Origin: Thermoanaerobaculia bacterium
GTDB taxonomy: Bacteria; Acidobacteriota; Thermoanaerobaculia; Gp7-AA8
Assembly: GCA_035482045.1 (NCBI GenBank)
Contig: DATHRD010000081.1
Span: 6,238-70,237, forward strand
Direction: 5' to 3'
Length of the DNA stretch: 64,000 bases
Shown: positions 1 through 64,000 of the stretch, one piece after another
How positions within the stretch are numbered: position 1 is the first letter of the stretch
Layout: each line of letters begins with the position of its first letter
Program-made: the position numbers and the translations under genes
Notes under the pieces: generated by a model
What the model was told of the DNA's origin: nothing
Databases searched by the model: none
The model's input: the letters and a program-made list of their open reading frames with translations, nothing else

Positions 1-8
1 GGCTGGAA

Positions 9-464
9 ATGGACCGCGAGCACTACCAAAAGGCGCTGGCGTATCTCGATCAGGCGGCCGTCCGAGTGCGGGAGAAGTCTCCTCCGCGGCTGCTGAACCT
101 GCACCTGACGCGCGGCGACGCTCTGGCGCGGCTGGGGAGGAATGAGGAGGCGGAGGGCGAGTTTCACGCGGAGATCAACGATTTTCCGGCGGATGCGCGT
201 GCCTATTCGTCGCTGATCATGCTACTGGCCACCGAGCGAAGGTTCGACGAGGCCACGAAAGTCGTCTTTGATGCGATCAAGGCATCGCCCGAGCCCCATA
301 CGTATACCGTGATCGCCGAGACGCTGAAAGCGATCGGCGACGATAAGGGCGCACTCTACTGGGCCTATCAGGGAATGCAGCGTTATCCGCAGGATGCCGA
401 GCTCCGTGGGCTGCCCAGGCATCTGGCCGCGGTCACGCCGGCACTCAAGTCACGTCTGCAGTAA
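9..464 (+). CDS. TPR-like repeat protein, probably the 3' part of a gene that begins upstream of the window
   Basis: ORF open to the window edge; helical repeat-like composition; stop shares a base with the next ATG. Confidence 0.4.
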   Translation: MDREHYQKALAYLDQAAVRVREKSPPRLLNLHLTRGDALARLGRNEEAEGEFHAEINDFPADARAYSSLIMLLATERRFDEATKVVFDAIKASPEPHTYTVIAETLKAIGDDKGALYWAYQGMQRYPQDAELRGLPRHLAAVTPALKSRLQ

Positions 465-2644
465 TGGCGAAGAAGAAAAAGCCGGACGCCCGGAATCCGG
501 TGCCTCCGCCGCGAGCCGGCGTGGGGCCGGGACAACGGCCGGCCGCACCGTCATCGAGTCCGCGCGGCACTTCCCGGCGCACGCTCCTCGTTCTGGCGTT
601 GGCGGGCTTGATCGCGATTGGCATCGCGGCGTTCTTTCTATTGCGGAATCGCTTCTCCCCTTCGCTTTCGCCCGCCCGCGACATCATCCTGATCACGATC
701 GACACCACGCGGGCGGGCGCTCTCGGGTATGCGGGCAATACCAACGTCAAGACTCCGTTCATCGACGCGCTGGCCGGCCGGGGAATCATCTTCACGAACG
801 CGCACGCCCATAACGTCATCACCCTGCCGTCGCACGTCAACATCCTGACCGGTCTCTACGCCTACCAGCACGGGGTGCACGACAATGCCGGGTTTGTCCT
901 CGATCCCAGCCATCTCACCGTCGCCACCAGGCTTCGCCAGGCCGGCTATACGACGGGCGCGTTCGTGGGCGCCTTTCCCCTCGACTCACGGTTCGGTCTG
1001 AATCAGGGCTTCGACACCTACGACGACAACTACGGGAAGGGTCAGGCTTCGGTCGATTTCGTGGAGCAGGAGCGCCGCGCGACGGCGGTTCTCAGCGTGG
1101 CCACGCGATGGTGGAAGGAACGGGAGGGACGAAAACGCTTCATGTGGATCCACCTGTACGACCCGCATGCGCCGTACCTGCCGCCGGAGCCGTTCCTTTC
1201 GGAGTATCGATACAGCGAGTATCTGGGCGAGATCGCCTATGTCGACGACTCGCTGTCGAAAGCGCTCGGTCCGATTCTGGACGCCGATCCGGATGCCCTG
1301 GTCATCCTCACATCCGATCACGGCGAATCGCTCGGCGAGCATGGAGAACAGACGCACGGCCTCTTCGCGTATGAATCGACGCTCAAGATCCCGTTGATCC
1401 TTGCCCGCCGGGGAATCGCGCATCGCATCGAGCCGGCGTACGTTCGCCACGTCGACATCGTTCCGACGATTCTCACCGCGGCCGCGATCCCGGTCCCCAA
1501 GGAGCTCCCGGGACAGTCGCTGCTGGGCACCGTGGCGCCGAGCGACAGCTACTTCGAGGCGCTTTCGGCGTCTCTGAACCGCGGCTGGGCGCCGCTGACG
1601 GGGGTCATCCACGGCGGCGTGAAGTATGTGGACCTTCCGCTGGCGGAGCTTTACGACCTGCCGCACGATCCTCATGAGGCGAATAACCTGGTCGACGAGC
1701 GGCGGCGCGAGGTCGAGCTGGCCAGAAAACTGCTCGATCGAATGAAGGCCGAGATCACCTCCTCACCGCGGTCGGTGTCGCCGGAGGAGGTGGCCCGTCT
1801 TCGCAGCCTCGGCTACATCGCCGGCTCGGCTCCCTCGCGTGCTCACTACACGGCCGGCGACGATCCGAAGTCCCTCATCGGAATCGACGGCAAGATGCAC
1901 GACGCCATCGACGCATTCGAGCATCACGATCCGGCGCGCGGCCTTCAGCTCGCCCGCGAGCTCGTGGCGGAACGGCCTTCCATGATCGCCGGTCGGGAGA
2001 TTCTGGCCTTCATGCTGGAGCAGAACGACCTGGTCGGCGAGGCCATCGAGCAGTTGAAGATCATCGTTCACGATCCGGCCGCCGGTGTCGACGATCGCGT
2101 GCAGCTCGCTCTGCTCTATTGCGAGACCGCGCAGCCGGCGGCGGCGGTCGATCTGCTCGCTCCGCTGACGGCGACGAAAAACCCGGATGTTCTCAACGCA
2201 TACGGAGTGGCGTTGTCCGATCAGGGGAAAGGCCCGAAGGCGCGGGAACAGTTCGAGCGCGTTCTCTCCATCGACGCCAATAACGCTCCCGCGCTCCAGA
2301 ACCTGGGCATCCTCGTTTTGCGTCAGGACGATGTCGGCGCGGCGCTTACCTATCTCAATCGCGCTCTGGACCTGAACCCCAAACTGCCGCTGGCGCTGAA
2401 CACGCTCGGCGTGGCCTATGCCCGCGTGAGCGATTTCAGCCGCGCCGTCGACGCCTGGAATCGCGCAATCCAGAGCGACCCCCGGCAGTACGACGCATTG
2501 CTGAACATCGGGATCGTCGAGGCGAAAGCCGGGAACGCCGCGGACGCGCGCGACGCGCTGGAGCGCTTCATCAAGGTGGCGCCGAGGTCCCGCTACGGCG
2601 CCGACATCGCGGAAGCGCAGCGAACGCTGGCGCAGCTGCACTGA
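464..2644 (+). CDS. Membrane-anchored sulfatase-family (alkaline-phosphatase superfamily) protein with C-terminal TPR repeats
   Basis: N-terminal TM segment; ITIDTTRAG metal/nucleophile motif with Thr (LtaS/EptA-like); SDHGESLGEHGE motif; C-terminal approx. 250 aa of TPR-like repeats. Confidence 0.7.
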   Translation: MAKKKKPDARNPVPPPRAGVGPGQRPAAPSSSPRGTSRRTLLVLALAGLIAIGIAAFFLLRNRFSPSLSPARDIILITIDTTRAGALGYAGNTNVKTPFIDALAGRGIIFTNAHAHNVITLPSHVNILTGLYAYQHGVHDNAGFVLDPSHLTVATRLRQAGYTTGAFVGAFPLDSRFGLNQGFDTYDDNYGKGQASVDFVEQERRATAVLSVATRWWKEREGRKRFMWIHLYDPHAPYLPPEPFLSEYRYSEYLGEIAYVDDSLSKALGPILDADPDALVILTSDHGESLGEHGEQTHGLFAYESTLKIPLILARRGIAHRIEPAYVRHVDIVPTILTAAAIPVPKELPGQSLLGTVAPSDSYFEALSASLNRGWAPLTGVIHGGVKYVDLPLAELYDLPHDPHEANNLVDERRREVELARKLLDRMKAEITSSPRSVSPEEVARLRSLGYIAGSAPSRAHYTAGDDPKSLIGIDGKMHDAIDAFEHHDPARGLQLARELVAERPSMIAGREILAFMLEQNDLVGEAIEQLKIIVHDPAAGVDDRVQLALLYCETAQPAAAVDLLAPLTATKNPDVLNAYGVALSDQGKGPKAREQFERVLSIDANNAPALQNLGILVLRQDDVGAALTYLNRALDLNPKLPLALNTLGVAYARVSDFSRAVDAWNRAIQSDPRQYDALLNIGIVEAKAGNAADARDALERFIKVAPRSRYGADIAEAQRTLAQLH

Positions 2645-2674
2645 AAAACCCAGCAACCCGGTAAACTACCCGCA

Positions 2675-3373
2675 TTGCACGGCGACCTAACTGAATTCGA
2701 ATCCCGGATCGGGTACAGCTTCCAGCAGCGGGAGCTCCTCACGCGTGCGCTCACGCACAAGTCGTTCTCGCATGAGGCGAAGAACGATTCGATGCGGGAT
2801 AACGAGACGTTTGAATTCCTCGGAGACTCCGTTCTCGGCTTCGTCATCGGCGATCTTCTCTTCCGCCGTTTTCCTGAGCTCGACGAAGGAGCGCTTTCGA
2901 AGATGAAGGCCTATCTCGTCAGCGCGACGAGCCTCGCCGAAAAGGCCCGGGTGTACGGCATGGGCGAGGTGCTCTTCCTCGGCGTCGGCGAAGAGAAGTC
3001 CGGCGGCCGGAAGAAGGACTCGCTGCTGGCCAACCTCTTCGAAGCGATGCTGGCGGGGGTCTTCCTCGACGGAGGAATCGACGCGGCGCGGCAGCTCATC
3101 GAACGAACCTTCATGCCTGATGTCGAGGCCATCGATGAGCAGAACCTTCTGTTTCAGGATTTCAAGACCGCGCTACAGGAACAGGCACAGGGGAGCGGGC
3201 TGCCTTTGCCGGAGTACAGCGTCGTGGGCGAGGTGGGCCCCGACCATGACAAACGCTTCATCGTTGAAGTGAAAGTCGGCAACCTCGTGACGCGCGGCGA
3301 GGGTTCGTCCAAAAAAGAGGCGCAGCAGCAGGCGGCCAAGCATGCATTGCGCGAACCTCCGCCGGGCGCCTAG
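2675..3373 (+). CDS. rnc: Ribonuclease III
   Basis: ERLEFLGDS-like signature (NETFEFLGDSVLG), catalytic domain plus C-terminal dsRBD; TTG start. Confidence 0.9.
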   Translation: MHGDLTEFESRIGYSFQQRELLTRALTHKSFSHEAKNDSMRDNETFEFLGDSVLGFVIGDLLFRRFPELDEGALSKMKAYLVSATSLAEKARVYGMGEVLFLGVGEEKSGGRKKDSLLANLFEAMLAGVFLDGGIDAARQLIERTFMPDVEAIDEQNLLFQDFKTALQEQAQGSGLPLPEYSVVGEVGPDHDKRFIVEVKVGNLVTRGEGSSKKEAQQQAAKHALREPPPGA

Positions 3374-4493
3374 GGCCATCGCCGCGGCGCTGATCCTGGC
3401 GATCGGCCTGACCACGGCGCACTCGCAGACGACGCGCAATCCGGACCTGACCCGCATTCGCGCGGAGATCGAACGGCTCCGCAAACGGCTGGACGACGTC
3501 CGCTCGCAGACCCGCAGCGCGGAGCACGACCTGGAAGAGGCCGACCTCGAGCTCGGAATCCGGACGAACGAGCTGCAACTCGCCATCGACATGCAATCGC
3601 AGCTCGAGCAGCAGCAACATGAGATCGAGGCGCAGATCTCCTCGATCGCCTCGGGCATGGCACGGGAGAAGGACTTCCTTCGCAAACGGCTGGCCACCCT
3701 CTACCGGCTCGGCGGGCTCAGCTACATTCGCCTGCTGTTGTCGATCGATGATCGCCGCGATCCCGTGCAGGCCGTGTCCATGCTCAGTTTCCTGGTCTCC
3801 CGCGATGCGCGCGCGGTTTCGCGTTTCCAGGCCGCGCGCGAGGAACTGCGCGCCCGCTCCGCCGAGCTCGCCGATCGCCAGCAGAAGCTGGCCGGAGTGC
3901 GGCTCATCGTCGAGCAGCGTCAGCGGTCGACCGCCGTGGCGCGCGCGAAGAAAGAGAGGATGCTGACATCGCTCCGGAGCGAGGGAAACCAGTCCGAGCA
4001 GAAGCTGGCCGAGCTGGAAGAGAAGGCCCGGCGGCTCGAGCACCTTCTCAGCGTGCTGTCGCGCCAGAACGGGGCGGCAGTGGCGGCGATCGATATCCGC
4101 ACCGTGCAGGGCGCGCTGGCATGGCCGGTTCAGGGAAAGATCATCGAGGGCTTCGGAAAGCAACGGAACGCAAAATTTTCGACTGTGACCTTCAATAATG
4201 GCCTCAAGATCGCGGCGGCGGCAGGAACCGAGGTACGCTCCGTGTTCGCGGGAACAGTTCTATTTTCGCAGTGGTTCAAGGGGTACGGTAATCTGGTGAT
4301 TCTCGATCACGGCAACCGCGTTTTCTCACTCTACGGCAACCTGAAGTCGCCTGCCGTCGCCATCGGCGACCGCATCAACGCTGGTCAGGCACTTGCAGGA
4401 GTCGGCGAGTCGGAGGATGCGCATTCCGGCTATCTCTACTTCGAGATTCGGCAGGACAACAAGCCTGAAGATCCGCAGAAATGGCTGCGGTAA
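3342..4493 (+). CDS. envC: M23 family murein hydrolase activator (EnvC-like), secreted
   Basis: Signal peptide, long coiled-coil region, C-terminal M23/LytM domain (GYGNLVILDHGN...SGYLYFEIR). Confidence 0.8.
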   Translation: MHCANLRRAPRAIAAALILAIGLTTAHSQTTRNPDLTRIRAEIERLRKRLDDVRSQTRSAEHDLEEADLELGIRTNELQLAIDMQSQLEQQQHEIEAQISSIASGMAREKDFLRKRLATLYRLGGLSYIRLLLSIDDRRDPVQAVSMLSFLVSRDARAVSRFQAAREELRARSAELADRQQKLAGVRLIVEQRQRSTAVARAKKERMLTSLRSEGNQSEQKLAELEEKARRLEHLLSVLSRQNGAAVAAIDIRTVQGALAWPVQGKIIEGFGKQRNAKFSTVTFNNGLKIAAAAGTEVRSVFAGTVLFSQWFKGYGNLVILDHGNRVFSLYGNLKSPAVAIGDRINAGQALAGVGESEDAHSGYLYFEIRQDNKPEDPQKWLR

Positions 4494-4506
4494 CGAGCAC
4501 GACGCT

Positions 4507-5715
4507 ATGAGCAAAAAGAAAATCGCCTTCCTCTCCGTTTCGGTAGCGCTACTTCTCTCCCTTCTCGGCGGCGCGCTGTTCGGACAGGCCACGCAGAAGA
4601 ACAACGTCTACCGCTACCTCAGCATCTTCACCGAGGTCCTGGACCTGGTGCGGAACAACTACGTCGATCAGGTACCGCCCGATCAGTTGATGGACGGGGC
4701 TTTCTCCGGCGTCACCGACGCCATCGACGAGTTCAGCTACTACGTCCCACCCACGCAGATGGCGGCCTATAAGACCTTCAGCGACGTCGAGGACAACGGA
4801 GTCGGACTCATCGTCACCAAGCGCTTCGGATACGCGTTCGTCATCGCGGCAGTCCCGGGCTCGCCCGCCGCGAAGGCCGGGATCGAGCGCGGCGACTTCA
4901 TCGAGAAGATCGACGGGCAGCCGACACCGAAACTGGCCGTCTGGCAGGTGCGCAATCTTCTTCGCTCCGCCAAACCGATGAAGCTCCAGGTCCTGCGCGG
5001 CGGCGAGACCAAGCGCGACGAATTCACCGTGCAGCAGGCCGCTTTTCATCCGCTTCCCATCACGACCGGGCAGTACGGCGGCGTGGCCTACGTGAAGATC
5101 CCCTACTTCGAGAAGGGAACGGCCGCGCAACTGGCCACCACGCTCGAGAGCATCCGCAAGGCCGGGAGCCGCAAGCTGATCATCGACCTCCGCGGCAATG
5201 CCGGCGGAGACGTCAATGAGGCCATTACCTCGGCGGATGAGCTGCTGACGAGCGGCATGATCACCGCACTGGCGGGCCGTAAAGTCGATGCCAAACAGTG
5301 GCAGGCCGACCGCAACACCGACTACGACGGCGATCTCGAGGTTCTCACCGACGGCTCGACCGCTTCCGGCGCCGAGATCTTCGCGGCCGCCATCCATGGC
5401 AACCAGCGTGGCAAAGTCGTCGGCGTGACGACGTACGGCAAGTCGATCGTGCAACGCTTCGTGCCGCTTCCCAGCGGCGGTGGCGTGTACATGACCGTCG
5501 CGCACTACACGACGCCGGACATGAAGGCGATCAAGGCCGGTGGTATCCGTCCCGACGTCGTCGTCGACCTCACCGCGCTTGCCCTCCGCGAGCCGGAGCC
5601 TCCCGCGGCCAAGGGCGCTCCGCGCGCTGCCGAGAAGCCCAAAGACGATCTGATCCTCCAGAAGGCGTTGCAGCTGTTCAACGAGCCGGCGGCGGCGGCG
5701 AAGAAGGCGGCGTAA
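4507..5715 (+). CDS. ctpA: Carboxyl-terminal processing protease (S41)
   Basis: MSKKK start with signal peptide; PDZ domain; S41 motifs ([25 protein letters not shown] in YGKS). Longer ORF from 4393 is an upstream extension overlapping envC. Confidence 0.85.
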
Positions 5716-7756
5716 ACACCGGCAAGCGCTGCTGTGAATCGTCGCGCTGCGCCGAGTCGAGCGGCAGCTCTACGGTGAACGTGGCGCCGTGCCCGCGGCC
5801 TTCGCTGGCCACGGTGGCACTGCCGCCGTGCAGCTCGGCGAGGTGGCGAACGATGGCCAGGCCGAGTCCCAGTCCCCCGTGGGCGCGGGCATTGCCGCTG
5901 TCCGCCTGCCGGAAACGCTCGAAGACGTGCGGCAGAAAGACCGGCTCGATCCCGGGGCCGTCGTCGCTCACGATGACGCTGGCCGCGTTCTCGCCGCGCG
6001 CGAGCCGAACCGCGATGTGTCCGCCCCGCGGAACGAACTTGATCGCATTCGAGAGGAGGTTCCAGACGATCTGCTGCAACCGGTTGGCATCACCCAGCAC
6101 CGGCGTGGCCGAATCGAGATCGATGTCGATGGTGATCTGCTTGGCCATGGCGGCCGGCTGCAGAGTCTCGATGGCGCTGGTGATGACGGCGCAGAGATCG
6201 ACCGGCACGACATCCAGCCGGAACTTGCCGCTGATGATGCTCGATACGTCGAGGATATCTTCGATCAGCCGCGCCTGCGCCTGGGTCGACCGGTCGATCG
6301 ACTCCATGGCCACTTTCGCGGTCTCCTCGTCGAGCGAGCCCTGGGTGAGCATCCGCACCCAGCCGAGCGTGGCCGTCATCGGCGTCCGCAGCTCATGTGA
6401 CACGGTGGCCAGGAACTCGTCCTTGGCCCGATTGGCCTCGACTGCCGCCGTGTGAAGCTGGGCGTTCTCGACGGCCAGCGCCACGCGGCGCGCGAAGAGC
6501 TGCGCGAGATCGCGATCCGCGTCGTCGTAACGATTCTTCTGGCTCGAGCTGACCGTCAACGCGCCGATCGTTCCGCTTTGAGCGATCAGAGGGACGACCA
6601 TGTAGGACTGCGTCCCAAAACGCCGGATGATGTCGCGGTAGGCCTCGTCGTCCCCGCGCTTCGCCAGCTCCTCGGGCGGAAGCTCGTTCAGGACTTCTGG
6701 TTTGCTGCTGCGGATCGCCGCGGGCGGTCCGTAGGGATGGTCCACGCGCGGGCTGTAGGTCTTCATCAGGCGGACGGCATCCTGCAGGGAGGGATCGACA
6801 TGCCTGACCGCGGCGCGGCGGATCGATGCACCATCGAGGACGTCGATGACGCACAGCTCGCCGAGGATGGGCAGGGCCGCCTCGGCCGCGGTCTCGAGCG
6901 TGATGTTCGCATCAAGCGACGACGTGACCAGCTCGCTCACACGCGCCAGGAACCGCAACGATTCCTCCGCGCGGCGCCGCGCGGTCAGGTCGAGCGTTAC
7001 GCCGCGCATTCCGATCGGTTTGCCGTCATCGTCATTGACGACCATGGAATGCGATTCCACCCAGATCGCGCGCCCGTCTTTCGTCAGCCAGCGGAACGAG
7101 TCCATTTGGAAGCCGCCGGCCGCGAAATGCTCCTCAGAATGCCTCGCCGCCATCTCGCGATCGTCGGGATGGACGATCGTGAGCCAGAAGTTCGGCGTGG
7201 CCAGCCACTCCTCGACCGAGTAGCCGAGCATCCTCGTGACATGCTCGCTCACATAGTCGATCCCTTGCGATTGTCCGTTCGGATTGCCGTGAGATTCCCA
7301 CACGACGCCCGGGACGCTGGAGACGATATCGGCCAGGCGCCGGCGCTCCGCCTCCACGCGGTTGGCCATCTCCTGGAGATCCCGGCCTCGTGCGTCGCGC
7401 AGCCTTGCCATCTCCGCGCGATGCGCCGCGATGATCCACGACAGCAGGATCATGAACGTGTCGATGATGGCGAGCTGAATGGCGTCGCCGGAACCGACAA
7501 ACCTCCGCGCGTAGACTGGAAGAACGAAGAGATAAAGAACCGCCGCCGAGGAGAGGGCGATCGACAGAAGAGCCGGGCCGAAGCCGCTGTAGGTGGCGCT
7601 GATCACGATGGCCCCGATCAGCATGAGGTAGCGTCCGCCGCCGATATTCGGCGCCAGCCAGATTTGCAGGAGGATGGCCAGCGCGGTCACCGCGAGCGCG
7701 ATGAGATATCGGCTCGCCAGCGAGCCCAACGCGACGGGTCGGAGTTTATCTGTCAC
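5678..7756 (-). CDS. Sensor histidine kinase (membrane sensor domain, PAS, GAF, HisKA, HATPase)
   Basis: [11 protein letters not shown]-box, N/G1/G2 boxes, PAS and GAF regions, two hydrophobic blocks at N-terminus. ORF extends to 8005, but that upstream part overlaps the neighbouring gene and looks non-genuine. GTG at 7756 proposed as the start. Confidence 0.75.
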
Positions 7757-7793
7757 TGGGATCGTGTTGCTGTCGTTGGTGCGCCTGCGGGTC

Positions 7794-8990
7794 TCATGCC
7801 GGGTTGGCACGCGCTGGCAAGTCAGCGAGCAGGATCTCCAACGCATCCGCCAGTTTTTCGTAGTCGCCGATCGAGTTGTAAAGCTGCGCGGAAACGCGCA
7901 GGACCCGTTTCGGCTGATTCGGCCAGGGGACGATCGGCACCTCGATCCCGTGCTCGAACAGCAACGCGTCCTGCAGCGGCTCGCTGAAGAGTGATGACGG
8001 GACATAGGCGTCGCCGTCGGGGAGCGGGAAGGCAGCCATCGACCCGATCATGTCGTCCGGCGCAGGCTTCTCCATCCCGAGCCGGCCGCACAAGAGGTCG
8101 CGCGCGCGCAGCGCCAGCTCGCGGTTGCGCCGCATCACTTCCGGCCAGCCGCCCTCGACGGCCGCGGCCATGAACCGCAGGGCGGCAGGGACGCAGAGCC
8201 ACGACGTGGGGTCGAAGGTGCCGGGCCAGTCGAACTCGAGGTGGAACCGGCTGCGGTCGGTGCGGGTGGAGTTCGCGCCGTGGCTGATCACGACCGGACG
8301 GATGCCGAGCCGGCGGTTGGGGCGGACGTACAGGAAGGCCGCCCCTTTCGGAGCGCACACCCACTTGTGGAGGTTGCCCGTGTAGTAGGTGGCTCCCAGC
8401 GCGTCGAGATTCAGCGGGAACATGCCGGGGGCATGCGCGCCGTCGACGAGCGTGTCGATGCCGCGCTGCTTCAACTCATCGATCAGCCGCGCGATCGGAA
8501 AGATCAATCCCGTCTGGCTGGTGACGTGATCGATGAGAAGGAGGCGCGTGCGGTCGGTGACGCGTTCCATGACCCGATCGATGACCTCTCCCGACGAACG
8601 GATCGGGAACGGCACCTCGACAGCCACGACCTTCGCGCCCGCCAGCCCGGCAACGTACTCGAGTGCATTGCGCGAGGCGTTGTACTCGTGCGAGGTGACG
8701 AGCAACTCGTCGTGCCGGTCCAGATCGAGCGAACGGAGCACGGCATTCACGCCGGTGGTGGCATTCGGAACGAAGGCGATCGACGCCGGTTCGGCTCCCA
8801 CGAACTCCGCGAGCACGGCCCGGGCGTCATCGAGCAGCGGCTCGAGCTCGCGAACCATGAAGCGCACCGGCTCGCGCTCCAGTTGCGCGCGCAGCTCGTC
8901 CTGTCTGGCCAGCACCACTCTCGGTGTGGCGCCGAAGGAACCGTGATTGAGGTAGGTGATTGCGGGATCGAGAAGCCAGTGCTGTTTCAT
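7794..8990 (-). CDS. Aminotransferase class V (cysteine desulfurase / isopenicillin-N epimerase-like PLP enzyme)
   Basis: MKQHWLLDP...HGSFGA start; class V fold motifs ([21 protein letters not shown] lysine region). ORF track extends to 9875 through the upstream gene, so it was trimmed to the ATG at 8990. Confidence 0.8.
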
Positions 8991-10105
8991 GACGTCGGGA
9001 GGGAGCTTACCAGCAGCCTGATTCCTTCCTCGAATATGTGCGGCTCCGTCAGGAGGGACACCACCACATGTCCCTCGCTCTCGAAATCGAAGAAATAGCC
9101 CGGATGGATCACGACGCCATGCTCTTCGATCAGGCGCAGCGCCAGTCCTTCGTCGGAATCGAGCCGGGGAACGCGGATCACGGCTGACCAGCCTCCCTCG
9201 ACCGGGAGCAGGCGCGCGGCGGGGTAACCCCCGAGCATCGCCTCGAGCATCTGCAGGTTCGATGACGTCCGCTGTCGGATGTCGTCGCGAATCCGCGGGG
9301 CGATGGCCAGCAACTCCGGCAGGGCCACCTGTACCGGCGTGGCGACGGAGAGGAAATTGTCGGCGATGAGCTCCAGGGCGTCGATCGCCGACGCCTTGCC
9401 GGGACCGCTCATACGGATCCATCCCAGTTTGTAATGCGGCAGGCCGGCGGACTTGGAGAGTCCTCCGAGGGTGAAGGTGAGGACGTCGTCGCGGACGAAC
9501 GACGGCGACCGATCGCGGAACGCGAACGGATGAAAGACCTCGTCCGAGATCACCGGCAGGCCCAGCCGCGCCATGGCATCCTGCTCCGATGACGTGACGT
9601 ACGAGCCGGTCGGGTTGTTCGGGTTGACGACGAGCACGGCCCGTGTGCGCCCACACATCGCCGAGCGAACACGCGCCGGATCGATCTCCCACCGTCTGTG
9701 AAACTCCAGCGCGAAGTAGTGCAGCTCGATCAGCTCCAGCGCGGCCAGGTGTTCGAGCAACGGATAGGACGGCCGTGCCGTCAGCACGGCATCGCCGGGA
9801 TCGCAGAGAAGCTTGAAAAGGAACGAATACGCCTCGCTCGTCGACGCGGTGATGACGACGTCCGCCGCATCGCACGCCAACTCCTGCGCGACCGCCTCAC
9901 GCGCGCGGCCGAGACCGAGCGGTTGTGGGTCGTAGGGTGCCTTTGCGGCGCGCGCCATGACCTCGGACAGCTCATCGAGCGGATAGGGGAGGCTCGCCTT
10001 CGTCGGATTCGCATTCGTCAGATCGAGCAGCTGGCCACGATATGCCTGTCGCGCCAGGGTGAGGCGATTGATGGCGGCGTCCCAATGGGCGCGTTTGGAG
10101 AACAT
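8987..10105 (-). CDS. Aminotransferase class I/II (AlaA/AspC-like PLP enzyme)
   Basis: VNPNNPTGSY and SKSAGLPHYKLGW (PLP lysine) motifs; 4-nt ATGA overlap with the downstream class V gene, so they form an operon. Confidence 0.8.
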   Translation of the reverse strand: MFSKRAHWDAAINRLTLARQAYRGQLLDLTNANPTKASLPYPLDELSEVMARAAKAPYDPQPLGLGRAREAVAQELACDAADVVITASTSEAYSFLFKLLCDPGDAVLTARPSYPLLEHLAALELIELHYFALEFHRRWEIDPARVRSAMCGRTRAVLVVNPNNPTGSYVTSSEQDAMARLGLPVISDEVFHPFAFRDRSPSFVRDDVLTFTLGGLSKSAGLPHYKLGWIRMSGPGKASAIDALELIADNFLSVATPVQVALPELLAIAPRIRDDIRQRTSSNLQMLEAMLGGYPAARLLPVEGGWSAVIRVPRLDSDEGLALRLIEEHGVVIHPGYFFDFESEGHVVVSLLTEPHIFEEGIRLLVSSLPTS

Positions 10106-10117
10106 GTCGCGTTTGCA

Positions 10118-10365
10118 GTCGCGGGGTTGCGGGTTGCGGGGTTACGGGTTACGGGGTCTCGCGGTGGAGAGGCTACCTGCTATGAAGGGAGGACCGCACA
10201 GACAAGAGTGTCTGTGCCCGCACAGACAAGAGTGTCTGTGCCACATCGAAGCCGCAGTGTGGCCTAGACACTCTGTCCGTTCCACAGCGGTTCCAGTGTG
10301 GCACAGACACTCTGTCCGTTCCACAGCGCGGTTCCAATGTGGCACAGACACTCTTGTCTGTGCTC
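10118..10365. repeat. Composite intergenic repeat region: tandem GGGTTGC heptads, 2 x 24-bp palindrome GCACAGACAAGAGTGTCTGTGC, and 3 x approx. 42-bp direct repeats
   Basis: Read directly from the sequence; lies between the peptidase gene's 3' end and the aminotransferase operon's 5' end. Confidence 0.8.
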
Positions 10366-10367
10366 CT

Positions 10368-11429
10368 CTACGACCGGCAGCTCGTCTGCGCCTCGGCCAT
10401 GGCCTTCTCCAGATCGCCGCGCGCGCTCGTGCGCGATTGCGGCACGGCCTCGATTGCGGCACGGAATGTCGTCAGCGCTTCATCGCACGCGCCTTTCGCT
10501 GCCAGCACGCGGGCCAGCGTATCAAGGACCAGGTACGAATCGGATCCGTGCTGGGCCACGGCTTTTCTCGCCAGTGACTCGGCCTCGTCGTAACGCTTCG
10601 ACTCGTAGAGAAGCCAGGCCAGATTGTTGAGGGCATCGCGGGACGTGGGATCGAGTGCGAGCGCTTTGCGGAAGGCATCCTCGGCCTCGGCGCGATGGCC
10701 GAGCAGCGTCTCCGCATTGCCGAGGTTTGTCCAGGTCAGAAGAGAGTCAGGATGATGGGAGAGGATCGCGCGATAGGCGTGTGCGGCATCGCCGTACTTG
10801 CCGGCATCCTCGAGGGCCACCGCGGAGCGTAGCGCGGCAGAATCATCGGCCGGATGGATCAGAATCGCCGCGTGGCCGCCGCCTGACCAGGCGTTTTCCA
10901 GCCGGCCGAACGTCGTCCAGCGTCCTTTGCCGTCGCCGAACTGCGTGCGCACGAGACCGGCCGCCGGATCGATTCCGTCCACGACGACGTAGTGGAAAAA
11001 GTCGTATTGGTGGCCGGGCCCATTCACTACCTGCAGCATCAGGATCACCGGCTGTCCCTGCCGCAACTCCCCTTCCACGATGGCCGGAGTCCCGGTGACG
11101 AGCTGCGCGTCGAAGCCCGCCTTGCGTGCCGCGATCAGCAGATCGATCGTGAGCACGCCACCGTGAGTCTTCGGCAGCGTCGCATCCCACGTCTGCATCG
11201 TCGTGGTGTCACCGTAGTGTTGCAGGACGGTCGAGAGCGATCCCGCGCCGCATGACTCGATGCCCCAGCGCTGCTCCGGAACGTTCGGGATTACCGTTGC
11301 AGTGGGGGAGGGGTGTTGGGTTCTGGGGGTGATGGTGATGCAGGAAGTGAGTGTCAGGAGGGCGCTGAGAAGAAGCTGAATGCCCGCGGGAGTCGGGAGT
11401 CGGGGGTCGGGGGTCGGAGCAGGAGCCAA
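10368..11429 (-). CDS. PA2778-like cysteine peptidase (C39-like) fused to TPR repeats, lipoprotein
   Basis: LLSALLTLTSC lipobox; papain/C39-like core (Cys in GIESCGAGS, His in GPGHQYDFFHYVVV); C-terminal TPRs. The ORF's first approx. 50 codons run through a hairpin repeat, so the TTG at 11429 is proposed as the start. Confidence 0.6.
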   Translation of the reverse strand: MAPAPTPDPRLPTPAGIQLLLSALLTLTSCITITPRTQHPSPTATVIPNVPEQRWGIESCGAGSLSTVLQHYGDTTTMQTWDATLPKTHGGVLTIDLLIAARKAGFDAQLVTGTPAIVEGELRQGQPVILMLQVVNGPGHQYDFFHYVVVDGIDPAAGLVRTQFGDGKGRWTTFGRLENAWSGGGHAAILIHPADDSAALRSAVALEDAGKYGDAAHAYRAILSHHPDSLLTWTNLGNAETLLGHRAEAEDAFRKALALDPTSRDALNNLAWLLYESKRYDEAESLARKAVAQHGSDSYLVLDTLARVLAAKGACDEALTTFRAAIEAVPQSRTSARGDLEKAMAEAQTSCRS

Positions 11430-11571
11430 GACGTTCTCTCCGACACCCGACACCCGACCCCCGACTCCCGAAGCACGAATGTTGACTGTTGACGGGAGCC
11501 GGGAGTGGGGAGTTGGAGCTGTAACGATCTCTCCGACCCCCGACCCCCGACCCCCGACTCCCGTCCTCAAC
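11387..11571. repeat. Two adjacent tandem-repeat hairpins, GGGAGTC/GGGGGTC arrays facing GACCCCC/GACTCCC arrays
   Basis: Inverted arrays seen directly; overlaps the 5' end of the peptidase ORF. Confidence 0.8.
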
Positions 11572-11577
11572 ATCAAA

Positions 11578-11940
11578 TCAACCCAAAGCGATGACGAGAA
11601 TCAACGCGGCCAGTGCGCCGATGCCGATCCAGATCCACTCCTGGCGCGTCACTCCCGCAGCCTGTACCTGGTCGATGTTCTGTGCGAGCTGGTGAAGGTC
11701 CTGTGGCGAGAGCTGCGCAAGGCGCTGGTCGACCTGCTCTTTGGTGAAGCCGCGGTCCGTCAGAACCTTGGCAACCTGCTCGTTCGCGGCCACATCGCGC
11801 ACCAGCGCCAGATCGGCTGTGCGCTGGTCGATGCTCTGATCGGCCGCGGTCTTCGACGGGACGGGACCGGCGAACGCGGGAATGGCCGCAAACGCGAGAA
11901 CCACCAGCAAAGCGACGAATTGAGACAAACGCTTGGACAC
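11578..11940 (-). CDS. PA2779-like small secreted/membrane protein (partner of the PA2778-like peptidase)
   Basis: GGGAGG RBS 8 nt upstream of the GTG; signal peptide SKRLSQFVALLVVLAFAAIPAFA; C-terminal TM helix; sits directly upstream of the peptidase on the same strand. Confidence 0.55.
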   Translation of the reverse strand: MSKRLSQFVALLVVLAFAAIPAFAGPVPSKTAADQSIDQRTADLALVRDVAANEQVAKVLTDRGFTKEQVDQRLAQLSPQDLHQLAQNIDQVQAAGVTRQEWIWIGIGALAALILVIALG

Positions 11941-12051
11941 GACAAGTACCTCCCTATTGTTGTGTGACGTGGCCTTGACCACCTCACCGTTCAGTAATCC
12001 CCGCGCTCATGGCCCCACGGCCACTGCGACGGTATCCGGGGAGCGACGGAG

Positions 12052-12240
12052 CAAGACGGGTGCCGGGTTGCGGTTGCGCGGTCGCGAGGTCGCGAGGTAG
12101 CGCGGTCGCGAGGTTGCAAGGTTGCAAGGTTGCTGAGTTGTCGGTTGTCAGGTTTGCCAACTGCCATAGCAACCCAGCAACCCAGCAACCTAGCAACCGC
12201 GAGACCGCGCAACCGCGAGACCCCGCAACCGCGAGACCGC
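12052..12240. repeat. Approx. 190-bp tandem-repeat hairpin (GTCGCGAG/GTTGCAAG arrays ... AGCAACC/GCGAGACC arrays) in a divergent promoter region
   Basis: Left arm and reverse-complement right arm separated by a 9-nt loop; sits between the divergent PA2779-like and rel genes. Confidence 0.8.
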
Positions 12241-12270
12241 GAGACCCCAACCACGATACGATCTTAGAGA

Positions 12271-14436
12271 ATGATCCGCTTCGAAGACATCCTTGACAAG
12301 ATCGAGAGCTACAAGCCCGACTTTGACGAGGAATTGCTCGACAGGGCCTTCGTTTTCTCGGCGCGCGAGCATCGCGGTCAGGTTCGCAGCTCGGGCGAGC
12401 CGTACCTCGTCCATCCCCTCAACGTCGCCTACATCCTGGCCGAGATGCGCCTCGACGAGACGTCCATCGCCGTCGGGCTGCTCCATGACGTCCTCGAAGA
12501 CACCCTGACCACGAAAGAGACGCTGCAGGAGGTCTTCGGCGACGACGTTGCCGAGCTGGTCGACGGCGTCACCAAGATCTCCCGTTACGCCTACGTCTCG
12601 AAGGAAGAGCAGCAGGCCGAGACCTTCCGCAAGATGCTGCTGGCCATGGTCAGCGACCTGCGCGTCGTCCTGGTCAAGCTCGCCGATCGGCTCCATAACA
12701 TGCGCACCCTCCAGTTCCTCCCCGAGGATCGGAGACTGGCCATCGCCACCGAGACGATGGAGATCTACGCGCCCATCGCCAACCGGCTCGGCATGGGGCG
12801 CATCAAGAGCGAGCTGGAAGACCTTTCCTTCCGCCACATGCACCCGCGCGAGTTTGAAGACCTCCAGCGCGCCGTCAACGAGAAGCTGGCCATATCCGGC
12901 GAGATCGTCGACCGCATCAAGGGGACCCTGACCGCCAAGCTGCGCGAAAACGATCTCAACGGAGACGTCTTCGGCCGCGTCAAATCGATGTACTCCATCT
13001 GGTCCAAGCTCCGCCGCCAGGAGATCGACGTCGGTCAGGTCTACGACTACCTGGCCTTTCGCATCGTCACCGCGAACATCAAAGACACGTACGCATGCCT
13101 CGGCATCATTCATCAGATGTGGCGTCCTGTCCCCGGCCGGATCAAGGACTACATCGCCATGCCCAAGCCCAACTTCTACCAGTCGCTGCACACCACGGTG
13201 GTGGCCGATAAGGGGCAGCCGTTCGAGGTGCAGATCCGGACGAGGGAGATGGACCTCATCGCCGAACAGGGCATCGCCGCGCATTGGAAGTACAAGGAAG
13301 GCCGCGTCGGCGCGCAGCCCGACGACACCAACTTCCTCTGGCTCCGGCAGCTCGTCGAATGGCAGCACGAGATCACCGACCCGCGCGACTTCATGCACTC
13401 GCTGAAGATCGATCTCTATCCCGACGAGGTCTATACCTTCACTCCCAAGGGAGACGTCTTCGCCTTTCCGCGCGGCGCCACCCCGCTCGATTTCGCCTAT
13501 CGCATCCACACCGACGTGGGCCACCACTGCGTCGGCGCCCGCGTGAACGGCAAGCTCATGCCGCTCCGGACCACGCTGAAGAACGGCGACATCATCGACG
13601 TGCTCACCGGCCCGAACCAGTCGCCCTCGCGCGAGTGGATCAACATGGTCGTGACCTCGCGGGCCCGCCATAAGATCCGGCATTGGCTCAACACGGAGCA
13701 GAAGCACCGCTCCATCGAGCTCGGCCGCAAGCTCATCGAGAAAGAAGCCAAGCGCTACCGCGTGCAATGGCGCAAGCTCGTCGCCGAGAACGCCCTCGAC
13801 GCCGTGCTCGCGGAGTATGCGCTGCCGAGGCTCGACGACCTTTATGCCGACGTCGGCTACGGCAAGATCTCATCGCGCGCCGTCGTCGAGCGCTTCGTCA
13901 AAGACGAGCAGGCGCCGGTCGACGAAGGCGTCCTCCAGCGCGCCGTCCGCAAGATCTTCCCCTTCACCGGCACCTCGCCCGCCATCAAGGTCAAAGGCTA
14001 CGACGACCTGATGACCTACCTCGCCAAATGCTGCAACCCCCTGCCGGGCGAGCCCATCACTGGATACATCTCCCGCGGCAAAGGAGTGGGAGTCCACAGC
14101 GCGAACTGTCCCAACGTGCGCAACCTGATGTTCAACGCCGACCGCCAGATCGCCGTCGAATGGGCCGATCAGAAACACGCCCAATTCCAGGTCGAGCTGG
14201 AGGTCGTGATGGAGGATCGCCAGGGCATCCTGGCCCGGGTCGTCAACACCGTCTCCAACATCAAGACCAACATCCGCCAGATGGACAGCCGGACCACCGA
14301 CGGAAAAGCCACCGCCGAGATGACGCTGGACATCGCCGACCTGAAGCACCTCGAGCGCGTCATCCGCTCCATCGCCGACATCGAAGGCGTCGTCCACGTG
14401 GAGCGGAAGTTCAATGTGCGCCACGCCACGGCGTGA
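12271..14436 (+). CDS. rel: Bifunctional (p)ppGpp synthetase/hydrolase
   Basis: HD domain (HPLNVAYILAEMRLD...LLHDVLEDT), RelA/SpoT synthetase domain, TGS and ACT domains. Confidence 0.9.
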   Translation: MIRFEDILDKIESYKPDFDEELLDRAFVFSAREHRGQVRSSGEPYLVHPLNVAYILAEMRLDETSIAVGLLHDVLEDTLTTKETLQEVFGDDVAELVDGVTKISRYAYVSKEEQQAETFRKMLLAMVSDLRVVLVKLADRLHNMRTLQFLPEDRRLAIATETMEIYAPIANRLGMGRIKSELEDLSFRHMHPREFEDLQRAVNEKLAISGEIVDRIKGTLTAKLRENDLNGDVFGRVKSMYSIWSKLRRQEIDVGQVYDYLAFRIVTANIKDTYACLGIIHQMWRPVPGRIKDYIAMPKPNFYQSLHTTVVADKGQPFEVQIRTREMDLIAEQGIAAHWKYKEGRVGAQPDDTNFLWLRQLVEWQHEITDPRDFMHSLKIDLYPDEVYTFTPKGDVFAFPRGATPLDFAYRIHTDVGHHCVGARVNGKLMPLRTTLKNGDIIDVLTGPNQSPSREWINMVVTSRARHKIRHWLNTEQKHRSIELGRKLIEKEAKRYRVQWRKLVAENALDAVLAEYALPRLDDLYADVGYGKISSRAVVERFVKDEQAPVDEGVLQRAVRKIFPFTGTSPAIKVKGYDDLMTYLAKCCNPLPGEPITGYISRGKGVGVHSANCPNVRNLMFNADRQIAVEWADQKHAQFQVELEVVMEDRQGILARVVNTVSNIKTNIRQMDSRTTDGKATAEMTLDIADLKHLERVIRSIADIEGVVHVERKFNVRHATA

Positions 14437-14445
14437 GGCTTCGCG

Positions 14446-14814
14446 ATGAGCACCAGAATCCTCATGACCGCCGCCGCGCTCGTGCTGGCGCTGGCCGGCC
14501 TCGGTGCTCTGTTTGCGCCGCAGGAGCTCCTGACCTCCTTCGGCGCCGCGCCTTCCGGATTCCTGCCTCCGCTCGTGCAGTTGCTCGCTGCCGCGCTCCT
14601 CGCTCTGGCCGTGATCGACTGGATGGCCAAGGGCAGCAAGGTCGGCGGCATCTACAACCGTCCCATCGCCGTCGGCAACCTGATGCACTTCGCGGTCGGC
14701 GCGATCACGCTGGCCAGGTTCGTGTTCGGCGGACACCCACCCGCGTTTGCCATCGCCGCGGCGGTTGTCTACTCCGTATTCGCGATCGCGTTCGGGGTGC
14801 TGGTGTTCTATTGA
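14446..14814 (+). CDS. Small integral membrane protein (4 predicted TM helices), unknown function
   Basis: Hydrophobic composition; follows rel with a 9-nt gap. Confidence 0.45.
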   Translation: MSTRILMTAAALVLALAGLGALFAPQELLTSFGAAPSGFLPPLVQLLAAALLALAVIDWMAKGSKVGGIYNRPIAVGNLMHFAVGAITLARFVFGGHPPAFAIAAAVVYSVFAIAFGVLVFY

Positions 14815-14859
14815 CGCTTCGCGGCATCGGCGGATGACTGATGCGGCTAACATCCCTCC

Positions 14860-15630
14860 ATGCCCCAATTCCAGCGCTACGTCGCCATCGGCGACAGCAC
14901 GGTCGAAGGACTCGATGATCCTGACGGACGGGGCCGCCATCGCGGCTGGGCGGATCGCCTGGCCGGGAAGCTGGCGGCGGAGCAGGGGAGCGTCCTCTAC
15001 GCCAATCTCGCCATCCGCGGGCGGACGACGCGGCAGATTCGTCTCGAACAGCTCGATGCCGCCGTGGCCATGCGGCCGGACCTGGTGGCCGCCGTTTCCG
15101 GAACGAATGATCTGCTCCGGCCGCGCTTCGATCCCGTCGCGCTCCGCGATGATATCGAAGCCATGCAATACGCCCTCACCGGCGCGGGCGCGGCCGTCAT
15201 CACCTTTACCCTGCCTGACCTCGGCGACCTGATGCCGCTCGCGCGGATGGTGCGCGGACGGCTGCTGCGGATGAATGAGATCATCCGCGATGCGGGCGCC
15301 CGGACCGGCACGATCGTCTGCGACTTCGCCGCCTATCCGGTGGCATCCGATCCGCGTCTCTGGTCGGACGACCGTCTCCACGCCAACACCGCCGGACACG
15401 TACGGATCGCCGATGCCCTGGCCCATTACCTCGGGTTAGCGGGGGCGAACGGCGCATGGTCCGAGCCCCTGCCTGCGGCACCGCCGCCCCGATGGAGCGA
15501 ACGGCTTCGCGCGGAATCCGCCTGGACGCGCGGGCACCTCCTGCCGTGGCTCTGGCGACATCTGCAAGGCCGCTCGTCGGGCGACGGCATCACCGCCAAG
15601 CTGCCGAGGCTCACGCTGATCGAGAGGTAG
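14860..15630 (+). CDS. SGNH/GDSL family hydrolase
   Basis: AIGDSTVEG (block I Ser), SGTNDL (block III), DRLHANTAGH (block V Asp/His). Confidence 0.7.
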   Translation: MPQFQRYVAIGDSTVEGLDDPDGRGRHRGWADRLAGKLAAEQGSVLYANLAIRGRTTRQIRLEQLDAAVAMRPDLVAAVSGTNDLLRPRFDPVALRDDIEAMQYALTGAGAAVITFTLPDLGDLMPLARMVRGRLLRMNEIIRDAGARTGTIVCDFAAYPVASDPRLWSDDRLHANTAGHVRIADALAHYLGLAGANGAWSEPLPAAPPPRWSERLRAESAWTRGHLLPWLWRHLQGRSSGDGITAKLPRLTLIER

Positions 15631-15639
15631 CTGTTAGGA

Positions 15640-15816
15640 GAGCGGGCGTCTCGCCTGCTCCCGACGGGCGTCCTCGCCCGGCGGTGGTTTCTGCCGGCGA
15701 AGAGGATTCAAACCGGCGAACGCGACTGGATCGCGTATCTCCCCGACGGAGTCGTATCGATCTCGTTCCACCGCCGGGCGAGGACGCCCAGCGGGAGCAC
15801 GCGGGTGCCTGCTCTC
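15640..15816. repeat. Long imperfect inverted repeat (approx. 50-nt arms, approx. 75-nt spacer)
   Basis: ggagagcgggcgtctcgcctgctcccgacgggcgtcctcgcccggcggtgg pairs with ccaccgccgggcgaggacgcccagcgggagcacgcgggtgcctgctctcc. Confidence 0.6.
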
Positions 15817-15859
15817 CTCAGTCGCCCGTTTTGCGCCTGATGTAACGAATTGGCAAAGC

Positions 15860-16762
15860 GTGATGCAGCTCACGCTCGTGGCTGGCTCGATTGCGACATC
15901 GTCACCCGTCGCCGTGAACATTCTGCGTATCGGCCGCTACCGCGTCCTGCATCACCTCGGCGGGGGAGGGTCGGCGGAGGTCTACGCGGCCGAAGACACC
16001 ATGCTGCACCGCATGGTGGCCCTGAAAGTTCTCCGCGGCGAAGCGGACGACCGGCAGACGCGTCGTTTCGAGCGCGAGGCCCGGCTGGCCTCCCTGCTCA
16101 ATCACCCGAACGTGGTCACAATCTACGACGTTGGCCGGGAAGGGTCTGTCCGGTACATCACCACGGAGCTCATCGACGGCGAGACGCTTCGCGAGCGCAT
16201 GGATCGCGGGCCGCTGACGGCCATGGAAGTCGTCGAGATCGCCGCCGCCGCCGCCGGTGCGTTTGCCGCCGCGCATGAAGCCTGGATCGTGCACCGCGAC
16301 GTCAAACCGGAAAACATCGCCATCCGAAAGGACGGCGTGGTGAAGGTATTGGACTTTGGCGTCTCAGCGCTCAGCGGCAATGGCGACGGCGATGCCACGG
16401 ATCCGATCCGCCGGCCCGGTGCACTGGTCGGGACGCTGCACTACCTTTCGCCCGAGCAGGTCCGCGGCGAGCCGATCATCGACAACCGCTCCGACATCTA
16501 CAGCTTCGGTGTGGTCCTGTACGAGATGCTGAGCGGCCATGCCCCGTTCCGCGGCGGGAATGTCATGGACGTTCTCGCGCAGATCGTCGAGCGCGAGCCC
16601 GATCCGCTGCCCGCGCTCATCCACTGGAAGCTTCGCGATCTGGTCATGACCTCACTCCGCAAGAGCCTCTACGACCGCCCGCAGACGATGTCTCAGATCC
16701 TGACAACGCTGACCGATGTCCGGCTCGAGCTCCAGATCCGGGAGCGCGCCAGAACAGCGTAG
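15860..16762 (+). CDS. Serine/threonine protein kinase (Hanks-type), kinase domain only
   Basis: GGGGSAEVY glycine loop, VALK, HRDVKPENI catalytic loop, DFGVS, SPE motif. Confidence 0.8.
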   Translation: MMQLTLVAGSIATSSPVAVNILRIGRYRVLHHLGGGGSAEVYAAEDTMLHRMVALKVLRGEADDRQTRRFEREARLASLLNHPNVVTIYDVGREGSVRYITTELIDGETLRERMDRGPLTAMEVVEIAAAAAGAFAAAHEAWIVHRDVKPENIAIRKDGVVKVLDFGVSALSGNGDGDATDPIRRPGALVGTLHYLSPEQVRGEPIIDNRSDIYSFGVVLYEMLSGHAPFRGGNVMDVLAQIVEREPDPLPALIHWKLRDLVMTSLRKSLYDRPQTMSQILTTLTDVRLELQIRERARTA

Positions 16763-16767
16763 GGCGG

Positions 16768-16840
16768 GAGCGCCGGGAGTAGGGTGTCGGGAGTCGGAGA
16801 ACGCAACATCCATTCTGCCCGACCCCCGACTCCCGCTCCG
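16768..16840. repeat. GGGAGTC-family hairpin at a convergent gene junction
   Basis: gggagcgccgggagtagggtgtcgggagtcggag ... cgacccccgactcccgctcc. Confidence 0.75.
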
Positions 16841-16848
16841 TTTACGGC

Positions 16849-17208
16849 TTATAGATGAATGTGGATGACGCCGCGGACGACATTACCGCTGTCGACGAGG
16901 ACCACATGGCCGCCGACGGCCATGTAGCGATGATGCTCTGGCGCTGGCGGGAGCTGCCGGCGAAGATCCGAGGGGACTGCGTAGCTGCGATTGCGCAATT
17001 CGCGATCGAGCGGCTTGCCCTCCTGCAGGCGAGACTCCTGCTCGGCCGACAGTCTGTCGCTCGAACGCAAGCCTCGCGGTGCGTTGGTTTGGTGGGCCTT
17101 GGCCCAATCCTGAGCTACCTGACGGTCGTGATCGTTGAACTGAGCGAACCCGGCGGTGGCGACGAAAAGCCCGATGATGCATGCTGCACTGCGTATGGTT
17201 GTTTTCAT
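16849..17208 (-). CDS. RcnB-like periplasmic protein (tentative)
   Basis: ATG with AGGAAG RBS and a signal peptide (MKTTIRSAACIIGLFVATAGFA); C-terminal LPPAPEHHRYMAVGGHVVLVDSGNVVRGVIHI resembles the RcnB/YohN motif. The longer ORF to 17361 was trimmed. Confidence 0.45.
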   Translation of the reverse strand: MKTTIRSAACIIGLFVATAGFAQFNDHDRQVAQDWAKAHQTNAPRGLRSSDRLSAEQESRLQEGKPLDRELRNRSYAVPSDLRRQLPPAPEHHRYMAVGGHVVLVDSGNVVRGVIHIHL

Positions 17209-17513
17209 TCTTAGTCTTCCTTTTCTTCCAATAACATGGCTATGAGCACGATACGAGCCAACGTGTGATCGAGGATTCCGATCCGCCTGGAACAAGAGCA
17301 TCCGCACCGACACCCGGTCACGACGACTCCGGGTGACCAACTCATCACGAGTGCGGAGCACGCATCCTCATCCGTATCAGTCTCACCGGCCGGGTGTCAC
17401 CGTTTGCTTTGTGCCCCCATCCGACAGGAGAAATTTGTCCTCGGGCCGACCGGTTCGAAACGGGAGCAAAATTCGCCGATCTCAGAGTCTTTCCTAGGGG
17501 CAAACGCATACCG

Positions 17514-19502
17514 ATGGCCGATCACTCGCTGAAGCGCAGTTATTTTTTCTTCGTCCTCTTGCTTCTCACCTCGAGCGTTGCCTTCGCGGATTCTCCGTCG
17601 GGCCGCTATGAGAGCCGGATGGTGTGGGACACACCCATCCATCGAGCTGTGCTGTTCGGTGGCTCGACAGCCATCGACTCCGGGACGAAGATCGCGTACG
17701 AACGGAACGACACATGGGAATGGACCGGGTACCGGTGGCTTGAGGTATACCCCGTTCACAGCCCGTCAAACCGTGCCGCCCATGGGATGATCTTCGACTC
17801 CGTCCGCAACCGGCCGGTGGTTTTCGGCGGCCGTCAGAGCACAATCAATTCCAACGGCACGTCGAGCTTCGTCAATCTCAACGATACATGGAGCTTCGAC
17901 GGAACCGACTGGACGCAGATCCAGACGGCGGACTCCCCCTCCGTCCGAGAGCTGCCCGGCATGGTGTACGACTCCGCGCGCGATCGCATCGTGCTCTTCG
18001 GCGGCATCGTGCAGACCTACACCGGCCCCACCCTGAGAATACTCAACGAAACGCCACTCAAGGATACGTGGGAGTTCGACGGTACCGACTGGCATCAGAT
18101 CCAGGTCGACGGCCCCCTCGTGTACAAGCCGATCCTGGCCTACGACCCCATCCTCAAACAGACCATCATGATCGGCTACAACAACCCGACCGACGTCGTC
18201 ACGGTGATGTATGCCTACGATCCGGTCGGGGGAACCTGGAATCAACTCAAACCCGCCTTACTGCCGGCCTGCGCCAACGAAGGCGCGATGACATTTGACG
18301 GCGCGGACAGCAAGATCCTCTTCACGGGCGCGACCTGCCTCAGCTCGATCAACACGGAGGACACGTATGAGTGGGACGGGTCGAACTGGACGAAGATCAC
18401 CCTGACGTCGTTTGCCGGCCGCTACTACGGGGAGGCCCTGACCTACGACCCCGATCACCAGGTGGTCGTGCTCTTCGGCGGCGCCCAATTGGTCGGCCCT
18501 CTCCTGTCCGCCACGTACACCTACACCAACACGGTCTGGCAGGGCGCGGGCGATCTCGATTTCCCGGCGCCGCGCTCGCTCTTCATGTTCCTTTCGGATC
18601 CCGTTCACAACGTGATCTATCTTTATGGCGGTCTGAACGACGCCACGAGTTTCTTCGATTTCTGGATCTATCAGAACGGGCAGTTTCATCCGAATCTCGA
18701 CGGGACCCAGCCCTCCGCTTGCTCGTTGCCGCTCGGCGTGTTCGACACCGACCGCCAGAAGGTCGTGATGTTCTGTTCGGATAGCTCGACCTGGGAGTTC
18801 GATGGAGCGGCGTGGACCCAGTTCGACTCGTCGAAGACCGCACCTCCCGCGCATGAATGGGGCAGCCTGGCCTATGACCAGAGTCTGAAGAAGACAGTCT
18901 TCTTCGGCGGCTTCGATCCCAGCAACAACAGCTATCTGGATCAGACCTGGACGTACGACGGGACCAGTTGGACGCAGGTCACGAAGAACCCCCCAACATC
19001 GCGCTCTCATGCCTCGATCTGGTACGACCCGACCCTGAAAAAGACCTTGATCTACGGCGGGATCGGCCGGCTCACGTCCACCGATCGCCTGACGCGCTAC
19101 AGCGACATGTGGTCGTTTGACGGCACAGGCTGGACCGCGGTTGTCCCGGCGGCGACGCCGGGCATGCGTTACGGTGCACTGACAGCCATCGATCCGACGA
19201 CGAACCATGCCCTCATCTTCGGCGGGATCAGAGTCGATACCGACCCGACCAACAATCAGGTGCAGGTCTACGCGAACGACATGTGGGACTGGGACGGCAC
19301 GAAATGGACCCAGATCAACACGGCCGCCGTTCCGCCTCCCCGCGAGAACGCCGGCCTGGCCCTTGATCCTCTCCGCAACCAGCTCATCATGTTCGGCGGT
19401 TACAGCGGCTTCTACCTCTCCGACGTCTGGACCCTCGGCAACGGCAGTTGGTCACAGGTGTTTCAGGTCCTGAACCGGCGCCGGGCAGCAGCGGGGCACT
19501 GA
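17514..19502 (+). CDS. Secreted Kelch-repeat beta-propeller protein (approx. 13 repeats)
   Basis: Signal peptide; reiterated DTWEFDG(T/S)DWTQI and VLFGG motifs typical of Kelch blades. Confidence 0.8.
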
Positions 19503-19590
19503 TCGGCTCGGGAGTCGGGGGTCGGGAGTCGGGAGTCGGAACTGGATCGGCTCCGACCCCCGACCCCCGACCCCCGACCCCCGACCAACG
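19503..19590. repeat. GGGAGTC-family hairpin (four or five repeat units per arm)
   Basis: ggctcgggagtcgggggtcgggagtcgggagtcgga-actggat-cggctccgacccccgacccccgacccccgacccccgacc. Confidence 0.85.
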
Positions 19591-19614
19591 CTATGCTATT
19601 CTCGCGGGCCGATC

Positions 19615-20883
19615 GTGAGCTCCCTGAAAACTCGAGCGTTTCCGCTGGCCCTGGGGGCGGACCATGGTGGTTTTGAGCTGAAAGAGCAGCTCAAGACTCA
19701 TTTGCGCGAGAAGGGTCATACCGTTCACGATCTCGGTACCCACAGTAAGGACGCTGTCGACTATCCCAGGATCGCCAAAGCCGTCGCCGATCTCGTCGCA
19801 GCGGGGACCGTCCGCTTCGGAATCATGGTGGACGGAGCCGGAATCGGCTCGGCCATGACGGCCAACAAAGTGCCCGGCATCCTGGCTGCAGCCGCCTACA
19901 ATGAGATACTTGCGCGAAACAGCCGCGAGCATAATGATGCGAACGTTCTGACGCTCGGGGCCGGTCAGGTGGATGTCGACACGGCGAAACGGATCGTCGA
20001 GGTCTTTCTCGAAACGGAGTGCACCGCGGATCGGCACCGCGCGCGGGTGAAGATGATCCGCGAGATGGATAAAGGAGGGCGTGGGGTGAGCTCGAGGGGC
20101 AGCGACTTGTCAGCGGAGGACACTGCTCGGATCGCCGACCGGGTGCGGCAGCTCCTCCAGCAGGGCGGTGCCTCCACGCTGCCCGCCACGAACGTCCTTC
20201 CCCCGGAGAAGCTGGTCAAGCTGATCGACCACACGCTGCTCAAGCCCGAAGCAACCGCCGAGGACATCGAGAAACTCTGTCAGGAGGCTTCGCGGTTCGG
20301 CTTCTATTCCGTGTGCGTGAATCCGACATGGGTGGCCAAGGCGAAATCCCTCCTTCGCGGGACCTCAGTGAAGGTCTGCGCCGTGGTCGGCTTCCCGCTC
20401 GGCGCGCAGTCCCCGGAGATCAAGACCCTCGAGGCGCGCCGCGCTCTACGGGAAGGGGCGCAGGAAATCGACATGGTGATCAACATCGGCGCGCTGAAGA
20501 GCAAAGACGACCGTCTGGTGGCGCGCGACATCCGCGGAGTGGTCGAGGCCTGCGACGAAGCGCGTGCCGTCTCCAAAGTCATCCTGGAGACCGCGCTGCT
20601 CAACGACGAGGAAAAGGTCCGAGGATGCCAGCTTGCCATGAAGGCGCGTGCCGGCTTTGTGAAGACCTCGACCGGCTTCTCGAAGGCGGGCGCCACCGTC
20701 GAGGACATCGCCCTGATGGCGCGCACCGTGGCTCCCCGTAAGCTCGGCGTGAAAGCTTCCGGCGGAGTACGCACCTACGCCGACGTATTGAAGATGGTGG
20801 AAGCGGGCGCCACCCGCGTGGGCAGCTCCAATAGTGTCAAGATTCTGGAAGAGGCCACGCAATTGGCCTCGGGGAAGAGGTGA
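19615..20883 (+). CDS. Fused ribose-5-phosphate isomerase B (RpiB/LacAB family) and deoxyribose-phosphate aldolase (DeoC), with an amphipathic inter-domain helix; candidate microcompartment cargo enzyme
   Basis: N-terminal RpiB motifs ([31 protein letters not shown]); linker [19 protein letters not shown]; C-terminal DeoC motifs ([18 protein letters not shown], Schiff-base Lys in VKTSTGF). Confidence 0.85.
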
Positions 20884-20886
20884 ACG

Positions 20887-21510
20887 GTGGCTGAGCTTCG
20901 CTGCTATGTATTCATCGACAGCCTGCAGCCCCAGTTCGCTTCGTTCCTCGGAACGATCGCTCAGGGATTTCTTCCGGTGCCGGGCCAGGCCTCGCTGTTC
21001 GTCGAGGTTTCGCCGGGCATGGAGATCATGAGCGTGACCGACGTCGCCCTCAAGGCCACCGACGTCCGGCCGGGGATGATGATCATCGAGCGCCTCTACG
21101 GCATGCTCGAACTGCACTCAGATTCACAGGCCGATGTGCGCCAGGCCGGCCAGGCCATCCTCGATTCTCTGAATCTGAAGGAAACAGACCGCATCAAGCC
21201 CGAGATCACCTCCAGCCAGGTGATCCGCAACATCTCCGACTACCATACGCAGCTCATCAACAGGACCCGTCACGGTGACATGATCGTTCCGGGGCAGACC
21301 CTGTATGTGCTGGAGGTGGCGCCCGCGGGCTACGCGGCGATTGCGGCCAACGAGGCGGAGAAGGCGGCCAACATCAATGTCCTCGAGGTGCGGGCCTTTG
21401 GAAGCTTCGGGCGCGTTTACCTCGGCGGCGAAGAACGCGACATCGACGTCGGATACCGGGCTGCGGAGCAGGCCATTGCATCGATTGCCGGACGCGCCGG
21501 AAGGCCGTGA
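20887..21510 (+). CDS. BMC-T shell protein (tandem BMC domains)
   Basis: Two BMC-fold segments, each ending in the alpha/beta pattern ([13 protein letters not shown]... and [48 protein letters not shown]). Confidence 0.65.
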
Positions 21511-21700
21511 AAAGCAAACCAGAAACCAGAAAGCAGAAACGAGAAAACTAGAACCAGAAATAGAGAACTAGAAACCAGAGAGCAGAAATGAGCTAGAAGC
21601 AGAATCCAGAAGGCAGATCGCTGAACGGGGTTTTTCTCCGACTCCCGACTCCCGACTCCCGACCCCCGCCTTCTGGTTTCTAGTTTCCGATTTTGAGGAG
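21511..21700. repeat. Purine/A-rich degenerate tandem repeat (AGAAACCAGAA units) followed by a (GACTCCC)3 block and a reverse-complement arm, inside the microcompartment operon
   Basis: approx. 105 nt of AGAAAC-type repeats, then cggggttttt, (gactccc)3, and ccttctggtttctagtttc complementary to the upstream repeat; strong GAGGAGG RBS immediately after. Confidence 0.8.
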
Positions 21701-21705
21701 GACGC

Positions 21706-22017
21706 ATGACAGACGCACTAGGCATGATCGAAACGAGGTCTTTTCCGGCGGTAGTGGAAGCCGCCGACGCGGCGGTTAAGGCTGCGCGAGTGGATCTCGT
21801 CTCCTATGAGAAGACGGGTGGCGGATACACAACGATCGTCGTCCGCGGAGATGTTGCGGCGGTGAAAGCGGCGTGCGATGCGGCGCAGACCGCGGCAGGA
21901 CGGGTTGGCGACGTCGTGACCGTGCACGTGATCGCCCGGCCGCACGACCAGGTCGACGTCATCATGCCGCTCGGCCGAAAGCAGGCGGCGCCGCAGGGTC
22001 ACGAGAAGAAGAAGTAA
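21706..22017 (+). CDS. BMC-H shell protein (PduA/EutM/CcmK-like hexamer)
   Basis: ALGMIETRSFPAVVEAADAAVKAARVDLVSYEKTGGGYTTIVVRGDVAAVKAA is the canonical BMC domain; GAGGAGG RBS. Confidence 0.9.
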   Translation: MTDALGMIETRSFPAVVEAADAAVKAARVDLVSYEKTGGGYTTIVVRGDVAAVKAACDAAQTAAGRVGDVVTVHVIARPHDQVDVIMPLGRKQAAPQGHEKKK

Positions 22018-22032
22018 CAGGACCTACGTCCA

Positions 22033-22320
22033 ATGCAACTCGCGAGAGTCGTGGGAACCGTCGTGGCCACGCTTAAGGAGGAGAGCATGCAGGGGATCAA
22101 ACTCCTGGTCGTGCGTCCTCTCGATGAAGAAGGCCGCGAGAGCGGCAATGCGATCGTGTCGGCTGACGCGGTGGGAGCCGGTCCGGGCGAGGTCGTGCTG
22201 ATCGCGGCCGGAAGCTCGGCCCGGCAAACCGTGGTCACGGACAAGCGTCCCGTCGATTCGGTGGTCATGGCCATCGTCGACAGCTGGCATGTTGCCGATA
22301 CCGTGAAGTACAAGAAGTGA
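22033..22320 (+). CDS. BMC-P vertex protein (EutN/PduN/CcmL family), paralog 1
   Basis: MQLARVVGTVVAT...KLLVVRPLD...VVLIAAGSSAR, approx. 95 aa pentamer-type fold. Confidence 0.85.
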   Translation: MQLARVVGTVVATLKEESMQGIKLLVVRPLDEEGRESGNAIVSADAVGAGPGEVVLIAAGSSARQTVVTDKRPVDSVVMAIVDSWHVADTVKYKK

Positions 22321-22327
22321 GCCGCCG

Positions 22328-23782
22328 ATGACGCGCCTGACCGATCAGGAAATCGACGAGATCGCGCGGCGCATCGCCGCCGAGATGGGCGGCCGCGGCG
22401 CGGAACCTGCCCGGAGCGGAGCCGAAGGCCCTCCGCCCGTCCAGTCTCACGAGATGAGTCTCGGGGTTTTTGCCACGGTATCCGACGCCGTGCGCGCGGC
22501 GACCACCGCACAGAAAGAGTTCGTCGCGCTCAAGCTCGCCCATCGAGCCCGCATCCTCGAAGCGATGCGCCAGGCGATGCGCGAGAACGAATCGGTTCTC
22601 GCGAAAGCGGCGTTTGAAGAGACCGGCCTTGGACGCTACGAAGACAAGGTCATCAAGAATCGACTCGTCACGGAAAGGACCCCGGGCCTGGAAGATCTCG
22701 TTCCCGTGGCCACGACGGGGGACAACGGTCTCACGCTCGTCGAGCCCGCGCCGTTCGGTGTGATCGGCGCCATCACGCCCGTCACCAACCCCACATCCAC
22801 GATCATCTGCAACTCGATCGGGATGCTGGCCGCCGGCAACAGCGTCGTGTTCAACGTCCACCCGTACGCGAAGAACTGCTGCATGCAGACCATCGCCCTG
22901 CTCAACAAGGCCATCGCCGGCGCCGGCGGCCCTGCCAATGTCATCACCGGCGTGGCCAACCCGACTATCGAGTCGGCGCAGGAGCTGATGAAGCATCCAG
23001 GCGTGCGTTTGGTGGTCGTGACGGGTGGGGGAGAAGTCGTCAAGGTTGCCATGAGCAGTGGCAAGCGGGCCATCTGTGCCGGCCCTGGGAATCCGCCGGT
23101 GGTCGTGGACGAGACGGCGGACATCGACAGAGCGGCGCGCGACATCATCCTCGGCGCCTCCACCGACAACAACATCATCTGCACCGACGAGAAGGAAACC
23201 ATCGCCGTCTCGTCGATCGCCGACGCCCTCATCGCCTCGATGGGACGGCAAGGGGCGGTCGTTCTTCCGCGGGAGCGGCTCGCCGAGTTGGAGAAAGTCG
23301 TGTTCACGGAGATGAAGGGCCCGAGGCAGAAGGCCTGGATCGACAAGAACCTCGTCGGAAAGAACGCCTCCGCGATTCTGGCCAGGATGGGGATGAACGT
23401 TCCCGACGCGGTCCGCCTGGTCGTCGTCGAGGTCGATGAGAGCCATCCGTTGCTCTGGACCGAACAGATGATGCCGGTCATGCCCGTCGTTCGAGTCTCC
23501 GACGCGAACCGTGCCATCGATCTGGCGGTCCAGTTGGAAGGCGGGAACCGTCACACCGCGGTGATGCATTCGAAGGATCTCGACAATCTCAGCCGCATGG
23601 CCAAGGCGTGCGACTGCTCGATCTTCGTCAAGAACGGCCGCTCGCAGGCCGGCCTCGGGCTCGATGGCGAGGGCTATTGCTCCTTCACGATCGCCAGCCC
23701 CACCGGCGACGGCATGACCGGACCGCGATCATTCTCACGCTGGCGCCGCTGCGTGCTCGTCGGTCACTTCAGGATCACGTGA
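22328..23782 (+). CDS. CoA-acylating aldehyde dehydrogenase (PduP/EutE-like) with an N-terminal encapsulation peptide
   Basis: N-terminal amphipathic helix TDQEIDEIARRIAAEM plus Gly/Pro linker; ALDH core with catalytic Cys (NNIICTDE); C-terminal FTIASPTGDG motif. Confidence 0.9.
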   Translation: MTRLTDQEIDEIARRIAAEMGGRGAEPARSGAEGPPPVQSHEMSLGVFATVSDAVRAATTAQKEFVALKLAHRARILEAMRQAMRENESVLAKAAFEETGLGRYEDKVIKNRLVTERTPGLEDLVPVATTGDNGLTLVEPAPFGVIGAITPVTNPTSTIICNSIGMLAAGNSVVFNVHPYAKNCCMQTIALLNKAIAGAGGPANVITGVANPTIESAQELMKHPGVRLVVVTGGGEVVKVAMSSGKRAICAGPGNPPVVVDETADIDRAARDIILGASTDNNIICTDEKETIAVSSIADALIASMGRQGAVVLPRERLAELEKVVFTEMKGPRQKAWIDKNLVGKNASAILARMGMNVPDAVRLVVVEVDESHPLLWTEQMMPVMPVVRVSDANRAIDLAVQLEGGNRHTAVMHSKDLDNLSRMAKACDCSIFVKNGRSQAGLGLDGEGYCSFTIASPTGDGMTGPRSFSRWRRCVLVGHFRIT

Positions 23783-24396
23783 TGAGGAAGACGTCCGCTT
23801 TCGCCGTCCTCGATTTCTCCGACATTCCGTCGGGCGTCTGCGCGGTCGATTCCATTCTAAAGAAAGCGCCCATCGCATTCGTGCGGGCCGGAACGGTGAC
23901 GCACGGCCGTTATCTGGTCGTGTTCGGCGGTTCGACCGCCGCCACCGCCGAGTCGCTGGCCGAGGCGCTGGCGACGAGCGGCAGCGCGATCATCGATCAC
24001 AGCTTCCTGCCGGATGCGCATCCGGTACTCTTCGACGCGGCGTTCGGGGCGCGCCGGAAATCGACGGGCTCGCTTCTCATCATCGAGACCGAGACCGCCT
24101 CCTCGATCGTTCGCGCCGTGGAAGCGGCTCTCAAAGGAACGCCGGTCGAGCTGATCGAGATGCGCCTTGCCGACGCGGGGTTGGCGGGCAAGGGAATCGC
24201 GCTGATGGCCGGCTCGCTCCACGACGTCGAAGCGGCAGCGGCCCTGGCGGCCGAAGGAACCCGAGACGCTCCATCGCCCCGAGGCTTCTCGCATCGGCTC
24301 ATCGCAGCGCCGCACGAGATCATGGAGCGCGAAATCGCAGCGGTGATGCGATTCGACATCGCCCCTCTCCTCGATCTGGATGGGGAGGCCGGCTGA
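23782..24396 (+). CDS. BMC-T shell protein (tandem BMC domains), second paralog
   Basis: ATG overlaps the AldDH stop by 1 nt; two BMC-like segments (FAVLDFSDIPSGVCAVDSILKKAP... and LLIIETETASSIVRAVEAALKGTPVELIEMRLADAGLAGKGIALMAGSLHDVEAAAALA). Confidence 0.65.
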   Translation: MRKTSAFAVLDFSDIPSGVCAVDSILKKAPIAFVRAGTVTHGRYLVVFGGSTAATAESLAEALATSGSAIIDHSFLPDAHPVLFDAAFGARRKSTGSLLIIETETASSIVRAVEAALKGTPVELIEMRLADAGLAGKGIALMAGSLHDVEAAAALAAEGTRDAPSPRGFSHRLIAAPHEIMEREIAAVMRFDIAPLLDLDGEAG

Positions 24397-24665
24397 TGCT
24401 TCTGGGCCGCGTCATCGGTCAGGTCGTACCGTGCGTGGTGACGCCCGGACTCGAGGGCGTGCCGATGCTCATCGTGCAGCCGCTGGACAAGATGCTGAAG
24501 CCGAAAGGAAAGGCCATCGTCGCCGCCGATGCCACGCGCATGGCCGGCCCGGGCGAGCTGGTCTCGTACGAAGGCGGGCGTGAGGCGGCCATGTCTCTCG
24601 ATCCGGCGTTCGTACCGATCGATCACGCCATCCTGGCGATCGTCGACGGGGTCAACATCTCGTGA
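24396..24665 (+). CDS. BMC-P vertex protein, paralog 2
   Basis: MLLGRVIGQVVPCVV...PMLIVQPLD; 1-nt overlap with the upstream stop. Confidence 0.85.
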   Translation: MLLGRVIGQVVPCVVTPGLEGVPMLIVQPLDKMLKPKGKAIVAADATRMAGPGELVSYEGGREAAMSLDPAFVPIDHAILAIVDGVNIS

Positions 24666-24931
24666 TCCTCGGACGCGTCATCGGCGAGATCCACGGGACG
24701 ATCAAGCACCCGTTCTACGAAGGCAAGAAGCTCCTGGTGATCGAGAAGACCTCACCCTCGGGCGACCCGACCGGCGACTACCTCATCGCCGCCGACTCGG
24801 TCGGCGCCGGCGCCCACGAGCGCGTTCTCGTACTCGACGAAGGCAATGGCGCGCGGCAGGTGTTCGACTCGAAGGACGGCCCAGTCCGCTCCGTCGTTGT
24901 GGGGATCATCGACGATGTTGTGAGTGGCTGA
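24662..24931 (+). CDS. BMC-P vertex protein, paralog 3
   Basis: MILGRVIGEIHGTIK...KLLVIEK; GTGA start/stop overlap. Confidence 0.85.
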   Translation: MILGRVIGEIHGTIKHPFYEGKKLLVIEKTSPSGDPTGDYLIAADSVGAGAHERVLVLDEGNGARQVFDSKDGPVRSVVVGIIDDVVSG

Positions 24932-24934
24932 GGT

Positions 24935-25060
24935 GTCGCGGCCGTGCAGGTCACGCGGTCGCGCAGTCACGCGGTCTCGCAGTTCCCAGGTCCCGTGCTG
25001 TCCGGTACGTTCCCCGCCGAGAGACCCCGAGACCGCGCGACCGCGCGACCGCCTAACCGC
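24935..25060. repeat. Tandem-repeat hairpin (GTCACGCG/GTCGCGCA arrays ... GAGACC/GCGCGACC arrays) after the microcompartment operon
   Basis: gtcgcggccgtgcaggtcacgcggtcgcgcagtcacgcggtctcgcag ... gagaccccgagaccgcgcgaccgcgcgaccgc. Confidence 0.75.
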
Positions 25061-25171
25061 GCTGCTGAGCTTTCCAAAAACATAGAGACGCGACGCAGCC
25101 GCGGACGTAAGTTGCTGTCCGTCGCTGATCCGAAACTCGCGGCGACCCAGTGGGCGCACTCTAGCGCGCCA

Positions 25172-25206
25172 GCCCGTTGCGACGGCCGAGCAACGGGCAT
25201 TTTTTT
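25172..25206 (+). terminator. Intrinsic terminator: 9-bp GC stem (GCCCGTTGC/GCAACGGGC) followed by T7
   Basis: gcccgttgcgacggccgagcaacgggcattttttta; the only canonical U-tract terminator noticed in the window; sits at the convergent junction closing the microcompartment operon. Confidence 0.65.
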
Positions 25207-25576
25207 AGGCTGTGCTTCGGATCGGCTGCGCGATGAGTGCCAGATCGACGGTCGAGACGAGGTCGTCGTCGATCTCCTCGGGTTTGATGACCCGTACCGA
25301 CGGGAGCGCGCGCCTGACCGTCTCCACAGCCGCCGCGATGACGATGATGGCGACGTTTTGTCCGTGCAGCGCCTCGATCCTGCGAACCAGGGCAATGGCG
25401 GTGAGCACCGGCAGATCGATGACAACGCCCTCGACGTTCGGCGCTCCGGAGATCCGTTCCATGGTGGCGTCGTCGACGATCTTGCTGACCATGTACCCGG
25501 CCGTGCCAAGCAGGGTGGCAGCGCGAGACGCGCCCGGGTCAGCACGCAGGAGCAGATGCGGCGTGAGTTGCGTCAT
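25205..25576 (-). CDS. Receiver-like (CheY-fold) single-domain protein, degenerate
   Basis: VVIDLPVLTAI and VRVIKP resemble receiver D and K positions, but the N-terminal acidic pair is missing. Confidence 0.45.
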   Translation of the reverse strand: MTQLTPHLLLRADPGASRAATLLGTAGYMVSKIVDDATMERISGAPNVEGVVIDLPVLTAIALVRRIEALHGQNVAIIVIAAAVETVRRALPSVRVIKPEEIDDDLVSTVDLALIAQPIRSTA

Positions 25577-26000
25577 TCGAGGCCTCGTTTCTGTAGGTCG
25601 TGCGCAGCAGGCGGCTGTGATCGATCAGGGTTTGAATGCGGGCGATGATCTCCATCGGCTCCTGCGACTTCGTGATGAAGCCATCCGCGCCGAGCTCTTC
25701 GGTCATGGCGGCCAGTTCGTTCGGAGAACGGCCGGAGAAGAGGACGAGCAGGGCGCTGGTCCGGAGCAGACGCCTGAGCCCCTGGCGGAGTGCGGCGGTG
25801 CTGGAGAGCGCGGGGAGGCTGACGTCGAGCAGGACGACATCCGGGTCGGCTTCTCGCAGGATCAACGGCAGCGTGATCATCGAGTCGTGCATGACCACGT
25901 CGATACCGCTGATCTCGAGCAGCGCCTTCATCCCTTCCAGGAGATCGTGCTGGTCATCGACGATCAGCACGCGGCCGCGTGTTTCGTTGCGGGCGCTCAT
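25539..26000 (-). CDS. Single-domain response regulator (receiver only)
   Basis: LIVDDQ, VVLLDVSLP (phospho-Asp), LFSGRS, FITKS conserved receiver positions. Confidence 0.7.
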   Translation of the reverse strand: MSARNETRGRVLIVDDQHDLLEGMKALLEISGIDVVMHDSMITLPLILREADPDVVLLDVSLPALSSTAALRQGLRRLLRTSALLVLFSGRSPNELAAMTEELGADGFITKSQEPMEIIARIQTLIDHSRLLRTTYRNEASNDATHAASAPAC

Positions 26001-26434
26001 CGAGACCCCGCCTGAACGCGCCGCACGAGTCCGGCCACAGCCTGGGGATGCAGCGGTTTGATGAGGTAGTCGTCGATGCCGTAGTGCAGCTTCGCCTCGT
26101 TCTGATAGCGCGTGTGCTTGTAGATCGCCGTCATGATGGCGATGTGCGGACGGTAGTCGGGGTCGATGTGCCGGATGAAGCGGGAGATCTCGAATCCGTG
26201 CATCTCCGGGAGCAGCCCGTCGAGCAGGATGAGGTCCGGCCGGCTCTCGGAGGCGACGCGAATGGCCTCGAAGCCGCTGCTGGCCGTGAACGGAGCGATG
26301 TGCAAGGCCCGGAACTGCTCGATCAGCGACCAGCGCAGCTTCCGCTCGTCTTCGACGATCAGTACCGTCGGCAATGCGGCATCGTCGGTTGGGTGGTACG
26401 GAAGGTCAGGAACTGCGATCTCGGCAATGCTCAT
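25997..26434 (-). CDS. Single-domain response regulator (receiver only)
   Basis: LIVEDE, LILLDGLLP, IMTA, YLIKP receiver positions; 4-nt overlap with the downstream receiver gene. Confidence 0.7.
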   Translation of the reverse strand: MSIAEIAVPDLPYHPTDDAALPTVLIVEDERKLRWSLIEQFRALHIAPFTASSGFEAIRVASESRPDLILLDGLLPEMHGFEISRFIRHIDPDYRPHIAIMTAIYKHTRYQNEAKLHYGIDDYLIKPLHPQAVAGLVRRVQAGSR

Positions 26435-26595
26435 TAGTTGCTACCCCTTTTCGCTCTCGAACTCGCTGGGAAGTAGTCCAAGAGCGCTGCCATGGGGTAG
26501 CAAGGGGCTAAGTCATTGTGGAGAAAGGGGAATCACGTTTCTAGTGGTTTGGCTATGCCGTTTGCTTTTCGGAGGAGTGTTCGGAATTAGAACGC

Positions 26596-28557
26596 TTACT
26601 TTACCTTCGTTCCCGCCGGAACTGCCGCATCGACGCTCAGCAGCGATGGTTCGCCGTCGATCGAGGCGGCCAGGATCATGCCGTTCGATTCGATGCCCAT
26701 CAGCTTGGCCGGTTGCAGGTTAGCCACGATGACGATTTTGCGTCCGACGAGCTCCTCGGGGGTGTACTTCGTGGCGATGCCAGCGACGATCGTCCGCTCT
26801 TCGTCGCCGGTGAAGACGGTCATCTTCATCAGCTTCTTCGACTTCGGTACTCGTTCCGCGGCGCGGACTTCGGCGACACGGAGGTCGATCTCCATGAACT
26901 GGTCGATGCTGATCTTCGCATTGTCCGGCGGCGCGGCCTGGGTAGTCTCGATCGGGGGGCCGGAATGGGCTGGTTCCGGTGCACTGGCAGCGGCGGGCAC
27001 TTCACTCTTCTCTTCCACGTGTACTCCTTTGATGTATGCCTCAATGTCGATGCGCGGAAAGATGGCCTCGATGGCCCGGACCGGCGCACCGTTCGGCAGG
27101 CCGCCCCACGCCAGCGCGTCGCGGCTGATGAAGCCAGGATCGGCGCCGAGGCGGGTCAGCGCCTCGCGCGTCGTCGACGGCATGAACGGCGCCATCATCA
27201 CCCAGACGATCCGTTGCGCCTCGAGCGTGTTCCACAGAATGCGCGACAGCGTTTCATCCGCGCCGGTTTCCTTGAACTTCTTCCACGGCTCTTTGTTGAC
27301 GATGTAGCCGTTCACGGCCACGAGCAGCTTCCATGCGGCATCGAGCGCGCGCTGGAAGGCCAGCTCGTCCATCGCCTTCAGGTACTCCGGCACGACCTGT
27401 TCCGCGGTGCGAAGAAGTTCGTTGGCGGGACACGACGTCGGCGGAGTCCTGCCGCCGAAATAGGTGTCGGTCATCCTGGTCGAGCGGGAGAGCGTGTTGC
27501 CGAGGTCATTCGCCAGGTCGGCGTTATAGCGGCCGAGGAACGCTTCGTCCGAATAGTTCTGGTCCTGCCCGAAGACCATCTCGCGCAGGAGGAAGTAGCG
27601 CAGCGAATCGGCGCCGAACTCGTCGATGATGTTGTACGGCCGCACCACGTTGCCGAGCGACTTCGAGATCTTCTGATTGTCGCGCAGCCACCAGCCGTGA
27701 CCGACGATCCGCTTGGGCAGCGGAAGCCCCGCCGCCATCAGGAACGCCGGCCAGTAGACCGCGTGGAAGCGGATGATGTCTTTGCCGATGAGATGGATGT
27801 CGGCGGGCCAGTCGTGATCGAACCGTGCGTGTTCGGCGCTGCCGAAGCCGAGCGCGGAAATGTAGTTCGTCAGCGCGTCCAGCCAGACATAGACGACGTG
27901 ATCGGGATGGCCGGGGAAGGGAATGCCCCAGGTGATCGACGTCCTGGAAACCGACAGATCCTTCAGCCCCTGCTCGACGAACGAGACCACCTCGTTCAGG
28001 CGTGTCGGCGGATAGACGAAGCCGGGATTCCGGCGGTAGTGCTCGAGGAGCGGCTCGGTGAAGCGCGAGAGTTTGAAGAAGAAGTTGCGCTCGGTGGTCA
28101 TCTCCACGGGATGGCCGCTCTCGTCTTTCCCATCGCGAACTTGATTCTCGGGGATGAACGTCTCTTCATTCTGGCAATACCAGCCGGAGTGCTCGCCGAG
28201 GTAAATGTTGTCCGGCATCCGCTCCTGAATGCGACGGATCAGCTCCAGAACGCCGAGGTGGTGGCGTTGCTCCGTCGTGCGGATGAAATCGTCGTAGCTG
28301 ATGTCGAGCTTGCGCCACATCTCGTGGTGTTTGGCCACGACACGATCGGCCAGCTCGATGGGAAGAATCCCTTCCTTCGCCGCCGCCCGCTCGATCTTCT
28401 GCCCGTGCTCATCCGCGCCGGTGAGGAACCAGACATCGTCCCCCATCCGCCGCCGGTGGCGGGCGATGACGTCGGCCACGACGTTCTCGTACATATGCCC
28501 GATATGCGGATCGTCGTTGACGTAGTGGATGGCCGTGGTGATGTAGAACTTGCTCAT
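26596..28557 (-). CDS. metG: Methionyl-tRNA synthetase with C-terminal tRNA-binding domain
   Basis: HIGH-type motif (DDPHIGHMYE), KMSKS (KISKSLGN), C-terminal EMAP/Trbp111-like domain. Confidence 0.9.
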   Translation of the reverse strand: MSKFYITTAIHYVNDDPHIGHMYENVVADVIARHRRRMGDDVWFLTGADEHGQKIERAAAKEGILPIELADRVVAKHHEMWRKLDISYDDFIRTTEQRHHLGVLELIRRIQERMPDNIYLGEHSGWYCQNEETFIPENQVRDGKDESGHPVEMTTERNFFFKLSRFTEPLLEHYRRNPGFVYPPTRLNEVVSFVEQGLKDLSVSRTSITWGIPFPGHPDHVVYVWLDALTNYISALGFGSAEHARFDHDWPADIHLIGKDIIRFHAVYWPAFLMAAGLPLPKRIVGHGWWLRDNQKISKSLGNVVRPYNIIDEFGADSLRYFLLREMVFGQDQNYSDEAFLGRYNADLANDLGNTLSRSTRMTDTYFGGRTPPTSCPANELLRTAEQVVPEYLKAMDELAFQRALDAAWKLLVAVNGYIVNKEPWKKFKETGADETLSRILWNTLEAQRIVWVMMAPFMPSTTREALTRLGADPGFISRDALAWGGLPNGAPVRAIEAIFPRIDIEAYIKGVHVEEKSEVPAAASAPEPAHSGPPIETTQAAPPDNAKISIDQFMEIDLRVAEVRAAERVPKSKKLMKMTVFTGDEERTIVAGIATKYTPEELVGRKIVIVANLQPAKLMGIESNGMILAASIDGEPSLLSVDAAVPAGTKVK

Positions 28558-28617
28558 CGCGAAGGGGGAGGGATTGTAGCGTAGGGGCGGTGGTCTGCGA
28601 CGCGAGCGTCCCAGGCC

Positions 28618-29817
28618 TCACGACCGCAACTGACTCTCCAGCTCTTCCGGGCGCGTGGAGCGGATCCTGGCATCCTCTACCGTGATCACTCCCTGTCTCA
28701 CCAGCCGCGCCAGCGAGTCCTCGATCGAAATCATTCCCTGGCGCTTGCCGAGGGTGATCTCGGTGATGAGGTTCTCCATCTTGTCGCGGCGGATGTGATT
28801 GCGGACGGCGGCGTTGGCCAGCAGCACCTCCACGGCCACGGCGCGTCCGTCGCTTGCCGAGGAGGGGACGAGCTGCTGGACGACGATGGCGTTGAGGCTC
28901 AATGCCAGTTGCTGGCGGATCTGGGTCTGTTGCGCCGAGGGGAAGACATCGACGATGCGGTGGATCGCGTGAGCCACATCGCCCGTGTGCAACGTCGAGA
29001 GGATGAGGTGTCCGGTCTCGGCCGCCGTCAGGGCCGTGGCCACGGTCTCGAGATCGCGCATCTCCCCGACCAGGATGACGTCGGGATCCTGACGCAGCGC
29101 CGCGCGCAGGGCGGAGGCGAACGAGGGAGCGTCGCGGCCGACCTCGACCTGTTCGATGACCGACTGAACGTTGCGGTGCTCGTACTCGATGGGGTCTTCG
29201 ATGGTGATGACGTGCCGGGCGTCGTCGCGGTTGATGGCCCCGATCATCGCGGCGAGCGTGGTCGTCTTTCCCGCGCCGGTCGGGCCGCAGACGAGGACCA
29301 GACCGCGTGTCGGCTTCACCAGTTCGCCCAGGACAGGTGGCAGACCCAGTCCGGCGATCGTAGGAACGTTGGTTGGCAACGCTCGGATGGCGGCGGCAAG
29401 CGTGCCGCGCTGCCGGTGAATGTTGACGCGGAAGCGCCAGGTACGCTCGCCGGCTTCCGCCTGCGGGGCCAGCCGAAGCGAGAAGTCGACCGCGCCATCC
29501 TCGGCAATCCGCTCGCGGATGCGCGGTGTCATGTAGGTGTCGAGCAGCGCGGCCACCTCGTCGCCGGAAAGAGGCGCGCTCTCTCCTCGTACCAGGCGTC
29601 CGCCAACGCGGAAGATGGTCGGCGCGCCGGCGATGATGAGCAGGTCGCTCGCGCCGCGTCTCGCCACGTCGATGAGCAGGGTCTCCAGCGGGTTGCCGCT
29701 CGGCACCTGTGCCGCCGGCCAGGGGGAACGGCTCGCGTTCGCCGCCGCCGTCTGGCGCTCTTCGTTGAGCTCTCGGACGAGCCGATCGAGCTCGGGATCA
29801 GGTAGGAGTCGTGTCAT
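28618..29817 (-). CDS. pilT: Twitching motility ATPase PilT
   Basis: Near-colinear with PilT: GLVLVCGPTGAGKTTTLAAM Walker A, HVITIEDPIEYEH, ILVGEMRDLETV, AETGHLILSTLHT. Start set to the ATG with AGGAAA RBS at 29817; the ORF to 29979 is a spurious extension. Confidence 0.8.
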   Translation of the reverse strand: MTRLLPDPELDRLVRELNEERQTAAANASRSPWPAAQVPSGNPLETLLIDVARRGASDLLIIAGAPTIFRVGGRLVRGESAPLSGDEVAALLDTYMTPRIRERIAEDGAVDFSLRLAPQAEAGERTWRFRVNIHRQRGTLAAAIRALPTNVPTIAGLGLPPVLGELVKPTRGLVLVCGPTGAGKTTTLAAMIGAINRDDARHVITIEDPIEYEHRNVQSVIEQVEVGRDAPSFASALRAALRQDPDVILVGEMRDLETVATALTAAETGHLILSTLHTGDVAHAIHRIVDVFPSAQQTQIRQQLALSLNAIVVQQLVPSSASDGRAVAVEVLLANAAVRNHIRRDKMENLITEITLGKRQGMISIEDSLARLVRQGVITVEDARIRSTRPEELESQLRS

Positions 29818-29920
29818 GTCGTTTCCTAATACGAATGAAGTGTGCCAGAAGTAACGGTTCCGAGAGTAGGGGGCGACGCCTCGGAATGGCGCCATCACCC
29901 TCCTCCGTTCCGTCCTTGCG

Positions 29921-31603
29921 GTGCGCAAGTTATTTGTCATGCTCCTGCTTCTGACGTCCCCGGTCATTGCCGACGACATCTCCTCCCGGTCGGTGCAGTC
30001 AGGATGGGACGGGGATGGGAGGCCGCTGTTCGATCATGGCATCCTTGGTCAACGCCAGATCATCGCCGTCCTCGATACAGGCCTCGATTGGGATAGCTGC
30101 TATTTTGCCGAGCCCGACGGCTCGCGTCCTCCGATCAACACCGGGACGCCGCAGGGCGGGCTGAGCTCGTCGAATGTCGACACGAGCCGTCGCAAGGTCA
30201 TCGCGTACGATTTTCTCTACTCGTGCGATCAGTTCCCGGGCGCGTTCGGCTGCGACGATCCAAGCGACCCGACCGCGTACGACAACGCACGCCACGGCAC
30301 GATCGCCGCGGCGGTGGCCGCCGCGGACAGTCACCAGCCGCTGGTCTATGACGACGCTGCCGACGGCATCGCCCCGGGCGCCAAGCTGATCGTGCAGGAT
30401 GGGGGATTCATCGGCGGCGATAACTGCAGCCAGCGTCCGGGCTTCGGTTGCCCGGTCAACCTGACGCCGATCCTCGATCAGGCCTACAGACAGGGGGCTC
30501 GCATCCATTCGAACTCGTGGGGCGATCGGCAGGACGCGCCGAATGGGTTCCCGACGCCGACCGCGAACTACTCCGCCAGCGCCCGCGATGTCGACGCGTT
30601 TGTCTGGTCGCATCCGGACATGCTCCTCGTCTTCGATACCGGAAACTTCTCCACTGAGAGTGCGCCGCCGGCCAGTTCTCTGGCTGCGCCCGGCTGTGCG
30701 AAGAACACGCTGCAAGTCGGAGGGACGCGCTATCCCGGCCAGCTCGACAGCGTCGTGTCGCCGTTCTCGCTCATCGGTCCGACACGCGACGGCCGCGTCA
30801 AACCTGATGTCGTAGCCCCGGCCGTCGTGCTCGCCGGCGACAGCGACGGCGACATTACGACGCACGACTGCATCACCACTGAACAGGAGGGGACCTCGTG
30901 GTCGGCGCCGGCCGTGGCAGGGGAGGCGGCACTCGTCCGGCAATACTTCACGGACGGTTTCTACCCGACCGGCGTAGCGACGATTTCCAATGCCTTCGTC
31001 CCGAGCGCGGCGCTGCTGAAGGCGACCCTGATCGCCGCGGCGCGTGCCGTGCCAAATGATTGGATCTACAACGTCGGACTCACGCCCGCCAAGCCGGTCC
31101 CAAACTACGAACAGGGCTTCGGCTTCCCCGTGCTCGACGATGCGCTTTACTTTCCGGGTGATCGCCTGCACACGCGGGTGGTTGATGTGCCGCTCGCACA
31201 GGGTCTTGCCCAAGGGGAGACCGCAACGCTTCGGCTCAATGTCATCCCTGATGCACCGTTGAAGGCTGTGCTCGTCTGGACCGATCCCGCCGGTACACCG
31301 CGAGGTGTGTCGGACCCAACCCCGGAGCTTGTAAACGATCTCGATCTCCTTGTGACCGATGCGGCCGGCTCTTCGATGTTCGGCAACGAATCGCTCCATC
31401 CCGGGCAGCCCGATCGCCTCAACAACGTCGAGGTGGTCTCGATCGCCCAACCAACCTCGGGCACGTACACCATCTCGGTAACCGCCGCCCACCTCGGCTT
31501 CGGCACGCGCCAGAGCTATGCTCTCGTCGTCACAGGGGATCTGGCCGATCCCATCCCCCCAATGGCGAATCCGTCGGCGCGCGTCCGTGCCGTGCGGCAC
31601 TAG
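29921..31603 (+). CDS. Secreted subtilisin-like serine protease (S8)
   Basis: Signal peptide; D in IIAVLDTGLD, H in HGTIAAAVAA, S in GTSWSAPAVAGEAAL. Confidence 0.8.
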   Translation: MRKLFVMLLLLTSPVIADDISSRSVQSGWDGDGRPLFDHGILGQRQIIAVLDTGLDWDSCYFAEPDGSRPPINTGTPQGGLSSSNVDTSRRKVIAYDFLYSCDQFPGAFGCDDPSDPTAYDNARHGTIAAAVAAADSHQPLVYDDAADGIAPGAKLIVQDGGFIGGDNCSQRPGFGCPVNLTPILDQAYRQGARIHSNSWGDRQDAPNGFPTPTANYSASARDVDAFVWSHPDMLLVFDTGNFSTESAPPASSLAAPGCAKNTLQVGGTRYPGQLDSVVSPFSLIGPTRDGRVKPDVVAPAVVLAGDSDGDITTHDCITTEQEGTSWSAPAVAGEAALVRQYFTDGFYPTGVATISNAFVPSAALLKATLIAAARAVPNDWIYNVGLTPAKPVPNYEQGFGFPVLDDALYFPGDRLHTRVVDVPLAQGLAQGETATLRLNVIPDAPLKAVLVWTDPAGTPRGVSDPTPELVNDLDLLVTDAAGSSMFGNESLHPGQPDRLNNVEVVSIAQPTSGTYTISVTAAHLGFGTRQSYALVVTGDLADPIPPMANPSARVRAVRH

Positions 31604-31732
31604 CGCAGCGTAGCGCCAGCGGCTCGCTGGCTGTACCGCCGCCGGCTCGGCGGCGCGTTACCCCGCAAACCGCCAGCGAGCCGCTGGCGGTCCGGCCGAC
31701 GAGCCGTCGGCGCTACGTTGGCGGCGCTACGA
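31604..31732. repeat. GC-rich palindromic hairpin (GCGTAGCGCCAGCGGCTCGCTGGC ... GCCAGCGAGCCGCTGGCG ... GCGCTACG)
   Basis: Sits between the S8 protease and serS. Confidence 0.7.
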
Positions 31733-31757
31733 TGCCCCACTGCTAGAATCCCCCGCC

Positions 31758-33026
31758 ATGCTTTCCCGCGAATATCTCCGCGAACATACGGACGCCTATC
31801 GCACCGCGCTGAAGAACCGCGGCGCGAACGTTGATCTCGAGCGCTTTCTCGAACTCGACATCGAGCGCCGCCGCACCATCGCTCAAGTCGAGGCGCTCAA
31901 AGCGCAACGCAACGCGGCGTCGCAGGAGATCGCGAGCCTCAAGAAGAACAAGCAGGACGCCGGCGCGCAGATCGAGGCGATGAAGGGCGTCGGCGACGAG
32001 ATCAGGAAGCTCGATGAGCAACTCGCCGTGATCGAGGCGGATCTGCGCAATGTCGAGCTCTACTTCCCCAACGTCCCGCACGAATCCGTTCCCGTGGGTC
32101 CGGACGAGACGCACAACCGCGTCGAGCGCGCCTGGGGTGAGAAACCCGCGTTTTCGTTCACGCCGAAGGCGCACTGGGACATCGGCGAGGCGCTCGGCAT
32201 CCTCGATTTCGACCGCGCCTCCAAGATCACCGGCGCCCGGTTCTCTATCTTGACCGGTGCCGGGGCGAAGCTGAATCGGGCGCTGATCAACTTCATGCTC
32301 GACATCCACGAGCAGCAGAACTACGTGGAGGTCGTCCCGCCGTTCATGGTCAACGCCGACTCGCTTCGGGGCACGGGACAACTGCCGAAGTTCGAGGAAG
32401 ACCTCTTCAAGCTGACGGATCGCGACTACTACCTGATTCCCACGGCCGAGGTGCCTGTCACGAATCTTCATCGCGACGAGATTCTCGATGGGGCCAAACT
32501 GCCAATCTCGTACACCGCCTACTCGCCGTGCTTCCGCAGCGAGGCCGGGTCGTACGGCAAAGATACGCGGGGTCTCATCCGACAGCATCAGTTCGAGAAA
32601 GTGGAGATCGTGAAATTCACGACGCCCGAGACATCGTGGGAGGAGCACGAGAAGCTCACCGCTGATGCCGAGGCCGTGCTGCGCGCCCTCGGTCTGCACT
32701 ACCGCGTCATGACTCTCTGTACGGGCGACATGGGCTTCACTGCGGCGAAGACCTACGACCTGGAAGTGTGGCTGCCGGGGCAGCAGACCTATCGCGAGAT
32801 CAGCTCCTGCTCCAACTTCGTCGATTTCCAGGCTCGGCGCGCCAATATCCGCTATCGCTCCACGGAGAAGAAGACGGGCTACGTTCACACCCTCAACGGC
32901 TCCGGCCTGGCGATCGGCCGCACGCTCGTGGCCATCCTCGAGAACTACCAGAATGAGGATGGGTCGGTGCGGGTGCCGGAGGCGTTGCGGGGGTACATGA
33001 AGGGTGTGGAGGTCATTAGCTCTTAG
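31758..33026 (+). CDS. serS: Seryl-tRNA synthetase
   Basis: N-terminal coiled-coil arm, class II motifs ([41 protein letters not shown]). Confidence 0.9.
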
Positions 33027-33128
33027 CTCTTAGCTGTTAGCTCTTGGCTCGGAGGGGAAAGGGCAAAGGCGCACCAAGAGCGCACCAAGAGCGCACCAAG
33101 AGCTGAGAGCTAAGAGCTAACAGCGGCT
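33027..33128. repeat. Tandem-repeat hairpin (AGCTCTT/AGCTGTT array ... GCGCACCAAGA x3 ... AGCTAAGAGCT)
   Basis: tagctcttagctcttagctgttagctcttggctc ... gcgcaccaagagcgcaccaagagcgcaccaagagctgagagctaagagctaacagc. Confidence 0.8.
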
Positions 33129-33152
33129 TTTTTCGCGTCTTCGCGCCTTCGC

Positions 33153-35651
33153 GTGACAAGATTCCTGTTCATGAAACGCCTCGCTGCGCTACTCCTCCTC
33201 GCCGCTTGCACGACGACCTCGGCACCGCCACCGCAGGCGCCTGCGCCGCCGGCACCCGCGGCTGTCGTGGTCCCGGAAAAGACCACGATCGAATCGAAGA
33301 CGGCCAAGCTGCATAAGCTCGACGGCTACATTCCTCTTTACTGGGACGCGGAGAGCGGCAAGCTCTTCATGCAGATCTCCCGGTTCGGCGAAGAGCTGCT
33401 CTACCAATCGTCTTTGCCGGCGGGCGTCGGCTCGAATCCGATCGGGCTCGATCGCGGTGTCCTCGGGCAGACGCAGATCGTCACCTTCGACCGGATCGGA
33501 CCGAAGGTGTTGATGACGGCGACCAACAATCGCTTCCGCGCGCTCAGCAGCGACGAAGCGGAGCGGCGCGCAGTCGCCGATTCCTTCGCGCGTTCGGTGA
33601 TGTGGTCGTTCAAAGTGGAAGCGAGCGACGCGACGTCGGTCCTCGTCGATGCCACCGACTTTTTTCTCAGCGACCAGCAAGGAGTTACCCGCACGCTGCG
33701 TGCGACGCAGCAAGGAAAATACACGCTCGACAGGGACCGCTGCGCCATCTACCTGCCGCGCACGAAAGCGTTCCCGCGCAACACAGAAATCGAGGCCGTG
33801 CTGACCTTCCAGACCAGCGACCCGCCGGGCGCATTCGTCAGAGGCGTCACGCCCATTCCCGACAGCGTCACCGTGCGCGAGCACCACTCGCTCGTCGCTC
33901 TGCCGCCTCCCGGCTATACGCCGCGGCGTGCCGATCCCCGCGTCGGTGTCTTCAGCATCGACTTCTTCGACTTCGCCAGCCCTTTCACCGGGCCGATCGA
34001 GAAACAGTGGATCGCGCGGCATCGTTTAATCAAGAGAAACCCGGGCGCCGCGGTCTCCGAGCCGGTCGAACCGATCGTCTACTACGTCGATCCAGGCGCG
34101 CCGGAGCCGATCCGTAGTGCCCTGCTGGAGGGCGTGTCCTGGTGGAATGCCGCATTCGAGGCCGCCGGCTTCCGCAATGCCTTTCAGGTGAAGGTCCTTC
34201 CGCCCGACGCGGATCCCATGGACATCCGCTACAACATGATCAACTGGGTCCATCGCGCGCAGAGAGGCTGGTCGTACGGCGCCGCGGTGATCGACCCGCG
34301 GACGGGGGAGATCCTCAAGGGGAACGTCACGCTCGGCTCGTTGCGTATCCGCACGGACGTGCTCATCGCCGAGGGACTCGTGCCGCAGTTTGACGAGTTG
34401 CATGATCGCGCCCTCTCCGCGCTCGATCCGACCACGTCACCATCCATGATGGCGCTGGCCCGAATCCGCCAGCTCGCCGCCCACGAGACCGGCCACACCC
34501 TTGGGCTCGACCACAACATGGCCGCGTCGAGCTACGGCCGGGCTTCGGTGATGGACTATCCAGCGCCGTACGTGAAGATCACCGGCGGGAAGCTCGATCT
34601 CTCCGATGCCTATGCCAAAGGGATCGGTTCGTATGACAAGTGGGTCATCCGGTATGCCTATGCCCAGTTCTCGCTTGGTGCGAACGAAGAGCAGGAGCTC
34701 GATCGCATCGTTCGCGAAGCGCCGCTCTTCATCACCGATCCGGAGTCACGTCCCGTGAGCGCCGCGCATCCTCAGGCGTCTGTGTGGGACAGCCCTGGGA
34801 ACGCTGTCGAGATGCTGGGCCACGAGATCGAAGTGCGGCGCATCGCGTTGTCTCAGTTCGGTCTGGGCAACATCCCGATCGGAACGCCGCTGGCAGAGCT
34901 CGAAGAGATGCTCGTGCCGCTCTATCTGCATCACCGCTATCAACTCGAAGCGGCCGCCAAATCGATCGGCGGACTCGATTACACCTACAGCGTCAAGGAA
35001 GAAGATGGCCTGGTGCCGACGCCGACGCGCCGCATTCTTCCCGCCGCCGCGCAGCGCGACGCACTCAGCGCTGTGCTTTCGACGCTTGATCCCGGGTTCC
35101 TGGAGATCCCGCCCCGCATCCTTGCGCTCATCCCGCCGCGCGGCAACGTCGACGTCACCAGCAACACGGAGCTTTTCGAACACCACACCACGCCGGCCTT
35201 CGATCCGGTCAGCGCGGCGGTGGCCTCCGCGGACATCACCCTGGCCGCGCTGCTCGATCCGCGCCGGGCCGCGCGGCTGGTGCAGTTCCACGCCGAAGAC
35301 GCCGCAAATCCGGACTTCAACGAAGTCGTCGGCGACGTCATCGCCGCGGTCACACGCCATGAGGCGGGCTACCGCGGTGCGATCGTCAGGGCGACCGCGC
35401 GTCTGGCCGCCACACGTCTCATGGATCTGGCGGCGAATGGCGACGCGGATCCGCAGGTGCGCGCCGAGGCCAGCGAGGGATTGCGGCGGCTTGCCGTGAA
35501 GCTCGGTGATGCGGGCATCCACGATGATGCGGAGATCGCGCATCGTCACGCCCTCCGCGAAGACATCGCCCGCTTCCTGGAGCGTCCTGATCAGCCGCGG
35601 ACGCAGCCGAAACTGCCGGAAGTGCCGCCGGGGCCACCGATCGGGGACTGA
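33153..35651 (+). CDS. Large secreted/lipoprotein zinc-dependent metalloprotease (DUF4953/DUF5117-like)
   Basis: Lipoprotein signal (LLLAACTT); HETGHTLGLDHN zinc motif. Confidence 0.7.
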   Translation: MTRFLFMKRLAALLLLAACTTTSAPPPQAPAPPAPAAVVVPEKTTIESKTAKLHKLDGYIPLYWDAESGKLFMQISRFGEELLYQSSLPAGVGSNPIGLDRGVLGQTQIVTFDRIGPKVLMTATNNRFRALSSDEAERRAVADSFARSVMWSFKVEASDATSVLVDATDFFLSDQQGVTRTLRATQQGKYTLDRDRCAIYLPRTKAFPRNTEIEAVLTFQTSDPPGAFVRGVTPIPDSVTVREHHSLVALPPPGYTPRRADPRVGVFSIDFFDFASPFTGPIEKQWIARHRLIKRNPGAAVSEPVEPIVYYVDPGAPEPIRSALLEGVSWWNAAFEAAGFRNAFQVKVLPPDADPMDIRYNMINWVHRAQRGWSYGAAVIDPRTGEILKGNVTLGSLRIRTDVLIAEGLVPQFDELHDRALSALDPTTSPSMMALARIRQLAAHETGHTLGLDHNMAASSYGRASVMDYPAPYVKITGGKLDLSDAYAKGIGSYDKWVIRYAYAQFSLGANEEQELDRIVREAPLFITDPESRPVSAAHPQASVWDSPGNAVEMLGHEIEVRRIALSQFGLGNIPIGTPLAELEEMLVPLYLHHRYQLEAAAKSIGGLDYTYSVKEEDGLVPTPTRRILPAAAQRDALSAVLSTLDPGFLEIPPRILALIPPRGNVDVTSNTELFEHHTTPAFDPVSAAVASADITLAALLDPRRAARLVQFHAEDAANPDFNEVVGDVIAAVTRHEAGYRGAIVRATARLAATRLMDLAANGDADPQVRAEASEGLRRLAVKLGDAGIHDDAEIAHRHALREDIARFLERPDQPRTQPKLPEVPPGPPIGD

Positions 35652-35659
35652 TGGGGTGA

Positions 35660-35782
35660 AAGGCTCAATGTTGAATGTTGAATGTTCAGTGTTGAATGTT
35701 GAATGGACGCAGCAGTAGGTCTGAGTCATTCAACACTCAACATTCAACATTCAACATTCGACTCTCAACGTTCGACTCTCCC
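35660..35782. repeat. TTGAATG-family hairpin
   Basis: ctcaatgttgaatgttgaatgttcagtgttgaatgttgaatg ... cattcaacactcaacattcaacattcaacattcgactctcaacgttcg. Confidence 0.85.
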
Positions 35783-35914
35783 CCGCGTAGAACCCTCTTC
35801 GAAGTGCGAAGTTCCTTGCCTCCGATTCGTGTCTTTCCTGGCCGCGATCGGAGCGTCTACGCCGGGTAGCGCAGCAGGCAGGAATCCCGCACCGGGCTCA
35901 GCCCGAATGGTGCG

Positions 35915-36142
35915 TTACCGCTCCTCTTCTTCGAGATCGAACAGGTCGTTGGCCCGTACCGGCTCATGCGCCAGGCGCCGGCAGGCCGCGATGATGGCGG
36001 CGATGCAGCGGCGAGTCGGTTCCATCCGTCCCATTCGGATCCGCAAGAGGTGCTGGCGGCTGTACCCCGATTCGCGAGCGAGGTGCGCCGGTTTGATCCC
36101 GCGGCTTTTCAGATACTGCTCGAGTCGTGTCGGCATGTGCAA
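35915..36142 (-). CDS. Small XRE-family HTH transcriptional regulator (Cro/CI-like)
   Basis: LKSRGIKPAHLARESGYSRQHLLRI helix-turn-helix; divergent from the XRE/S24 repressor gene. Confidence 0.6.
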   Translation of the reverse strand: MHMPTRLEQYLKSRGIKPAHLARESGYSRQHLLRIRMGRMEPTRRCIAAIIAACRRLAHEPVRANDLFDLEEEER

Positions 36143-36454
36143 TATAGTGCATCTTATGCCGATGCATGATGTGTGTCAATCTATAGGGGCGTCGCCTCGG
36201 AGCGAAAACCCATCAGTTTTGACATGTGAAGCGCAAAATCCTGCCTTCGTGCCTTCGTTCCTGAGCAATCATCACTCCATGTTCCTTTTTCCCGTGTGAA
36301 CTATTTTTGATCCACGGGGGGTGGAAACCCCAGTATCCGTCACCCCTTAGGCGAGTCTGTGTCGGCATTCGGCGGTTTCGCGCCCGTCGTGGCCGGCGAT
36401 TTGAGGGGTGTGCAACCTTCTGAGGGCCACGAACGGGCAACGGTCGTGAGTTGC

Positions 36455-36474
36455 TAACATTGCCGAAAGCTAGT
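36455..36474. promoter_or_regulatory. Palindromic candidate operator TAGTAAC-N6-GTTACTA immediately upstream of the XRE/S24 repressor gene
   Basis: tagtaacttataggttacta sits 18 nt before the start codon in an unusually AT-rich stretch. Confidence 0.45.
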
Positions 36475-36491
36475 AACTTATAGGTTACTAT

Positions 36492-37310
36492 TTGCCCATG
36501 CTTGGAGAAACAGTACGCGCCACCAGGGTCAAACGAGGCTTCACGCAAGCCCATCTGGCCCGTCTCGCCGACGTGAGCCGCCGCCACCTCGCCGCGCTCG
36601 AAAAAGGGGCCAATGTTTCCATCAACGTCCTCCGCAAGGTGGCCTCCGTTCTCGACCTCGCGGAGATCGACCTTGGCGAGCTGACGGTCCAGACACCCAA
36701 ATCAGCGTCCAGCCCGGTCAACATAACGCTTCTCGCCGACACGATTCGCGAAGCCCACGCCGACGCCTTCCGCGCGCAGTCGCTCATGGAGCGTGCCGAG
36801 ACGATTCTCGACAACGGTGACGGCCAGAAGCACGGCAGTGGACTGGTGGCGCACTTTCCGAAGATGCCGCACCAACTCCTCGACCTCCGCCGCCGGCGCC
36901 GCTCGGGCGGAGCGCTTGCCGACAAAGGCGGCCCGGTGGGCATACCGATCGCCGGCGAGATTCGCCAGGGTGAAGCGGTGGTCGAGCTCTCCGGCGAAAC
37001 CTCGCCACTCCCTCCCTCCATCGTCGAGAAAGGCGAAGTCGTCTTCCGCGCCCGCGGCGACAAGATGCGCGAACAGGGCATCGAGGATGGCGATCTCCTC
37101 GTCGTCGAGCTCCGCCAGACGGGACGAGCCTCCTCGGGAGAGCTGGTCATCGGCAAAGTCGGCGACCTTCTCTACGTCGGCCGCTGGTGGCAGAAGCACG
37201 GCCAGAAAGCGATCATGACCGACGGTCCGTCCGAGCTGACGACCGGTGGGACGTCGAAACGTTCGCTGAAGGTGCTGGCGGCGATCAACGCGATTGTTCG
37301 ACCGAAGTGA
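36492..37310 (+). CDS. CI/LexA-like repressor: XRE HTH plus S24-type C-terminal domain with Ser-to-Lys substitution
   Basis: N-terminal HTH_3 (RGFTQAHLARLADVSRRHL); C-terminal S24 fold (GDKMRE...DGDLLVVE...IGKVGD). The position equivalent to the LexA GDSM serine is Lys. Confidence 0.7.
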   Translation: MPMLGETVRATRVKRGFTQAHLARLADVSRRHLAALEKGANVSINVLRKVASVLDLAEIDLGELTVQTPKSASSPVNITLLADTIREAHADAFRAQSLMERAETILDNGDGQKHGSGLVAHFPKMPHQLLDLRRRRRSGGALADKGGPVGIPIAGEIRQGEAVVELSGETSPLPPSIVEKGEVVFRARGDKMREQGIEDGDLLVVELRQTGRASSGELVIGKVGDLLYVGRWWQKHGQKAIMTDGPSELTTGGTSKRSLKVLAAINAIVRPK

Positions 37311-37314
37311 TGTT

Positions 37315-37400
37315 GCGGGGGTCGGGAGTCGGGAGTCGGGTGTCGTAGAGGAGATGGCCGCGGGGCCATCGATCTCTTCTCCGGCTCCCCACTCCCGACC
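37315..37400. repeat. GGGAGTC-family hairpin
   Basis: gggggtcgggagtcgggagtcgggtgtcg ... ggctccccactcccgacccccacac. Confidence 0.8.
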
Positions 37401-37548
37401 CCCACACGGTGCAGAACCCCGAATTCTGGAAGGCGTACGGCTGCAAGGACGGCCAGCCGATGGTGCGCGACGCGTCAAAACGCTGTTCGATCTGGTGACG
37501 GGAGGCCATGAATTGCCTCGGGGGAGTCCGTGAATTGACTCCGTGAGT

Positions 37549-37752
37549 TCATGAATTGCCTCCGGGAAGCAATCAATTGCCCGGGAAGCAATCAATTGCC
37601 TCCGGGAAGCAATCAATTGCCTCCGGGAAGCAATCAATTGCCTCCGGGAAGCAATCAATTGCCTCCGGGAGCCAATCAATTGCCTCCGGGAAGCAATCAA
37701 TTGCCTCCGGGAACCAATCAATTGCCTCCGGGAAGCAATCAATTGCCTCCCG
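37549..37752. repeat. Tandem array of approx. 9.5 copies of a 21-bp unit CAATCAATTGCCTCCGGGAAG (each contains the near-palindrome GCAATCAATTGC), flanked by direct repeats CATGAATTGACTCC
   Basis: Units are contiguous and nearly identical (one lacks 2 nt; variants gccaatc and gaaccaatc). Both strands give spurious ORFs (NQLPPGS-type repeats). Confidence 0.9.
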
Positions 37753-37839
37753 GGGGTCCATGAATTGACTCCACGAGGGTGTTTTCAAATCCGACGATTG
37801 CGAAACTGCGGTTGGCGAGTCCGTTAGCCGCCTTGGCGT

Positions 37840-39249
37840 TCAACCGCGCAGTTCGGCTGCTGCCGCGCGAATGTCCTCGAGGCACATCTGCATCCGATCC
37901 ATGTGCGTCCGATGCGAGACGATGCAGATGCGGATGACGAAGCGGTCGCCGGCTACGGCGCCCGTGAGCATCACACGCTGCCGGGCGTTGATGCGCGCGA
38001 TGAAATCGCGGTTGAGCGCGTCGAGATCGGTGCCGGGCCTGACCAGCCGGAAGACGATGATCGAGAGTTGCGGCTCGGCGACGACCTCGATGCCCTCGAT
38101 CTTGTGCAGCTCGGCGGCCGCCCACGTGGACAGATCGAGTTTCTCCTCGAGCTGCTCGCGAAACGGCTCGATGCCGAAGAGCTTGAGCGGCAGCCAGGCG
38201 CGCAGGCCGCGGAAGTCGCGTGAGAGCTCCGGCGAGAGCTCGCAGAAATCGATCAGCTCGCTCCCTTCCTGAAACCCCGGAAGGTAGTCGGCGTGCATGC
38301 TGTAGGCGCGTCGAAGCACGCTCGCGTCACGAACGACCAGGGCGCCGGTACCGAAAGGAAGGAAGAGCGTCTTGTGCGGATCGAGGATGATCGAATCGGC
38401 CTCGCTGATGCCCTTCATGGCCGCGCGGCCGCGTTCCGTCAGCATGAAGAACGCGCCGTACGCGCCATCGACGTGGAACCACAGCGACTCCTGGCGCGCC
38501 AGCCGTGCCAGCGCGTCGAGGTCGTCGACAGCGCCTGTCGCCGTCGTTCCGGCGCTGCCGCAGAGCATGAACGGCGTGTAGCCGCTCGCGCGGTCGCGCG
38601 CGATCGCGCCGGCCAGCAGGTCGGCGCGCACGCGGAACATCGCGTCGCTCGGAATCTCGCGGATGTTCGCGGCCGGGAATCCCGCGAGAATCGCCGCCTT
38701 CTGAAAGGCGTGATGCGTCTGGTCGCCGCAATAGAGCGTGGCCCGGCGAAAATCGTCGCCGAGGAGTGAGCGGCGCGCCGCGATGATGGCCGTGAGGTTC
38801 GCCAGTGAGCCGCCGCTCGTCAGAACGCCGCCGCTGCCTGGCCCCAATCCGACGATCTCGCAGAACCAGCGAACGACGTTGGTCTCGAGCTGTACCAGCG
38901 CGGGCGCCGCCGCGCACACTCCGACGTACCGGTTCACCGCATCGGCGATCAGATCGGCCACCGCCGCGTGAAAGATTCCGCCCCCCGGGATGAAGGCGAG
39001 ATAGCCCGGGCCGGGCGCGTTGAACGAGCGTGGGATGGCCTCATCGAAGAGAAAGTCGAGGATCTGTTCGTACGGCGCGCCGTGCCGCGGCAACGGCTCG
39101 ATCAGCGTCTTCGCGAAATCGGTCGCTCCCTCGACGTTTGACGCCGGTTGGGACGGCAACGACTCGATGTGCGCCACGATGCGTTTCATGGCCCCATCGA
39201 CGAGGCGGTGCATCTCGGCGGCGTCCGGTTCCAGGGGGTGAGTGGTCAC
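37840..39249 (-). CDS. PLP-dependent group II decarboxylase (aromatic-L-amino-acid/L-2,4-diaminobutyrate/glutamate decarboxylase family)
   Basis: SIILDPHKTLFLPFGTGALVVRD (PLP lysine), family-wide colinearity; GTG start at 39249 chosen. Confidence 0.8.
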   Translation of the reverse strand: MTTHPLEPDAAEMHRLVDGAMKRIVAHIESLPSQPASNVEGATDFAKTLIEPLPRHGAPYEQILDFLFDEAIPRSFNAPGPGYLAFIPGGGIFHAAVADLIADAVNRYVGVCAAAPALVQLETNVVRWFCEIVGLGPGSGGVLTSGGSLANLTAIIAARRSLLGDDFRRATLYCGDQTHHAFQKAAILAGFPAANIREIPSDAMFRVRADLLAGAIARDRASGYTPFMLCGSAGTTATGAVDDLDALARLARQESLWFHVDGAYGAFFMLTERGRAAMKGISEADSIILDPHKTLFLPFGTGALVVRDASVLRRAYSMHADYLPGFQEGSELIDFCELSPELSRDFRGLRAWLPLKLFGIEPFREQLEEKLDLSTWAAAELHKIEGIEVVAEPQLSIIVFRLVRPGTDLDALNRDFIARINARQRVMLTGAVAGDRFVIRICIVSHRTHMDRMQMCLEDIRAAAAELRG

Positions 39250-39438
39250 GGCTGGGATTCTAGCGGTAGGAGGGCGCGGGACCACGGCTCGCAAGAACGA
39301 GTGTCGGAGCCCTCGCTTTTCCGAACGCACGGATCAGATTCGGTTGGCGAGCGGCGGGAACACTCCTGTTACGAGTTTGGCAAGGCCTCACTTTTGCAAA
39401 GGCTATCATGCAAAATAGCTCCGACACGGAGGATTCTC

Positions 39439-40548
39439 ATGCGTTTACGCTTTTCTGCACTCCTGGCTCTCTCACTCTTCGCCAGCATTGCCTCGGCGAA
39501 GGAAGTCTGGCTCAGTATCGGCGGCACGACGGCCGGCGGAACCTTCCGCACCGACGCGCGCATCTTCAACCCCTCGACTACGAAGGACATTCAGATCCAG
39601 GCGTACTACCTGCCGGTGGGCAACGTCGACAACTCCGCCGTGCAGCCGCTTGCGCCGATCACGGTTCCGAAGCGGCAGCAGGTTGTCTACAACGACGTCG
39701 TCACATCTCTCTTCCACAGCAGCGGACTCGGCGCGATCCGGCTCACGTCCGCTGACGATTTCGTGGCGACGCAGAAAATCTACGCCGTCACGAGCGGGGG
39801 CACCCTCGGCCAGTTTGTGGCCGGGGTCGATGTCACCAACGCCAAGACGAAGGGCATCATCATCCAGTTGCAGGCGGCCGGTGCGTTCAGAACAAACGTC
39901 GGCGCCGCGAATCCGAACGCCACGGTGGCAAACGTGACCTGGAGTCTGTACGACAAGAACAATGCGCTGGTTGGAAATCCGAAAACGATCCAGATGCCAC
40001 CCTTCGGAGTCATCGCTCCGACAGGTCTGGCCGGCTACACCGATTCAGTCGGGAGCGCCGACCTGACTGACGCCTGGCTGGGTTACTCCTCCGACCAGCC
40101 GATCGTGGCCTACGGTTCGGTCATCGACAACGGAACAACCGATCCAACCTATATCCCGGCGGCGGAGGACACCGGCGTGGCCTCACAGACGACGAACGGC
40201 AAAGTGTTCGTCATCACGGAACATGGCGGGCCGAACACCAGCACCTCCGCAATCGATGTCTCGCCGCAAATCCGGTTAGGTACGATCAACCCCGGCGATA
40301 CCGTGACCTTCCAGATCACCGCCCATGACGCAAACCATGGCTTCCGGCTGGTCGACCCGAACGGCATCATCATCCTCGATCTGATGCTCACCGCGGAAGC
40401 AGCCACCATCACGAAGACAATCGTCCTCGGTACCGAGGGAACCTGGGGGTACTACTGCACGAACACCACGTGCAGCCCGGGCCACAACAGCATGGGTGGG
40501 ACGTTCCCGGTCGGCAATCCCAGTAGCTACACGCCGCCCGGCTATTGA
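39439..40548 (+). CDS. Secreted protein with C-terminal cupredoxin (type-1 copper) domain
   Basis: Signal peptide MRLRFSALLALSLFASIASA; C-terminal His (DANHGF), Cys-x-His (YYCTNTTCSPGH) and Met (NSMGG) in plastocyanin-like spacing; N-terminal approx. 250 aa beta-rich of unknown function. Confidence 0.55.
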   Translation: MRLRFSALLALSLFASIASAKEVWLSIGGTTAGGTFRTDARIFNPSTTKDIQIQAYYLPVGNVDNSAVQPLAPITVPKRQQVVYNDVVTSLFHSSGLGAIRLTSADDFVATQKIYAVTSGGTLGQFVAGVDVTNAKTKGIIIQLQAAGAFRTNVGAANPNATVANVTWSLYDKNNALVGNPKTIQMPPFGVIAPTGLAGYTDSVGSADLTDAWLGYSSDQPIVAYGSVIDNGTTDPTYIPAAEDTGVASQTTNGKVFVITEHGGPNTSTSAIDVSPQIRLGTINPGDTVTFQITAHDANHGFRLVDPNGIIILDLMLTAEAATITKTIVLGTEGTWGYYCTNTTCSPGHNSMGGTFPVGNPSSYTPPGY

Positions 40549-40552
40549 TGGC

Positions 40553-40712
40553 GCGGTAGCGAGGTTTTCTAGTTGCGGGTTGCAAGGTTGCTCGGTTGCG
40601 AGGTTGCTGGGTTGCGCGATTTGTCGGTAGCTTCATTGCCCGACATCTCCTGACAACGCAGCAACCCAGCAACCTTGCAACCCCAGCAACCAACCCACGA
40701 GACCCCGCGCCC
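40553..40712. repeat. GTTGCGAG-family hairpin (GGTTGC array ... GCAACC array)
   Basis: agttgcgggttgcaaggttgctcggttgcgaggttgctgggttgcg ... gcagcaacccagcaaccttgcaaccccagcaaccaaccc. Confidence 0.8.
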
Positions 40713-40760
40713 TCATTTTCTGGTACTCTTCGCAATTGCAGATAACGTGTAGGGTGTGAG

Positions 40761-43298
<2,538 letters not shown>

Positions 43299-43307
43299 TG
43301 GCGAAGC

Positions 43308-43432
43308 GATGTTTGAATGTTCAATGTTGAATGTTCAATGTTGGATGTTGAATGACCGAGTCCGAGTGATTCAACTCCGAACATCAACACTGAACATTCA
43401 ACATTCCGCATTCAACATTCAACGTTCAGTAT
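43308..43432. repeat. TTGAATG-family hairpin
   Basis: gtttgaatgttcaatgttgaatgttcaatgttggatgttgaatg ... cattcaacattccgcattcaacattcaacgttcag. Confidence 0.85.
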
Positions 43433-43438
43433 CAAGTC

Positions 43439-43911
43439 ATGACAACGAATGATACCCACCGCGGTCGCGGTCGCGGCCGTCCGCGCCGCGCCGAAGCGGA
43501 CGCGGAGATTCTCAATGCCGCCCTGGCAATGCTGCGCGCGGGCGGCTATCGGGAGCTGAGCCTCGATGAGCTGGCGCGGCGGGCCGGCACGGCGAAGTCG
43601 TCGATCTACCGGCGTTGGCCCTCCAAAGCGGCCCTGGCGGCGGAGATCGTCCGTAGCGAGCTGCCACCGCCGCTGGAGGCCGTCGATATCGATGCCGCTG
43701 CGCGGGCGTTCGAGGAGTTGCTCGTCGGTGCGCTGGGAGGCGTCGTGGCCTCGCTCATCGGGGAGGCGCAGGAGAACGCCGAGACCCGCGCCATCGTCGT
43801 GGCGCTGGTCGCGCCCTACCGCCAGCTCGTCCGCCGCTTCGCCGATGATGACGCCGCCGACCGGCTCCTCGGCGGAATCCTGTTCCGCAGGCTCCTTGGC
43901 TCAGCCCTGGA

Positions 43912-43915
<4 letters not shown>
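43439..43915 (+). CDS. TetR/AcrR family transcriptional regulator
   Basis: N-terminal HTH (LSLDELARRAGTAKSSIYRRWPSKAAL). Confidence 0.8.
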
Positions 43916-45276
<1,361 letters not shown>

Positions 45277-45364
45277 GTCCAGAAATCATACAGCCGTGCA
45301 GTTCTAAAACAGGGTCAAATGCGTCAGACACAGCTAAGTTGCTGATTCTAATGAGAGTCTTGAT

Positions 45365-45380
45365 TGGTATCGGCCTTGTA
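45365..45380 (+). promoter_or_regulatory. Candidate sigma-54 (-24/-12) promoter TGGTAT-N5-TTGTA
   Basis: GG at -24 is present, but -12 reads GT rather than GC. AT-rich region divergent from the sigma-54 activator gene and about 45 nt upstream of a small ORF with a strong RBS. Confidence 0.25.
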
Positions 45381-45426
45381 CTGATCCAAGACGACCAGGA
45401 AAGAACAGACGAGAGAAGGAGATTCT

Positions 45427-45564
45427 CATGACTCAGATCAAACACTTCGTAGTCGAGACCACGTCGGACCTTCGCGGCGGACGCCAGTCATGGCGGGTGC
45501 TGACCATGTTGTGGTCGTTAGCGCTGGCCATCGCCGTCACCGCGGCCGTCTTTCCCCACTGAGG
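45427..45564 (+). CDS. Small hydrophobic protein (45 aa), not in the ORF track
   Basis: GAAGGAG RBS 7 nt upstream of the ATG; MTQIKHFVVETTSDLRGGRQSWRVLTMLWSLALAIAVTAAVFPH; followed by a GAGG RBS and the next ORF. Confidence 0.3.
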
Positions 45565-45573
45565 TAAACGACC

Positions 45574-45957
45574 ATGCACGATACCCGACGAATCACGCTC
45601 GTCTCCCGCCGCGCCGATCAACCCTCCCGCGATTGGAATCTCCACCCCCGGGCGGCCAACCACATCATCTTCGCTGGCACCTTTTCCGTGCTCAGCTTTG
45701 CCGTCGATCACGTCTCGCAGGACGTCGACCGGATCCTTATCGACAGAACCGCCACGCCGGAAGAGTTCCTGGATCTGCTCACGACCCTGCCTTCCGCGTT
45801 TCTCGGCGACGTGCTCCTGATGCGCGACCACGACGGCTCGTTCCTCAGCACCGCTGGCCGCGCCGGTGGCCGCCTGCTGTATGCGCTGACGCCGGCCGAC
45901 CTGCAGTTCTACCTGGACACGCTGGGGTTGGTGACGACCGAGGCGGTTGCGGCGTAG
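45574..45957 (+). CDS. Hypothetical protein
   Basis: ORF with an RBS, unrecognised sequence; co-directional with the preceding small ORF. Confidence 0.3.
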   Translation: MHDTRRITLVSRRADQPSRDWNLHPRAANHIIFAGTFSVLSFAVDHVSQDVDRILIDRTATPEEFLDLLTTLPSAFLGDVLLMRDHDGSFLSTAGRAGGRLLYALTPADLQFYLDTLGLVTTEAVAA

Positions 45958-46290
45958 GGGAGTGGGGAGTGGGGAGTAGTCAAAGACAATTTTGAATGGT
46001 GAATGTTCAATGTTGAATGCTCAATGTTCGAGGTTGTGCCGGCTCCATTCGACACTCAACATTGAACATTCGGCATTCAACACTCGCCGTTCCTCCACCT
46101 TGGTGACGACCTAGGCGGTTCGGTGTTGGGGAGTGGGGTGCGGGGGGAAGCCAAAGACGATGTCGAATGGTGAATGGTCAATATTGAATGCTCAATGTCC
46201 GGGGTTGTATCGGCTCCATTCAACATTGAACATTCGACGTTCAACATTCGCCGTTCCTCCACACCCCACTCCCCACACCCCACCCGCCAC
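45955..46290. repeat. Composite nested element: outer (GGGGAGT)n / (CCCCACT)n arms enclosing two TTGAATG-family hairpins
   Basis: ggggagtggggagtggggagtag ... two copies of gaatggtgaatg(t/g)tcaat(g/a)ttgaatgctcaatgt ... ccattc(g/a)acattgaacattcg ... ccccactccccacaccccaccc. Confidence 0.8.
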
Positions 46291-46307
46291 ATGCTACCTT
46301 TACCGTA

Positions 46308-46961
46308 GTGCAACTCTGGACGTCGTTTCAGCATACGGGGTGGGTGGGAAAGGCCGTCCTGGGGGTACTGCTGCTTTTCTCGATCGGCTCATGGGCGGTG
46401 ATGTTCGTGATCGCCATCCGCTTCCGTCGATCGGCGGCGGCATCGCGGCGGTTCATGTTCGTGTTCCGGCGCGCCAAGAAGCTCGCTGACGTACAGGCGG
46501 CGACGGCACAGACTGCCCACTCCTCTCTGGTGGGGCTCTTCAAGGCCGGCTATGCCGAGATCGAAGCGCAGATCGCCCACGCCAACTCGGCGATGATCCG
46601 GTCGCTCGACAGCGTGGAGCGCTCGCTGCTGCGCGCCTCGCGTATCGAGGCATCGCGTCTGTCGCGCTATCTCCCGTTCCTGGCCACGACCGCGGCGGCC
46701 TCGCCGTTCATCGGTCTCTTCGGCACTGTCTGGGGAATCATGGACGCCTTCGCCACGATCGGAGCGACCGCCACGACCTCGATCACCTCCGTGGCGCCAG
46801 GCATCAGCGAGGCGCTCATCAATACAGCGGCCGGACTCTTCGCCGCCATCCCCGCCCTTCTCGCGTACAACCACTTCGTCCAACGCCTTCGCCAGGCGCG
46901 CGGCGAAATGGAAGATTTCACGTTGGAGTTTCTGAATTTGACGGAGAGGAACTTCATGTAG
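46308..46961 (+). CDS. tolQ: Tol-Pal system proton channel protein TolQ (MotA/TolQ/ExbB family)
   Basis: Three TM helices, family-typical C-terminal motif ([13 protein letters not shown]...[15 protein letters not shown]). Confidence 0.85.
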
Positions 46962-47032
46962 CGGTTGCGGAGTCGCGCGGTTACGCGGTGTTCTGCCGCG
47001 CGACTACGAGACCGCGAGGCCCCGCAACCAAG
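46962..47032. repeat. GTTGCGAG/GCGAGACC-family hairpin between tolQ and tolR
   Basis: gcggttgcggagtcgcgcggttacgcgg ... ccgcgcgactacgagaccgcgaggccccgcaacc. Confidence 0.75.
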
Positions 47033-47085
47033 CGATCAACTGCCGGTTACTACTTGCGAATCACAGGCGTCTAACTCACACACAC

Positions 47086-47523
47086 ATGTCCTTCCGATTC
47101 GACCACGGCGACGACTACGGCGACATGGCGGAGATCAACGTCACGCCGCTGGTCGACGTCATGCTCGTCCTGCTGATCATCTTCATGGTGACGGCGCCGA
47201 TGTTGACGCAGGGATTGACCGTGGCCTTGCCCGCGGCGGAGGGGAAGAGCTTCGAGCTGGCCTCAAACAATCCCGCCAAGATCCAGGTGACGGCGAGCGG
47301 TGCGGTCTACCTCGATGGCATCGCCGCGGGATCGGCGAATCTCGACCAGAGCCTGGGCCCGATGCTGCGCGCGCGGCGCGTCAAGCGGGCCTTGCTCGAA
47401 GCCGACAAGGCCGTGCCGTACGGACGGGTGGTGGCCGTTCTCGACATCATGAACCGCGCCGGCGTGGAACAACTCGGGATGGTCACGCAGCCGAAGGAGA
47501 GGGATGGAAGACCGCATCGGTGA
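47086..47523 (+). CDS. tolR: Tol-Pal system protein TolR (ExbD family)
   Basis: EINVTPLVDVMLVLLIIFMVTAP canonical ExbD/TolR TM segment. Confidence 0.85.
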   Translation: MSFRFDHGDDYGDMAEINVTPLVDVMLVLLIIFMVTAPMLTQGLTVALPAAEGKSFELASNNPAKIQVTASGAVYLDGIAAGSANLDQSLGPMLRARRVKRALLEADKAVPYGRVVAVLDIMNRAGVEQLGMVTQPKERDGRPHR

Positions 47524-48274
47524 TCTGCTGGCCGAACGATCCCGCCTCGGCGGCGGCCCAGGAGCCGGCATCGCCATCTCCATCCTCCTGCATGGCGCGA
47601 TTGCCGCAGGCATCATCTACGCTGCCATGCACGCCGCCGCCCCTCAGGAGATGTCGATGCTGAACATCCGGTTCGCCGCGCCTGTAGTGAGCCGGGAGCC
47701 GGGAGTCGTAGCTCCCACCCCCGTAGCTCCCACCCCCGTAGCTCCCACCCCCCACGCCCCACCCCCCACTCCCAGCAAGCTCACCATCCCCGAGCCCGTG
47801 GCTGAGCCTCCCAAGCCGGTCGTGAAAAGCGAGCCGAAGACCGTTCCTCTTTCCTCATTCGGACAATCGTCGAAAAAGGGCTCCGAAAAACCTCCCACCC
47901 CCCACGCCCCACCCCCCACTCCCCAAGCCACCGCGACCCCAGGCGTGGTCGGCGGAGTCAACATCCCGGCCGGCGCCACCGGAGTGACGGGGATCGAAGG
48001 CGACTTCCCGTACACGATCTACATCGACCGGATGAAGATGCTCATCGGCCAGCACTGGTTGCGGCCGCAGTCCGTCACCCATGACATCACGGCGACGATC
48101 CACTTCGTCGTCGAACGCGACGGCACCATTCGCGACGCGAGAAATGAAATCCCGAGCGGCGACGGCACCTTCGACCGGGCGGCGCTCCGTGCCGTTCTCG
48201 AAGCGTCGCCCCTTCCGCCTCTTCCCTTCGGCTATAACGGCACGTACCTTGGAGTACGTCTTACATTCCGATGA
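47504..48274 (+). CDS. tolA: TolA/TonB-family energy-transducer protein (Pro-rich linker, TonB_C-like domain)
   Basis: N-terminal TM segment, APTPV/PPPTP repeats, C-terminal TonB-C-like fold; its position between tolR and tolB suggests TolA. Confidence 0.6.
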   Translation: MEDRIGDLLAERSRLGGGPGAGIAISILLHGAIAAGIIYAAMHAAAPQEMSMLNIRFAAPVVSREPGVVAPTPVAPTPVAPTPHAPPPTPSKLTIPEPVAEPPKPVVKSEPKTVPLSSFGQSSKKGSEKPPTPHAPPPTPQATATPGVVGGVNIPAGATGVTGIEGDFPYTIYIDRMKMLIGQHWLRPQSVTHDITATIHFVVERDGTIRDARNEIPSGDGTFDRAALRAVLEASPLPPLPFGYNGTYLGVRLTFR

Positions 48275-49554
48275 AACGAACGACGACGACACTACTGCTC
48301 TCCCTCTTACTCACCACCGCCGCGCTGCCGCTGGCAGCGCAACATACGGAGATCACAACCACGATCACCCCGGAGAAGGCCCTTCAGGTCGCGCGCATCG
48401 CCGTGCCGCGGCCCGATACGACGCTGCCGCTGGAAACGATCAATGCGCCGTTCTTCGCGCCGCTCACGCGCGATCTCGCCTACTCCGGCGTCTTCGCCAT
48501 CGCACCGATCCCCCCCAACATCCCTCCCGGGGCCGATCTGGCCAAGGCGGCCGGCGCGCAGTTTGTCCTGGCGCTGAAGATCGAACAGCAGGGAGAGGAT
48601 TTCACCGTCGAGGCCCGCCTGCTCGACTCGACCGGCGCCAACCAGTTCGGCAAGCGTTATCGCGGTGCCCCGGGCGCTCTCTCGCGCATCGCCCACATGG
48701 TGGCGAATGACGTGGTGCGAACCGTCAACGGCAAACCGGGCATCTTTCTCTCCCGGATCGGCTTCGCCTCCAACCGCACCGGACACTTCGAGATCTGGCT
48801 GATGGATTGGGACGGCGCCAATCAGCGGCAGATCACCCATCACAACGCCCTCTCGATCCTCCCGAGCTGGTCCGCCGACAACGAGCGGATGGTCTACACC
48901 TCATTCGCGCGCGGCACGAGCGACATGTACATCATCAGCCGCCGCGGTGGGAGCCGTGTCCGCGTGCCGACAGGCCTGGGGCTGAACACGTCGGCGACCT
49001 TCTCGCCGATCAGCAACGACATCGCCTTCGCCGGCTCCGTGGCCGGAAATCCCGACATCTACGTCATCAAAGACGACGGCACGAACCTGCGCCGGCTGAC
49101 GACCGACTCGTCGATCGAGTCGACGCCGGAATGGAGTCCCAACGGACGGCAGATCTCCTTTACCTCGGGGCGGAGCGGCACGCCGCAGATCTATACGATG
49201 GACGCGGAAGGGGCGAACGTGCAGCGCATCTCGTTCGAAGGCGAGTGGAACGACGATGCCACCTGGTCGCCCGACGGCTCGCAGATCGCCTATACCTCCC
49301 GCGTCGACGGACGCTTCCAGATCCGCATCGCCGACCTGGCCAGCCACCAGAGCCGCATCCTCGCCGGCGAAGGCTCGAACGAACAGCCCACCTGGTCGCC
49401 CGACGGCAAGTGGATCGCCTTCCAGTCAAACCGCAGCGGCAGATGGCAGATCTACCGGATGCGCGTCGACGGCCTCGACCTCCTCCAGCTCACCTTCGAC
49501 GGGGAGAACAAAGATCCCGATTGGTCAAAGAAAGAAGCGGCCGGCGGCCAATGA
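48271..49554 (+). CDS. tolB: Tol-Pal system beta-propeller protein TolB
   Basis: Signal peptide, N-terminal TolB domain, reiterated PxWSPDG(S/K)xIA(F/Y)xS blades. Confidence 0.85.
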
Positions 49555-49594
49555 CCGACGTCACTGCTATCATCAACAAAGGAGCAAATCGAAC

Positions 49595-50194
49595 ATGAGC
49601 AAAGGATTCAAAGCGTTCGCAATCACTCTGGCCCTTCTCGCGCTGGTTATCGCGCCGGCCTGCCGACCGAAGAAGCCGACAGTTGCGCCGTCGGCCGACA
49701 CCGCGCCGGTCGTGCCGCCGATTCCGCCGACTGTCACCACGGCAACGGCGCAGCCGGTCACGACCGAGACGGATTTCGTCAACCCGAAGACCGAAACGGT
49801 AGGCGTGGATACGCTCCCGAACGACATCGAAGAGCTGAACCGCGTGGCCCAGGCCCGCGGCTACATTCAGGACGCGTTCTTCGCGTTCAACGAATCGACG
49901 CTCTCCGCCGACGCCCAGTCCGCGCTGACGTCGTCGGCCACATGGCTCAAGAAGAACGGGCAATACAACCTGCTCATCGAAGGGCACTGCGACGAGCGCG
50001 GCACGGAGCAGTACAACCTGGCTCTCGGTGATCGCCGCGCCAATCAGGCCAAGGAGTATCTGGTCACCCTCGGCGTCGATGCCGGACGGATCCGCACCGT
50101 CAGCTACGGCGAAGAGAGGCCGTTCGACCCGGGCCACGATGAAGCAGCGTGGGCGAAGAACCGCCGCGATCATCTGGTCCTCGTAGGGAAATGA
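49595..50194 (+). CDS. pal: Peptidoglycan-associated lipoprotein Pal (OmpA-like)
   Basis: Lipobox (VIAPAC); OmpA_C motifs ([30 protein letters not shown]). ORF from 49256 trimmed to the ATG at 49595. Confidence 0.85.
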
Positions 50195-50196
50195 AC

Positions 50197-51027
50197 ATGC
50201 GATCCCTCATCCGCGTTACGGTACTGGCCGCCGCGGCGTTGTCCTCGGCCGCGTGCGTGTCGACCTCCGACGTCGAGAAGCTGCAGAGTCAGATCTCCGA
50301 CCTTCAGGAGCAACTGGCGCAGGTCAAGCGCACGGCTTCCAGCAAAGAGGAAGTGAACAACGTCAACAAGACCATCGCCGATCAAACGCAGATGCTGCTC
50401 AAGTCGAACGCCACGCTCGTGGCGAAGGTCGGGCAGATCGAGGACAAGATTCAGAACGCGCAGGGGACGGTCGAGCAGACGAACAACCGCCTCGACCGCA
50501 TGACGCAGCAGCTCACGCAGACGCAGCACGACGTCGATGATCTGAAAGCCGCGGCTGCCCGCGCCGCCGCCGCGCCGGCACCCGGCGCGATGCCGGCGTC
50601 CGGCAGCGAGGTCACGGTGCAGCCGGTGGCCATCCCCTCGGAAGATCCGATGCAGACCTACCAGGCCGCCTACCGCGACTACGAGCGCGGCAACTACGAC
50701 CTGGCCATCGCCGGCTTTCGCGACTTCGCGGCCCGGAACCCGAATTCGGAGCTTTCCGGCAACGCCGCTTACTGGGTTGGCGAGAGCCTTTACTCGCAGA
50801 AGAAATATCGCGAGGCGATTCCGCAGTTTGACAGCGTCGTTACCCGGTACCCGAAGTCAGACAAAGTTGCCGGGGCACTGCTGAAGAAGGGTTATGCCTA
50901 TATCGCCCTCGGCGAGAAGTCGCAAGGCATCGTGCAGCTTCAGTATGTCGTTCACGAACATCCCACCTCACCGGAGGCGGCGCTGGCGCGGCAGAAACTG
51001 AAGTCGCTCGGCGTCGATTCGAAGTAG
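50197..51027 (+). CDS. cpoB: Cell division coordinator CpoB/YbgF (coiled coil plus TPR)
   Basis: Signal peptide, coiled coil, C-terminal TPRs (AAYWVGESLYSQKKYREAIPQF...); last gene of the tol-pal cluster. Confidence 0.7.
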   Translation: MRSLIRVTVLAAAALSSAACVSTSDVEKLQSQISDLQEQLAQVKRTASSKEEVNNVNKTIADQTQMLLKSNATLVAKVGQIEDKIQNAQGTVEQTNNRLDRMTQQLTQTQHDVDDLKAAAARAAAAPAPGAMPASGSEVTVQPVAIPSEDPMQTYQAAYRDYERGNYDLAIAGFRDFAARNPNSELSGNAAYWVGESLYSQKKYREAIPQFDSVVTRYPKSDKVAGALLKKGYAYIALGEKSQGIVQLQYVVHEHPTSPEAALARQKLKSLGVDSK

Positions 51028-51073
51028 AATACGCGGCCCTGAACCGCAGACCACTTACGTAGGAGCAACATCA

Positions 51074-51334
51074 ATGGCGAATACCCGCTCGGCCGAAAAA
51101 CAGCAGCGACAGGCCGAAAAAGCAAACACGCGCAACCGCGCCGGAAAATCGCGTCTCCGTTCGGCGCTCAAAAAGGCCCGCGCGGCAGTCGATTCCGGCA
51201 GCGCCGACGCGAGCGTCCTCTCCACGAGCTTTTCCGAGATCGACAAAGCCGCACGTCGCGGCGTCATCAAGGACAACACCGCCGACCGCTACAAATCGCG
51301 GCTCGCGGCCGCTTCGAAACGCGCCGCGAAGTAA
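51074..51334 (+). CDS. rpsT: 30S ribosomal protein S20
   Basis: MANTRSAEKQQRQAEKANTRNRAGKSRLRSALKKA is a canonical S20 N-terminus. Confidence 0.9.
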   Translation: MANTRSAEKQQRQAEKANTRNRAGKSRLRSALKKARAAVDSGSADASVLSTSFSEIDKAARRGVIKDNTADRYKSRLAAASKRAAK

Positions 51335-51391
51335 CCGGCGCGATATCCGAGGCTCGCGAACGGCGCACTCCGGTGCGCCGTTTTCCTTTGT

Positions 51392-53017
51392 CTATACCGA
51401 CAGCCGGCCGAACCCCTTCTCCTGGGACTTCTCGTCCATGACACCGACTGAAATCTGCGACCGGCCGGGCTCGAGCACGACGTTCACGCGGAACGTCAGC
51501 GCCTTGTCGCCGGCGTGCGAGACCGCTGCCGCCGGCCAGTGGATTTCTTTCGTCTGGCGGTTCACGCTGGACGAGTTCCCAACCGGATCACCGGTGGAGA
51601 TGAAGACGGTGAATGCGCCGGCCACGCCGTCACCCTCCGGAACGAGCTTCAGCTTGCGAATCGGGATCAGCACATCGACGGTGACCAGACGCCGCTCGCC
51701 CTCGAATACCGGCGGCGCGGCATTCAGCGAGATACCGAGATCGTTGTCGGTCGGCTTGAACATCTGATTGGCGATGACGCGGCTCTCCATCTCGTCCGCC
51801 GGCGTGCCCGATCCGGCGCTGCCGCGCGTGACGCGCACGCTGTAGCCATTGCTCACCTTCACGGCTACCGCCTGCTTCCCCGAGATAGGCGCGGTTGGAT
51901 GAACGCCAACCGTGTAGAACGAATCGAGATCGGAGACGACGCGGTCCAGCGCGTCCGCCGCTGAGCGTCCGACGAATGCCACGCCTCCCGTTTCCTCGGC
52001 AAGCAGGTGGTAGCCGGCGAAGCGGCCGGCCGCGTTGGTGAAGGCCGCGAGCCGGTCGCCCGCCTGCTGCATATCGATGTGACTGCCGGCGTCTTCGTTG
52101 ATGTCCGAGGCGATGGCATAGAACACCGCACCGCGGCGCCAGGCGCGCATTCCGAACGAGTTGAACAGAGGCGTTAGATCGTACGATGAAGACTCGCCCA
52201 TCGGGGAGCTGGCCTGAGCACCCGACTGCAGATTCGTTCCCAGCACGCCGCTCTGCGCGCTCGTGCGGATCGTCTCCACATACTGGAACACGCCCGCTCC
52301 CGGTGTCTGCGGAAGGCCGCCTCCCACGACGATGAGCACGTTCCGCGTCCGGGGAGTGAAGAGGCTCACCGCGGCGGAGATCATGCTCAGCGTGTCCTCC
52401 GCGTCGCGATAACTGGCCGCCGCGTAGGCGCGGGCGGCGTCGATCAGCGCATCGAAGGTATAGAACGTGTGACCCGACTTACCGGCCTGCCGGATGTCGG
52501 TGGCAATCTCGCGGATCCGTTTCTCGGCCGCGGCTTGTCCGTTGGCCGAGGGTGTCGACGATGCGCCGGACATCTGTTGAAGGGCAGCATCGACCTCTGT
52601 CAGGTTCGACGTCCATCCCGTCATGGTCCGCAGCGACTGGCCGCCCTCGAGAATCGCTACCAGGTCACCGGGCCGCAACGCCCGCGTCAGGAATCCGTGC
52701 AAGGCCTCGGCGGCCTGGCGGCGGGCACCACCCGAGAGCGTCGTCCCATCAAAAAGAATGACGATGCGTCTCATCTCTCCCGCGGGAACGCCTGCCGCTC
52801 CCCGCTCGGAGAACTTCTCCACGTCGACTGGAGTGCCGCCGATCGACAATTGAAAATCGTCCTGCTTCAGCGCTGGGATGTGATTCCCCCGCGAATCGGT
52901 CACGACCAGCGACAGCATCGCCAGCGGCGGTTCTTTCGCCGGTGGAGCGGCCTCCTGCCCGGATGCGATCGGAATGGCGAAAAGAACGGCGACGACGCAT
53001 GCGGCGAAACGTTTCAT
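51392..53017 (-). CDS. Secreted VWA-like domain protein (hypothetical)
   Basis: Signal peptide MKRFAACVVAVLFAIPIASG; RIVILFDGTTLSGG resembles a degenerate MIDAS (DxTxS) motif. Confidence 0.4.
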   Translation of the reverse strand: MKRFAACVVAVLFAIPIASGQEAAPPAKEPPLAMLSLVVTDSRGNHIPALKQDDFQLSIGGTPVDVEKFSERGAAGVPAGEMRRIVILFDGTTLSGGARRQAAEALHGFLTRALRPGDLVAILEGGQSLRTMTGWTSNLTEVDAALQQMSGASSTPSANGQAAAEKRIREIATDIRQAGKSGHTFYTFDALIDAARAYAAASYRDAEDTLSMISAAVSLFTPRTRNVLIVVGGGLPQTPGAGVFQYVETIRTSAQSGVLGTNLQSGAQASSPMGESSSYDLTPLFNSFGMRAWRRGAVFYAIASDINEDAGSHIDMQQAGDRLAAFTNAAGRFAGYHLLAEETGGVAFVGRSAADALDRVVSDLDSFYTVGVHPTAPISGKQAVAVKVSNGYSVRVTRGSAGSGTPADEMESRVIANQMFKPTDNDLGISLNAAPPVFEGERRLVTVDVLIPIRKLKLVPEGDGVAGAFTVFISTGDPVGNSSSVNRQTKEIHWPAAAVSHAGDKALTFRVNVVLEPGRSQISVGVMDEKSQEKGFGRLSV

Positions 53018-53027
53018 GGCAGGTCCC

Positions 53028-53120
53028 CCCGGGAGTCGGGAATCGGGTGTCGGGGGTCGGTGTCATGATGCGCAGCCACTCCGATGCCCGAACCCCGGTT
53101 AGCGACTCCCGCGCAGTCTA
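53028..53120. repeat. GGGAGTC-family imperfect hairpin
   Basis: gggagtcgggaatcgggtgtcgggggtcgg ... ccgatgcccgaaccccggttagcgactcccg. Confidence 0.65.
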
Positions 53121-53164
53121 CGCTTCTTGGCGGCCGGAGCGCCGGCGAGGACGCCAGCGCTCCT

Positions 53165-53572
53165 CTAAATCCACCCAGCGAACGCCTTCATCACCTCGGC
53201 ATCGGCCGTCACAGGGCGGCGTGTGGCGCGATCGACCCAGACGTGCGACGACGTGCCGTTGGCGTGCAACTTCTCGCCCGAGGCATCGCGCAATTCATAG
53301 GAGAAACGCATCATCCGGCTGGCCGCCTCGGCCACCGACGTTCGGATTACGACCTCGTCGTCATAGCGGTACGGAATGCGGTAGCGGCAGACGACTTCGG
53401 TAACGACCAGGATGAGGCCCAGCTCCTCGATCTCCCGGTAGGGGAACCCGGCTTCGCGGCATAGGTCCGTCCGTCCGACTTCGAACCAAACGACGTAATT
53501 CGCATGGTGAGCGATCGCCATCTGGTCGGTTTCCTTGTAACGTACGCGTGTACGGCTTTCGGTCGTGCGCAT
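53165..53572 (-). CDS. Acyl-CoA thioesterase (YbgC/4HBT hotdog family)
   Basis: VRYKETDQMAIAHHANYVVWFEVGR is a 4HBT family signature; approx. 135 aa. Confidence 0.75.
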   Translation of the reverse strand: MRTTESRTRVRYKETDQMAIAHHANYVVWFEVGRTDLCREAGFPYREIEELGLILVVTEVVCRYRIPYRYDDEVVIRTSVAEAASRMMRFSYELRDASGEKLHANGTSSHVWVDRATRRPVTADAEVMKAFAGWI

Positions 53573-53608
53573 GGGGCGCGCGATTCTAACCCGGCAGAAG
53601 TTTTGCTG

Positions 53609-54592
53609 ATGAGCTTAGTCGTGTGGCGAAAGAAAAAAAGCGTCCTCCTTACGGATACCGCAAATTCTTTGCTGATCGGAAGTGCTGTCGTCCTCGCGCT
53701 CGATCTCGGCCGGCGCATTTTCCGGCGTTCGCAGCTCTTCGTTCCTGAATGCAAGCCGGTCATCAGTTGGGACCCAGCGGACTACGGCCTCCCGCGTGAG
53801 CGCACCGAGGTCCTCTCGTTCGAGACCGATGACGGCGAACTGCTCTACGGCTGGTACTGCCGGGCCGAGCACCCCATCGCCTCCGCGCTCTACTGCCATG
53901 GCAACACCGGCAACCTCACGAACACCGCGCACGTCATGCCGCACTTGCTCGATGCCGGCATCAACCTGCTTCTTTTCGACTATCGCGGCTTCGGACGCAG
54001 CACCGGGCGGCCCTCATTCTCAGGCATCATCGACGACGGCGTCACCGCGGCCCGGCTGCACGAGAGAATCCGGCCAAAGGACGTGCCGTCAATCCTTTAC
54101 GGCTACTCCCTCGGCGGTGCGATCGCGGCCCAGATCATCCGCAGGCATCCTTTCGACGGGCTCATACTGCAGTCGACATTCACCAATCTTCCCGACCTCG
54201 CGCGCGTGGCGTTCCCCCGCGTGCCGCTGCACCTCGTCAGCGGACGGTTGTTCGACACACTCGAAGCCGTCCGGGACATCAACGTCCCCGCTCTGTTCAT
54301 CCATGGCTCCGCCGACGAAGTCTGCCCGGCATGGATGGCACAACAGCTCTATGACGCGTATGGCCCCGGTTCGAAGAAGCTGATCCTCGTGGACGGAGGC
54401 CTGCACAAGGACATCTTCGAGCGCCCCGACGCCCCGACGCTCGTCTCGGAGATCAACCGTTTCGCCACCTGTTTGTTATGCACGCCGCACGTCGTCCAGC
54501 ACCGGCCTTCGCCCGCCGAGCTGCTTCTCGATCAGGCCCTTCGTTTCATCCGGCGGCACCGGCGCCGCCGGCTCGTCCAGCAGCCGCTGTGA
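53609..54592 (+). CDS. Alpha/beta hydrolase
   Basis: HGNTGN oxyanion region, GYSLGG nucleophile elbow, downstream Asp/His. Confidence 0.7.
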   Translation: MSLVVWRKKKSVLLTDTANSLLIGSAVVLALDLGRRIFRRSQLFVPECKPVISWDPADYGLPRERTEVLSFETDDGELLYGWYCRAEHPIASALYCHGNTGNLTNTAHVMPHLLDAGINLLLFDYRGFGRSTGRPSFSGIIDDGVTAARLHERIRPKDVPSILYGYSLGGAIAAQIIRRHPFDGLILQSTFTNLPDLARVAFPRVPLHLVSGRLFDTLEAVRDINVPALFIHGSADEVCPAWMAQQLYDAYGPGSKKLILVDGGLHKDIFERPDAPTLVSEINRFATCLLCTPHVVQHRPSPAELLLDQALRFIRRHRRRRLVQQPL

Positions 54593-54652
54593 TACGTTCG
54601 TCCTCGCAAGAGGACATTTGTCCTCCCGCGAATTCAGCATTCGAAGGACGCC

Positions 54653-55771
54653 ATGCTCGCCGTCGTCAAATCGGCCCCGGTCGAAGGTCCCGAGGGCACA
54701 TCCATCCGAGATTGCCCCGTTCCGAAACCAGGCCCTGATGAGGTGCTGATTCGCGTCGCTGCCGCAGCGGTCTGTGGCACCGACAAACACATCTATCACT
54801 GGGATCCGTCGATCCACGACAAGGTCACCCCGCCTCGCATTTACGGCCACGAGTTCTGTGGCTTTGTCGAAGAGCTTGGCGCGCGCGCCCAGCGCTCGTA
54901 CGAGGGACATCTCGAGGTCGGCGACTACGTCTCCGCTGAGATGCACGTCGTCTGCGGCGAGTGTCCGCGATGCCGCGCCGGCAATGGGCACATCTGCGAC
55001 CGTACGCGCATCTACGGGCTGCACGAGGATGGCGCGTTCGCCGAGTTCGTGAAGGTGCCTTCGGCAAACGTGGTGAAGCTGGGCTCCTACGTTCCGCTGC
55101 GCGTCGGCGCGTTCCTCGATGCCCTCGGCAACGCCGTTCACGCGACGTCGATCAGCGATCTGGCGGGCAAATCTGTGGCCATCACCGGCTTCGGTCCGAT
55201 CGGCGCCATGGCCGCGGCAATCGCAGAGCACAGCGGGGCGAGCACCGTGGTCGTCACCGACGTGAGCGATCACGCTCTCGAGACCGCGCGCCGCTGGGCC
55301 GCGAACCACAACTTCGTGAACCTTCACGCCTTCAACGTTCGGACGACGAGCGCTGAGGAAGTGAAGGCAGCCGTCGATGCGGTAACCGAGGGCGAGGGGG
55401 TCGATGTCGTCCTGGAGATGTCGGGCGCGCCAGCCGCCATCAACCTGGCACTCGACATCGTGCGCATGGGCGGGCTTCTCTCGCTGCTCGGACTCCCGGC
55501 CGGCCACTCCGTCACCATCAACGACTACACGCGCAATGTCATCTTCAAAGGGGTGACGATGCAGGGAATCATCGGCCGCCGCATGTACGGCACCTGGCAG
55601 CGGATGCTGGCGCTGCTCAAGTCCGGCCTCGACGTCGAATGGATCGTGCAGGCGGCCTTCGATTCCCTCAACGATTTTCACGAAGGGGTAGCCCGTTTCG
55701 ACCGGCACGAAGCGCTGAAGGTGGTCTTCTTCCCAGAGGGGGAGGCTGCGGCGAACGCGCGGCTGAAGTGA
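54653..55771 (+). CDS. tdh: L-threonine 3-dehydrogenase (zinc-dependent MDR family)
   Basis: Colinear with TDH: AVCGTDKHIYHWD, GHEFCGFVEELG, CGECPRCRAGNGHIC, ITGFGPIGAMAA, LEMSGAP, VIFKG, YGTWQRMLALLKSGLD. Confidence 0.8.
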   Translation: MLAVVKSAPVEGPEGTSIRDCPVPKPGPDEVLIRVAAAAVCGTDKHIYHWDPSIHDKVTPPRIYGHEFCGFVEELGARAQRSYEGHLEVGDYVSAEMHVVCGECPRCRAGNGHICDRTRIYGLHEDGAFAEFVKVPSANVVKLGSYVPLRVGAFLDALGNAVHATSISDLAGKSVAITGFGPIGAMAAAIAEHSGASTVVVTDVSDHALETARRWAANHNFVNLHAFNVRTTSAEEVKAAVDAVTEGEGVDVVLEMSGAPAAINLALDIVRMGGLLSLLGLPAGHSVTINDYTRNVIFKGVTMQGIIGRRMYGTWQRMLALLKSGLDVEWIVQAAFDSLNDFHEGVARFDRHEALKVVFFPEGEAAANARLK

Positions 55772-55877
55772 GGGTTACTGAGTTGCTGGGGTTACTCGGT
55801 TGCTAAGTTGTCCGAGTTGTCGGATTGATAAGCTGTCGACCGGAGACTGACCTGGTAAACCCCGAAACCAGCCCACC

Positions 55878-57044
55878 ATGTCAAAACGAATCGCGATCCT
55901 CACCGGCGGCGGAGACGTCCCGGGACTCAACGCCGCCATCAAAGCGTTCGTTGGCCGCCTGCTCGATCACGACGGATACGAGATCCTCGGGTTGCGCCGC
56001 GGCTGGGCTTCGCTGACCAACATCATCCCCGAGCGGAACGCCGACAACTCAGCCTGGATCACACCGCTCGGCCGTACGAACACACGCTCCATCGACCGCT
56101 TCGGCGGCACGATGCTGCACACCTCGCGCATCAATCCGTCGATCAGCAAGCTGGATCACATCCCGGCGCACCTCCTCCCGCTCAAAGGCGAACCGGACGA
56201 GCGCGGACGATACGATCTGACCGACGCGGCGTTGCGCGTGATCGACTTCCTCCAGCTCGACGGACTGGTGGCCCTCGGCGGAGACGGCACGCTCACGTTC
56301 GCCCGGCGCCTGCACCAGCGAGGCGTTCCTCTCGTGGCCATCCCCAAGACGATGGACAACGATGTCTTCGGCACGGACTACTGCCTCGGCTTCTCGACCG
56401 CGGTCACCAGATCCGTGATGTTCATCAACGACCTGCGCACCGGCGCCGGTTCGCACGAGCGCTTTCTCGTGGTCGAGCTGTTCGGCCGCTACTCCGGCGA
56501 GACCTGCCTGCTGGCCTCGTATCTCGCCGGCGTCGATCGCGCCGTCATCGCCGAGGTGTCGTTCGACGTGGAGAAGCTCTACAGCCTGCTGCAGGCCGAT
56601 CGCAGCGACAACCCGAGCAACTACGCGGTGGTGGCCGTCTCAGAAGGTGCGCGCCTCATCGGCGGTGGAACGATCGAAAGCGGCGAGGCCGACGCGTATG
56701 GCAACCGCAAACTCGGCGGCATCGGCGGCATCGTCAGCGATTACCTGGAGAAACGGACGCGCGACAAGGTGATCTACCAGCGCCTCGCATACCTCATGCG
56801 CTCCGGCGCCCCCGACTCCCTCGATCAACTGGTCGCCAACAACTACGGCAGCCTGGCCGCCGACCTGATGCGTCGCGGCGACACCGGCAAGATGGTGGCC
56901 GTGGTCGACGGCCGCTACACCGCCGTCCCCATCGAAGTCGGCAGCAGCGGCCGGAAGCGCGTCGACGTCGATCGCTTCTATGACGTGGCCAACTACCGGC
57001 CGAAGGTGGCGGATGTGATGGGGATGCCGATGTTCCTGCACTGA
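55878..57044 (+). CDS. pfkA: 6-phosphofructokinase (ATP- or PPi-dependent)
   Basis: IAILTGGGDVPGLNAAIKA, GGDGT, MGR-type motifs. Confidence 0.85.
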   Translation: MSKRIAILTGGGDVPGLNAAIKAFVGRLLDHDGYEILGLRRGWASLTNIIPERNADNSAWITPLGRTNTRSIDRFGGTMLHTSRINPSISKLDHIPAHLLPLKGEPDERGRYDLTDAALRVIDFLQLDGLVALGGDGTLTFARRLHQRGVPLVAIPKTMDNDVFGTDYCLGFSTAVTRSVMFINDLRTGAGSHERFLVVELFGRYSGETCLLASYLAGVDRAVIAEVSFDVEKLYSLLQADRSDNPSNYAVVAVSEGARLIGGGTIESGEADAYGNRKLGGIGGIVSDYLEKRTRDKVIYQRLAYLMRSGAPDSLDQLVANNYGSLAADLMRRGDTGKMVAVVDGRYTAVPIEVGSSGRKRVDVDRFYDVANYRPKVADVMGMPMFLH

Positions 57045-57059
57045 GTCACGACCGCGAAG

Positions 57060-57456
57060 TCACGGGGTCAGGACCGTGCAGTCGAGCGCTTCGATCCGGC
57101 CGAAGTCCTTATCAAAGGTCACCAAGTGGCCGGCGCAATCGATCGCCGACGCGGCGATCCACATGTCGTTCACGGGAACGGGACGGCCCGAACGCCTCTG
57201 GCGCGCGTAAACCTGGCCGTAGCGGTGGGCGACCTCGGGCGTCGTCGGCAAAAACCGATACGAAAGACTCGGAAAGGAATTCCGCCAAGGCCAGACGGTT
57301 GGCTAGGGCCCGCGAGCCTAGCTCGAAGGCCCCCTCCAACTCGCCGAGCACCGTCACCGGAATGAGCAAAACCTCCGCGGACGCCAGCATGTCCGCCAAG
57401 TCCGGGTGGCCCGTCCGCATGTGCGAGTACGCCGAGGTGTCCATCACGATCCGCAC
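57060..57456 (-). pseudogene. vapC: PIN-domain toxin (VapC-like) disrupted by a frameshift
   Basis: N-terminal PIN portion (RIVMDTSAY...) is in ORF 57112..57456; C-terminal PIN portion (NDMWIAASAI...LVTFDKDF) is in the overlapping ORF 57060..57251 in another frame. Confidence 0.5.
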
Positions 57457-57460
57457 GCGA

Positions 57461-57703
57461 TCACCGCCACAGCGAGTCGTCGATCACGCGTTGCGCGGCC
57501 ACGGAACCCTCGACCTGCGCGAGGTCCTCGGGCGTCCATGTGGCATAGCGCGCCAGCCGTTCGCGACGGGCATCCGTCCCTACCGCCTGACTGAGGATCT
57601 CCAGCACCGTTCCATTCAAGCTGAGGCCACGCTCCCGACTCAAACGCAGGAGCTTTCCAGCAACCTCTTCCGGCACTCCTCGGATCGTCATTTGCCTGCC
57701 CAT
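57461..57703 (-). CDS. vapB: Ribbon-helix-helix-type antitoxin (VapB/FitA-like)
   Basis: MTIRGVPEEVAGKLLRLSRERGLSLNGTVLEIL is an RHH-like N-terminus; 4-nt spacing to the PIN gene. Confidence 0.55.
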   Translation of the reverse strand: MGRQMTIRGVPEEVAGKLLRLSRERGLSLNGTVLEILSQAVGTDARRERLARYATWTPEDLAQVEGSVAAQRVIDDSLWR

Positions 57704-58076
57704 GCCTGCATGATATCAAATTGATGCCTACACGAGTCGGGCCCGCAGCCCACGTGACGTACACTTTGTATGTATGAAGCGATGAACGCTCCAGCACCTC
57801 TTCGTCAAGAATCACGGGCGAGACTCTCGACCGGGGAGAAGAGGTACTCAGGGACGATCAACCGGGCGCTGCGGATAGGTGAATCGGATTGAGATCCTGC
57901 GCGACGGACTCGATCGCTTCGACCATTTGAGCTGGTGGCCGGGTTACGTCGAGGAGTTCGGGCCGAACCCGCCAGTCTGATCGCCGCGACGGCGATTCTC
58001 AATCGGATCGAGCATCTTCACGCCGACCGCGATTTTGACTACATCGCGGAGATTACAAATCTCGAGGCGCCCAACC

Positions 58077-59390
58077 TCATCCCTTCCGCTTCAGCAGCAC
58101 GTTCATGATCACGTCGTTATAGATAACGACCATCATCAGTGCGGCCAGGACGGCGAAACCGACTTGTTGGATGCGCTCCTTGACGCGCAGGGAGAGGTCG
58201 CGGCGGGCCACCCCTTCGACGAGCAGGATCATGATGTGGCCGCCGTCGAGGACAGGGATGGGGAGGAGGTTCATGATGCCGAGCTGCAACGAAATCATGG
58301 CCATCAACGCGACCATGTTCATCCATCCCCGGCGCAGCATTTCGCCGGAGATGCGGGCGATCGAGATCGGACCGCTCAGCTCCTTGACGCTCCCTTCGGC
58401 GCGGAAGAGGCGGCCTAGGGTGAGGAAGGCATAGCGCAACATCTTCCAGTTCTGTTCGATGCTGTCCTGAATGGCCGGGACGAACGAAAGCTTGTGGATC
58501 TCGGTCGGTGGGATGAACCCGCGGTACGGGTCGTCCGGATTGGGTTTCATCGCTGGCAATACGGTGTGGATGACTGCCGCTCCGCGCATGATGTCGAGCG
58601 GGAGGGCGCCTCCCTTGACGGCATCGAACACCGCGTCGACCTCGGAGAGTTGCGTGACGGCTTTTCCGTTGAGGGAAACGATGCGGTCGCCGGTCTGTAA
58701 GCCGGCGATTGCGGCGGGCGAGCCAGGTTTGACGCGGCCGATCGTCGAGTCGAGGTACGGACGGATGCCGGCGCGGCCGACCGGCCCGAAGTCGCTGTCC
58801 TCACGCTCCGGAGTCATTGCCGTCGTTCGAAGCTGTCCATTGCGGAGGTAGTCGACGCGTAAAGCGGTGCCGCTGTTCATGCCGATGGCCAGGCGCATGT
58901 CGTCGAAGTCGTTGATCTTCTCGCCGTTGATGGCGACGATGCGGTCGCCGAACTGCAGCCCGGCGCGCGCGGCCGGTTTGTTCGGCGAGACTTCTCCGAT
59001 GATCGGCCGGACGACGACGGACTCGGTGCCGACCATGCTGATGACCGCCATGAAGGAGATGGCGATCACGATGTTCACGAACGGACCGGCCAGCATGATG
59101 AGCAAGCGCTGCCACTTCGGCTTGGAGAGGAACTCGTCAGGGTTGCCGGGCTGATTCTCTTCCGGGATATCGCCGGCCATGCGCACGTAGCCGCCGAGGG
59201 GAATCAGCGAGACGCGATAGTCTGTCTCCCCCTTGTGGAAGCCGAAGAGCCGCTTGCCGAAACCAAACGAGAAGACCAGCACTTTGACGCGAAAGAACTT
59301 CGCGACCAGGAAGTGCCCGGACTCGTGGGCGAAGATCAGGAAGCCGAGGACGATACCGAAGCCGAGAAGGTTTGTGGCGGCGTTTTGCAT
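58077..59390 (-). CDS. rseP: RIP metalloprotease RseP (site-2 protease, M50, two PDZ domains)
   Basis: HESGHFLVAKFF HExxH motif in TM1; two PDZ domains; C-terminal LDG motif region. Confidence 0.85.
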   Translation of the reverse strand: MQNAATNLLGFGIVLGFLIFAHESGHFLVAKFFRVKVLVFSFGFGKRLFGFHKGETDYRVSLIPLGGYVRMAGDIPEENQPGNPDEFLSKPKWQRLLIMLAGPFVNIVIAISFMAVISMVGTESVVVRPIIGEVSPNKPAARAGLQFGDRIVAINGEKINDFDDMRLAIGMNSGTALRVDYLRNGQLRTTAMTPEREDSDFGPVGRAGIRPYLDSTIGRVKPGSPAAIAGLQTGDRIVSLNGKAVTQLSEVDAVFDAVKGGALPLDIMRGAAVIHTVLPAMKPNPDDPYRGFIPPTEIHKLSFVPAIQDSIEQNWKMLRYAFLTLGRLFRAEGSVKELSGPISIARISGEMLRRGWMNMVALMAMISLQLGIMNLLPIPVLDGGHIMILLVEGVARRDLSLRVKERIQQVGFAVLAALMMVVIYNDVIMNVLLKRKG

Positions 59391-59392
59391 AG

Positions 59393-59512
59393 AACAGTGG
59401 ATTCGTAGATTAGTCGATCTCGGAAACCTAGTGGATCAGTAGATTAGTGGATCAGTGGATTAGAGTCATCGAAAACAGCCGTGGCAAGCCTTCCGATCCA
59501 CTAATCCACTAA
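59393..59512. repeat. TAGTGGATCAG-type hairpin between dxr and rseP
   Basis: cagtggattcgtagattagtcgatc ... ctagtggatcagtagattagtggatcagtggattag ... gatccactaatccactaatcactg. Confidence 0.8.
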
Positions 59513-60676
59513 TCACTGTCTCACCGCAACATTCATACCGCGCGCTTCTTCCCGAGCCCAACGGTCCCAGGCCAGCGCGTCGTCGACGGACGAGATCGGA
59601 GCGACGCGTCCGGCGTGTCGGTCGAGCACGCGCGACACGATGTCTACGATTGCCGTGAAAGGAAGTTCTCCGGCCAGGAATCGCTCCACGGCCACCTCGT
59701 TTGCGGCGTTCAGCACCGCCGGCATGGAGCCTCCGGCGCGGCAGGCAGCGTAGGCCAACTCAACGGCCGGGAAGCGCTGGGGATCGACGGCCGTGAATTC
59801 GAGTGTGCGGATCCGAGCCAGGTCGAGACGCGCGAACGGCGCGGCTACGCGCTCGGGATACAGCAGCGCGTACTGGATCGGGAACTTCATGTCGGTCGTG
59901 GAGAGCTGGGCGATGAACGAGCCGTCGACGTACTCCACCATCGAGTGAACGATGGATTGGGGGTGGATGAGGATGTCGATGGCGTCCGGCGGCATCCCGA
60001 AGAGATGGTGCGCCTCGATGACCTCAAGACCCTTGTTCATCATCGAGGCCGAGTCGATGGATATCTTGCTCCCCATCTTCCAGGTCGGGTGTGCCAGCGC
60101 ATCGGCGATGGTGATGTTCGCGAAGGTGTCGAGGTCGCGCCGGAGAAACGGTCCACCCGAGGCCGTGAGCACGATGCGCCTGACCTCGGCGTGTTCTCCA
60201 CAGCGGAGGGCCTGGTGTACGGCGTTGTGCTCGGAGTCGACCGGGAGGATCTCGCCGCCGTTCTCTGCGGCGGCGCGCGTCATCACATCTCCGGCGGCGA
60301 CCAGCACTTCCTTGTTGGCGATGCCGACCCGTTTGCCGGCTTTAAGCGCCGCGTAGACCGGTGGGATGCCGGCCGCCCCGACGATGGCGGCGATGACCGC
60401 GTCGGCCCCCGAGAGGGAAGCGACGGCGGAGGCTCCTTCCGCGCCACAGACGATCTCGACGCGTCGTTTGGTCCTCCCGCGCAGCGCCGCCACGTCATCA
60501 GGATTCCGGACCGAGACGATCTCCGGCGCGTAGCGCTCGATCTGCTGCGCAAGAAGATCGAGATTCCCGCCCGCCGCGAGGCCGGCCACGCGTAACGCAT
60601 CCGGGAACGCATCGACGACGTCGAGCGTCGAGCGTCCGACCGAGCCGGTAGAGCCGAGGATGGAGATTCTTCTCAT
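59513..60676 (-). CDS. dxr: 1-deoxy-D-xylulose 5-phosphate reductoisomerase
   Basis: ISILGSTGSVGRSTLDV NADPH-binding N-terminus, colinear Dxr; ATGA overlap with cdsA. Confidence 0.9.
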   Translation of the reverse strand: MRRISILGSTGSVGRSTLDVVDAFPDALRVAGLAAGGNLDLLAQQIERYAPEIVSVRNPDDVAALRGRTKRRVEIVCGAEGASAVASLSGADAVIAAIVGAAGIPPVYAALKAGKRVGIANKEVLVAAGDVMTRAAAENGGEILPVDSEHNAVHQALRCGEHAEVRRIVLTASGGPFLRRDLDTFANITIADALAHPTWKMGSKISIDSASMMNKGLEVIEAHHLFGMPPDAIDILIHPQSIVHSMVEYVDGSFIAQLSTTDMKFPIQYALLYPERVAAPFARLDLARIRTLEFTAVDPQRFPAVELAYAACRAGGSMPAVLNAANEVAVERFLAGELPFTAIVDIVSRVLDRHAGRVAPISSVDDALAWDRWAREEARGMNVAVRQ

Positions 60677-61482
60677 TGGAAGTTCCAGTCGTGCAGGATG
60701 AGGAACCAGTACGCATACAGGATCGGCGTCGTGTAGAAAACGGAATCAAATCGGTCGAGGAATCCTCCGTGACCGGGGAGAAGCGTTCCGGAGTCTTTCA
60801 CCTCCGCGGATCGCTTCCACATCGATTCGGCGAGATCGCCGATCACTCCCGCCAGCGGGAGGATCACGCCGGCGATGACGGCGTGGACCAGCGGAAAGCT
60901 CCTGAAGAACGTGAAATGGATGATGACGGCGGCGGCGACCGAGGAGACCACGCCGCCGATCAGTCCCTCCACGGTCTTCTTCGGGCTGATGCGAGATGAG
61001 AGCTTGTGGCGGCCGAGGGTGCGGCCGAAGTAGTAGGCGCCGGTGTCGCCGAACCAGACCACGAGCAGGAGGAAGAAGACCAGCTTCGGGCCGTCGGGGA
61101 AGTCGTCGTGGAGGCGGATCAGCGATCCACCCAGCATGCCCACATAGAGCGTCGCCAGGACGGCGATGGCACTGGACGGCAGCGCTTCCTCGAGGTTGCG
61201 ATGGGAGACGACATACCAGCCTGGAATCAACAGCAACGCCACAAAGACGCCAAGCTCGACGGAGATCGGCTTGAGGATGAACGCGGCGATGATGAAGAGC
61301 ATCACCCCGATGCAGAGTGGAATCGGAAGGTGGTAGCCCTTTCGCGTGCCGAGATCGAGGAACTCGTAGAGCGCCAGCGCCGCCACGATCGTCATGGCCC
61401 CGTCGAAGACATAGGGATGAGCCCAGCCGATCATCCAGATGGCGAAGGGAGCGGCGACGACTGCGGTGATCTCACGCTTCAT
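60673..61482 (-). CDS. cdsA: Phosphatidate cytidylyltransferase
   Basis: CTP_transf_1 signature (SPKKTVEG...GHGGFLDRFDS); trimmed to the ATG at 61482, since the ORF upstream runs into the hairpin repeat. Confidence 0.8.
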   Translation of the reverse strand: MKREITAVVAAPFAIWMIGWAHPYVFDGAMTIVAALALYEFLDLGTRKGYHLPIPLCIGVMLFIIAAFILKPISVELGVFVALLLIPGWYVVSHRNLEEALPSSAIAVLATLYVGMLGGSLIRLHDDFPDGPKLVFFLLLVVWFGDTGAYYFGRTLGRHKLSSRISPKKTVEGLIGGVVSSVAAAVIIHFTFFRSFPLVHAVIAGVILPLAGVIGDLAESMWKRSAEVKDSGTLLPGHGGFLDRFDSVFYTTPILYAYWFLILHDWNFQ

Positions 61483-61484
61483 TG

Positions 61485-61583
61485 TTGAAAGGATGAAGGT
61501 GGAAGGATGAAGGATGAAGGATGAAGTCAGAAGGCGAGGCGAAGGCATGCATCCTTCCGCCTTCCGCCTTCATCCTTCTGCTT

Positions 61584-61600
<17 letters not shown>
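61485..61600. repeat. GGATGAA-family hairpin; right arm overlaps the last codons of uppS
   Basis: ggatgaaggtggaaggatgaaggatgaaggatgaag ... cttccgccttccgccttcatccttc. Confidence 0.8.
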
Positions 61601-62399
<799 letters not shown>

Positions 62400-62424
62400 G
62401 TGAACCGAGGGATGTTATCGCAAG

Positions 62425-62573
62425 ACCGCGCGCCTGCGGCGGCGTTGTCTGCGGCGCTTTCGCGCCGCGTTGTCGGTTATCGGTTAGGGTAGGACAAATC
62501 TAACTGACAACCGACAACCGACAACGCGCGAAGAGCAGACAACGCGGCAGGCGCAGACAACGCCGCGAAACGC
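62425..62573. repeat. GTTGTCG-family hairpin (GTTGTC array ... GACAAC array)
   Basis: ggcgttgtctgcggcgctttcgcgccgcgttgtcggttatcgg ... ctgacaaccgacaaccgacaacgcgcgaagagcagacaacgcggcaggcgcagacaacgccgcg. Confidence 0.8.
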
Positions 62574-62574
62574 G

Positions 62575-63282
62575 CTAATACCCCACTTCCCACAGCATCA
62601 GTCCCTTCGCCGGCGCAGTCCAGCGCGCTTCGGTCCAGATCGCGTCCGGTTCCATCTTGCCGCGGCCGATCTCGATGAGGGAGCCGGCGATGCGGCGGAC
62701 CATGGAGCGGAGAAAGCCGTCCGCGGTCACGGAGATGGTGATGGCCGCCCCGTCGCGAGTGACATCGATCGAGGTGATCGTCCGCTCGGTCGAGCTGACC
62801 TCGGGGCCGGCAACGGTGAAGAGCGCAAAGTCATGCTGGCCCAGCAGCGCCTGCGCGGCGGTACGCATCCTGCCGGCGTCGAGCGGCTGAGGAACGTGCG
62901 CGTATGTCGGATCGGCGAAAACGTCGGCGATCTCGGCGTTCCAGATCTGATACACGTAGGTCTTCGACTTTGCGGCGAAGCGGCAGTGGAAATCGTCCGC
63001 GACCGTCTCGACGGCGGCAACGCGGATGTCGTGCGGCAACAGGTTGTTGAGACCCTGACGAAAGCCGCGGGGCTCGATGGCGAAGGGGATGTCAACGTGT
63101 GCGCGCTGCGCCCGCGCGTGGACGCCCGCGTCGGTCCGTCCGGCCCCTTCGATGCGGATCGGACCGCCGAACATCGTGGACAGGGCCTTTTCGACGACGT
63201 TCTGAATCCCGATCGCATTCGTCTGCGACTGCCAGCCGGCGTAGTTCGTGCCGAGGTACTGAAGCGTCAGGAGAACGCGCAC
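62575..63282 (-). CDS. truA: tRNA pseudouridine(38-40) synthase
   Basis: QYLGTNYAGWQ, GAGRTDAGVHA catalytic Asp motif. Confidence 0.85.
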   Translation of the reverse strand: MRVLLTLQYLGTNYAGWQSQTNAIGIQNVVEKALSTMFGGPIRIEGAGRTDAGVHARAQRAHVDIPFAIEPRGFRQGLNNLLPHDIRVAAVETVADDFHCRFAAKSKTYVYQIWNAEIADVFADPTYAHVPQPLDAGRMRTAAQALLGQHDFALFTVAGPEVSSTERTITSIDVTRDGAAITISVTADGFLRSMVRRIAGSLIEIGRGKMEPDAIWTEARWTAPAKGLMLWEVGY

Positions 63283-63291
63283 GGCAGGGGG

Positions 63292-63894
63292 CTATTTCGT
63301 GCTTTCCATATGCGAGATCGTCGCGCCGGCGAAGTGCCAGGCGTTGTCGCTCTTCTTGAGGTAGACGAGCGTCGCTTCCACGCGGACCGGCTTCGTGCGC
63401 GGGGGTGAGCCTCTCCCGCCCAAACCCGCGGACACGTCGTCCATGTCCTCGCCCATGATGTTGCACGCTGTCCGCGGCAGGAGCATCGATATCCCGTACT
63501 CGCGCCTGTCGGCGGCAGTCTGTTTCATGCTCCGGACGGTGAGCTCGAGAAAATCGGTCCGGGAAGCGAGCATGATGTTGTTGAGACCGGCTTTGTCGTC
63601 CTGCTCGACGATCTCATGCCTCATGATCAGATCATCCTTCATGAGCTCGATGAGCGCGGGATCCTGCGGAAGCGGGGGGAGCTGCGGCGCCGGCGGATTC
63701 CCCACCAGGGAGGCGTAGCGGCAAAGCGCCGTTTTGTCTGCGCCGGTTGAGGAGCGGAATGTCACGTGCGTGGCATTCCCGGATGTCTCCGCTCTGACGT
63801 CGAGACCTTCCGCCTTGAGGATGCCTTTTTCCGGCTCGGACCACTGCATCGAAGCGCCGGCCGCGATCAGCAACCGGGGCAGCCGTTCGATCAC
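63292..63894 (-). CDS. Hypothetical protein
   Basis: ORF only; no recognisable motifs. Confidence 0.3.
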   Translation of the reverse strand: MIERLPRLLIAAGASMQWSEPEKGILKAEGLDVRAETSGNATHVTFRSSTGADKTALCRYASLVGNPPAPQLPPLPQDPALIELMKDDLIMRHEIVEQDDKAGLNNIMLASRTDFLELTVRSMKQTAADRREYGISMLLPRTACNIMGEDMDDVSAGLGGRGSPPRTKPVRVEATLVYLKKSDNAWHFAGATISHMESTK

Positions 63895-64000
63895 CGCCTT
63901 AGGAGCCAGGGTTGTCAGGACGAAGGTTTCCGATGACTTGCCATCGGAATGGTAGTTGCTCGCGCACTCGGGCTCATCCCCGAAGAGAGCGGCGGCGATG

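Follow-up and report, generated by a model that had tools for sequence, protein, structure and literature searches.

The window analysed here, a 64-kb stretch of DNA, carries an eight-gene bacterial microcompartment (BMC) operon at 19615–24931 on the forward strand, with all eight products identified by profile searches and matched in the PDB. The operon and the elements that follow it comprise the following features.

19615–20883, + strand: fused RpiB-like/DERA gene, 422 aa, GTG start
19642–20070, + strand: RpiB-like domain of the fusion, residues ~10–152 (PF02502, 1.9e-48)
20107–20163, + strand: internal amphipathic helix resembling an encapsulation peptide (EP), between the two domains, residues ~165–183 (AF2, motif conservation)
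20203–20868, + strand: DERA domain of the fusion, residues ~197–418 (PF01791, 9e-17; TIGR00126 deoC, 278.7 bits against a cutoff of 117 bits)
20887–21510, + strand: BMC-T(dp), a CcmP-like, tandem permuted-domain double-stacking trimer, 207 aa (NF053796 CcmP, 327 bits)
21511–21705, no strand assigned: intra-operon spacer, 195 nt
21706–22017, + strand: BMC-H, the major hexamer, 103 aa (PF00936, 2.3e-28)
22033–22320, + strand: BMC-P1, pentamer vertex, 95 aa (PF03319, 1.5e-29)
22328–23782, + strand: CoA-acylating aldehyde dehydrogenase (AldDH), 484 aa (NF011927, 645 bits against a cutoff of 403)
22334–22390, + strand: N-terminal EP of AldDH, residues ~3–21, then a Pro/Gly/Ala linker to ~residue 42
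23180–23182, + strand: catalytic Cys285 of AldDH
23782–24396, + strand: BMC-T(s), a single-layer tandem-domain trimer of the PduT/HO-T1 type, 204 aa (two PF00936 domains, 1.9e-17)
24396–24665, + strand: BMC-P2, 89 aa (PF03319, 8e-18)
24662–24931, + strand: BMC-P3, the last operon gene, 89 aa, GTG start (PF03319, 5.6e-23)
24949–25058, no strand assigned: long repeat-built hairpin after the operon, with 31-nt arms and a 48-nt loop (inverted repeat I3, 87% complementarity)
25067–25206, + strand: separate conserved module with a promoter-like block and an sRNA-like transcript, not part of the BMC operon

The sequence-only reading had described nine tightly coupled genes with 1–4-nt start/stop overlaps. 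The co-operonic BMC set is borne out, but it has eight members, and a search for a ninth gene in 24932–25206 found no conserved ORF. From gene 1 to gene 8 the junction distances are +3, +195, +15, +7, −1, −1 and −4 nt; the last three junctions do overlap, whereas the other four of seven do not. The BMC-T(s) ATG shares 1 nt with the stop codon of AldDH, and at BMC-P3 the GTG start and the stop codon of P2 overlap across 4 nt. Synteny stops after BMC-P3 in all relatives.

The 195-nt spacer consists, in order, of about ten AAACCAG-type heptamers, 4.4 copies of CCGACTC, a stretch that matches the A/G-rich repeats in inverted orientation, and GAGGAGG, a strong ribosome-binding site for BMC-H. Its fold is no better than that of shuffles (z = −0.17), it has no blastn match, and it is not conserved, the corresponding spacers in relatives being ~20–90 nt long. 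Downstream of the operon, the region 24925–25215 folds with z = −2.8, and the long hairpin within it lacks a T-run and is not conserved among the relatives compared. The promoter-like block of the module beyond contains an A-tract, TAG-GAC, a variable spacer and TAAGTT at 25108–25113, and the sRNA-like transcript (~87–90 nt, ~25120–25206) has three hairpins. The last of these (stem 25172–25180/25190–25198, then T7 at 25200–25206) is the element earlier taken to be the operon's terminator and the only canonical one in the window. It is indeed the sole strong hairpin-plus-T-run in the 64 kb, besides one weaker intragenic candidate, but it lies 240 nt past the last operon stop codon and forms the 3′ terminus of a small-RNA-like module conserved in its own right, rather than a feature of the operon as such. 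The module is 74–78% conserved in L002 and L004, where its position differs and it lies on the opposite strand, and a 26-nt core of it recurs unchanged, one copy per contig, in 91 related metagenome contigs. Its consensus fold has 20 pairs, 6 with double-sided changes, mostly in four terminator-stem pairs, and it matches no Rfam family.

Among these 91 contigs, the sRNA-like element lies between metG and either the BMC operon or a free deoC module, in varying orientation to metG. Apart from the window, five contigs have the BMC operon directly upstream of the element and ~8 more have it next to the element in some other arrangement, whereas ~30 contigs carry a shell-less cassette of deoC (TIGR00126, 191 bits) and an ELGGK-type aldehyde dehydrogenase, aldH (for example, L120 4195–7585), in the same chromosomal slot, between a Kelch-repeat gene and the block of sRNA, receiver genes and metG. 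The operon itself is patchy among close relatives. Its eight-gene order fits 11 further, truncated loci and is identical in 12 of 80 species-level genomes; these 12 belong to Thermoanaerobaculia, other Acidobacteriota, Lentisphaerae, Verrucomicrobiota, Gammaproteobacteria and Marinimicrobia, an overall spread of at least 12 species genomes and at least six phyla.

This patchiness, together with the repeat spacer between genes 2 and 3 and the failure to find a sigma-70-like promoter for the operon, would fit a relic of horizontal transfer whose genes are silent or whose products fail to assemble. We consider such a relic highly improbable. All eight ORFs are intact, with GC3 of 0.74–0.86 matching the rest of the genome, and catalytic and shell-interface residues are retained. 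Moreover, the operon's proteins are 80–98% identical to those of relatives while the intergenic DNA cannot be aligned, a combination that indicates purifying selection.

All six shell ORFs match BMC or EutN profiles, and the closest solved homologues of three of them come from the model shell of Haliangium ochraceum (HO; 5V74, 5DJB, 5DIH). BMC-H has HO BMC-H (5DJB, 1e-35) as its best natural PDB match and retains the edge motifs KAA(R) and (A)RPH; the best match of BMC-P1 is the HO shell pentamer (5V74, 1.8e-27), and that of BMC-T(s) is HO BMC-T1 (5DIH, 1e-19). BMC-T(s) has no pore cysteine: the aligned residue, Ser in 5DIH but Cys in 5DII, is Thr40 here. For BMC-T(dp), the HO T protein is second-closest (5V74, 7e-72), after CcmP (5LSR/4HT5, 2e-78, residues 2–204) and ahead of CsoS1D (2e-57), and in the alignment its I-E-R-L-Y-G segment is identical to that of CcmP. 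BMC-P2 is 39% identical to P1 and 31% to P3, which makes it an old paralogue. The HO system shares the P triplet but differs in that it has three BMC-T genes, and its main locus lacks DERA.

The aldehyde dehydrogenase is of the acylating PduP/EutE type, as had been proposed, and not a glutamate-containing, NAD-only enzyme. Its best PDB match is the Rhodopseudomonas palustris BMC CoA-acylating enzyme 5JFL (3e-137), its lower profile matches are exclusively to acylating families, Cys285 falls at the position of the modified, thioacylated cysteine in 5JFN, and the ELGGK glutamate motif gives way to AGPGNPP. The EP motif LTDxEIDxIARRIA is shared by lineages ranging from Thermoanaerobaculia to Marinimicrobia, whereas the linker after it is not conserved.

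In the fusion, an AF2 model (pLDDT 77.7) shows two folded domains with helix 167–182 isolated between flanks of pLDDT <50. This helix has a high hydrophobic moment and a motif, LSxxDxxRIAxRVxxLL, that is kept across phyla while the neighbouring linkers vary; the same inter-domain EP-like helix has been reported for SPU3 fusions (Sutter et al. 2021, Suppl. Data 2). Relative to more distant fusions, the DERA N-terminal extension in this clade is shorter and lacks the post-helix segment that those retain. The DERA catalytic residues are intact (D286, K321 and K350, aligning to E. coli D102, K167 and K201). The RpiB-like domain had been read as a normal isomerase, but it carries D73 for E. coli Cys66 and A75 for Thr68, with H106 corresponding to His99. 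The Cys66-to-Asp change is family-wide in SPU and has been linked to the negligible ribose-5-phosphate (R5P) isomerase activity of SPU6 RPI (Dwyer et al. 2024, Commun Biol 7:1562), and the domain is probably not an R5P isomerase here either.

Among 20 fused homologues, 38 of 146 RpiB positions are invariant, including the pocket residues D16, H17, Y50, H106, N107, R140, H141 and R144 (E. coli D9, H10, Y43, H99, N100, R133, H134 and R137); Cys66 is replaced by Asp in 19 and Thr68 by Ala in all 20. Such a pattern suggests selection on a ligand site rather than decay. It sits uneasily with a role as scaffold alone and would leave room for a second substrate, an option that Dwyer et al. also leave open. 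The domain could then be a working isomerase or epimerase with an Asp base, acting before or after DERA on a different or additional sugar phosphate, such that deoxyribose-5-phosphate (dR5P) would not be the sole substrate, or a substrate at all; that it still passes the cutoffs of TIGR01120 and NF004051 is in keeping with this. We nonetheless think it unlikely, given the SPU6 assay, the inability of 2-deoxy sugars to undergo C1–C2 aldose-ketose isomerisation, the lack of RPI in SPU5 loci and the absence of RpiB from the shell-less cassette.

In our judgement, the locus is most probably a complete SPU3-type operon, predicted to break down dR5P derived from DNA, on a soil-metagenome contig whose likely source is a Thermoanaerobaculia (Acidobacteriota) bacterium. 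SPU loci are among the most prevalent BMC types (>280 loci, 26 phyla), and SPU3 has been defined with Acidobacteria among its host phyla (Sutter et al. 2021, Nat Commun 12:3809, Suppl. Data 2). Nothing essential distinguishes the operon from SPU3. Both have AldDH with an N-terminal EP, a pfam02502–pfam01791 fusion (pfam02502 first) with an internal EP-like helix, one standard BMC-H, the BMC-P triplet, a CcmP-like BMC-T(dp) and a BMC-T(s) without pore cysteine, and both lack PduS and PTAC; the operon here adds its lineage-specific 195-nt repeat spacer. The RPI-DERA fusion has been described in 12–20 SPU3 loci, and the three BMC-P genes, earlier considered unusual, are present in all SPU loci. 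The label "SPU-like" must also be changed, since it denotes a class-II-aldolase variant (Axen 2014; Latescibacteria) that shares AldDH, an RpiB-like protein and shell proteins but has a class II aldolase for DeoC plus PduL, PduS and acetate kinase, all missing here.

Contrary to the statement that the class has no characterised representative, a 2024 study assayed expressed SPU6 DERA and RPI, and a 2025 preprint describes the reconstitution of an archaeal SPU-type shell. SPU6 (Chloroflexi bacterium GWB2_54_36), the only SPU with assayed enzymes, shares the DERA D/K/K residues, the RPI Cys66-to-Asp change, AldDH, the BMC-P triplet and BMC-T(dp). Its DERA acts on dR5P in vitro and forms a 1:1 complex with RPI, a pairing that the fusion here hard-wires. 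It differs in having separate RPI and DERA genes, each with its own N-terminal EP, an AldDH of another branch with a C-terminal EP, a T(dp) of a different clade and no T(s), and its gene order (fusion or RPI/DERA, P, AldDH, H, Tdp, P, P) is unlike that here.

The core of the sequence-only reading thus holds: a metabolosome of the SPU kind in which DERA would make acetaldehyde from dR5P and an EP-bearing acylating AldDH would trap it. One BMC-H, one CcmP-like T(dp), one T(s) and three BMC-P would form an HO-like icosahedral shell, with both cargo proteins recruited via their amphipathic helices, at the AldDH N-terminus and between the fusion's domains. Through Cys285, AldDH would convert the confined acetaldehyde, CoA and NAD+ to acetyl-CoA and NADH. 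The locus has no PTAC, alcohol dehydrogenase or PduS, so acetyl-CoA and NADH would have to exit and CoA and NAD+ to enter, presumably via the gated pore of T(dp). The RpiB-like domain may be a partner or scaffold for DERA, or a phosphosugar binder. Against the SPU3 explanation stand the missing internal NAD+/CoA recycling enzyme and promoter, and the absence from the 64-kb window of genes that would supply dR5P (deoA, deoB, deoD, deoxyribokinase), of a transporter and of a regulator.

The AldDH and DERA reactions are both reversible in vitro, and sequence does not fix the direction of flux. An anabolic compartment, with AldDH reducing acetyl-CoA to acetaldehyde and DERA joining it to G3P to give dR5P, is nevertheless very improbable. 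Characterised metabolosomes are all catabolic, cells make deoxyribose through ribonucleotide reductase, and the syntenic deoC has an irreversible, non-acylating aldehyde dehydrogenase as its partner, which makes sense only for catabolism. That free deoC-aldH cassette, like the E. coli deo operon, performs the same DERA step followed by acetaldehyde oxidation, although it has no shell, EPs or RpiB domain, and its ELGGK/Cys non-acylating enzyme yields acetate rather than acetyl-CoA.

In summary, the operon appears to be an ordinary member of SPU3, a locus type already catalogued in 2021. The alternation between BMC operon and free deoC-aldH cassette in one slot appears to be new. It supports a deoxyribose-phosphate function, and the exchange of one for the other provides independent evidence for DERA and acetaldehyde oxidation as a single functional unit in this lineage.

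Overall, our results support the functional reading of this bacterial microcompartment (BMC) operon and leave the sequence-only reading essentially right, with several details corrected. Eight co-directional open reading frames occupy positions 19615-24931 of the + strand, and their GC3 bias marks them as real genes in a window of 64% GC.

Genes of the BMC operon (window coordinates, strand, product, profile match)
19615-20883, +, fusion of an RpiB/LacAB-type domain and a DeoC aldolase, 422 aa (PF02502, 1.9e-48; TIGR00126, 278.7 bits, cutoff 117)
20887-21510, +, CcmP-like tandem BMC protein, BMC-T(dp) (NF053796, 327 bits)
21706-22017, +, BMC-H (PF00936, 2e-28)
22033-22320, +, BMC-P1 (PF03319, 1.5e-29)
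22328-23782, +, aldehyde dehydrogenase (AldDH) of the PduP/EutE kind (NF011927, 645 bits)
23782-24396, +, BMC-T(s), two BMC domains (profile search)
24396-24665, +, BMC-P2 (PF03319, profile search)
24662-24931, +, BMC-P3 (PF03319, profile search)

Profile searches recovered all of the gene products that had been listed, including the shell proteins, which belong to PF00936, PF03319 or the CcmP family. Nine genes had been claimed, but ORF and profile searches find eight; a ninth was rejected, as neither 24932-25206 nor the rest of the operon holds a further conserved or coding-like ORF. The count of nine is either a miscount or the result of counting the fusion as two genes. Tight coupling through 1-4-nt overlaps, also claimed, holds for the last three junctions (-1, -1 and -4 nt) but not for the four that precede them (+3, +195, +15 and +7 nt, 5' to 3'). 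The 195-nt spacer 5' of BMC-H is made up of heptamer repeats and then a strong ribosome-binding site, GAGGAGG; we found no structured element in it, since it folds no better than shuffled sequences and is not conserved in relatives. A scan for sigma-70 promoters returned zero sites.

The first gene product carries its RpiB-type domain N-terminal to the aldolase (PF02502 at residues 12-148, PF01791 at 201-399). Residues D286, K321 and K350 of the deoxyribose-phosphate aldolase (DERA) align with D102, K167 and K201 of E. coli DeoC and are invariant in 20 of 20 fused homologues from several phyla. Relative to E. coli RpiB, the RpiB-like domain has Asp73 for the catalytic Cys66 and Ala75 for Thr68, and it keeps His99 as H106. 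Across the 20 fused homologues the T68A substitution is fixed and C66D nearly so (Asp in 19), 38 of 146 positions of the domain are invariant, and every pocket residue (D9, H10, Y43, H99, N100, R133, H134 and R137 in E. coli numbering) is conserved without exception. Judged by its residues, this domain is predicted not to be a standard isomerase. An AlphaFold2 model of the fusion (mean pLDDT 77.7) places folded domains at residues 10-133 and 197-418, separated by an isolated helix (167-182) with low-confidence segments on both sides. This helix, which resembles an encapsulation peptide (EP), is kept across phyla, and the linkers flanking it vary. The fusion cannot extend further at its N-terminus, since an in-frame stop precedes 19615 and no other start codon lies between them. 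Distant fusions of the SPU3 subtype of sugar-phosphate-utilising (SPU) loci, found in the related loci L012, L015, L017, L018 and L030, have a Cys-rich interdomain insert (for example, CSCCGSDC..HGHC or CRCGVC), which may be a metal-binding site, and an additional conserved segment after the EP-like helix. Fusions of the window's clade have neither.

The sequence-only reading took the AldDH to be acylating and staked its proposal on the enzyme not being of the non-acylating kind, and the acylating assignment holds. The nearest solved structure is 5JFL, a CoA-acylating BMC enzyme from Rhodopseudomonas palustris (3e-137); Cys285 aligns with the covalently modified cysteine of 5JFN; AGPGNPP occupies the place of ELGGK in hydrolytic aldehyde dehydrogenases; and the weaker family matches are to acylating enzymes without exception. 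The proposed N-terminal EP is likewise borne out by an amphipathic helix, MTRLTDQEIDEIARRIAAEM, which precedes a Pro/Gly/Ala-rich linker: the helix motif, unlike the linker, is kept from Thermoanaerobaculia to Marinimicrobia. The AldDH homologue of two long-read MAGs (MFD isolates; L007 10840-12281 and L025 10865-12189) is split over three frames, which may reflect homopolymer sequencing errors or pseudogenisation.

For the shell proteins, the nearest solved structures come mostly from the Haliangium ochraceum (HO) model shell. BMC-H is closest to 5DJB (1e-35), with its VKAAR and ARPH motifs aligned to KAAK and PRPH of the HO protein, BMC-T(s) to 5DIH (1e-19) and BMC-P1 to 5V74 (2e-27). For BMC-T(dp), the top match is cyanobacterial CcmP (2e-78, full length), ahead of the HO protein (7e-72) and CsoS1D (2e-57). 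Thr40 of BMC-T(s) falls where 5DIH has Ser and 5DII, the variant engineered for Fe-S cluster binding, has Cys, so BMC-T(s) lacks a cysteine there; a PduT-like Fe-S centre was rejected on this basis. With pairwise identities of only 31-39%, the three BMC-P proteins form an old triplet and did not arise by recent duplication.

Comparison with catalogues of BMC locus types, as had been suggested, yielded a match. SPU loci combine DeoC, RpiB and AldDH, and an aldolase-isomerase fusion has been noted in Marinimicrobia (Axen 2014); more than 280 loci from 26 phyla fall into seven subtypes (Sutter 2021). We used the definition of SPU3 in Supplementary Data 2 of Sutter 2021, which gives AldDH, pfam01791 and pfam02502 as enzymes (the latter two fused in 12 loci, with pfam02502 N-terminal), EPs on the AldDH N-terminus and possibly within the fusion, a shell of one standard BMC-H, a BMC-P triplet, a CcmP-like T(dp) and a T(s) without PduS and without a pore cysteine, and Acidobacteria among the hosts. 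The window locus fits this description point by point and is thus an ordinary SPU3 member. Its aldolase is of the DeoC type with the catalytic Asp/Lys/Lys, preceded by the RpiB-type domain and an internal EP-like sequence; its AldDH (PF00171) bears an N-terminal EP; its shell has a standard BMC-H, three PF03319 proteins, a T(dp) whose best NCBIfam and PDB matches are both CcmP, and a T(s) without the pore cysteine; and there is no PduS in the operon or the 64-kb window. It also shares the replacement of Cys66 by Asp described for all SPU RPIs, with His99 kept (D73 and H106 here; Dwyer 2024).

Other known systems fit less well. "SPU-like", the class name that had been applied, is reserved for a variant with a class II aldolase (Axen 2014), accompanied by PduL, PduS and acetate kinase; the window aldolase is instead a class I DeoC, and profile searches found no PduL, PduS or acetate kinase. 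An HO-type locus has no DERA in its main locus, whereas here the shell is HO-like but DERA is the first gene. The complete PDU/EUT core pairs AldDH with a phosphotransacylase and an alcohol dehydrogenase, which recycle CoA and NAD+ internally, and the window operon has the AldDH only.

Published work also overturns two earlier statements. The three BMC-P genes, regarded as unusual, are the rule, as at least a triplet occurs in all SPU loci (Dwyer 2024, with 206 curated loci and the fusion in 20 SPU3 loci). The class was said to have no experimentally characterised representative, but SPU6 enzymes, the only SPU enzymes to have been assayed, showed DERA activity on dR5P, negligible R5P isomerase activity of the RPI and a DERA-RPI complex (Dwyer 2024), and SPU-type shells from Hodarchaeales have been reconstituted (2025 preprint). 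For the window locus, assembly into a closed shell, encapsulation of DERA and AldDH, and activity on dR5P are predicted from sequence. The locus itself adds little, as earlier work had already catalogued SPU3 and described its fusion, P triplet, EPs and Cys-to-Asp RPI. It would encode a very compact, apparently self-sufficient SPU organelle with HO-like parts (eight genes, 5.3 kb, two cargo proteins), and its small size and HO-like shell parts make it a convenient candidate for reconstitution.

Elsewhere in the 64-kb window the genes are of the housekeeping kind (RelA/SpoT, a Ser/Thr kinase, MetRS, SerRS, FtsK, Tol/Exb proteins, Dxr, UppS and others), and we found among them no PTAC, PduS, TPI, deoA/B/D, kinase, transporter or obvious regulator serving the BMC. 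PF06130, PF01515 and PF00465 are absent from the operon, and the sole alcohol dehydrogenase in the window, a Zn-ADH, lies 30 kb away. Because the operon encodes no cofactor-recycling enzyme, acetyl-CoA/CoA and NADH/NAD+ would have to cross the shell. PTAC-less SPU types are those that carry T(dp) (Dwyer 2024), a pattern that the window locus fits. Directly 5' of the operon lies a gene for a secreted 702-aa Kelch-repeat beta-propeller protein (17394-19502, +). It is syntenic in Thermoanaerobaculia relatives with the BMC operon and also with a shell-less cassette, and SPU3 loci of other phyla lack it; we therefore rejected it as a BMC part and regard it as a lineage-specific neighbour. On the other side, three consecutive small genes (25205-26434, -) encode a pair of stand-alone receiver domains and a relative of 123 aa without a Pfam match. 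They lie 3' of metG in a block conserved in relatives, with no output domain or kinase beside them. We rejected them as BMC regulators because they travel with metG and also occur beside the shell-less cassette.

Nearly all larger intergenic spacers of the window contain paired tandem-repeat arrays of 7- or 8-nt units (4-10 copies) in inverted orientation, which form long hairpins whose arms are short tandem repeats.

Sites of inverted tandem-repeat arrays (window coordinates)
11387-11563, 12072-12246, 19508-19586, 21516-21693, 24937-25058, 33016-33124
35667-35780, 40572-40691, 43313-43428, 45988-46086, 46217-46291, 61489-61591

The sequence of the repeat unit differs between sites, and relatives do not share the arrays; they resemble the STRR heptamer repeats of cyanobacteria. 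Two other repeats stand apart. An HTH/S24 (LexA-like) gene and a PLP-dependent decarboxylase gene flank the one at 37499-37772, in which a 21-nt unit is repeated about 13 times (super-period of 42 nt, 96% identity). At 45928-46262, a 171-nt unit containing nested heptamer repeats occurs twice (83% identity), upstream of ExbB/ExbD/TonB-like genes.

Only two observations go beyond published work: a small RNA (sRNA)-like gene adjacent to the operon and a locus swap. The operon had been said to end in the window's only canonical intrinsic terminator. A 9-bp GC-rich stem (25172-25180/25190-25198) followed by T7 is indeed the sole strong hairpin-plus-T-run in the window, with one weaker intragenic candidate elsewhere, but it belongs to a separate conserved element. 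Relatives keep the 140 bp that end at 25206, at other positions and on the other strand, and each of 91 soil-metagenome contigs (L084-L174), one of them of 4 Mb, contains a single copy of an exact 26-nt core. In our alignment of the element (A5), a promoter-like block precedes a unit of ~87 nt that folds into three hairpins, the last of which is the Rho-independent terminator stem, with compensatory changes at four pairs. No Rfam family reached its gathering threshold in the window; the sub-threshold matches are miRNA-hairpin and sRNA models on repeat hairpins and on the terminator. In sampled contigs, the element is flanked on one side by metG, with or without the three receiver genes, and on the other by either the BMC operon or a free deoC cassette, and its orientation relative to metG varies. 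The best description of 25067-25206 (+) is a separate sRNA-like gene without annotation, not a BMC feature, although in the window it would, in addition, end transcripts that run on from the BMC operon.

For the fusion protein, databases contain over 120 clusters of >=79% identity, the closest named one from a Thermoanaerobaculia MAG, and 598 stretches of one-genome-per-species contigs encode a relative. Among the best 80 of these 598 loci, the eight-gene order recurs exactly in 12, from Thermoanaerobaculia, other Acidobacteriota, Lentisphaerae, Verrucomicrobiota, Gammaproteobacteria and Marinimicrobia, and 11 more are truncated versions of it. One differing order, seen mostly in Chloroflexi-lineage MAGs, is probably that of SPU6.

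Finally, our analysis uncovered an exchange of cassettes at the slot bounded by the Kelch gene on one side and the sRNA-like element, receiver genes and metG on the other. The window has the BMC operon there and no copy of the alternative, a shell-less cassette found in about 30 of the contigs carrying the sRNA-like element (L120 4195-7585; also L086, L108, L134, L135, L139, L150, L152 and about 20 more). Three proteins are encoded in this cassette: a free-standing DeoC of 318 aa (TIGR00126, 191 bits), an aldehyde dehydrogenase of 512 aa whose ELGGK and catalytic-Cys motifs are those of non-acylating enzymes, and a 288-aa ALDH-like protein that is truncated. Its genomes are close relatives of the window's source (MetRS 87-95% identical). 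The two cassettes that alternate at this site thus share their first reaction and their toxic intermediate, and this alternation supports the deoxyribose-phosphate/acetaldehyde function independently of annotation. We found no description of such a swap in the SPU literature compared. The intact, strictly conserved phosphosugar pocket, with Asp for Cys, is the reason to consider that the RpiB-like domain may have a real catalytic or gating role and not be a dead scaffold; that it does, and that SPU3 operon and shell-less cassette are interchangeable in this lineage, are two separate readings that we put forward only tentatively and think rather unlikely. If the second is true, the exchange would be a natural experiment on the benefit of encapsulation, with conserved acetyl-CoA and contained acetaldehyde on one side and simple detoxification to acetate on the other. 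The swap may prove more useful than the locus itself, as a matched pair for asking why cells encapsulate a pathway.

What the first reader, a model, noticed from the sequence alone, without database searches (positions are those of the whole stretch)
19615..20883. RpiB-DeoC fusion carrying a putative internal encapsulation peptide
A single ORF joins a complete RpiB/LacAB-type sugar-phosphate isomerase to a complete class I deoxyribose-phosphate aldolase. The approx. 45-aa linker contains an amphipathic helix ([19 protein letters not shown]) flanked by Gly/Ser/Arg-rich flexible segments. That is the architecture of BMC encapsulation peptides, but placed between domains rather than at a terminus. 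The fusion implies substrate channelling of pentose and deoxypentose phosphates inside the shell; RpiB may convert a related sugar phosphate to the DeoC substrate, or vice versa.
Basis: partly seen in the sequence, partly recalled or inferred. Interest (0 to 1): 0.6.

Follow-up and report, generated by a model that had tools for sequence, protein, structure and literature searches.

The report
Known RpiB–DERA fusion of SPU microcompartment
The gene is a real fusion of a sugar-phosphate isomerase-like domain and a deoxyribose-phosphate aldolase that heads a bacterial microcompartment operon, but this fusion and its possible internal targeting helix are already published, so this is one more ordinary example.

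Summary
ORF 19615-20883 (+, 422 aa) carries a full-length RpiB/LacAB domain (aa 12-148) and a DeoC/DERA domain (aa ~200-418). They are joined by a ~44-aa linker whose core (aa 166-182) is a conserved amphipathic helix between low-confidence, indel-rich segments.

The ORF heads a collinear 8-gene cassette: fusion, CcmP-like BMC-T, BMC-H, BMC-P, aldehyde dehydrogenase, BMC-T, BMC-P, BMC-P. This matches the published description of the sugar-phosphate-utilising (SPU) microcompartment, best fitting subtype SPU3.

It is not new. Axen 2014 noted the aldolase-isomerase fusion. Dwyer 2024 reported the RPI-DERA chimera in 20 SPU3 loci and proposed that its "intraenzyme helix" acts as an encapsulation peptide.

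The substrate-channelling idea is not supported. The RpiB catalytic Cys is Asp here (Thr68 is Ala), as in 62 of the 66 related RPI domains I surveyed. A published SPU RPI has negligible ribose-5-phosphate isomerase activity.

Small additions from this work:
- This Acidobacteriota-type clade keeps only the first helix of a longer DERA N-terminal extension.
- Two related fusions, and many split RPI/DERA pairs, have no shell gene within 10 kb.

Verdict: already known, low interest.

The parts
19615..20883 (+). RPI-DERA chimera gene (422 aa, GTG start), first gene of the BMC operon
   Evidence: ORF. Pfam PF02502 plus PF01791. Conserved as a single ORF in all 240 listed clusters.
19648..20058 (+). 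RpiB/LacAB-like domain (aa 12-148). Asp73 replaces the catalytic Cys and Ala75 replaces Thr. The His and phosphate-binding Arg/His residues are retained.
   Evidence: Pfam. Alignment to E. coli RpiB 1nn4. Site pattern D-H-D-A-H-N-R-H-R in 62 of 66 related RPI domains. These positions are invariant or nearly invariant among 119 fusion homologues.
20071..20202 (+). Inter-domain linker (aa ~153-196): flexible Gly/Ser/Arg segment, helix, then a Gly/Ala/Pro/Thr segment
   Evidence: AF2 pLDDT is below 50 at 154-164 and 184-191. Columns are variable and rich in indels. No PDB DERA or RpiB chain covers this stretch.
20110..20160 (+). Conserved amphipathic helix (aa 166-182, [17 protein letters not shown]). 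It is EP-like, with motif [ST]xxD[LIV]x[RK]IAxRVx[EQ]LL.
   Evidence: AF2 helix at 167-182. Hydrophobic moment 0.56-0.59. The stripe 170/173/174/177/180/181 is mostly apolar across 119 homologues (174 is Ala with some Thr/Ser), and D169 and R176 are nearly invariant. It matches the first helix of the longer linkers in distant fusions.
20203..20868 (+). Class I deoxyribose-5-phosphate aldolase (DERA) domain with Asp286, Lys350 and Lys380 intact
   Evidence: 267 bits to DERA 8qps. The motifs EIDMVIN, FVKTSTG and GVKASGG are aligned and invariant in alignment A1.
20887..21510 (+). BMC-T, double-stacking type (CcmP-like tandem BMC domains)
   Evidence: 266 bits to CcmP 5lsr/4ht5 and 245 bits to HO BMC-T. 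Pfam BMC.
21706..22017 (+). BMC-H hexamer shell protein, preceded by a GAGGAGG ribosome-binding site
   Evidence: Pfam PF00936 E=2.3e-28. Sequence.
22033..22320 (+). BMC-P pentamer protein 1
   Evidence: Pfam PF03319 E=1.5e-29.
22328..23782 (+). Aldehyde dehydrogenase. It has an N-terminal EP-like helix (aa ~4-20, LTDQEIDEIARRIAAEM) followed by a Gly/Pro/Ala linker before the Aldedh domain, which starts at aa 49.
   Evidence: Pfam PF00171 at aa 49-438. Sequence. The paper predicts N-terminal EPs on SPU AldDHs other than SPU6.
23782..24396 (+). BMC-T, single-layer type (PduT / HO BMC-T1-like). Its ATG overlaps the AldDH stop codon by one base.
   Evidence: Two BMC domains by Pfam. 74 bits to 5dih and 66 bits to PduT 3n79.
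24396..24665 (+). BMC-P pentamer protein 2
   Evidence: Pfam PF03319 E=8.2e-18.
24662..24931 (+). BMC-P pentamer protein 3, the last gene of the cassette
   Evidence: Pfam PF03319 E=5.6e-23. Downstream genes lie on the minus strand (response regulators, a long ORF that looks like a methionyl-tRNA synthetase, read by eye).

Best explanation
The ORF is the RPI-DERA chimera of a sugar-phosphate-utilising (SPU) bacterial microcompartment. The locus best fits subtype SPU3 and comes from an Acidobacteriota (Thermoanaerobaculia-like) genome.

Proposed mechanism, with the status of each step:
1. Deoxyribose 5-phosphate enters the shell. This is inferred from the literature.
2. [quoted passage not shown] The catalytic Asp/Lys/Lys are shown intact here, and activity was shown experimentally only for an SPU6 homologue.
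3. The co-encoded aldehyde dehydrogenase, which carries an EP-like N-terminal helix, converts the toxic acetaldehyde to acetyl-CoA. This is inferred.
4. The RPI-like domain is not a canonical ribose-5-phosphate isomerase, because it has Asp/Ala in place of Cys/Thr. It most likely serves as DERA's obligatory partner, here hard-wired at 1:1. A stable RPI-DERA complex was shown experimentally for the split SPU6 proteins.
5. The linker helix (aa 166-182) is the retained first helix of the N-terminal extension that SPU-type DERAs carry. It most likely acts as an internal encapsulation peptide or cargo-coalescence element. This is inferred from anatomy.
6. Both domains belong to oligomeric families, so the fusion would be multivalent and could nucleate the enzyme core. 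This is inference.
For: Shell context: the cassette holds BMC-H, three BMC-P, a CcmP-like BMC-T, a PduT-like BMC-T and an AldDH. The same 8-gene order recurs from Acidobacteriota through Lentisphaerae, Verrucomicrobiota and Gammaproteobacteria to Neomarinimicrobiota. Of 22 fused loci, 20 have shell genes next door.

Literature:
- Axen 2014 reported the fusion in Marinimicrobia.
- Dwyer 2024 described the SPU3 chimera in 20 loci, traced the 'linker' to the DERA extension and proposed it as an EP. They also reported that RPI loses its own N-terminal EP in the chimera, that the DERA N-extension causes aggregation, that DERA is active on dR5P, that RPI is inactive on R5P, and that RPI and DERA form a complex.

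EP-like anatomy: helix at 167-182 between segments with pLDDT below 50, hydrophobic moment about 2 sd above the protein mean, and a conserved apolar stripe with variable, indel-rich flanks.

The helix profile finds the first helix of longer linkers in distant fusions, for example L012 at 21.5 bits and L017 at 21.2 bits.

Stand-alone SPU-type DERAs begin with classic EP-like helices such as MLNPQDLQRLVEIITEEVMM.

No N-terminal extension is possible on the RPI domain here, because the ORF opens only 11 aa upstream of the domain.
Against: - EP function is untested for any SPU protein.
- The shuffle test for amphipathicity is only modest (p about 0.05), and ordinary surface helices of the DERA barrel score higher.
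- The helix profile does not significantly match the AldDH N-terminal helix of the same locus (E=27) or the N-terminal helices of stand-alone DERAs.
- Linear alignments instead pair it with the second helix of stand-alone extensions, so homology to a bona fide terminal EP rests on intermediates.
- Two fusions (L023, L060) and 24 split RPI/DERA pairs carrying the same extensions have no shell gene within 10 kb.
- The active-site residues of the RPI domain are invariant or nearly so. This fits a functional ligand site better than a pure scaffold.
- The SPU3 subtype call rests on the published description, not on the authors' HMM classifier.
Confidence: 0.75

Rival explanations
1. The linker helix is not a shell-targeting peptide. 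Instead it is a tether or oligomerisation element, for example packing on DERA or RPI, or zipping fusion oligomers together. Encapsulation would then be mediated by other cargo such as the AldDH N-terminal helix.
For: The same extension family occurs in RPI/DERA loci with no shell gene within 10 kb. [quoted passage not shown] D169 and R176 on the helix are nearly invariant, which suggests a specific partner. pTM is 0.55 and no model coordinates were available, so packing could not be examined.
Against: In this clade the helix is isolated between very low-confidence, poorly conserved segments, so it is not integrated into either fold. The published Delta-N DERA still binds RPI, so the extension is not needed for that complex, and the extension drives aggregation as known EPs do. 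No non-BMC DERA in the PDB has such a helix.
Confidence: 0.18
2. The fusion is a bifunctional enzyme that channels a pentose or deoxypentose phosphate from an active RpiB isomerase to DERA, or the reverse, inside the shell.
For: Both folds are complete. The RPI ligand-binding residues (D16, H17, H106, N107, R140, H141, R144) and the substituted D73/A75 are invariant or nearly so across 119 homologues, and the pattern recurs in 62 of 66 related loci. This argues for a selected active site rather than decay. RpiB-family enzymes are known to be promiscuous (cited in Axen 2014).
Against: The catalytic Cys66 is Asp and Thr68 is Ala. The SPU6 RPI showed negligible R5P isomerase activity, alone or in complex, and the complex did not improve DERA Km or Vmax. 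2-Deoxyribose 5-phosphate has no 2-OH, so it cannot undergo aldose-ketose isomerisation (established chemistry). The paper notes that no pathway links R5P or Ru5P to DERA without a transketolase, and none is in the 8-gene cassette.
Confidence: 0.07
3. The single ORF is an artefact: a frameshift, a mis-assembly or a lost stop codon joining two adjacent genes.
For: In many related loci RPI and DERA are adjacent separate genes (44 of 66 loci).
Against: A 100% identical protein exists on an independent record, and all 240 listed clusters are 390-501 aa long with both domains. 22 species-level genomes from several phyla encode the fusion in one stop-free frame. Axen 2014 and Dwyer 2024 both report it.
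Confidence: 0.01

Closest known systems
SPU3-type sugar-phosphate-utilising BMC locus with RPI-DERA chimera (Sutter 2021, PMC8217296; Dwyer 2024, PMC11585597)
   Same: - Fused PF02502-PF01791 protein with RPI at the N-terminus and DERA at the C-terminus.
- No N-terminal EP on RPI.
- A helix between the domains that derives from the DERA extension.
- AldDH with an N-terminal EP-like helix.
- A BMC-P triplet, a CcmP-like BMC-Tdp, a BMC-Ts and one BMC-H.
- No PTAC.
- Asp at the RpiB catalytic Cys position.
   Different: The published representative is a Verrucomicrobia protein. This window belongs to a Thermoanaerobaculia-like clade that is 58-62% identical to the Verrucomicrobiota fusion set. 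Its linker is even shorter: it lacks the GPIEVGPHQATLLA segment of the Verrucomicrobiota fusions, and also the Cys-rich and AGAxRI segments of the longer extensions. The authors' HMM-based subtype assignment was not run here.
Split SPU6 DERA and RPI of Chloroflexi bacterium GWB2_54_36 (experimentally characterised, Dwyer 2024)
   Same: Same two protein subfamilies, including RPI with Asp for Cys and DERA with intact D/K/K. Same shell context. The two proteins form a stable complex in roughly equal amounts, which the fusion makes covalent.
   Different: In SPU6 they are separate genes. Each carries its own N-terminal extension (about 70 aa on DERA: a helix plus two strands; a helix plus a linker of about 75 aa on RPI). 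The AldDH EP is C-terminal in SPU6.
Canonical terminal encapsulation peptides (for example the PduP and PduD N-termini of the Pdu microcompartment)
   Same: A helix of about 17 residues with an i, i+3/4, i+7 apolar stripe. It is separated from the catalytic fold by a poorly conserved flexible linker and is absent from non-BMC homologues.
   Different: It lies between two folded domains rather than at a terminus. No binding or targeting data exist. The comparison with Pdu peptides rests on my own recollection of their sequences (used), not on a database test.
E. coli RpiB / AlsB ribose-5-phosphate isomerase B (PDB 1nn4, 2vvr)
   Same: Same fold over the full length (101 bits). Asp9, His10, His99, Asn100, Arg133, His134 and Arg137 equivalents are conserved.
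   Different: Cys66 is Asp73 and Thr68 is Ala75. The domain is fused to DERA and encoded in a shell operon. The closest tested relative lacks R5P isomerase activity.

Membership tests
SPU bacterial microcompartment locus (subtype SPU3) | DeoC-family class I aldolase (PF01791) encoded with shell genes | tested here: met
   PF01791 at aa 201-399. Shell genes start 4 nt downstream.
SPU bacterial microcompartment locus (subtype SPU3) | RpiB-family protein (PF02502) with Asp in place of the catalytic Cys | tested here: met
   PF02502 E=1.9e-48. Asp73 aligns to E. coli Cys66. The paper states this for all SPU RPIs.
SPU bacterial microcompartment locus (subtype SPU3) | Aldehyde dehydrogenase core enzyme with an N-terminal EP | tested here: met
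   PF00171 at aa 49-438, with a 48-aa N-terminal extension that starts with the helix-like stretch LTDQEIDEIARRIAAEM. The helix itself was judged by eye and by hydrophobic moment 0.40, and was not modelled.
SPU bacterial microcompartment locus (subtype SPU3) | Shell complement: BMC-H, a BMC-P triplet, BMC-Ts and a CcmP-like BMC-Tdp; no PTAC | tested here: met
   No PF06130 match in the ORFs flanking the cassette.
SPU bacterial microcompartment locus (subtype SPU3) | RPI-DERA chimera (reported only for SPU3) | tested here: met
   Single ORF with both domains.
SPU bacterial microcompartment locus (subtype SPU3) | Assignment by the authors' shell-protein colour HMMs / BMC Caller | not testable with these tools
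   The classifier and the paper's supplementary tables are not available.
BMC encapsulation peptide | Short amphipathic alpha-helix (about 15-20 aa) | tested here: met
   AF2 helix at 167-182. Hydrophobic moment 0.56-0.59 against a mean of 0.285; shuffle p about 0.05. Conserved apolar stripe.
BMC encapsulation peptide | Joined to the catalytic domain by a poorly conserved flexible linker | tested here: met
   pLDDT below 50 at 154-164 and 184-191. High-entropy columns with indels.
BMC encapsulation peptide | Absent from homologues not associated with BMCs | tested here: inconclusive
   No solved DERA covers aa 150-199, and plain DERAs of 220-250 aa lack it. However, extension-bearing fusions and pairs occur with no shell gene within 10 kb (L023, L060 and 24 split loci). 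Whole genomes were not searchable.
BMC encapsulation peptide | N- or C-terminal position | tested here: not met
   The helix is internal, at aa 166-182 of 422, between two folded domains.
BMC encapsulation peptide | Necessary and/or sufficient for cargo targeting; binds shell or core partners | not testable with these tools
   This needs an experiment or multimer modelling. The structure tool models one chain at a time and rejects non-native sequences.
Ribose-5-phosphate isomerase B (EC 5.3.1.6) | RpiB/LacAB fold | tested here: met
   Pfam profile positions 2-138 of 138 are covered. 123 bits to 3ph3 and 101 bits to 1nn4.
Ribose-5-phosphate isomerase B (EC 5.3.1.6) | Catalytic base Cys66 and Thr68 (E. 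coli numbering) | tested here: not met
   Asp73 and Ala75 occupy these positions. D73 and A75 are invariant in alignment A1.
Ribose-5-phosphate isomerase B (EC 5.3.1.6) | R5P to Ru5P isomerase activity | not testable with these tools
   Published as negligible for the SPU6 homologue. Never assayed for a chimera.
Deoxyribose-5-phosphate aldolase, class I (EC 4.1.2.4) | Schiff-base Lys (FxKTSTG), second Lys (GxKxxGG) and Asp (E. coli K167, K201, D102) | tested here: met
   K350, K380 and D286 align with the corresponding motifs of solved DERAs, including the K-to-L variant 6msw. They are invariant in A1. The E. coli numbering is taken from the paper and from my own knowledge of the motifs.

The most novel reading that the evidence does not exclude
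The RPI-like domain may not be a dead scaffold. It could be an active isomerase with an Asp base acting on something other than ribose 5-phosphate, for example a short-chain sugar phosphate such as DERA's product glyceraldehyde 3-phosphate (a TPI-like step) or a tetrose phosphate. The fusion would then be a true two-step enzyme.

Two things prompt the idea. The D-H-D-A-H-N-R-H-R site is found in 62 of 66 loci from many phyla. The paper also notes that RPI is less frequent in SPU4, the subtype where a TPI carrying an EP is reported.

This is speculation. No substrate was tested here or in the literature I read.
Probability: 0.12. Interest if true: 0.55.

Novelty: already known. Interest (0 to 1): 0.15.

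Why it matters
As it stands this is a routine annotation result: one more SPU-type microcompartment operon, in an Acidobacteriota-like genome, with the chimera already described in 2014 and 2024.

It has some practical value. This clade offers a very compact version of the system: 8 genes in 5.3 kb, with a linker of about 44 aa that holds a single 17-residue helix. That makes it a convenient construct for testing whether an encapsulation peptide can work from an internal position.

The invariant Asp/Ala active site of the RPI domain also sharpens an open question that the literature raises but does not settle: what is this domain for?

Tried and rejected
1. I tested whether the linker helix and the AldDH N-terminal helix share a locus-specific EP motif. 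They look alike by eye ([17 protein letters not shown] against LTDQEIDEIARRIAAEM). A profile of the helix searched against all 584 window ORFs scored the AldDH N-terminus at E=27, which is not significant, so I dropped it as evidence.

2. I looked for direct homology of the helix to the N-terminal EP helix of stand-alone DERAs. The profile gives no significant hit there. MAFFT and HMMER linear alignments pair the helix with the second helix (xDRxRxxVxAGA) instead. I resolved this only through long-linker fusions, where the first helix is hit at 11-21 bits.

3. I wanted to see whether the helix packs on DERA or RPI in the AF2 model. The tool returns no coordinates or PAE, and pTM is only 0.55, so this could not be done.

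4. The paper's supplementary tables (SPU3 composition, EP list) are not held.

6. I considered a frameshift or assembly artefact and rejected it.

7. The sigma-70 promoter scan of the operon found nothing.
Full report
**1. Observation**

The ORF 19615..20883 (+, GTG start, 422 aa) is real.
- Pfam places a full-length LacAB_rpiB domain at aa 12-148 (profile positions 2-138 of 138, E=1.9e-48) and a DeoC/LacD aldolase domain at aa 201-399 (E=9.4e-17).
- Against solved structures, aa 10-148 align with RpiB enzymes (123 bits to 3ph3, 101 bits to E. coli 1nn4).
- Residues ~200-415 align with deoxyribose-phosphate aldolases (267 bits to 8qps).
- No solved DERA or RpiB chain covers aa 150-199.
- The most upstream start codon of the ORF leaves only 11 aa before the RPI domain, so there is no room for an N-terminal extension.

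**2. Is the fusion genuine?**

Yes.
- A 100%-identical protein and all 120 listed clusters at 79-96% identity carry both Pfam domains at 411-453 aa.
- A second search, seeded with a 59%-identical Verrucomicrobiota fusion, listed another 120 clusters that all carry both domains.
- In the 50%-identity representative library, many of the best 150 DERA relatives are 400-560 aa long with DERA at the C-terminus.
- In one-genome-per-species contigs I fetched 80 loci and annotated them by ORF calling plus BLASTP with the window's proteins:
  - 22 loci have RPI and DERA in one stop-free frame.
  - 44 have them as separate genes, mostly adjacent.
  - 14 have DERA only.
- The nearest named relatives are Thermoanaerobaculia / Acidobacteriota MAGs.

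**3. Context**

The fusion is the first gene of a compact same-strand cassette:

| Coordinates | Gene | Evidence |
|---|---|---|
| 19615-20883 | RPI-DERA fusion | |
| 20887-21510 | CcmP-like double-stacking BMC-T (266 bits to CcmP) | |
| 21706-22017 | BMC-H | |
| 22033-22320 | BMC-P | |
| 22328-23782 | Aldehyde dehydrogenase | |
| 23782-24396 | PduT / HO-T1-like BMC-T | |
| 24396-24665 | BMC-P | |
| 24662-24931 | BMC-P | |

- Downstream genes are on the other strand. Two are response regulators by Pfam. Two longer ORFs look like a methionyl-tRNA synthetase and a PilT-like ATPase, read by eye from the translations.
- Upstream lies a Kelch-repeat protein.
- There is no PduL-type phosphotransacylase.
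- The same eight-gene order recurs in loci labelled Acidobacteriota, Lentisphaerae, Verrucomicrobiota, Gammaproteobacteria and Neomarinimicrobiota.

**4. What the literature already says**

- Axen et al. 2014 defined the SPU (sugar-phosphate utilising) metabolosome. [quoted passage not shown]
- Sutter et al. 2021 expanded SPU to more than 280 loci in seven subtypes. They placed CcmP-like BMC-Tdp proteins in SPU2/SPU3 (PMC8217296).
- Dwyer et al. 2024 (PMC11585597) reported the following:
  - An RPI-DERA fusion occurs in 20 SPU3 loci.
  - All SPU DERAs carry an N-terminal extension, an amphipathic helix plus two strands, that is absent from non-BMC DERAs and causes aggregation.
  - The apparent 'linker' of the chimera is that DERA element.
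  - The chimera lacks the N-terminal EP that split RPIs have.
  - SPU6 DERA is active on deoxyribose 5-phosphate.
  - SPU RPIs all have Asp in place of catalytic Cys66.
  - The SPU6 RPI has negligible R5P isomerase activity.
  - RPI and DERA form a stable complex in roughly equal amounts that does not change DERA kinetics.

**5. The linker in this protein**

AlphaFold2 was run on a 119-sequence alignment and gave mean pLDDT 87.6 and pTM 0.55. It predicts:
- the last RPI helix at 139-152;
- a segment with pLDDT below 50 at 154-164;
- a helix at 167-182 (block pLDDT 58-77);
- a second low-confidence segment at 184-191;
- the start of DERA at about 197.

The helix has a hydrophobic moment of 0.56-0.59. 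The protein-wide mean is 0.285 (sd 0.139), and 4.6% of shuffles reach the observed value. This is amphipathic but not extreme, and barrel surface helices score higher.

Across 119 fusions the motif [ST]xxD[LIV]x[RK]IAxRVx[EQ]LL is conserved. It has an apolar stripe at positions 170/173/174/177/180/181, and D169 and R176 are nearly invariant. The flanks are high-entropy and carry indels. This is the anatomy expected of an encapsulation peptide, apart from its internal position.

**6. Origin of the helix**

More distant fusions and stand-alone DERAs have longer extensions. These consist of a first helix, a Cys-rich stretch (often CxxCxxxCxxxC), a second helix with an AGAxRI motif, and then the barrel.
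- A profile of the window-clade helix hits the first helix of long-linker fusions: L012 at 21.5 bits, L017 at 21.2, L013 at 15.6, L009 at 14.7 and L021 at 11.7.
- In those proteins the helix ends 46-64 aa before DERA. In the window clade it ends 15-20 aa before DERA.
- This clade has therefore kept the first, EP-like helix and lost the rest of the extension.
- The profile does not significantly match stand-alone DERA N-termini.
- Linear alignments pair it with their second helix. The link to bona fide terminal EPs is therefore indirect.
- The AldDH of this locus begins with a similar-looking helix (LTDQEIDEIARRIAAEM) followed by a Gly/Pro/Ala linker, but the similarity is not statistically significant.

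**7. Catalytic sites**

- DERA: Asp286 (EIDMVIN), Lys350 (FVKTSTG) and Lys380 (GVKASGG) are intact and invariant.
- RPI: the equivalents of E. coli Asp9, His10, His99, Asn100, Arg133, His134 and Arg137 are conserved, but Cys66 is Asp73 and Thr68 is Ala75.
- The pattern D-H-D-A-H-N-R-H-R is found in 62 of 66 RPI domains in the fetched loci, whether fused or split, and whether or not shell genes lie next door. These positions are invariant or nearly so among 119 fusions.
- This confirms the published statement about SPU RPIs. The strength of the conservation also argues that the site is still under selection, for binding or for an unknown reaction.
2-Deoxyribose 5-phosphate has no 2-hydroxyl to isomerise. 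The paper notes that no pathway links R5P or Ru5P to DERA without a transketolase, and the tested homologue is inactive on R5P.

**8.

Of the 22 fused loci, 20 have shell genes adjacent. Two of those 20 (L011, L013) are cut by the contig end just after the first shell genes.

L023 (an Acidobacteriaceae MAG) and L060 (a Terriglobia MAG) have none within +-10 kb, and the fusion appears to stand alone there. In addition, 24 split RPI/DERA loci lack nearby shell genes, mostly in Pyrinomonadaceae and Bryobacterales.

These may be satellite enzyme loci. Sutter 2021 describe EP-bearing DeoC genes located away from HO shell loci. Alternatively, the extension may have a role outside microcompartments. 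Whole genomes could not be searched, so this stays open and lowers confidence in the EP function somewhat.

**9. Verdict**

The EP-like internal helix is supported by anatomy and is already proposed in print. The channelling idea is not supported.

The thing is an already known kind of object: the RPI-DERA chimera of an SPU3-type microcompartment. Interest is low. The modest additions from this work are the minimal-linker variant, the near-universal Asp/Ala RPI site, and the orphan fusions.

Noticed in passing
window 19507-19590 (between the Kelch gene stop at 19502 and the fusion start at 19615): There is a long, nearly perfect hairpin built from heptamer repeats: (GGGAGTC)n on one arm and (CCCCGAC)n on the other. 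Its folding energy is -74.2 kcal/mol with z=-7.5 against shuffles. It could be a terminator or insulator, or a regulatory structure ahead of the BMC operon.
   Followed up: partly
window 11385-11565, 16779-16796, 19507-19585, 21639-21670, 37321-37399, 47691-47708, 53035-53052: The same CGAC(T/C/A)CC heptamer repeat recurs at seven or more sites. There are 24 matches with up to 2 mismatches, against 0.04 expected. At several sites copies face each other on opposite strands, as in REP-like hairpin elements. One copy sits inside the BMC operon just upstream of BMC-H.
   Followed up: partly
window 21511-21705 (between BMC-Tdp and BMC-H): This is an unusually A-rich, low-GC intergenic stretch of degenerate CAGAAA/CCAGAA repeats. 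It is followed by the GACTCCC repeats and a strong GAGGAGG ribosome-binding site before the BMC-H ATG. The distal TTCTGGTTTCTAG could pair with the repeats. Its function is unknown.
   Followed up: no
L012, L014, L017, L022, L023, L037, L039, L053, L055, L060, L065 and others; protein P0144 aa 36-48: The N-terminal extension of stand-alone and long-linker SPU-type DERAs contains a Cys-rich motif, often CxxCxxxCxxxC, between the first helix and an AGAxRI segment. There is a weak sub-threshold Fer4_6 match in L060 (E=0.047). The 2024 paper does not mention cysteines in the extension. This may be a metal or Fe-S site. It is absent from the window's clade.
   Followed up: partly
L023:9441-11003, L060:9767-11464; also L014, L034, L036, L039, L046, L056, L073, L075: RPI-DERA fusions (2 loci) and split RPI/DERA pairs (24 loci) carry the same Asp-type RPI and the extended DERA, yet have no BMC-H, BMC-P or BMC-T gene within +-10 kb. 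They are mostly from Terriglobia, Pyrinomonadaceae and Bryobacterales. They could be satellite loci or a use of these proteins outside microcompartments.
   Followed up: partly
L060:9767-9990, L023:9441-9620, L014:7220-7345: Ahead of the RPI domain in some non-window relatives there is a conserved N-terminal motif, roughly (V/I)T(S/A)xD(V/L)...GEL(R/T)(L/I)..GAIIT..ARE.A...G(V/I). It has a weak match to the C-terminal end of Pfam PDU_like (PF15953, E=0.056). The window's fusion lacks it.
   Followed up: no
window 22337-22387 (AldDH aa 4-20): The aldehyde dehydrogenase starts with an EP-like helix, LTDQEIDEIARRIAAEM, followed by a Gly/Pro/Ala-rich spacer of about 25 aa before the Aldedh domain. 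It looks like the fusion's linker helix by eye but not statistically (E=27).
   Followed up: yes
window 25539-26434 (minus strand): Two tandem stand-alone response-regulator receiver genes (153 and 145 aa) converge on the end of the BMC cassette. Neither produced a BLASTP match (E<=1e-8) in any of the 14 loci tabulated, so a regulatory link to the operon is not indicated.
   Followed up: partly

Follow-up and report, generated by a model that had tools for sequence, protein, structure and literature searches.

Genomic context of the BMC operon

The DNA examined here is a stretch of 64 kb from a Thermoanaerobaculia bacterium, which is called the window throughout and has a G+C content of 63.8%. 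Its + strand carries a microcompartment (BMC) operon, recognised by Pfam matches to the shell genes (Table 1), and those homologues of the BMC-T protein that have a taxonomic label belong to Thermoanaerobaculia (Acidobacteriota). The gene content, with a pentose-phosphate isomerase, a DERA-type aldolase and an aldehyde dehydrogenase, is that of the sugar-phosphate-utilising type of BMC locus. Successive genes are separated by -4 to +15 nt, with the sole exception of the BMC-T/BMC-H junction, where the BMC-T-like gene ends in TGA and BMC-H starts with ATG only at 21706, leaving a spacer of 195 nt (21511-21705). A canonical terminator with a GC stem and T7 (about 25172-25206) is located 3' of the operon. 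Repeat hairpins flank the operon on both sides (19508-19586 and 24937-25052), the upstream one being situated between the stop codon of a Kelch-repeat gene (19502) and the putative operon promoter.

Table 1. Genes of the BMC operon, segments of the BMC-T/BMC-H spacer and sibling array elements in the window (z, folding energy relative to shuffled sequence).
Feature	Position	Strand	Basis or remark
RpiB-DeoC fusion gene	19615-20883	+	First listed gene of the operon
BMC-T-like shell gene	20887-21510	+	CsoS1D_N (PF27545, precomputed) and Pfam BMC domain match
Left arm of spacer	21511-21617	+	About 15 degenerate heptamers: CAGAAAC, CAGAAAG, CTAGAAC ... CAGAAGG
Loop remnant TCGCTGAACGGGGTTTTTCT	21618-21637	+	GGGG 21627-21630, TTTTT 21631-21635; GGATTTT counterpart in L002
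Orphan (CCGACTC)x4.4 array	21638-21668	+	Tandem Repeats Finder, period 7
Right arm GCCTTCTGGTTTCTAGTTTCCGATTT	21668-21693	+	26 nt, pyrimidine-rich, about 3.5 units
Shine-Dalgarno GAGGAGG	21695-21701	+	4 nt 5' of the ATG at 21706
BMC-H shell gene	21706-22017	+	Pfam
BMC-P gene	22033-22320	+	Pfam
Aldehyde dehydrogenase gene	22328-23782	+	Pfam
Second tandem-BMC protein gene	23782-24396	+	Pfam
Two further BMC-P genes	up to 24931	+	End of operon
Two adjacent CGGGAGT/CCGACCC hairpins	11387-11563		Repeat finding and folding
GGTTGCGA/AGCAACCC octamer-array hairpin	12072-12246		Between divergent genes; z -11.9
(TCGGGAG)x4.6 - loop - (CCGACCC)x4.9 hairpin	19508-19586		z -5.7 / -8.4 (two runs)
Octamer/16-mer array hairpin	24937-25052		Directly after last operon gene (stop 24931); z -5.2
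TTAGCTC/AAGAGCT hairpin	33016-33124		Overlaps a stop codon; z -7.1
AATGTTG/CATTCAA hairpin	35667-35780		z -7.9
CGGGAGT hairpin and nested palindrome	37316-37400		z -7.7
GGTTGCTA/CAACCCAG hairpin	40578-40691		z -10.6
TTGAATG/AACATTC hairpin	43313-43428		z -5.9
Two nested composite hairpins, outer GGGGAGT/CCACACC, inner AATGTTG/CATTCAA	45957-46291		171-nt duplication
Orphan CGGGAGT array	53030-53060		Divergent intergenic region; Tandem Repeats Finder
AGTGGATC/ATCCACTA hairpin	59430-59514		z -5.2
AAGGATG/CCTTCAG hairpin	61489-61591		Between two same-strand genes; z -5.6
GTTGTCGG/AACCGAC hairpin	62470-62569		z -4.1

Anatomy of the BMC-T/BMC-H spacer

From 5' to 3', the spacer consists of about 15 AGAAACC-type heptamers, GGGGTTTTT, (CCGACTC)x4.4, a 26-nt complementary arm and a strong Shine-Dalgarno (SD) sequence. 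The left arm is built of AGAAACC/AGAAAGC repeat types and directly adjoins the TGA of the BMC-T-like gene. Tandem Repeats Finder reported a period of 7 with 10.4 copies over 21516-21589 (consensus AAACCAG), and cutting of 21513-21617 into heptamers gave about 15 degenerate units, in agreement with an earlier sequence-only reading of this DNA that had described approximately 105 nt of degenerate repeat after BMC-T. The same reading considered an A-rich repeat striking in a genome of 67% GC; with 53% A and 77% purine, the left arm does top all 104-nt stretches of the window for both measures, although the G+C content of the window is 63.8%. The AGAA unit is unique to the BMC-T/BMC-H spacer within the window, and its absence elsewhere counts against the explanation favoured below.

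The segment between the arms contains the G-run followed by five T residues that had been pointed out before, and then a C-rich array of period 7, which had been read as (GACTCCC)3 and in fact comprises 4.4 copies. This CCGACTC array belongs to the commonest unit family of the window (CGGGAGT/ACTCCCG) and represents an extra insert in the loop relative to L002 and L087-L090 (homologous loci are designated by L numbers). On its minus (template) strand, a quadruplex motif of the form G3N4 x4, GGGGGTCGGGAGTCGGGAGTCGGG, is predicted at 21644-21667 by the criterion of at least four G3 runs with 1-7 nt between runs. The motif is confined to the orphan array and the AGAA array is without one; 10 of the 17 G3N4-type quadruplex motifs in the window derive from the CGGGAGT-like unit family.

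Complementarity between the last segment and the upstream repeat, also part of the sequence-only reading, was found for 21668-21693, which can pair with the left-arm registers 21516-21534, 21523-21545, 21558-21579 and 21601-21614 (86% complementary over 22 nt in the case of 21558-21579). Because the right arm is much shorter than the left, most of the left arm is necessarily unpaired. The stem is long, A/T-rich and imperfect, and only ATTTT occurs 3' of the right arm. The GAGGAGG sequence is predicted to pair with the anti-SD at -12.2 kcal/mol and is indeed the strongest ribosome-binding site (RBS) in the operon, the runner-up being that of BMC-P2 at -11.5 kcal/mol. The whole element recurs in the independent assemblies L001 and L003, and partly in L004, and is thus not an assembly artefact. 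A protein-coding nature of the spacer was also considered and ruled out, since a 7-nt period with 7-nt indels excludes its translation; the open reading frames that overlap it, 21417-21725 (-) and 21305-21571 (+), had no Pfam match.

A class of array hairpins across the window

Tandem Repeats Finder reported dozens of arrays with 7-8-nt units in the window. After merging, tandem arrays with units of 6-9 nt number 36, compared with a mean of 1.7 in 30 dinucleotide shuffles of the same DNA, and nearly all of them fall in its non-coding 17%. Within the 64 kb covered, this class of repeats is massively over-represented in the Thermoanaerobaculia genome and is intergenic. The architecture of the spacer was also observed at about 16 other intergenic sites, beside unrelated genes, and over half of the intergenic gaps longer than 100 nt contain an array element. 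The usual arrangement is (unit)n - short loop - (reverse-complement unit)n, and the preceding gene typically stops 0-16 nt away from one end of the element. As three elements are found in divergent intergenic regions, the class is not limited to 3' ends.

The units vary by site yet group in recurrent families, such as CGGGAGT-like, AATGTTG-like and GGTTGCGA-like units, and the loops and flanks are unlike from one site to another. When 16 elements were folded, their z values ranged from -2.4 to -11.9, 15 of them being at or below -4. With about 15 units in one arm, about 3.5 in the other and an orphan array in the loop, the BMC-T/BMC-H spacer is an atypical, lopsided member of this class.

Predicted folding, SD accessibility and known signals

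The spacer had been regarded as a hairpin in the sequence-only reading. A complementary arm does exist, but the predicted fold of the whole spacer is no more stable than that of shuffled sequence (z +0.46 and -0.7 in two runs), so that the siblings and orthologues can be described as strong hairpins and this copy cannot. For comparison, the orthologous spacers of L002 and L008 fold at z about -6, and the predicted pairing between left and right arm in the window (-31.7 kcal/mol) is the weakest in the clade of related loci described in the next section. Selection at the RNA level would be expected to make the sense strand fold better, because of G-U pairs. The sense strand was not favoured over the antisense strand, with 9 of 22 elements folding better as sense (p = 0.32), and the spacer copy itself folds far better as antisense.

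The predicted probability that the SD of BMC-H is unpaired was 0.47 in the window, both with and without the upstream arm. In L002, L008, L087 and L088, which have CCUUCU right arms, the left arm raises this predicted probability from 0.04-0.33 to 0.53-0.80; no such freeing is predicted in the window, L089 or L090, and it is therefore not a conserved property. A mechanism in which the pyrimidine right arm sequesters the SD and the left arm frees it was accordingly set aside, as it is predicted in four relatives only. The predicted SD freeing in these four relatives counts against an incidental reading of the element.

Searches for known signals around the junction gave negative results. A scan for the sigma-70 consensus only (-35/-10 hexamers with 16-18-nt spacing) found no promoter-like site in 19300-25400, and a consensus scan for a short GC-rich stem followed by a T-run found no terminator-like site in 21511-21705, where an internal attenuator had been suggested before. 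At the gathering threshold, Rfam had no match in the whole window; at an E-value threshold applied to 19300-25300, there was no match in 21511-21705. The latter search returned chance miRNA-like matches only, on hairpins neighbouring the spacer.

Distribution and evolution of the junction in related loci

The order BMC-T -> BMC-H is kept in 80 genomes from several phyla, and the length of the spacer between the two genes varies from 14 to about 400 nt (median 65), with 13 of the 67 spacers of at least 40 nt being significantly structured. Across 87 loci, spacers on the 5' side of BMC-T have a median length of 6.5 nt, as against 67 nt between BMC-T and BMC-H and 42 nt on the 3' side of BMC-H; in repeat-rich genomes, the junctions before BMC-T and after BMC-H are also long. 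The view of BMC-T/BMC-H as a unique hotspot for such sequences was rejected on this basis: it has the longest median of the three junctions, yet the flanking junctions are also long in repeat-rich genomes.

A comparison of the same intergenic position in homologous loci had been proposed in the sequence-only reading, and it showed an array in 10 of 10 loci of one clade but only 14-23 nt in the sister clade. In each of these ten Thermoanaerobaculia loci, an AGAA-type array follows right after the TGA, and a neighbour-joining tree of the BMC-T gene unites them as one clade with DNA identity down to 84%. Their spacers measure 58 (L085), >80 (L086, up to the contig end), 88 (L008), 128 (L087), 140 (L088), 152 (L002), 164 (L090), 167 (L089), 188 and 195 nt. 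These sequences point to an array inherited at the BMC-T/BMC-H junction throughout the clade, at lengths of 58-195 nt. The sister clade (L006, L007, L014 and L015), and also L016, have only 14-23 nt at the junction, and the operon thus exists without the element. Such a distribution implies a single gain (or a single loss) of an element that has been kept since and that the operon can do without. The GAGGAGG sequence is also found in L006 and L007 with an 18-23-nt leader and no repeat, showing that the strong RBS is independent of the repeat.

Among contigs that encode the identical BMC-T protein, the junction changes rapidly. The spacer of L003 equals that of the window minus exactly one CCGACTC unit and is otherwise identical, as is the BMC-T protein, so the copy number in the spacer changes by whole units between samples. 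L002, whose BMC-T protein is likewise identical, has the spacer (AGAAGGC)n ... (GCCTTCT)4, from which the CCGACTC array is absent; among the relatives, this quadruplex-capable array is present in L001 and L003 only. L008 carries a symmetric hairpin, and L085 retains only six left-arm units and lacks the right arm.

Between loci, a change of unit type affects both arms (AGAAGGC:GCCTTCT versus AGAAACC:GGTTTCT). For AGAAACC left arms, the predicted pairing energy is -52 to -54 kcal/mol with the GGTTTCT right arms of the same loci and only -19 to -24 kcal/mol with GCCTTCT right arms; for AGAAGGC left arms with GCCTTCT right arms, the values are -38 to -55 kcal/mol. The polarity is constant across the clade, with the purine-rich arm first and the left arm always longer. 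Unrelated heptamer hairpins occur at the BMC-T/BMC-H junction of L018, L022 and L071 (Planctomycetota) and of L070/L074 (Calditrichia), and the site upstream of the operon holds different hairpins in different strains.

Comparison with known repeat systems

The REP/BIME elements of enterobacteria and pseudomonads are abundant intergenic palindromes, often located 3' of stop codons or within operons, which can stabilise mRNA. REPs form one or a few conserved sequence families that are mobilised by RAYT transposases. The elements of the window resemble them in being abundant, intergenic and palindromic and in lying often just 3' of stops or between operon genes. Unlike REPs, which are conserved 20-40-bp palindromes (PMC3733652, PMC2817692), they are inverted tandem arrays with site-specific units that change by whole-unit slippage. 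REP/BIME identity was rejected, as units and loops differ by site and the AGAA unit is found at a single site.

In many bacteria, heptanucleotide repeats are described as outnumbering all other long simple-sequence repeats, an excess that has been proposed to result from polymerase slippage (Mrazek et al. 2007, as cited in PMC4679880 and PMC4692102; see also PMC4060949). In Xanthomonas, 89-93% of GGGAATC arrays are intergenic and near the upstream ORF, 70-75 convergent pairs are able to form stem-loops, and the position is fixed between species while the length is variable; in Anabaena, one heptamer array lies inside the pec operon (pecE-pecF) (PMC4692102). The elements of the window are similar to the Xanthomonas GGGAATC and Nostoc/Anabaena GGGGAYT repeats (Rehm et al. 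2015, PMC4692102) in several respects, including tandem 7-nt units, an intergenic location close to the upstream stop, many convergent pairs, and a position that is kept while length and sequence vary. Their commonest unit, GGGAGTC, is one base apart from the Xanthomonas GGGAATC, and both fit the quadruplex motif. On the other hand, Xanthomonas and Nostoc have one dominant unit, whereas the window mixes AGAAACC, AATGTTG, GGTTGCGA, AGTGGATC, AAGGATG, TTAGCTC and others; moreover, nearly every array in the window has an inverted partner, nested composites occur, and the AGAA unit of the spacer is not G-rich.

The STRR (short tandemly repeated repetitive) heptamers of heterocystous cyanobacteria and the TAACTGA repeats of Beggiatoaceae are intergenic and often directly upstream of start codons, and a role in translation has been proposed, not shown, for them (PMC4679880). 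The spacer and its siblings are likewise heptanucleotide tandem repeats concentrated between genes; STRR and TAACTGA repeats, however, use a few fixed units, mostly in direct arrays (a Beggiatoaceae genome has 169 direct sets and one indirect repeat; PMC4679880), and in the window the inverted-pair hairpin is the rule. In H. influenzae hmw1A, a transcribed (ATCTTTC)n array folds into a long hairpin in the 5'-UTR, in which an arm of ~10 repeats faces a short complementary region, the hairpin is processed by RNase III, and expression falls as repeat number rises (PMC12721329). The spacer shares with hmw1A a heptamer array 5' of a coding sequence, many repeats facing a shorter complementary arm, and a repeat number that is variable between isolates. 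The hmw1A array differs in occupying a monocistronic 5'-UTR with its own promoter and in having an experimentally established function, whereas the spacer array is intercistronic, has the opposite polarity with the purine-rich arm in front, and is missing from the sister clade.

A literature search found no description of heptamer-array hairpins in Acidobacteria, the matches being those for Xanthomonas/Nostoc, Beggiatoaceae and Haemophilus. Compared with the published heptamer repeats, the present case extends to a new, uncultured host lineage and further differs in combining many units in one genome, in its nested composites and in pairing nearly all arrays with an inverted partner.

Proposed nature of the spacer

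Taken together, the spacer is probably a heptanucleotide simple-sequence-repeat hairpin, a lopsided member of a genome-wide intergenic class, and dispensable for the operon in which it lies. Such arrays would grow and shrink through slipped-strand mispairing of 7-nt units, since a one-unit polymorphism and a series of lengths are seen among the related loci. Intrastrand template switching, weak selection for pairing or both might uphold the complementarity of the arms, and the CCGACTC array may have entered the loop later, in the lineage of the window only. The element would be co-transcribed within the polycistronic BMC mRNA, where the short right arm could pair with one left-arm register in an imperfect stem of ~22-26 bp, with 1 nt separating it from the SD, and the other 60-80 nt of the A-rich left arm would remain single-stranded. 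With a strong RBS of its own and no translational coupling, BMC-H leaves room for extra sequence at the junction. The effect on expression is most likely small and incidental; any effect might come from an intercistronic stem-loop, acting as a double-stranded RNA target or an exonuclease barrier, with a strength that drifts with repeat number.

The earlier sequence-only reading is therefore partly supported. Its anatomy is correct, but its interpretation as an operon-specific device that uncouples and boosts BMC-H is not: about 16 similar elements lie beside unrelated genes in the window, the sister clade and L016 have 14-23 nt at the junction and L085 lacks the right arm, and neither a promoter- or terminator-like site, an Rfam match nor a change in SD accessibility (0.47 vs 0.47) was found in the regions searched. 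A dedicated BMC-H booster is not supported by these observations.

Some features do not suit a purely neutral repeat. The array has been retained in a clade whose BMC-T DNA diverges by up to 16%, and the fixed polarity, the longer left arm and the compensatory unit switches represent more order than a neutral repeat need show; these features argue for some constraint. Similarly, clade-wide retention and the co-variation of the arms are in favour of some function, and a post-transcriptional role of the spacer as a hairpin or processing site is conceivable.

In this BMC operon of the sugar-phosphate type, the only large non-coding insert is a hypervariable repeat that immediately precedes the gene for the major shell protein. 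Should the element affect expression, strains would differ in shell:enzyme stoichiometry via repeat slippage. Beyond the operon, this uncultured Thermoanaerobaculia lineage is an extreme case of a poorly understood excess of heptanucleotide repeats in bacteria, with orthologous sites holding different units in different strains, and is well suited for asking whether the arrays arise as by-products of mutation or serve as stem-loops with a function. In annotation, a striking local repeat should be called an operon-specific regulator only after a check of the remaining genome.

Alternative explanations

The strongest alternative to an incidental repeat, though a rather unlikely one, is a selected rheostat of the hmw1A type, in which a hairpin 5' of the BMC-H RBS would be cut by RNase III to separate the enzyme/BMC-T mRNA from the shell mRNA, and repeat number would tune BMC-H. 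By analogy, hmw1A offers a precedent for a transcribed heptamer hairpin with RNase III processing and repeat-dependent expression (PMC12721329), and the ingredients can be recognised in the spacer, namely a heptamer array, a shorter complementary arm and a predicted stem ending 1 nt before the SD; unit-number polymorphism, clade-wide retention and co-varying arms also agree with it. The sister clade and L085, however, manage without the hairpin, and the stem of the window is the weakest of the clade (-31.7 kcal/mol) in a spacer that folds no better than shuffles. Further points against it are the lack of sense-strand preference (9/22, p = 0.32), the occurrence of similar elements in divergent, promoter-only regions, and the ubiquity of the class across the genome. 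In a broader version, which we regard as improbable, array hairpins would be a distinct element class in Acidobacteriota, Planctomycetota and Calditrichota, holding position while units turn over and arms change together, and kept by a dedicated mechanism or by selection, with the BMC-T/BMC-H copy as a tunable, RNase III-processed rheostat for shell:enzyme dosage. A translational standby site or enhancer is less probable still. Here, the unpaired A-/purine-rich tract would recruit the 30S subunit or protein S1 and lift BMC-H translation independently of the upstream genes; the left arm is the most A-rich stretch of the window, it is longer than the right arm in the clade and so partly single-stranded, and the AGAAGG units of relatives resemble an SD. 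Nevertheless, 80-190 nt separate the tract from the SD, the C-rich array and the stem being in between, the unit of the window and of L089/L090 is AGAAACC and unlike an SD, L006 and L007 have GAGGAGG with just 18-23 nt of leader, and the tract leaves the predicted SD accessibility in the window unaffected.

The two explanations that remain have very little probability. A transcriptional attenuator or roadblock, consisting of a hairpin with a U-rich tail or of the template-strand G-quadruplex motif at 21644-21667, would cut read-through into the shell genes. The minus-strand G3N4 x4 motif, the formation of quadruplexes in vitro by similar GGGAATC heptamer arrays (PMC4692102) and the ATTTT after the right arm are compatible with it; by contrast, the terminator scan of the spacer was empty, the stem is A/U-rich and imperfect, the terminator that this genome uses after the operon is canonical (GC stem + T7, about 25172-25206), and the quadruplex-capable array is missing from relatives other than L001 and L003. 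With an attenuator at this position, expression of seven downstream genes would also suffer, among them that of the signature aldehyde dehydrogenase. Just as remote is a recently inserted mobile element of MITE or REP-like type. The CCGACTC unit family is found at no fewer than six other sites, its array in the spacer is lineage-specific, and this array, like several members of the family, is preceded by TCTC/TTCTCCGAC. Against an insertion, the arms consist of tandem arrays in place of terminal inverted repeats, neither loops nor flanks are shared between sites, no target-site duplication was evident by eye, the main AGAA array is unique to the site and vertically inherited, and the units are site-specific, unlike those of REP families (PMC3733652, PMC2817692). 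The spacer is thus unlikely to be a MITE, and it is neither a REP/BIME nor an intrinsic terminator nor a member of a curated RNA family. A true REP-like palindrome, separate from the arrays, is present in the window at 10194-10354.

Repeat hairpins and signals at the ends of the BMC operon

At the start of the microcompartment (BMC) operon, heptamer hairpins (a tandem 7-nt array, a loop and the inverted array) were found in the intergenic site 5' of the RpiB-DeoC gene in four related BMC loci, the unit differing from genome to genome (see table). At this site the position of the hairpin persists while its unit sequence turns over. The unit in L017, AAACCAG/TTCTGGT, is that of the left arm of the spacer between the BMC-T-like gene and BMC-H, but lies at a different site. 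A putative extended -10 element precedes the RpiB-DeoC GTG, and TGCTATCCT or TGCTATTCT is kept at the equivalent position in seven related loci (L005, L006, L014, L015, L017, L088 and L089). An operon mRNA starting from this element would be nearly leaderless. The position expected for the -35 element is taken up in the window by a heptamer hairpin.

At the other end of the operon, a canonical intrinsic terminator, missed by the terminator scan because of its 9-nt loop, lies approximately 240 nt past the last gene, distal to an octamer-array hairpin, and overlaps the stop codon of the convergent gene. Its presence shows that ordinary terminators, separate in kind from the repeat hairpins, are in use in this genome.

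Repeats and signals in the window and in related BMC loci
Feature	Position	Sequence or unit	Remarks
REP-like repeat	10194-10354	perfect palindrome GGCACAGACAAGAGTGTCTGTGCC and variants	~5 copies; Tandem Repeats Finder periods 24 and 39
GGGAGTC-type arrays with G-quadruplex motif, + strand	11388-11413, 19510-19533, 37317-37340, 53031-53056
GGGAGTC-type arrays with G-quadruplex motif, - strand	11446-11469, 11537-11562, 19557-19582, 21644-21667
Other G-rich heptamer/octamer arrays with G-quadruplex motif	10123-10148, 46264-46285
Putative extended -10 element	19594-19602	TGCTATTCT	12 nt 5' of RpiB-DeoC GTG
Intrinsic terminator	25172-25206	GCCCGTTGC - loop - GCAACGGGC	followed by A and T7
21-nt tandem array	37499-37772	AATTGCCTCCGGGAAGCAATC	~13 copies
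Tandem duplication of nested composite hairpin	45928-46262		171 nt, 83% identity
C-rich arrays	47707-47929	CGTAGCTCCCACCCC x3; CCCACCC/ACCCCCC	CCCACCC/ACCCCCC periods 7, 14 and 21; within predicted ORF 47504-48274
Heptamer hairpins 5' of RpiB-DeoC gene	L017 3273-3357; L007 8650-8713; L015 about 4490-4590; L037 8830-8906

Other repeats and their features

Eight GGGAGTC-type arrays match the canonical G-quadruplex motif and are candidates for such folding; of the 17 such motifs in the window, 10 derive from these eight and two other G-rich arrays. GGGAGTC is one base away from GGGAATC, a repeat of Xanthomonas that forms quadruplexes.

The composite hairpin consists of an inner AATGTTG/CATTCAA hairpin within outer GGGGAGT/CCACACC arrays, and its duplication shows that such elements are able to sit one inside another and to be copied as whole blocks. 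The 21-nt array has a period of 3 x 7, every unit being partly self-complementary, and a similar array (unit GGCAGTTAACAGCCTTTCGGA, ~14 copies) is located immediately 3' of the BMC operon in L088, at about 14000-14330. The REP-like palindrome is of a different kind from the heptamer arrays; in L088 and L089 it flanks the region 5' of the BMC operon, where the window carries a CGGGAGT hairpin.

Two metagenome contigs carrying this BMC locus, L004 and L086, stop within the AGAA array (the AGAAACC-type heptamers of the spacer's left arm). The array therefore breaks short-read assemblies, and repeat copy numbers in MAGs call for caution.

The C-rich arrays, which are the chief instance of such arrays within apparent coding sequence, may encode a proline-rich linker.
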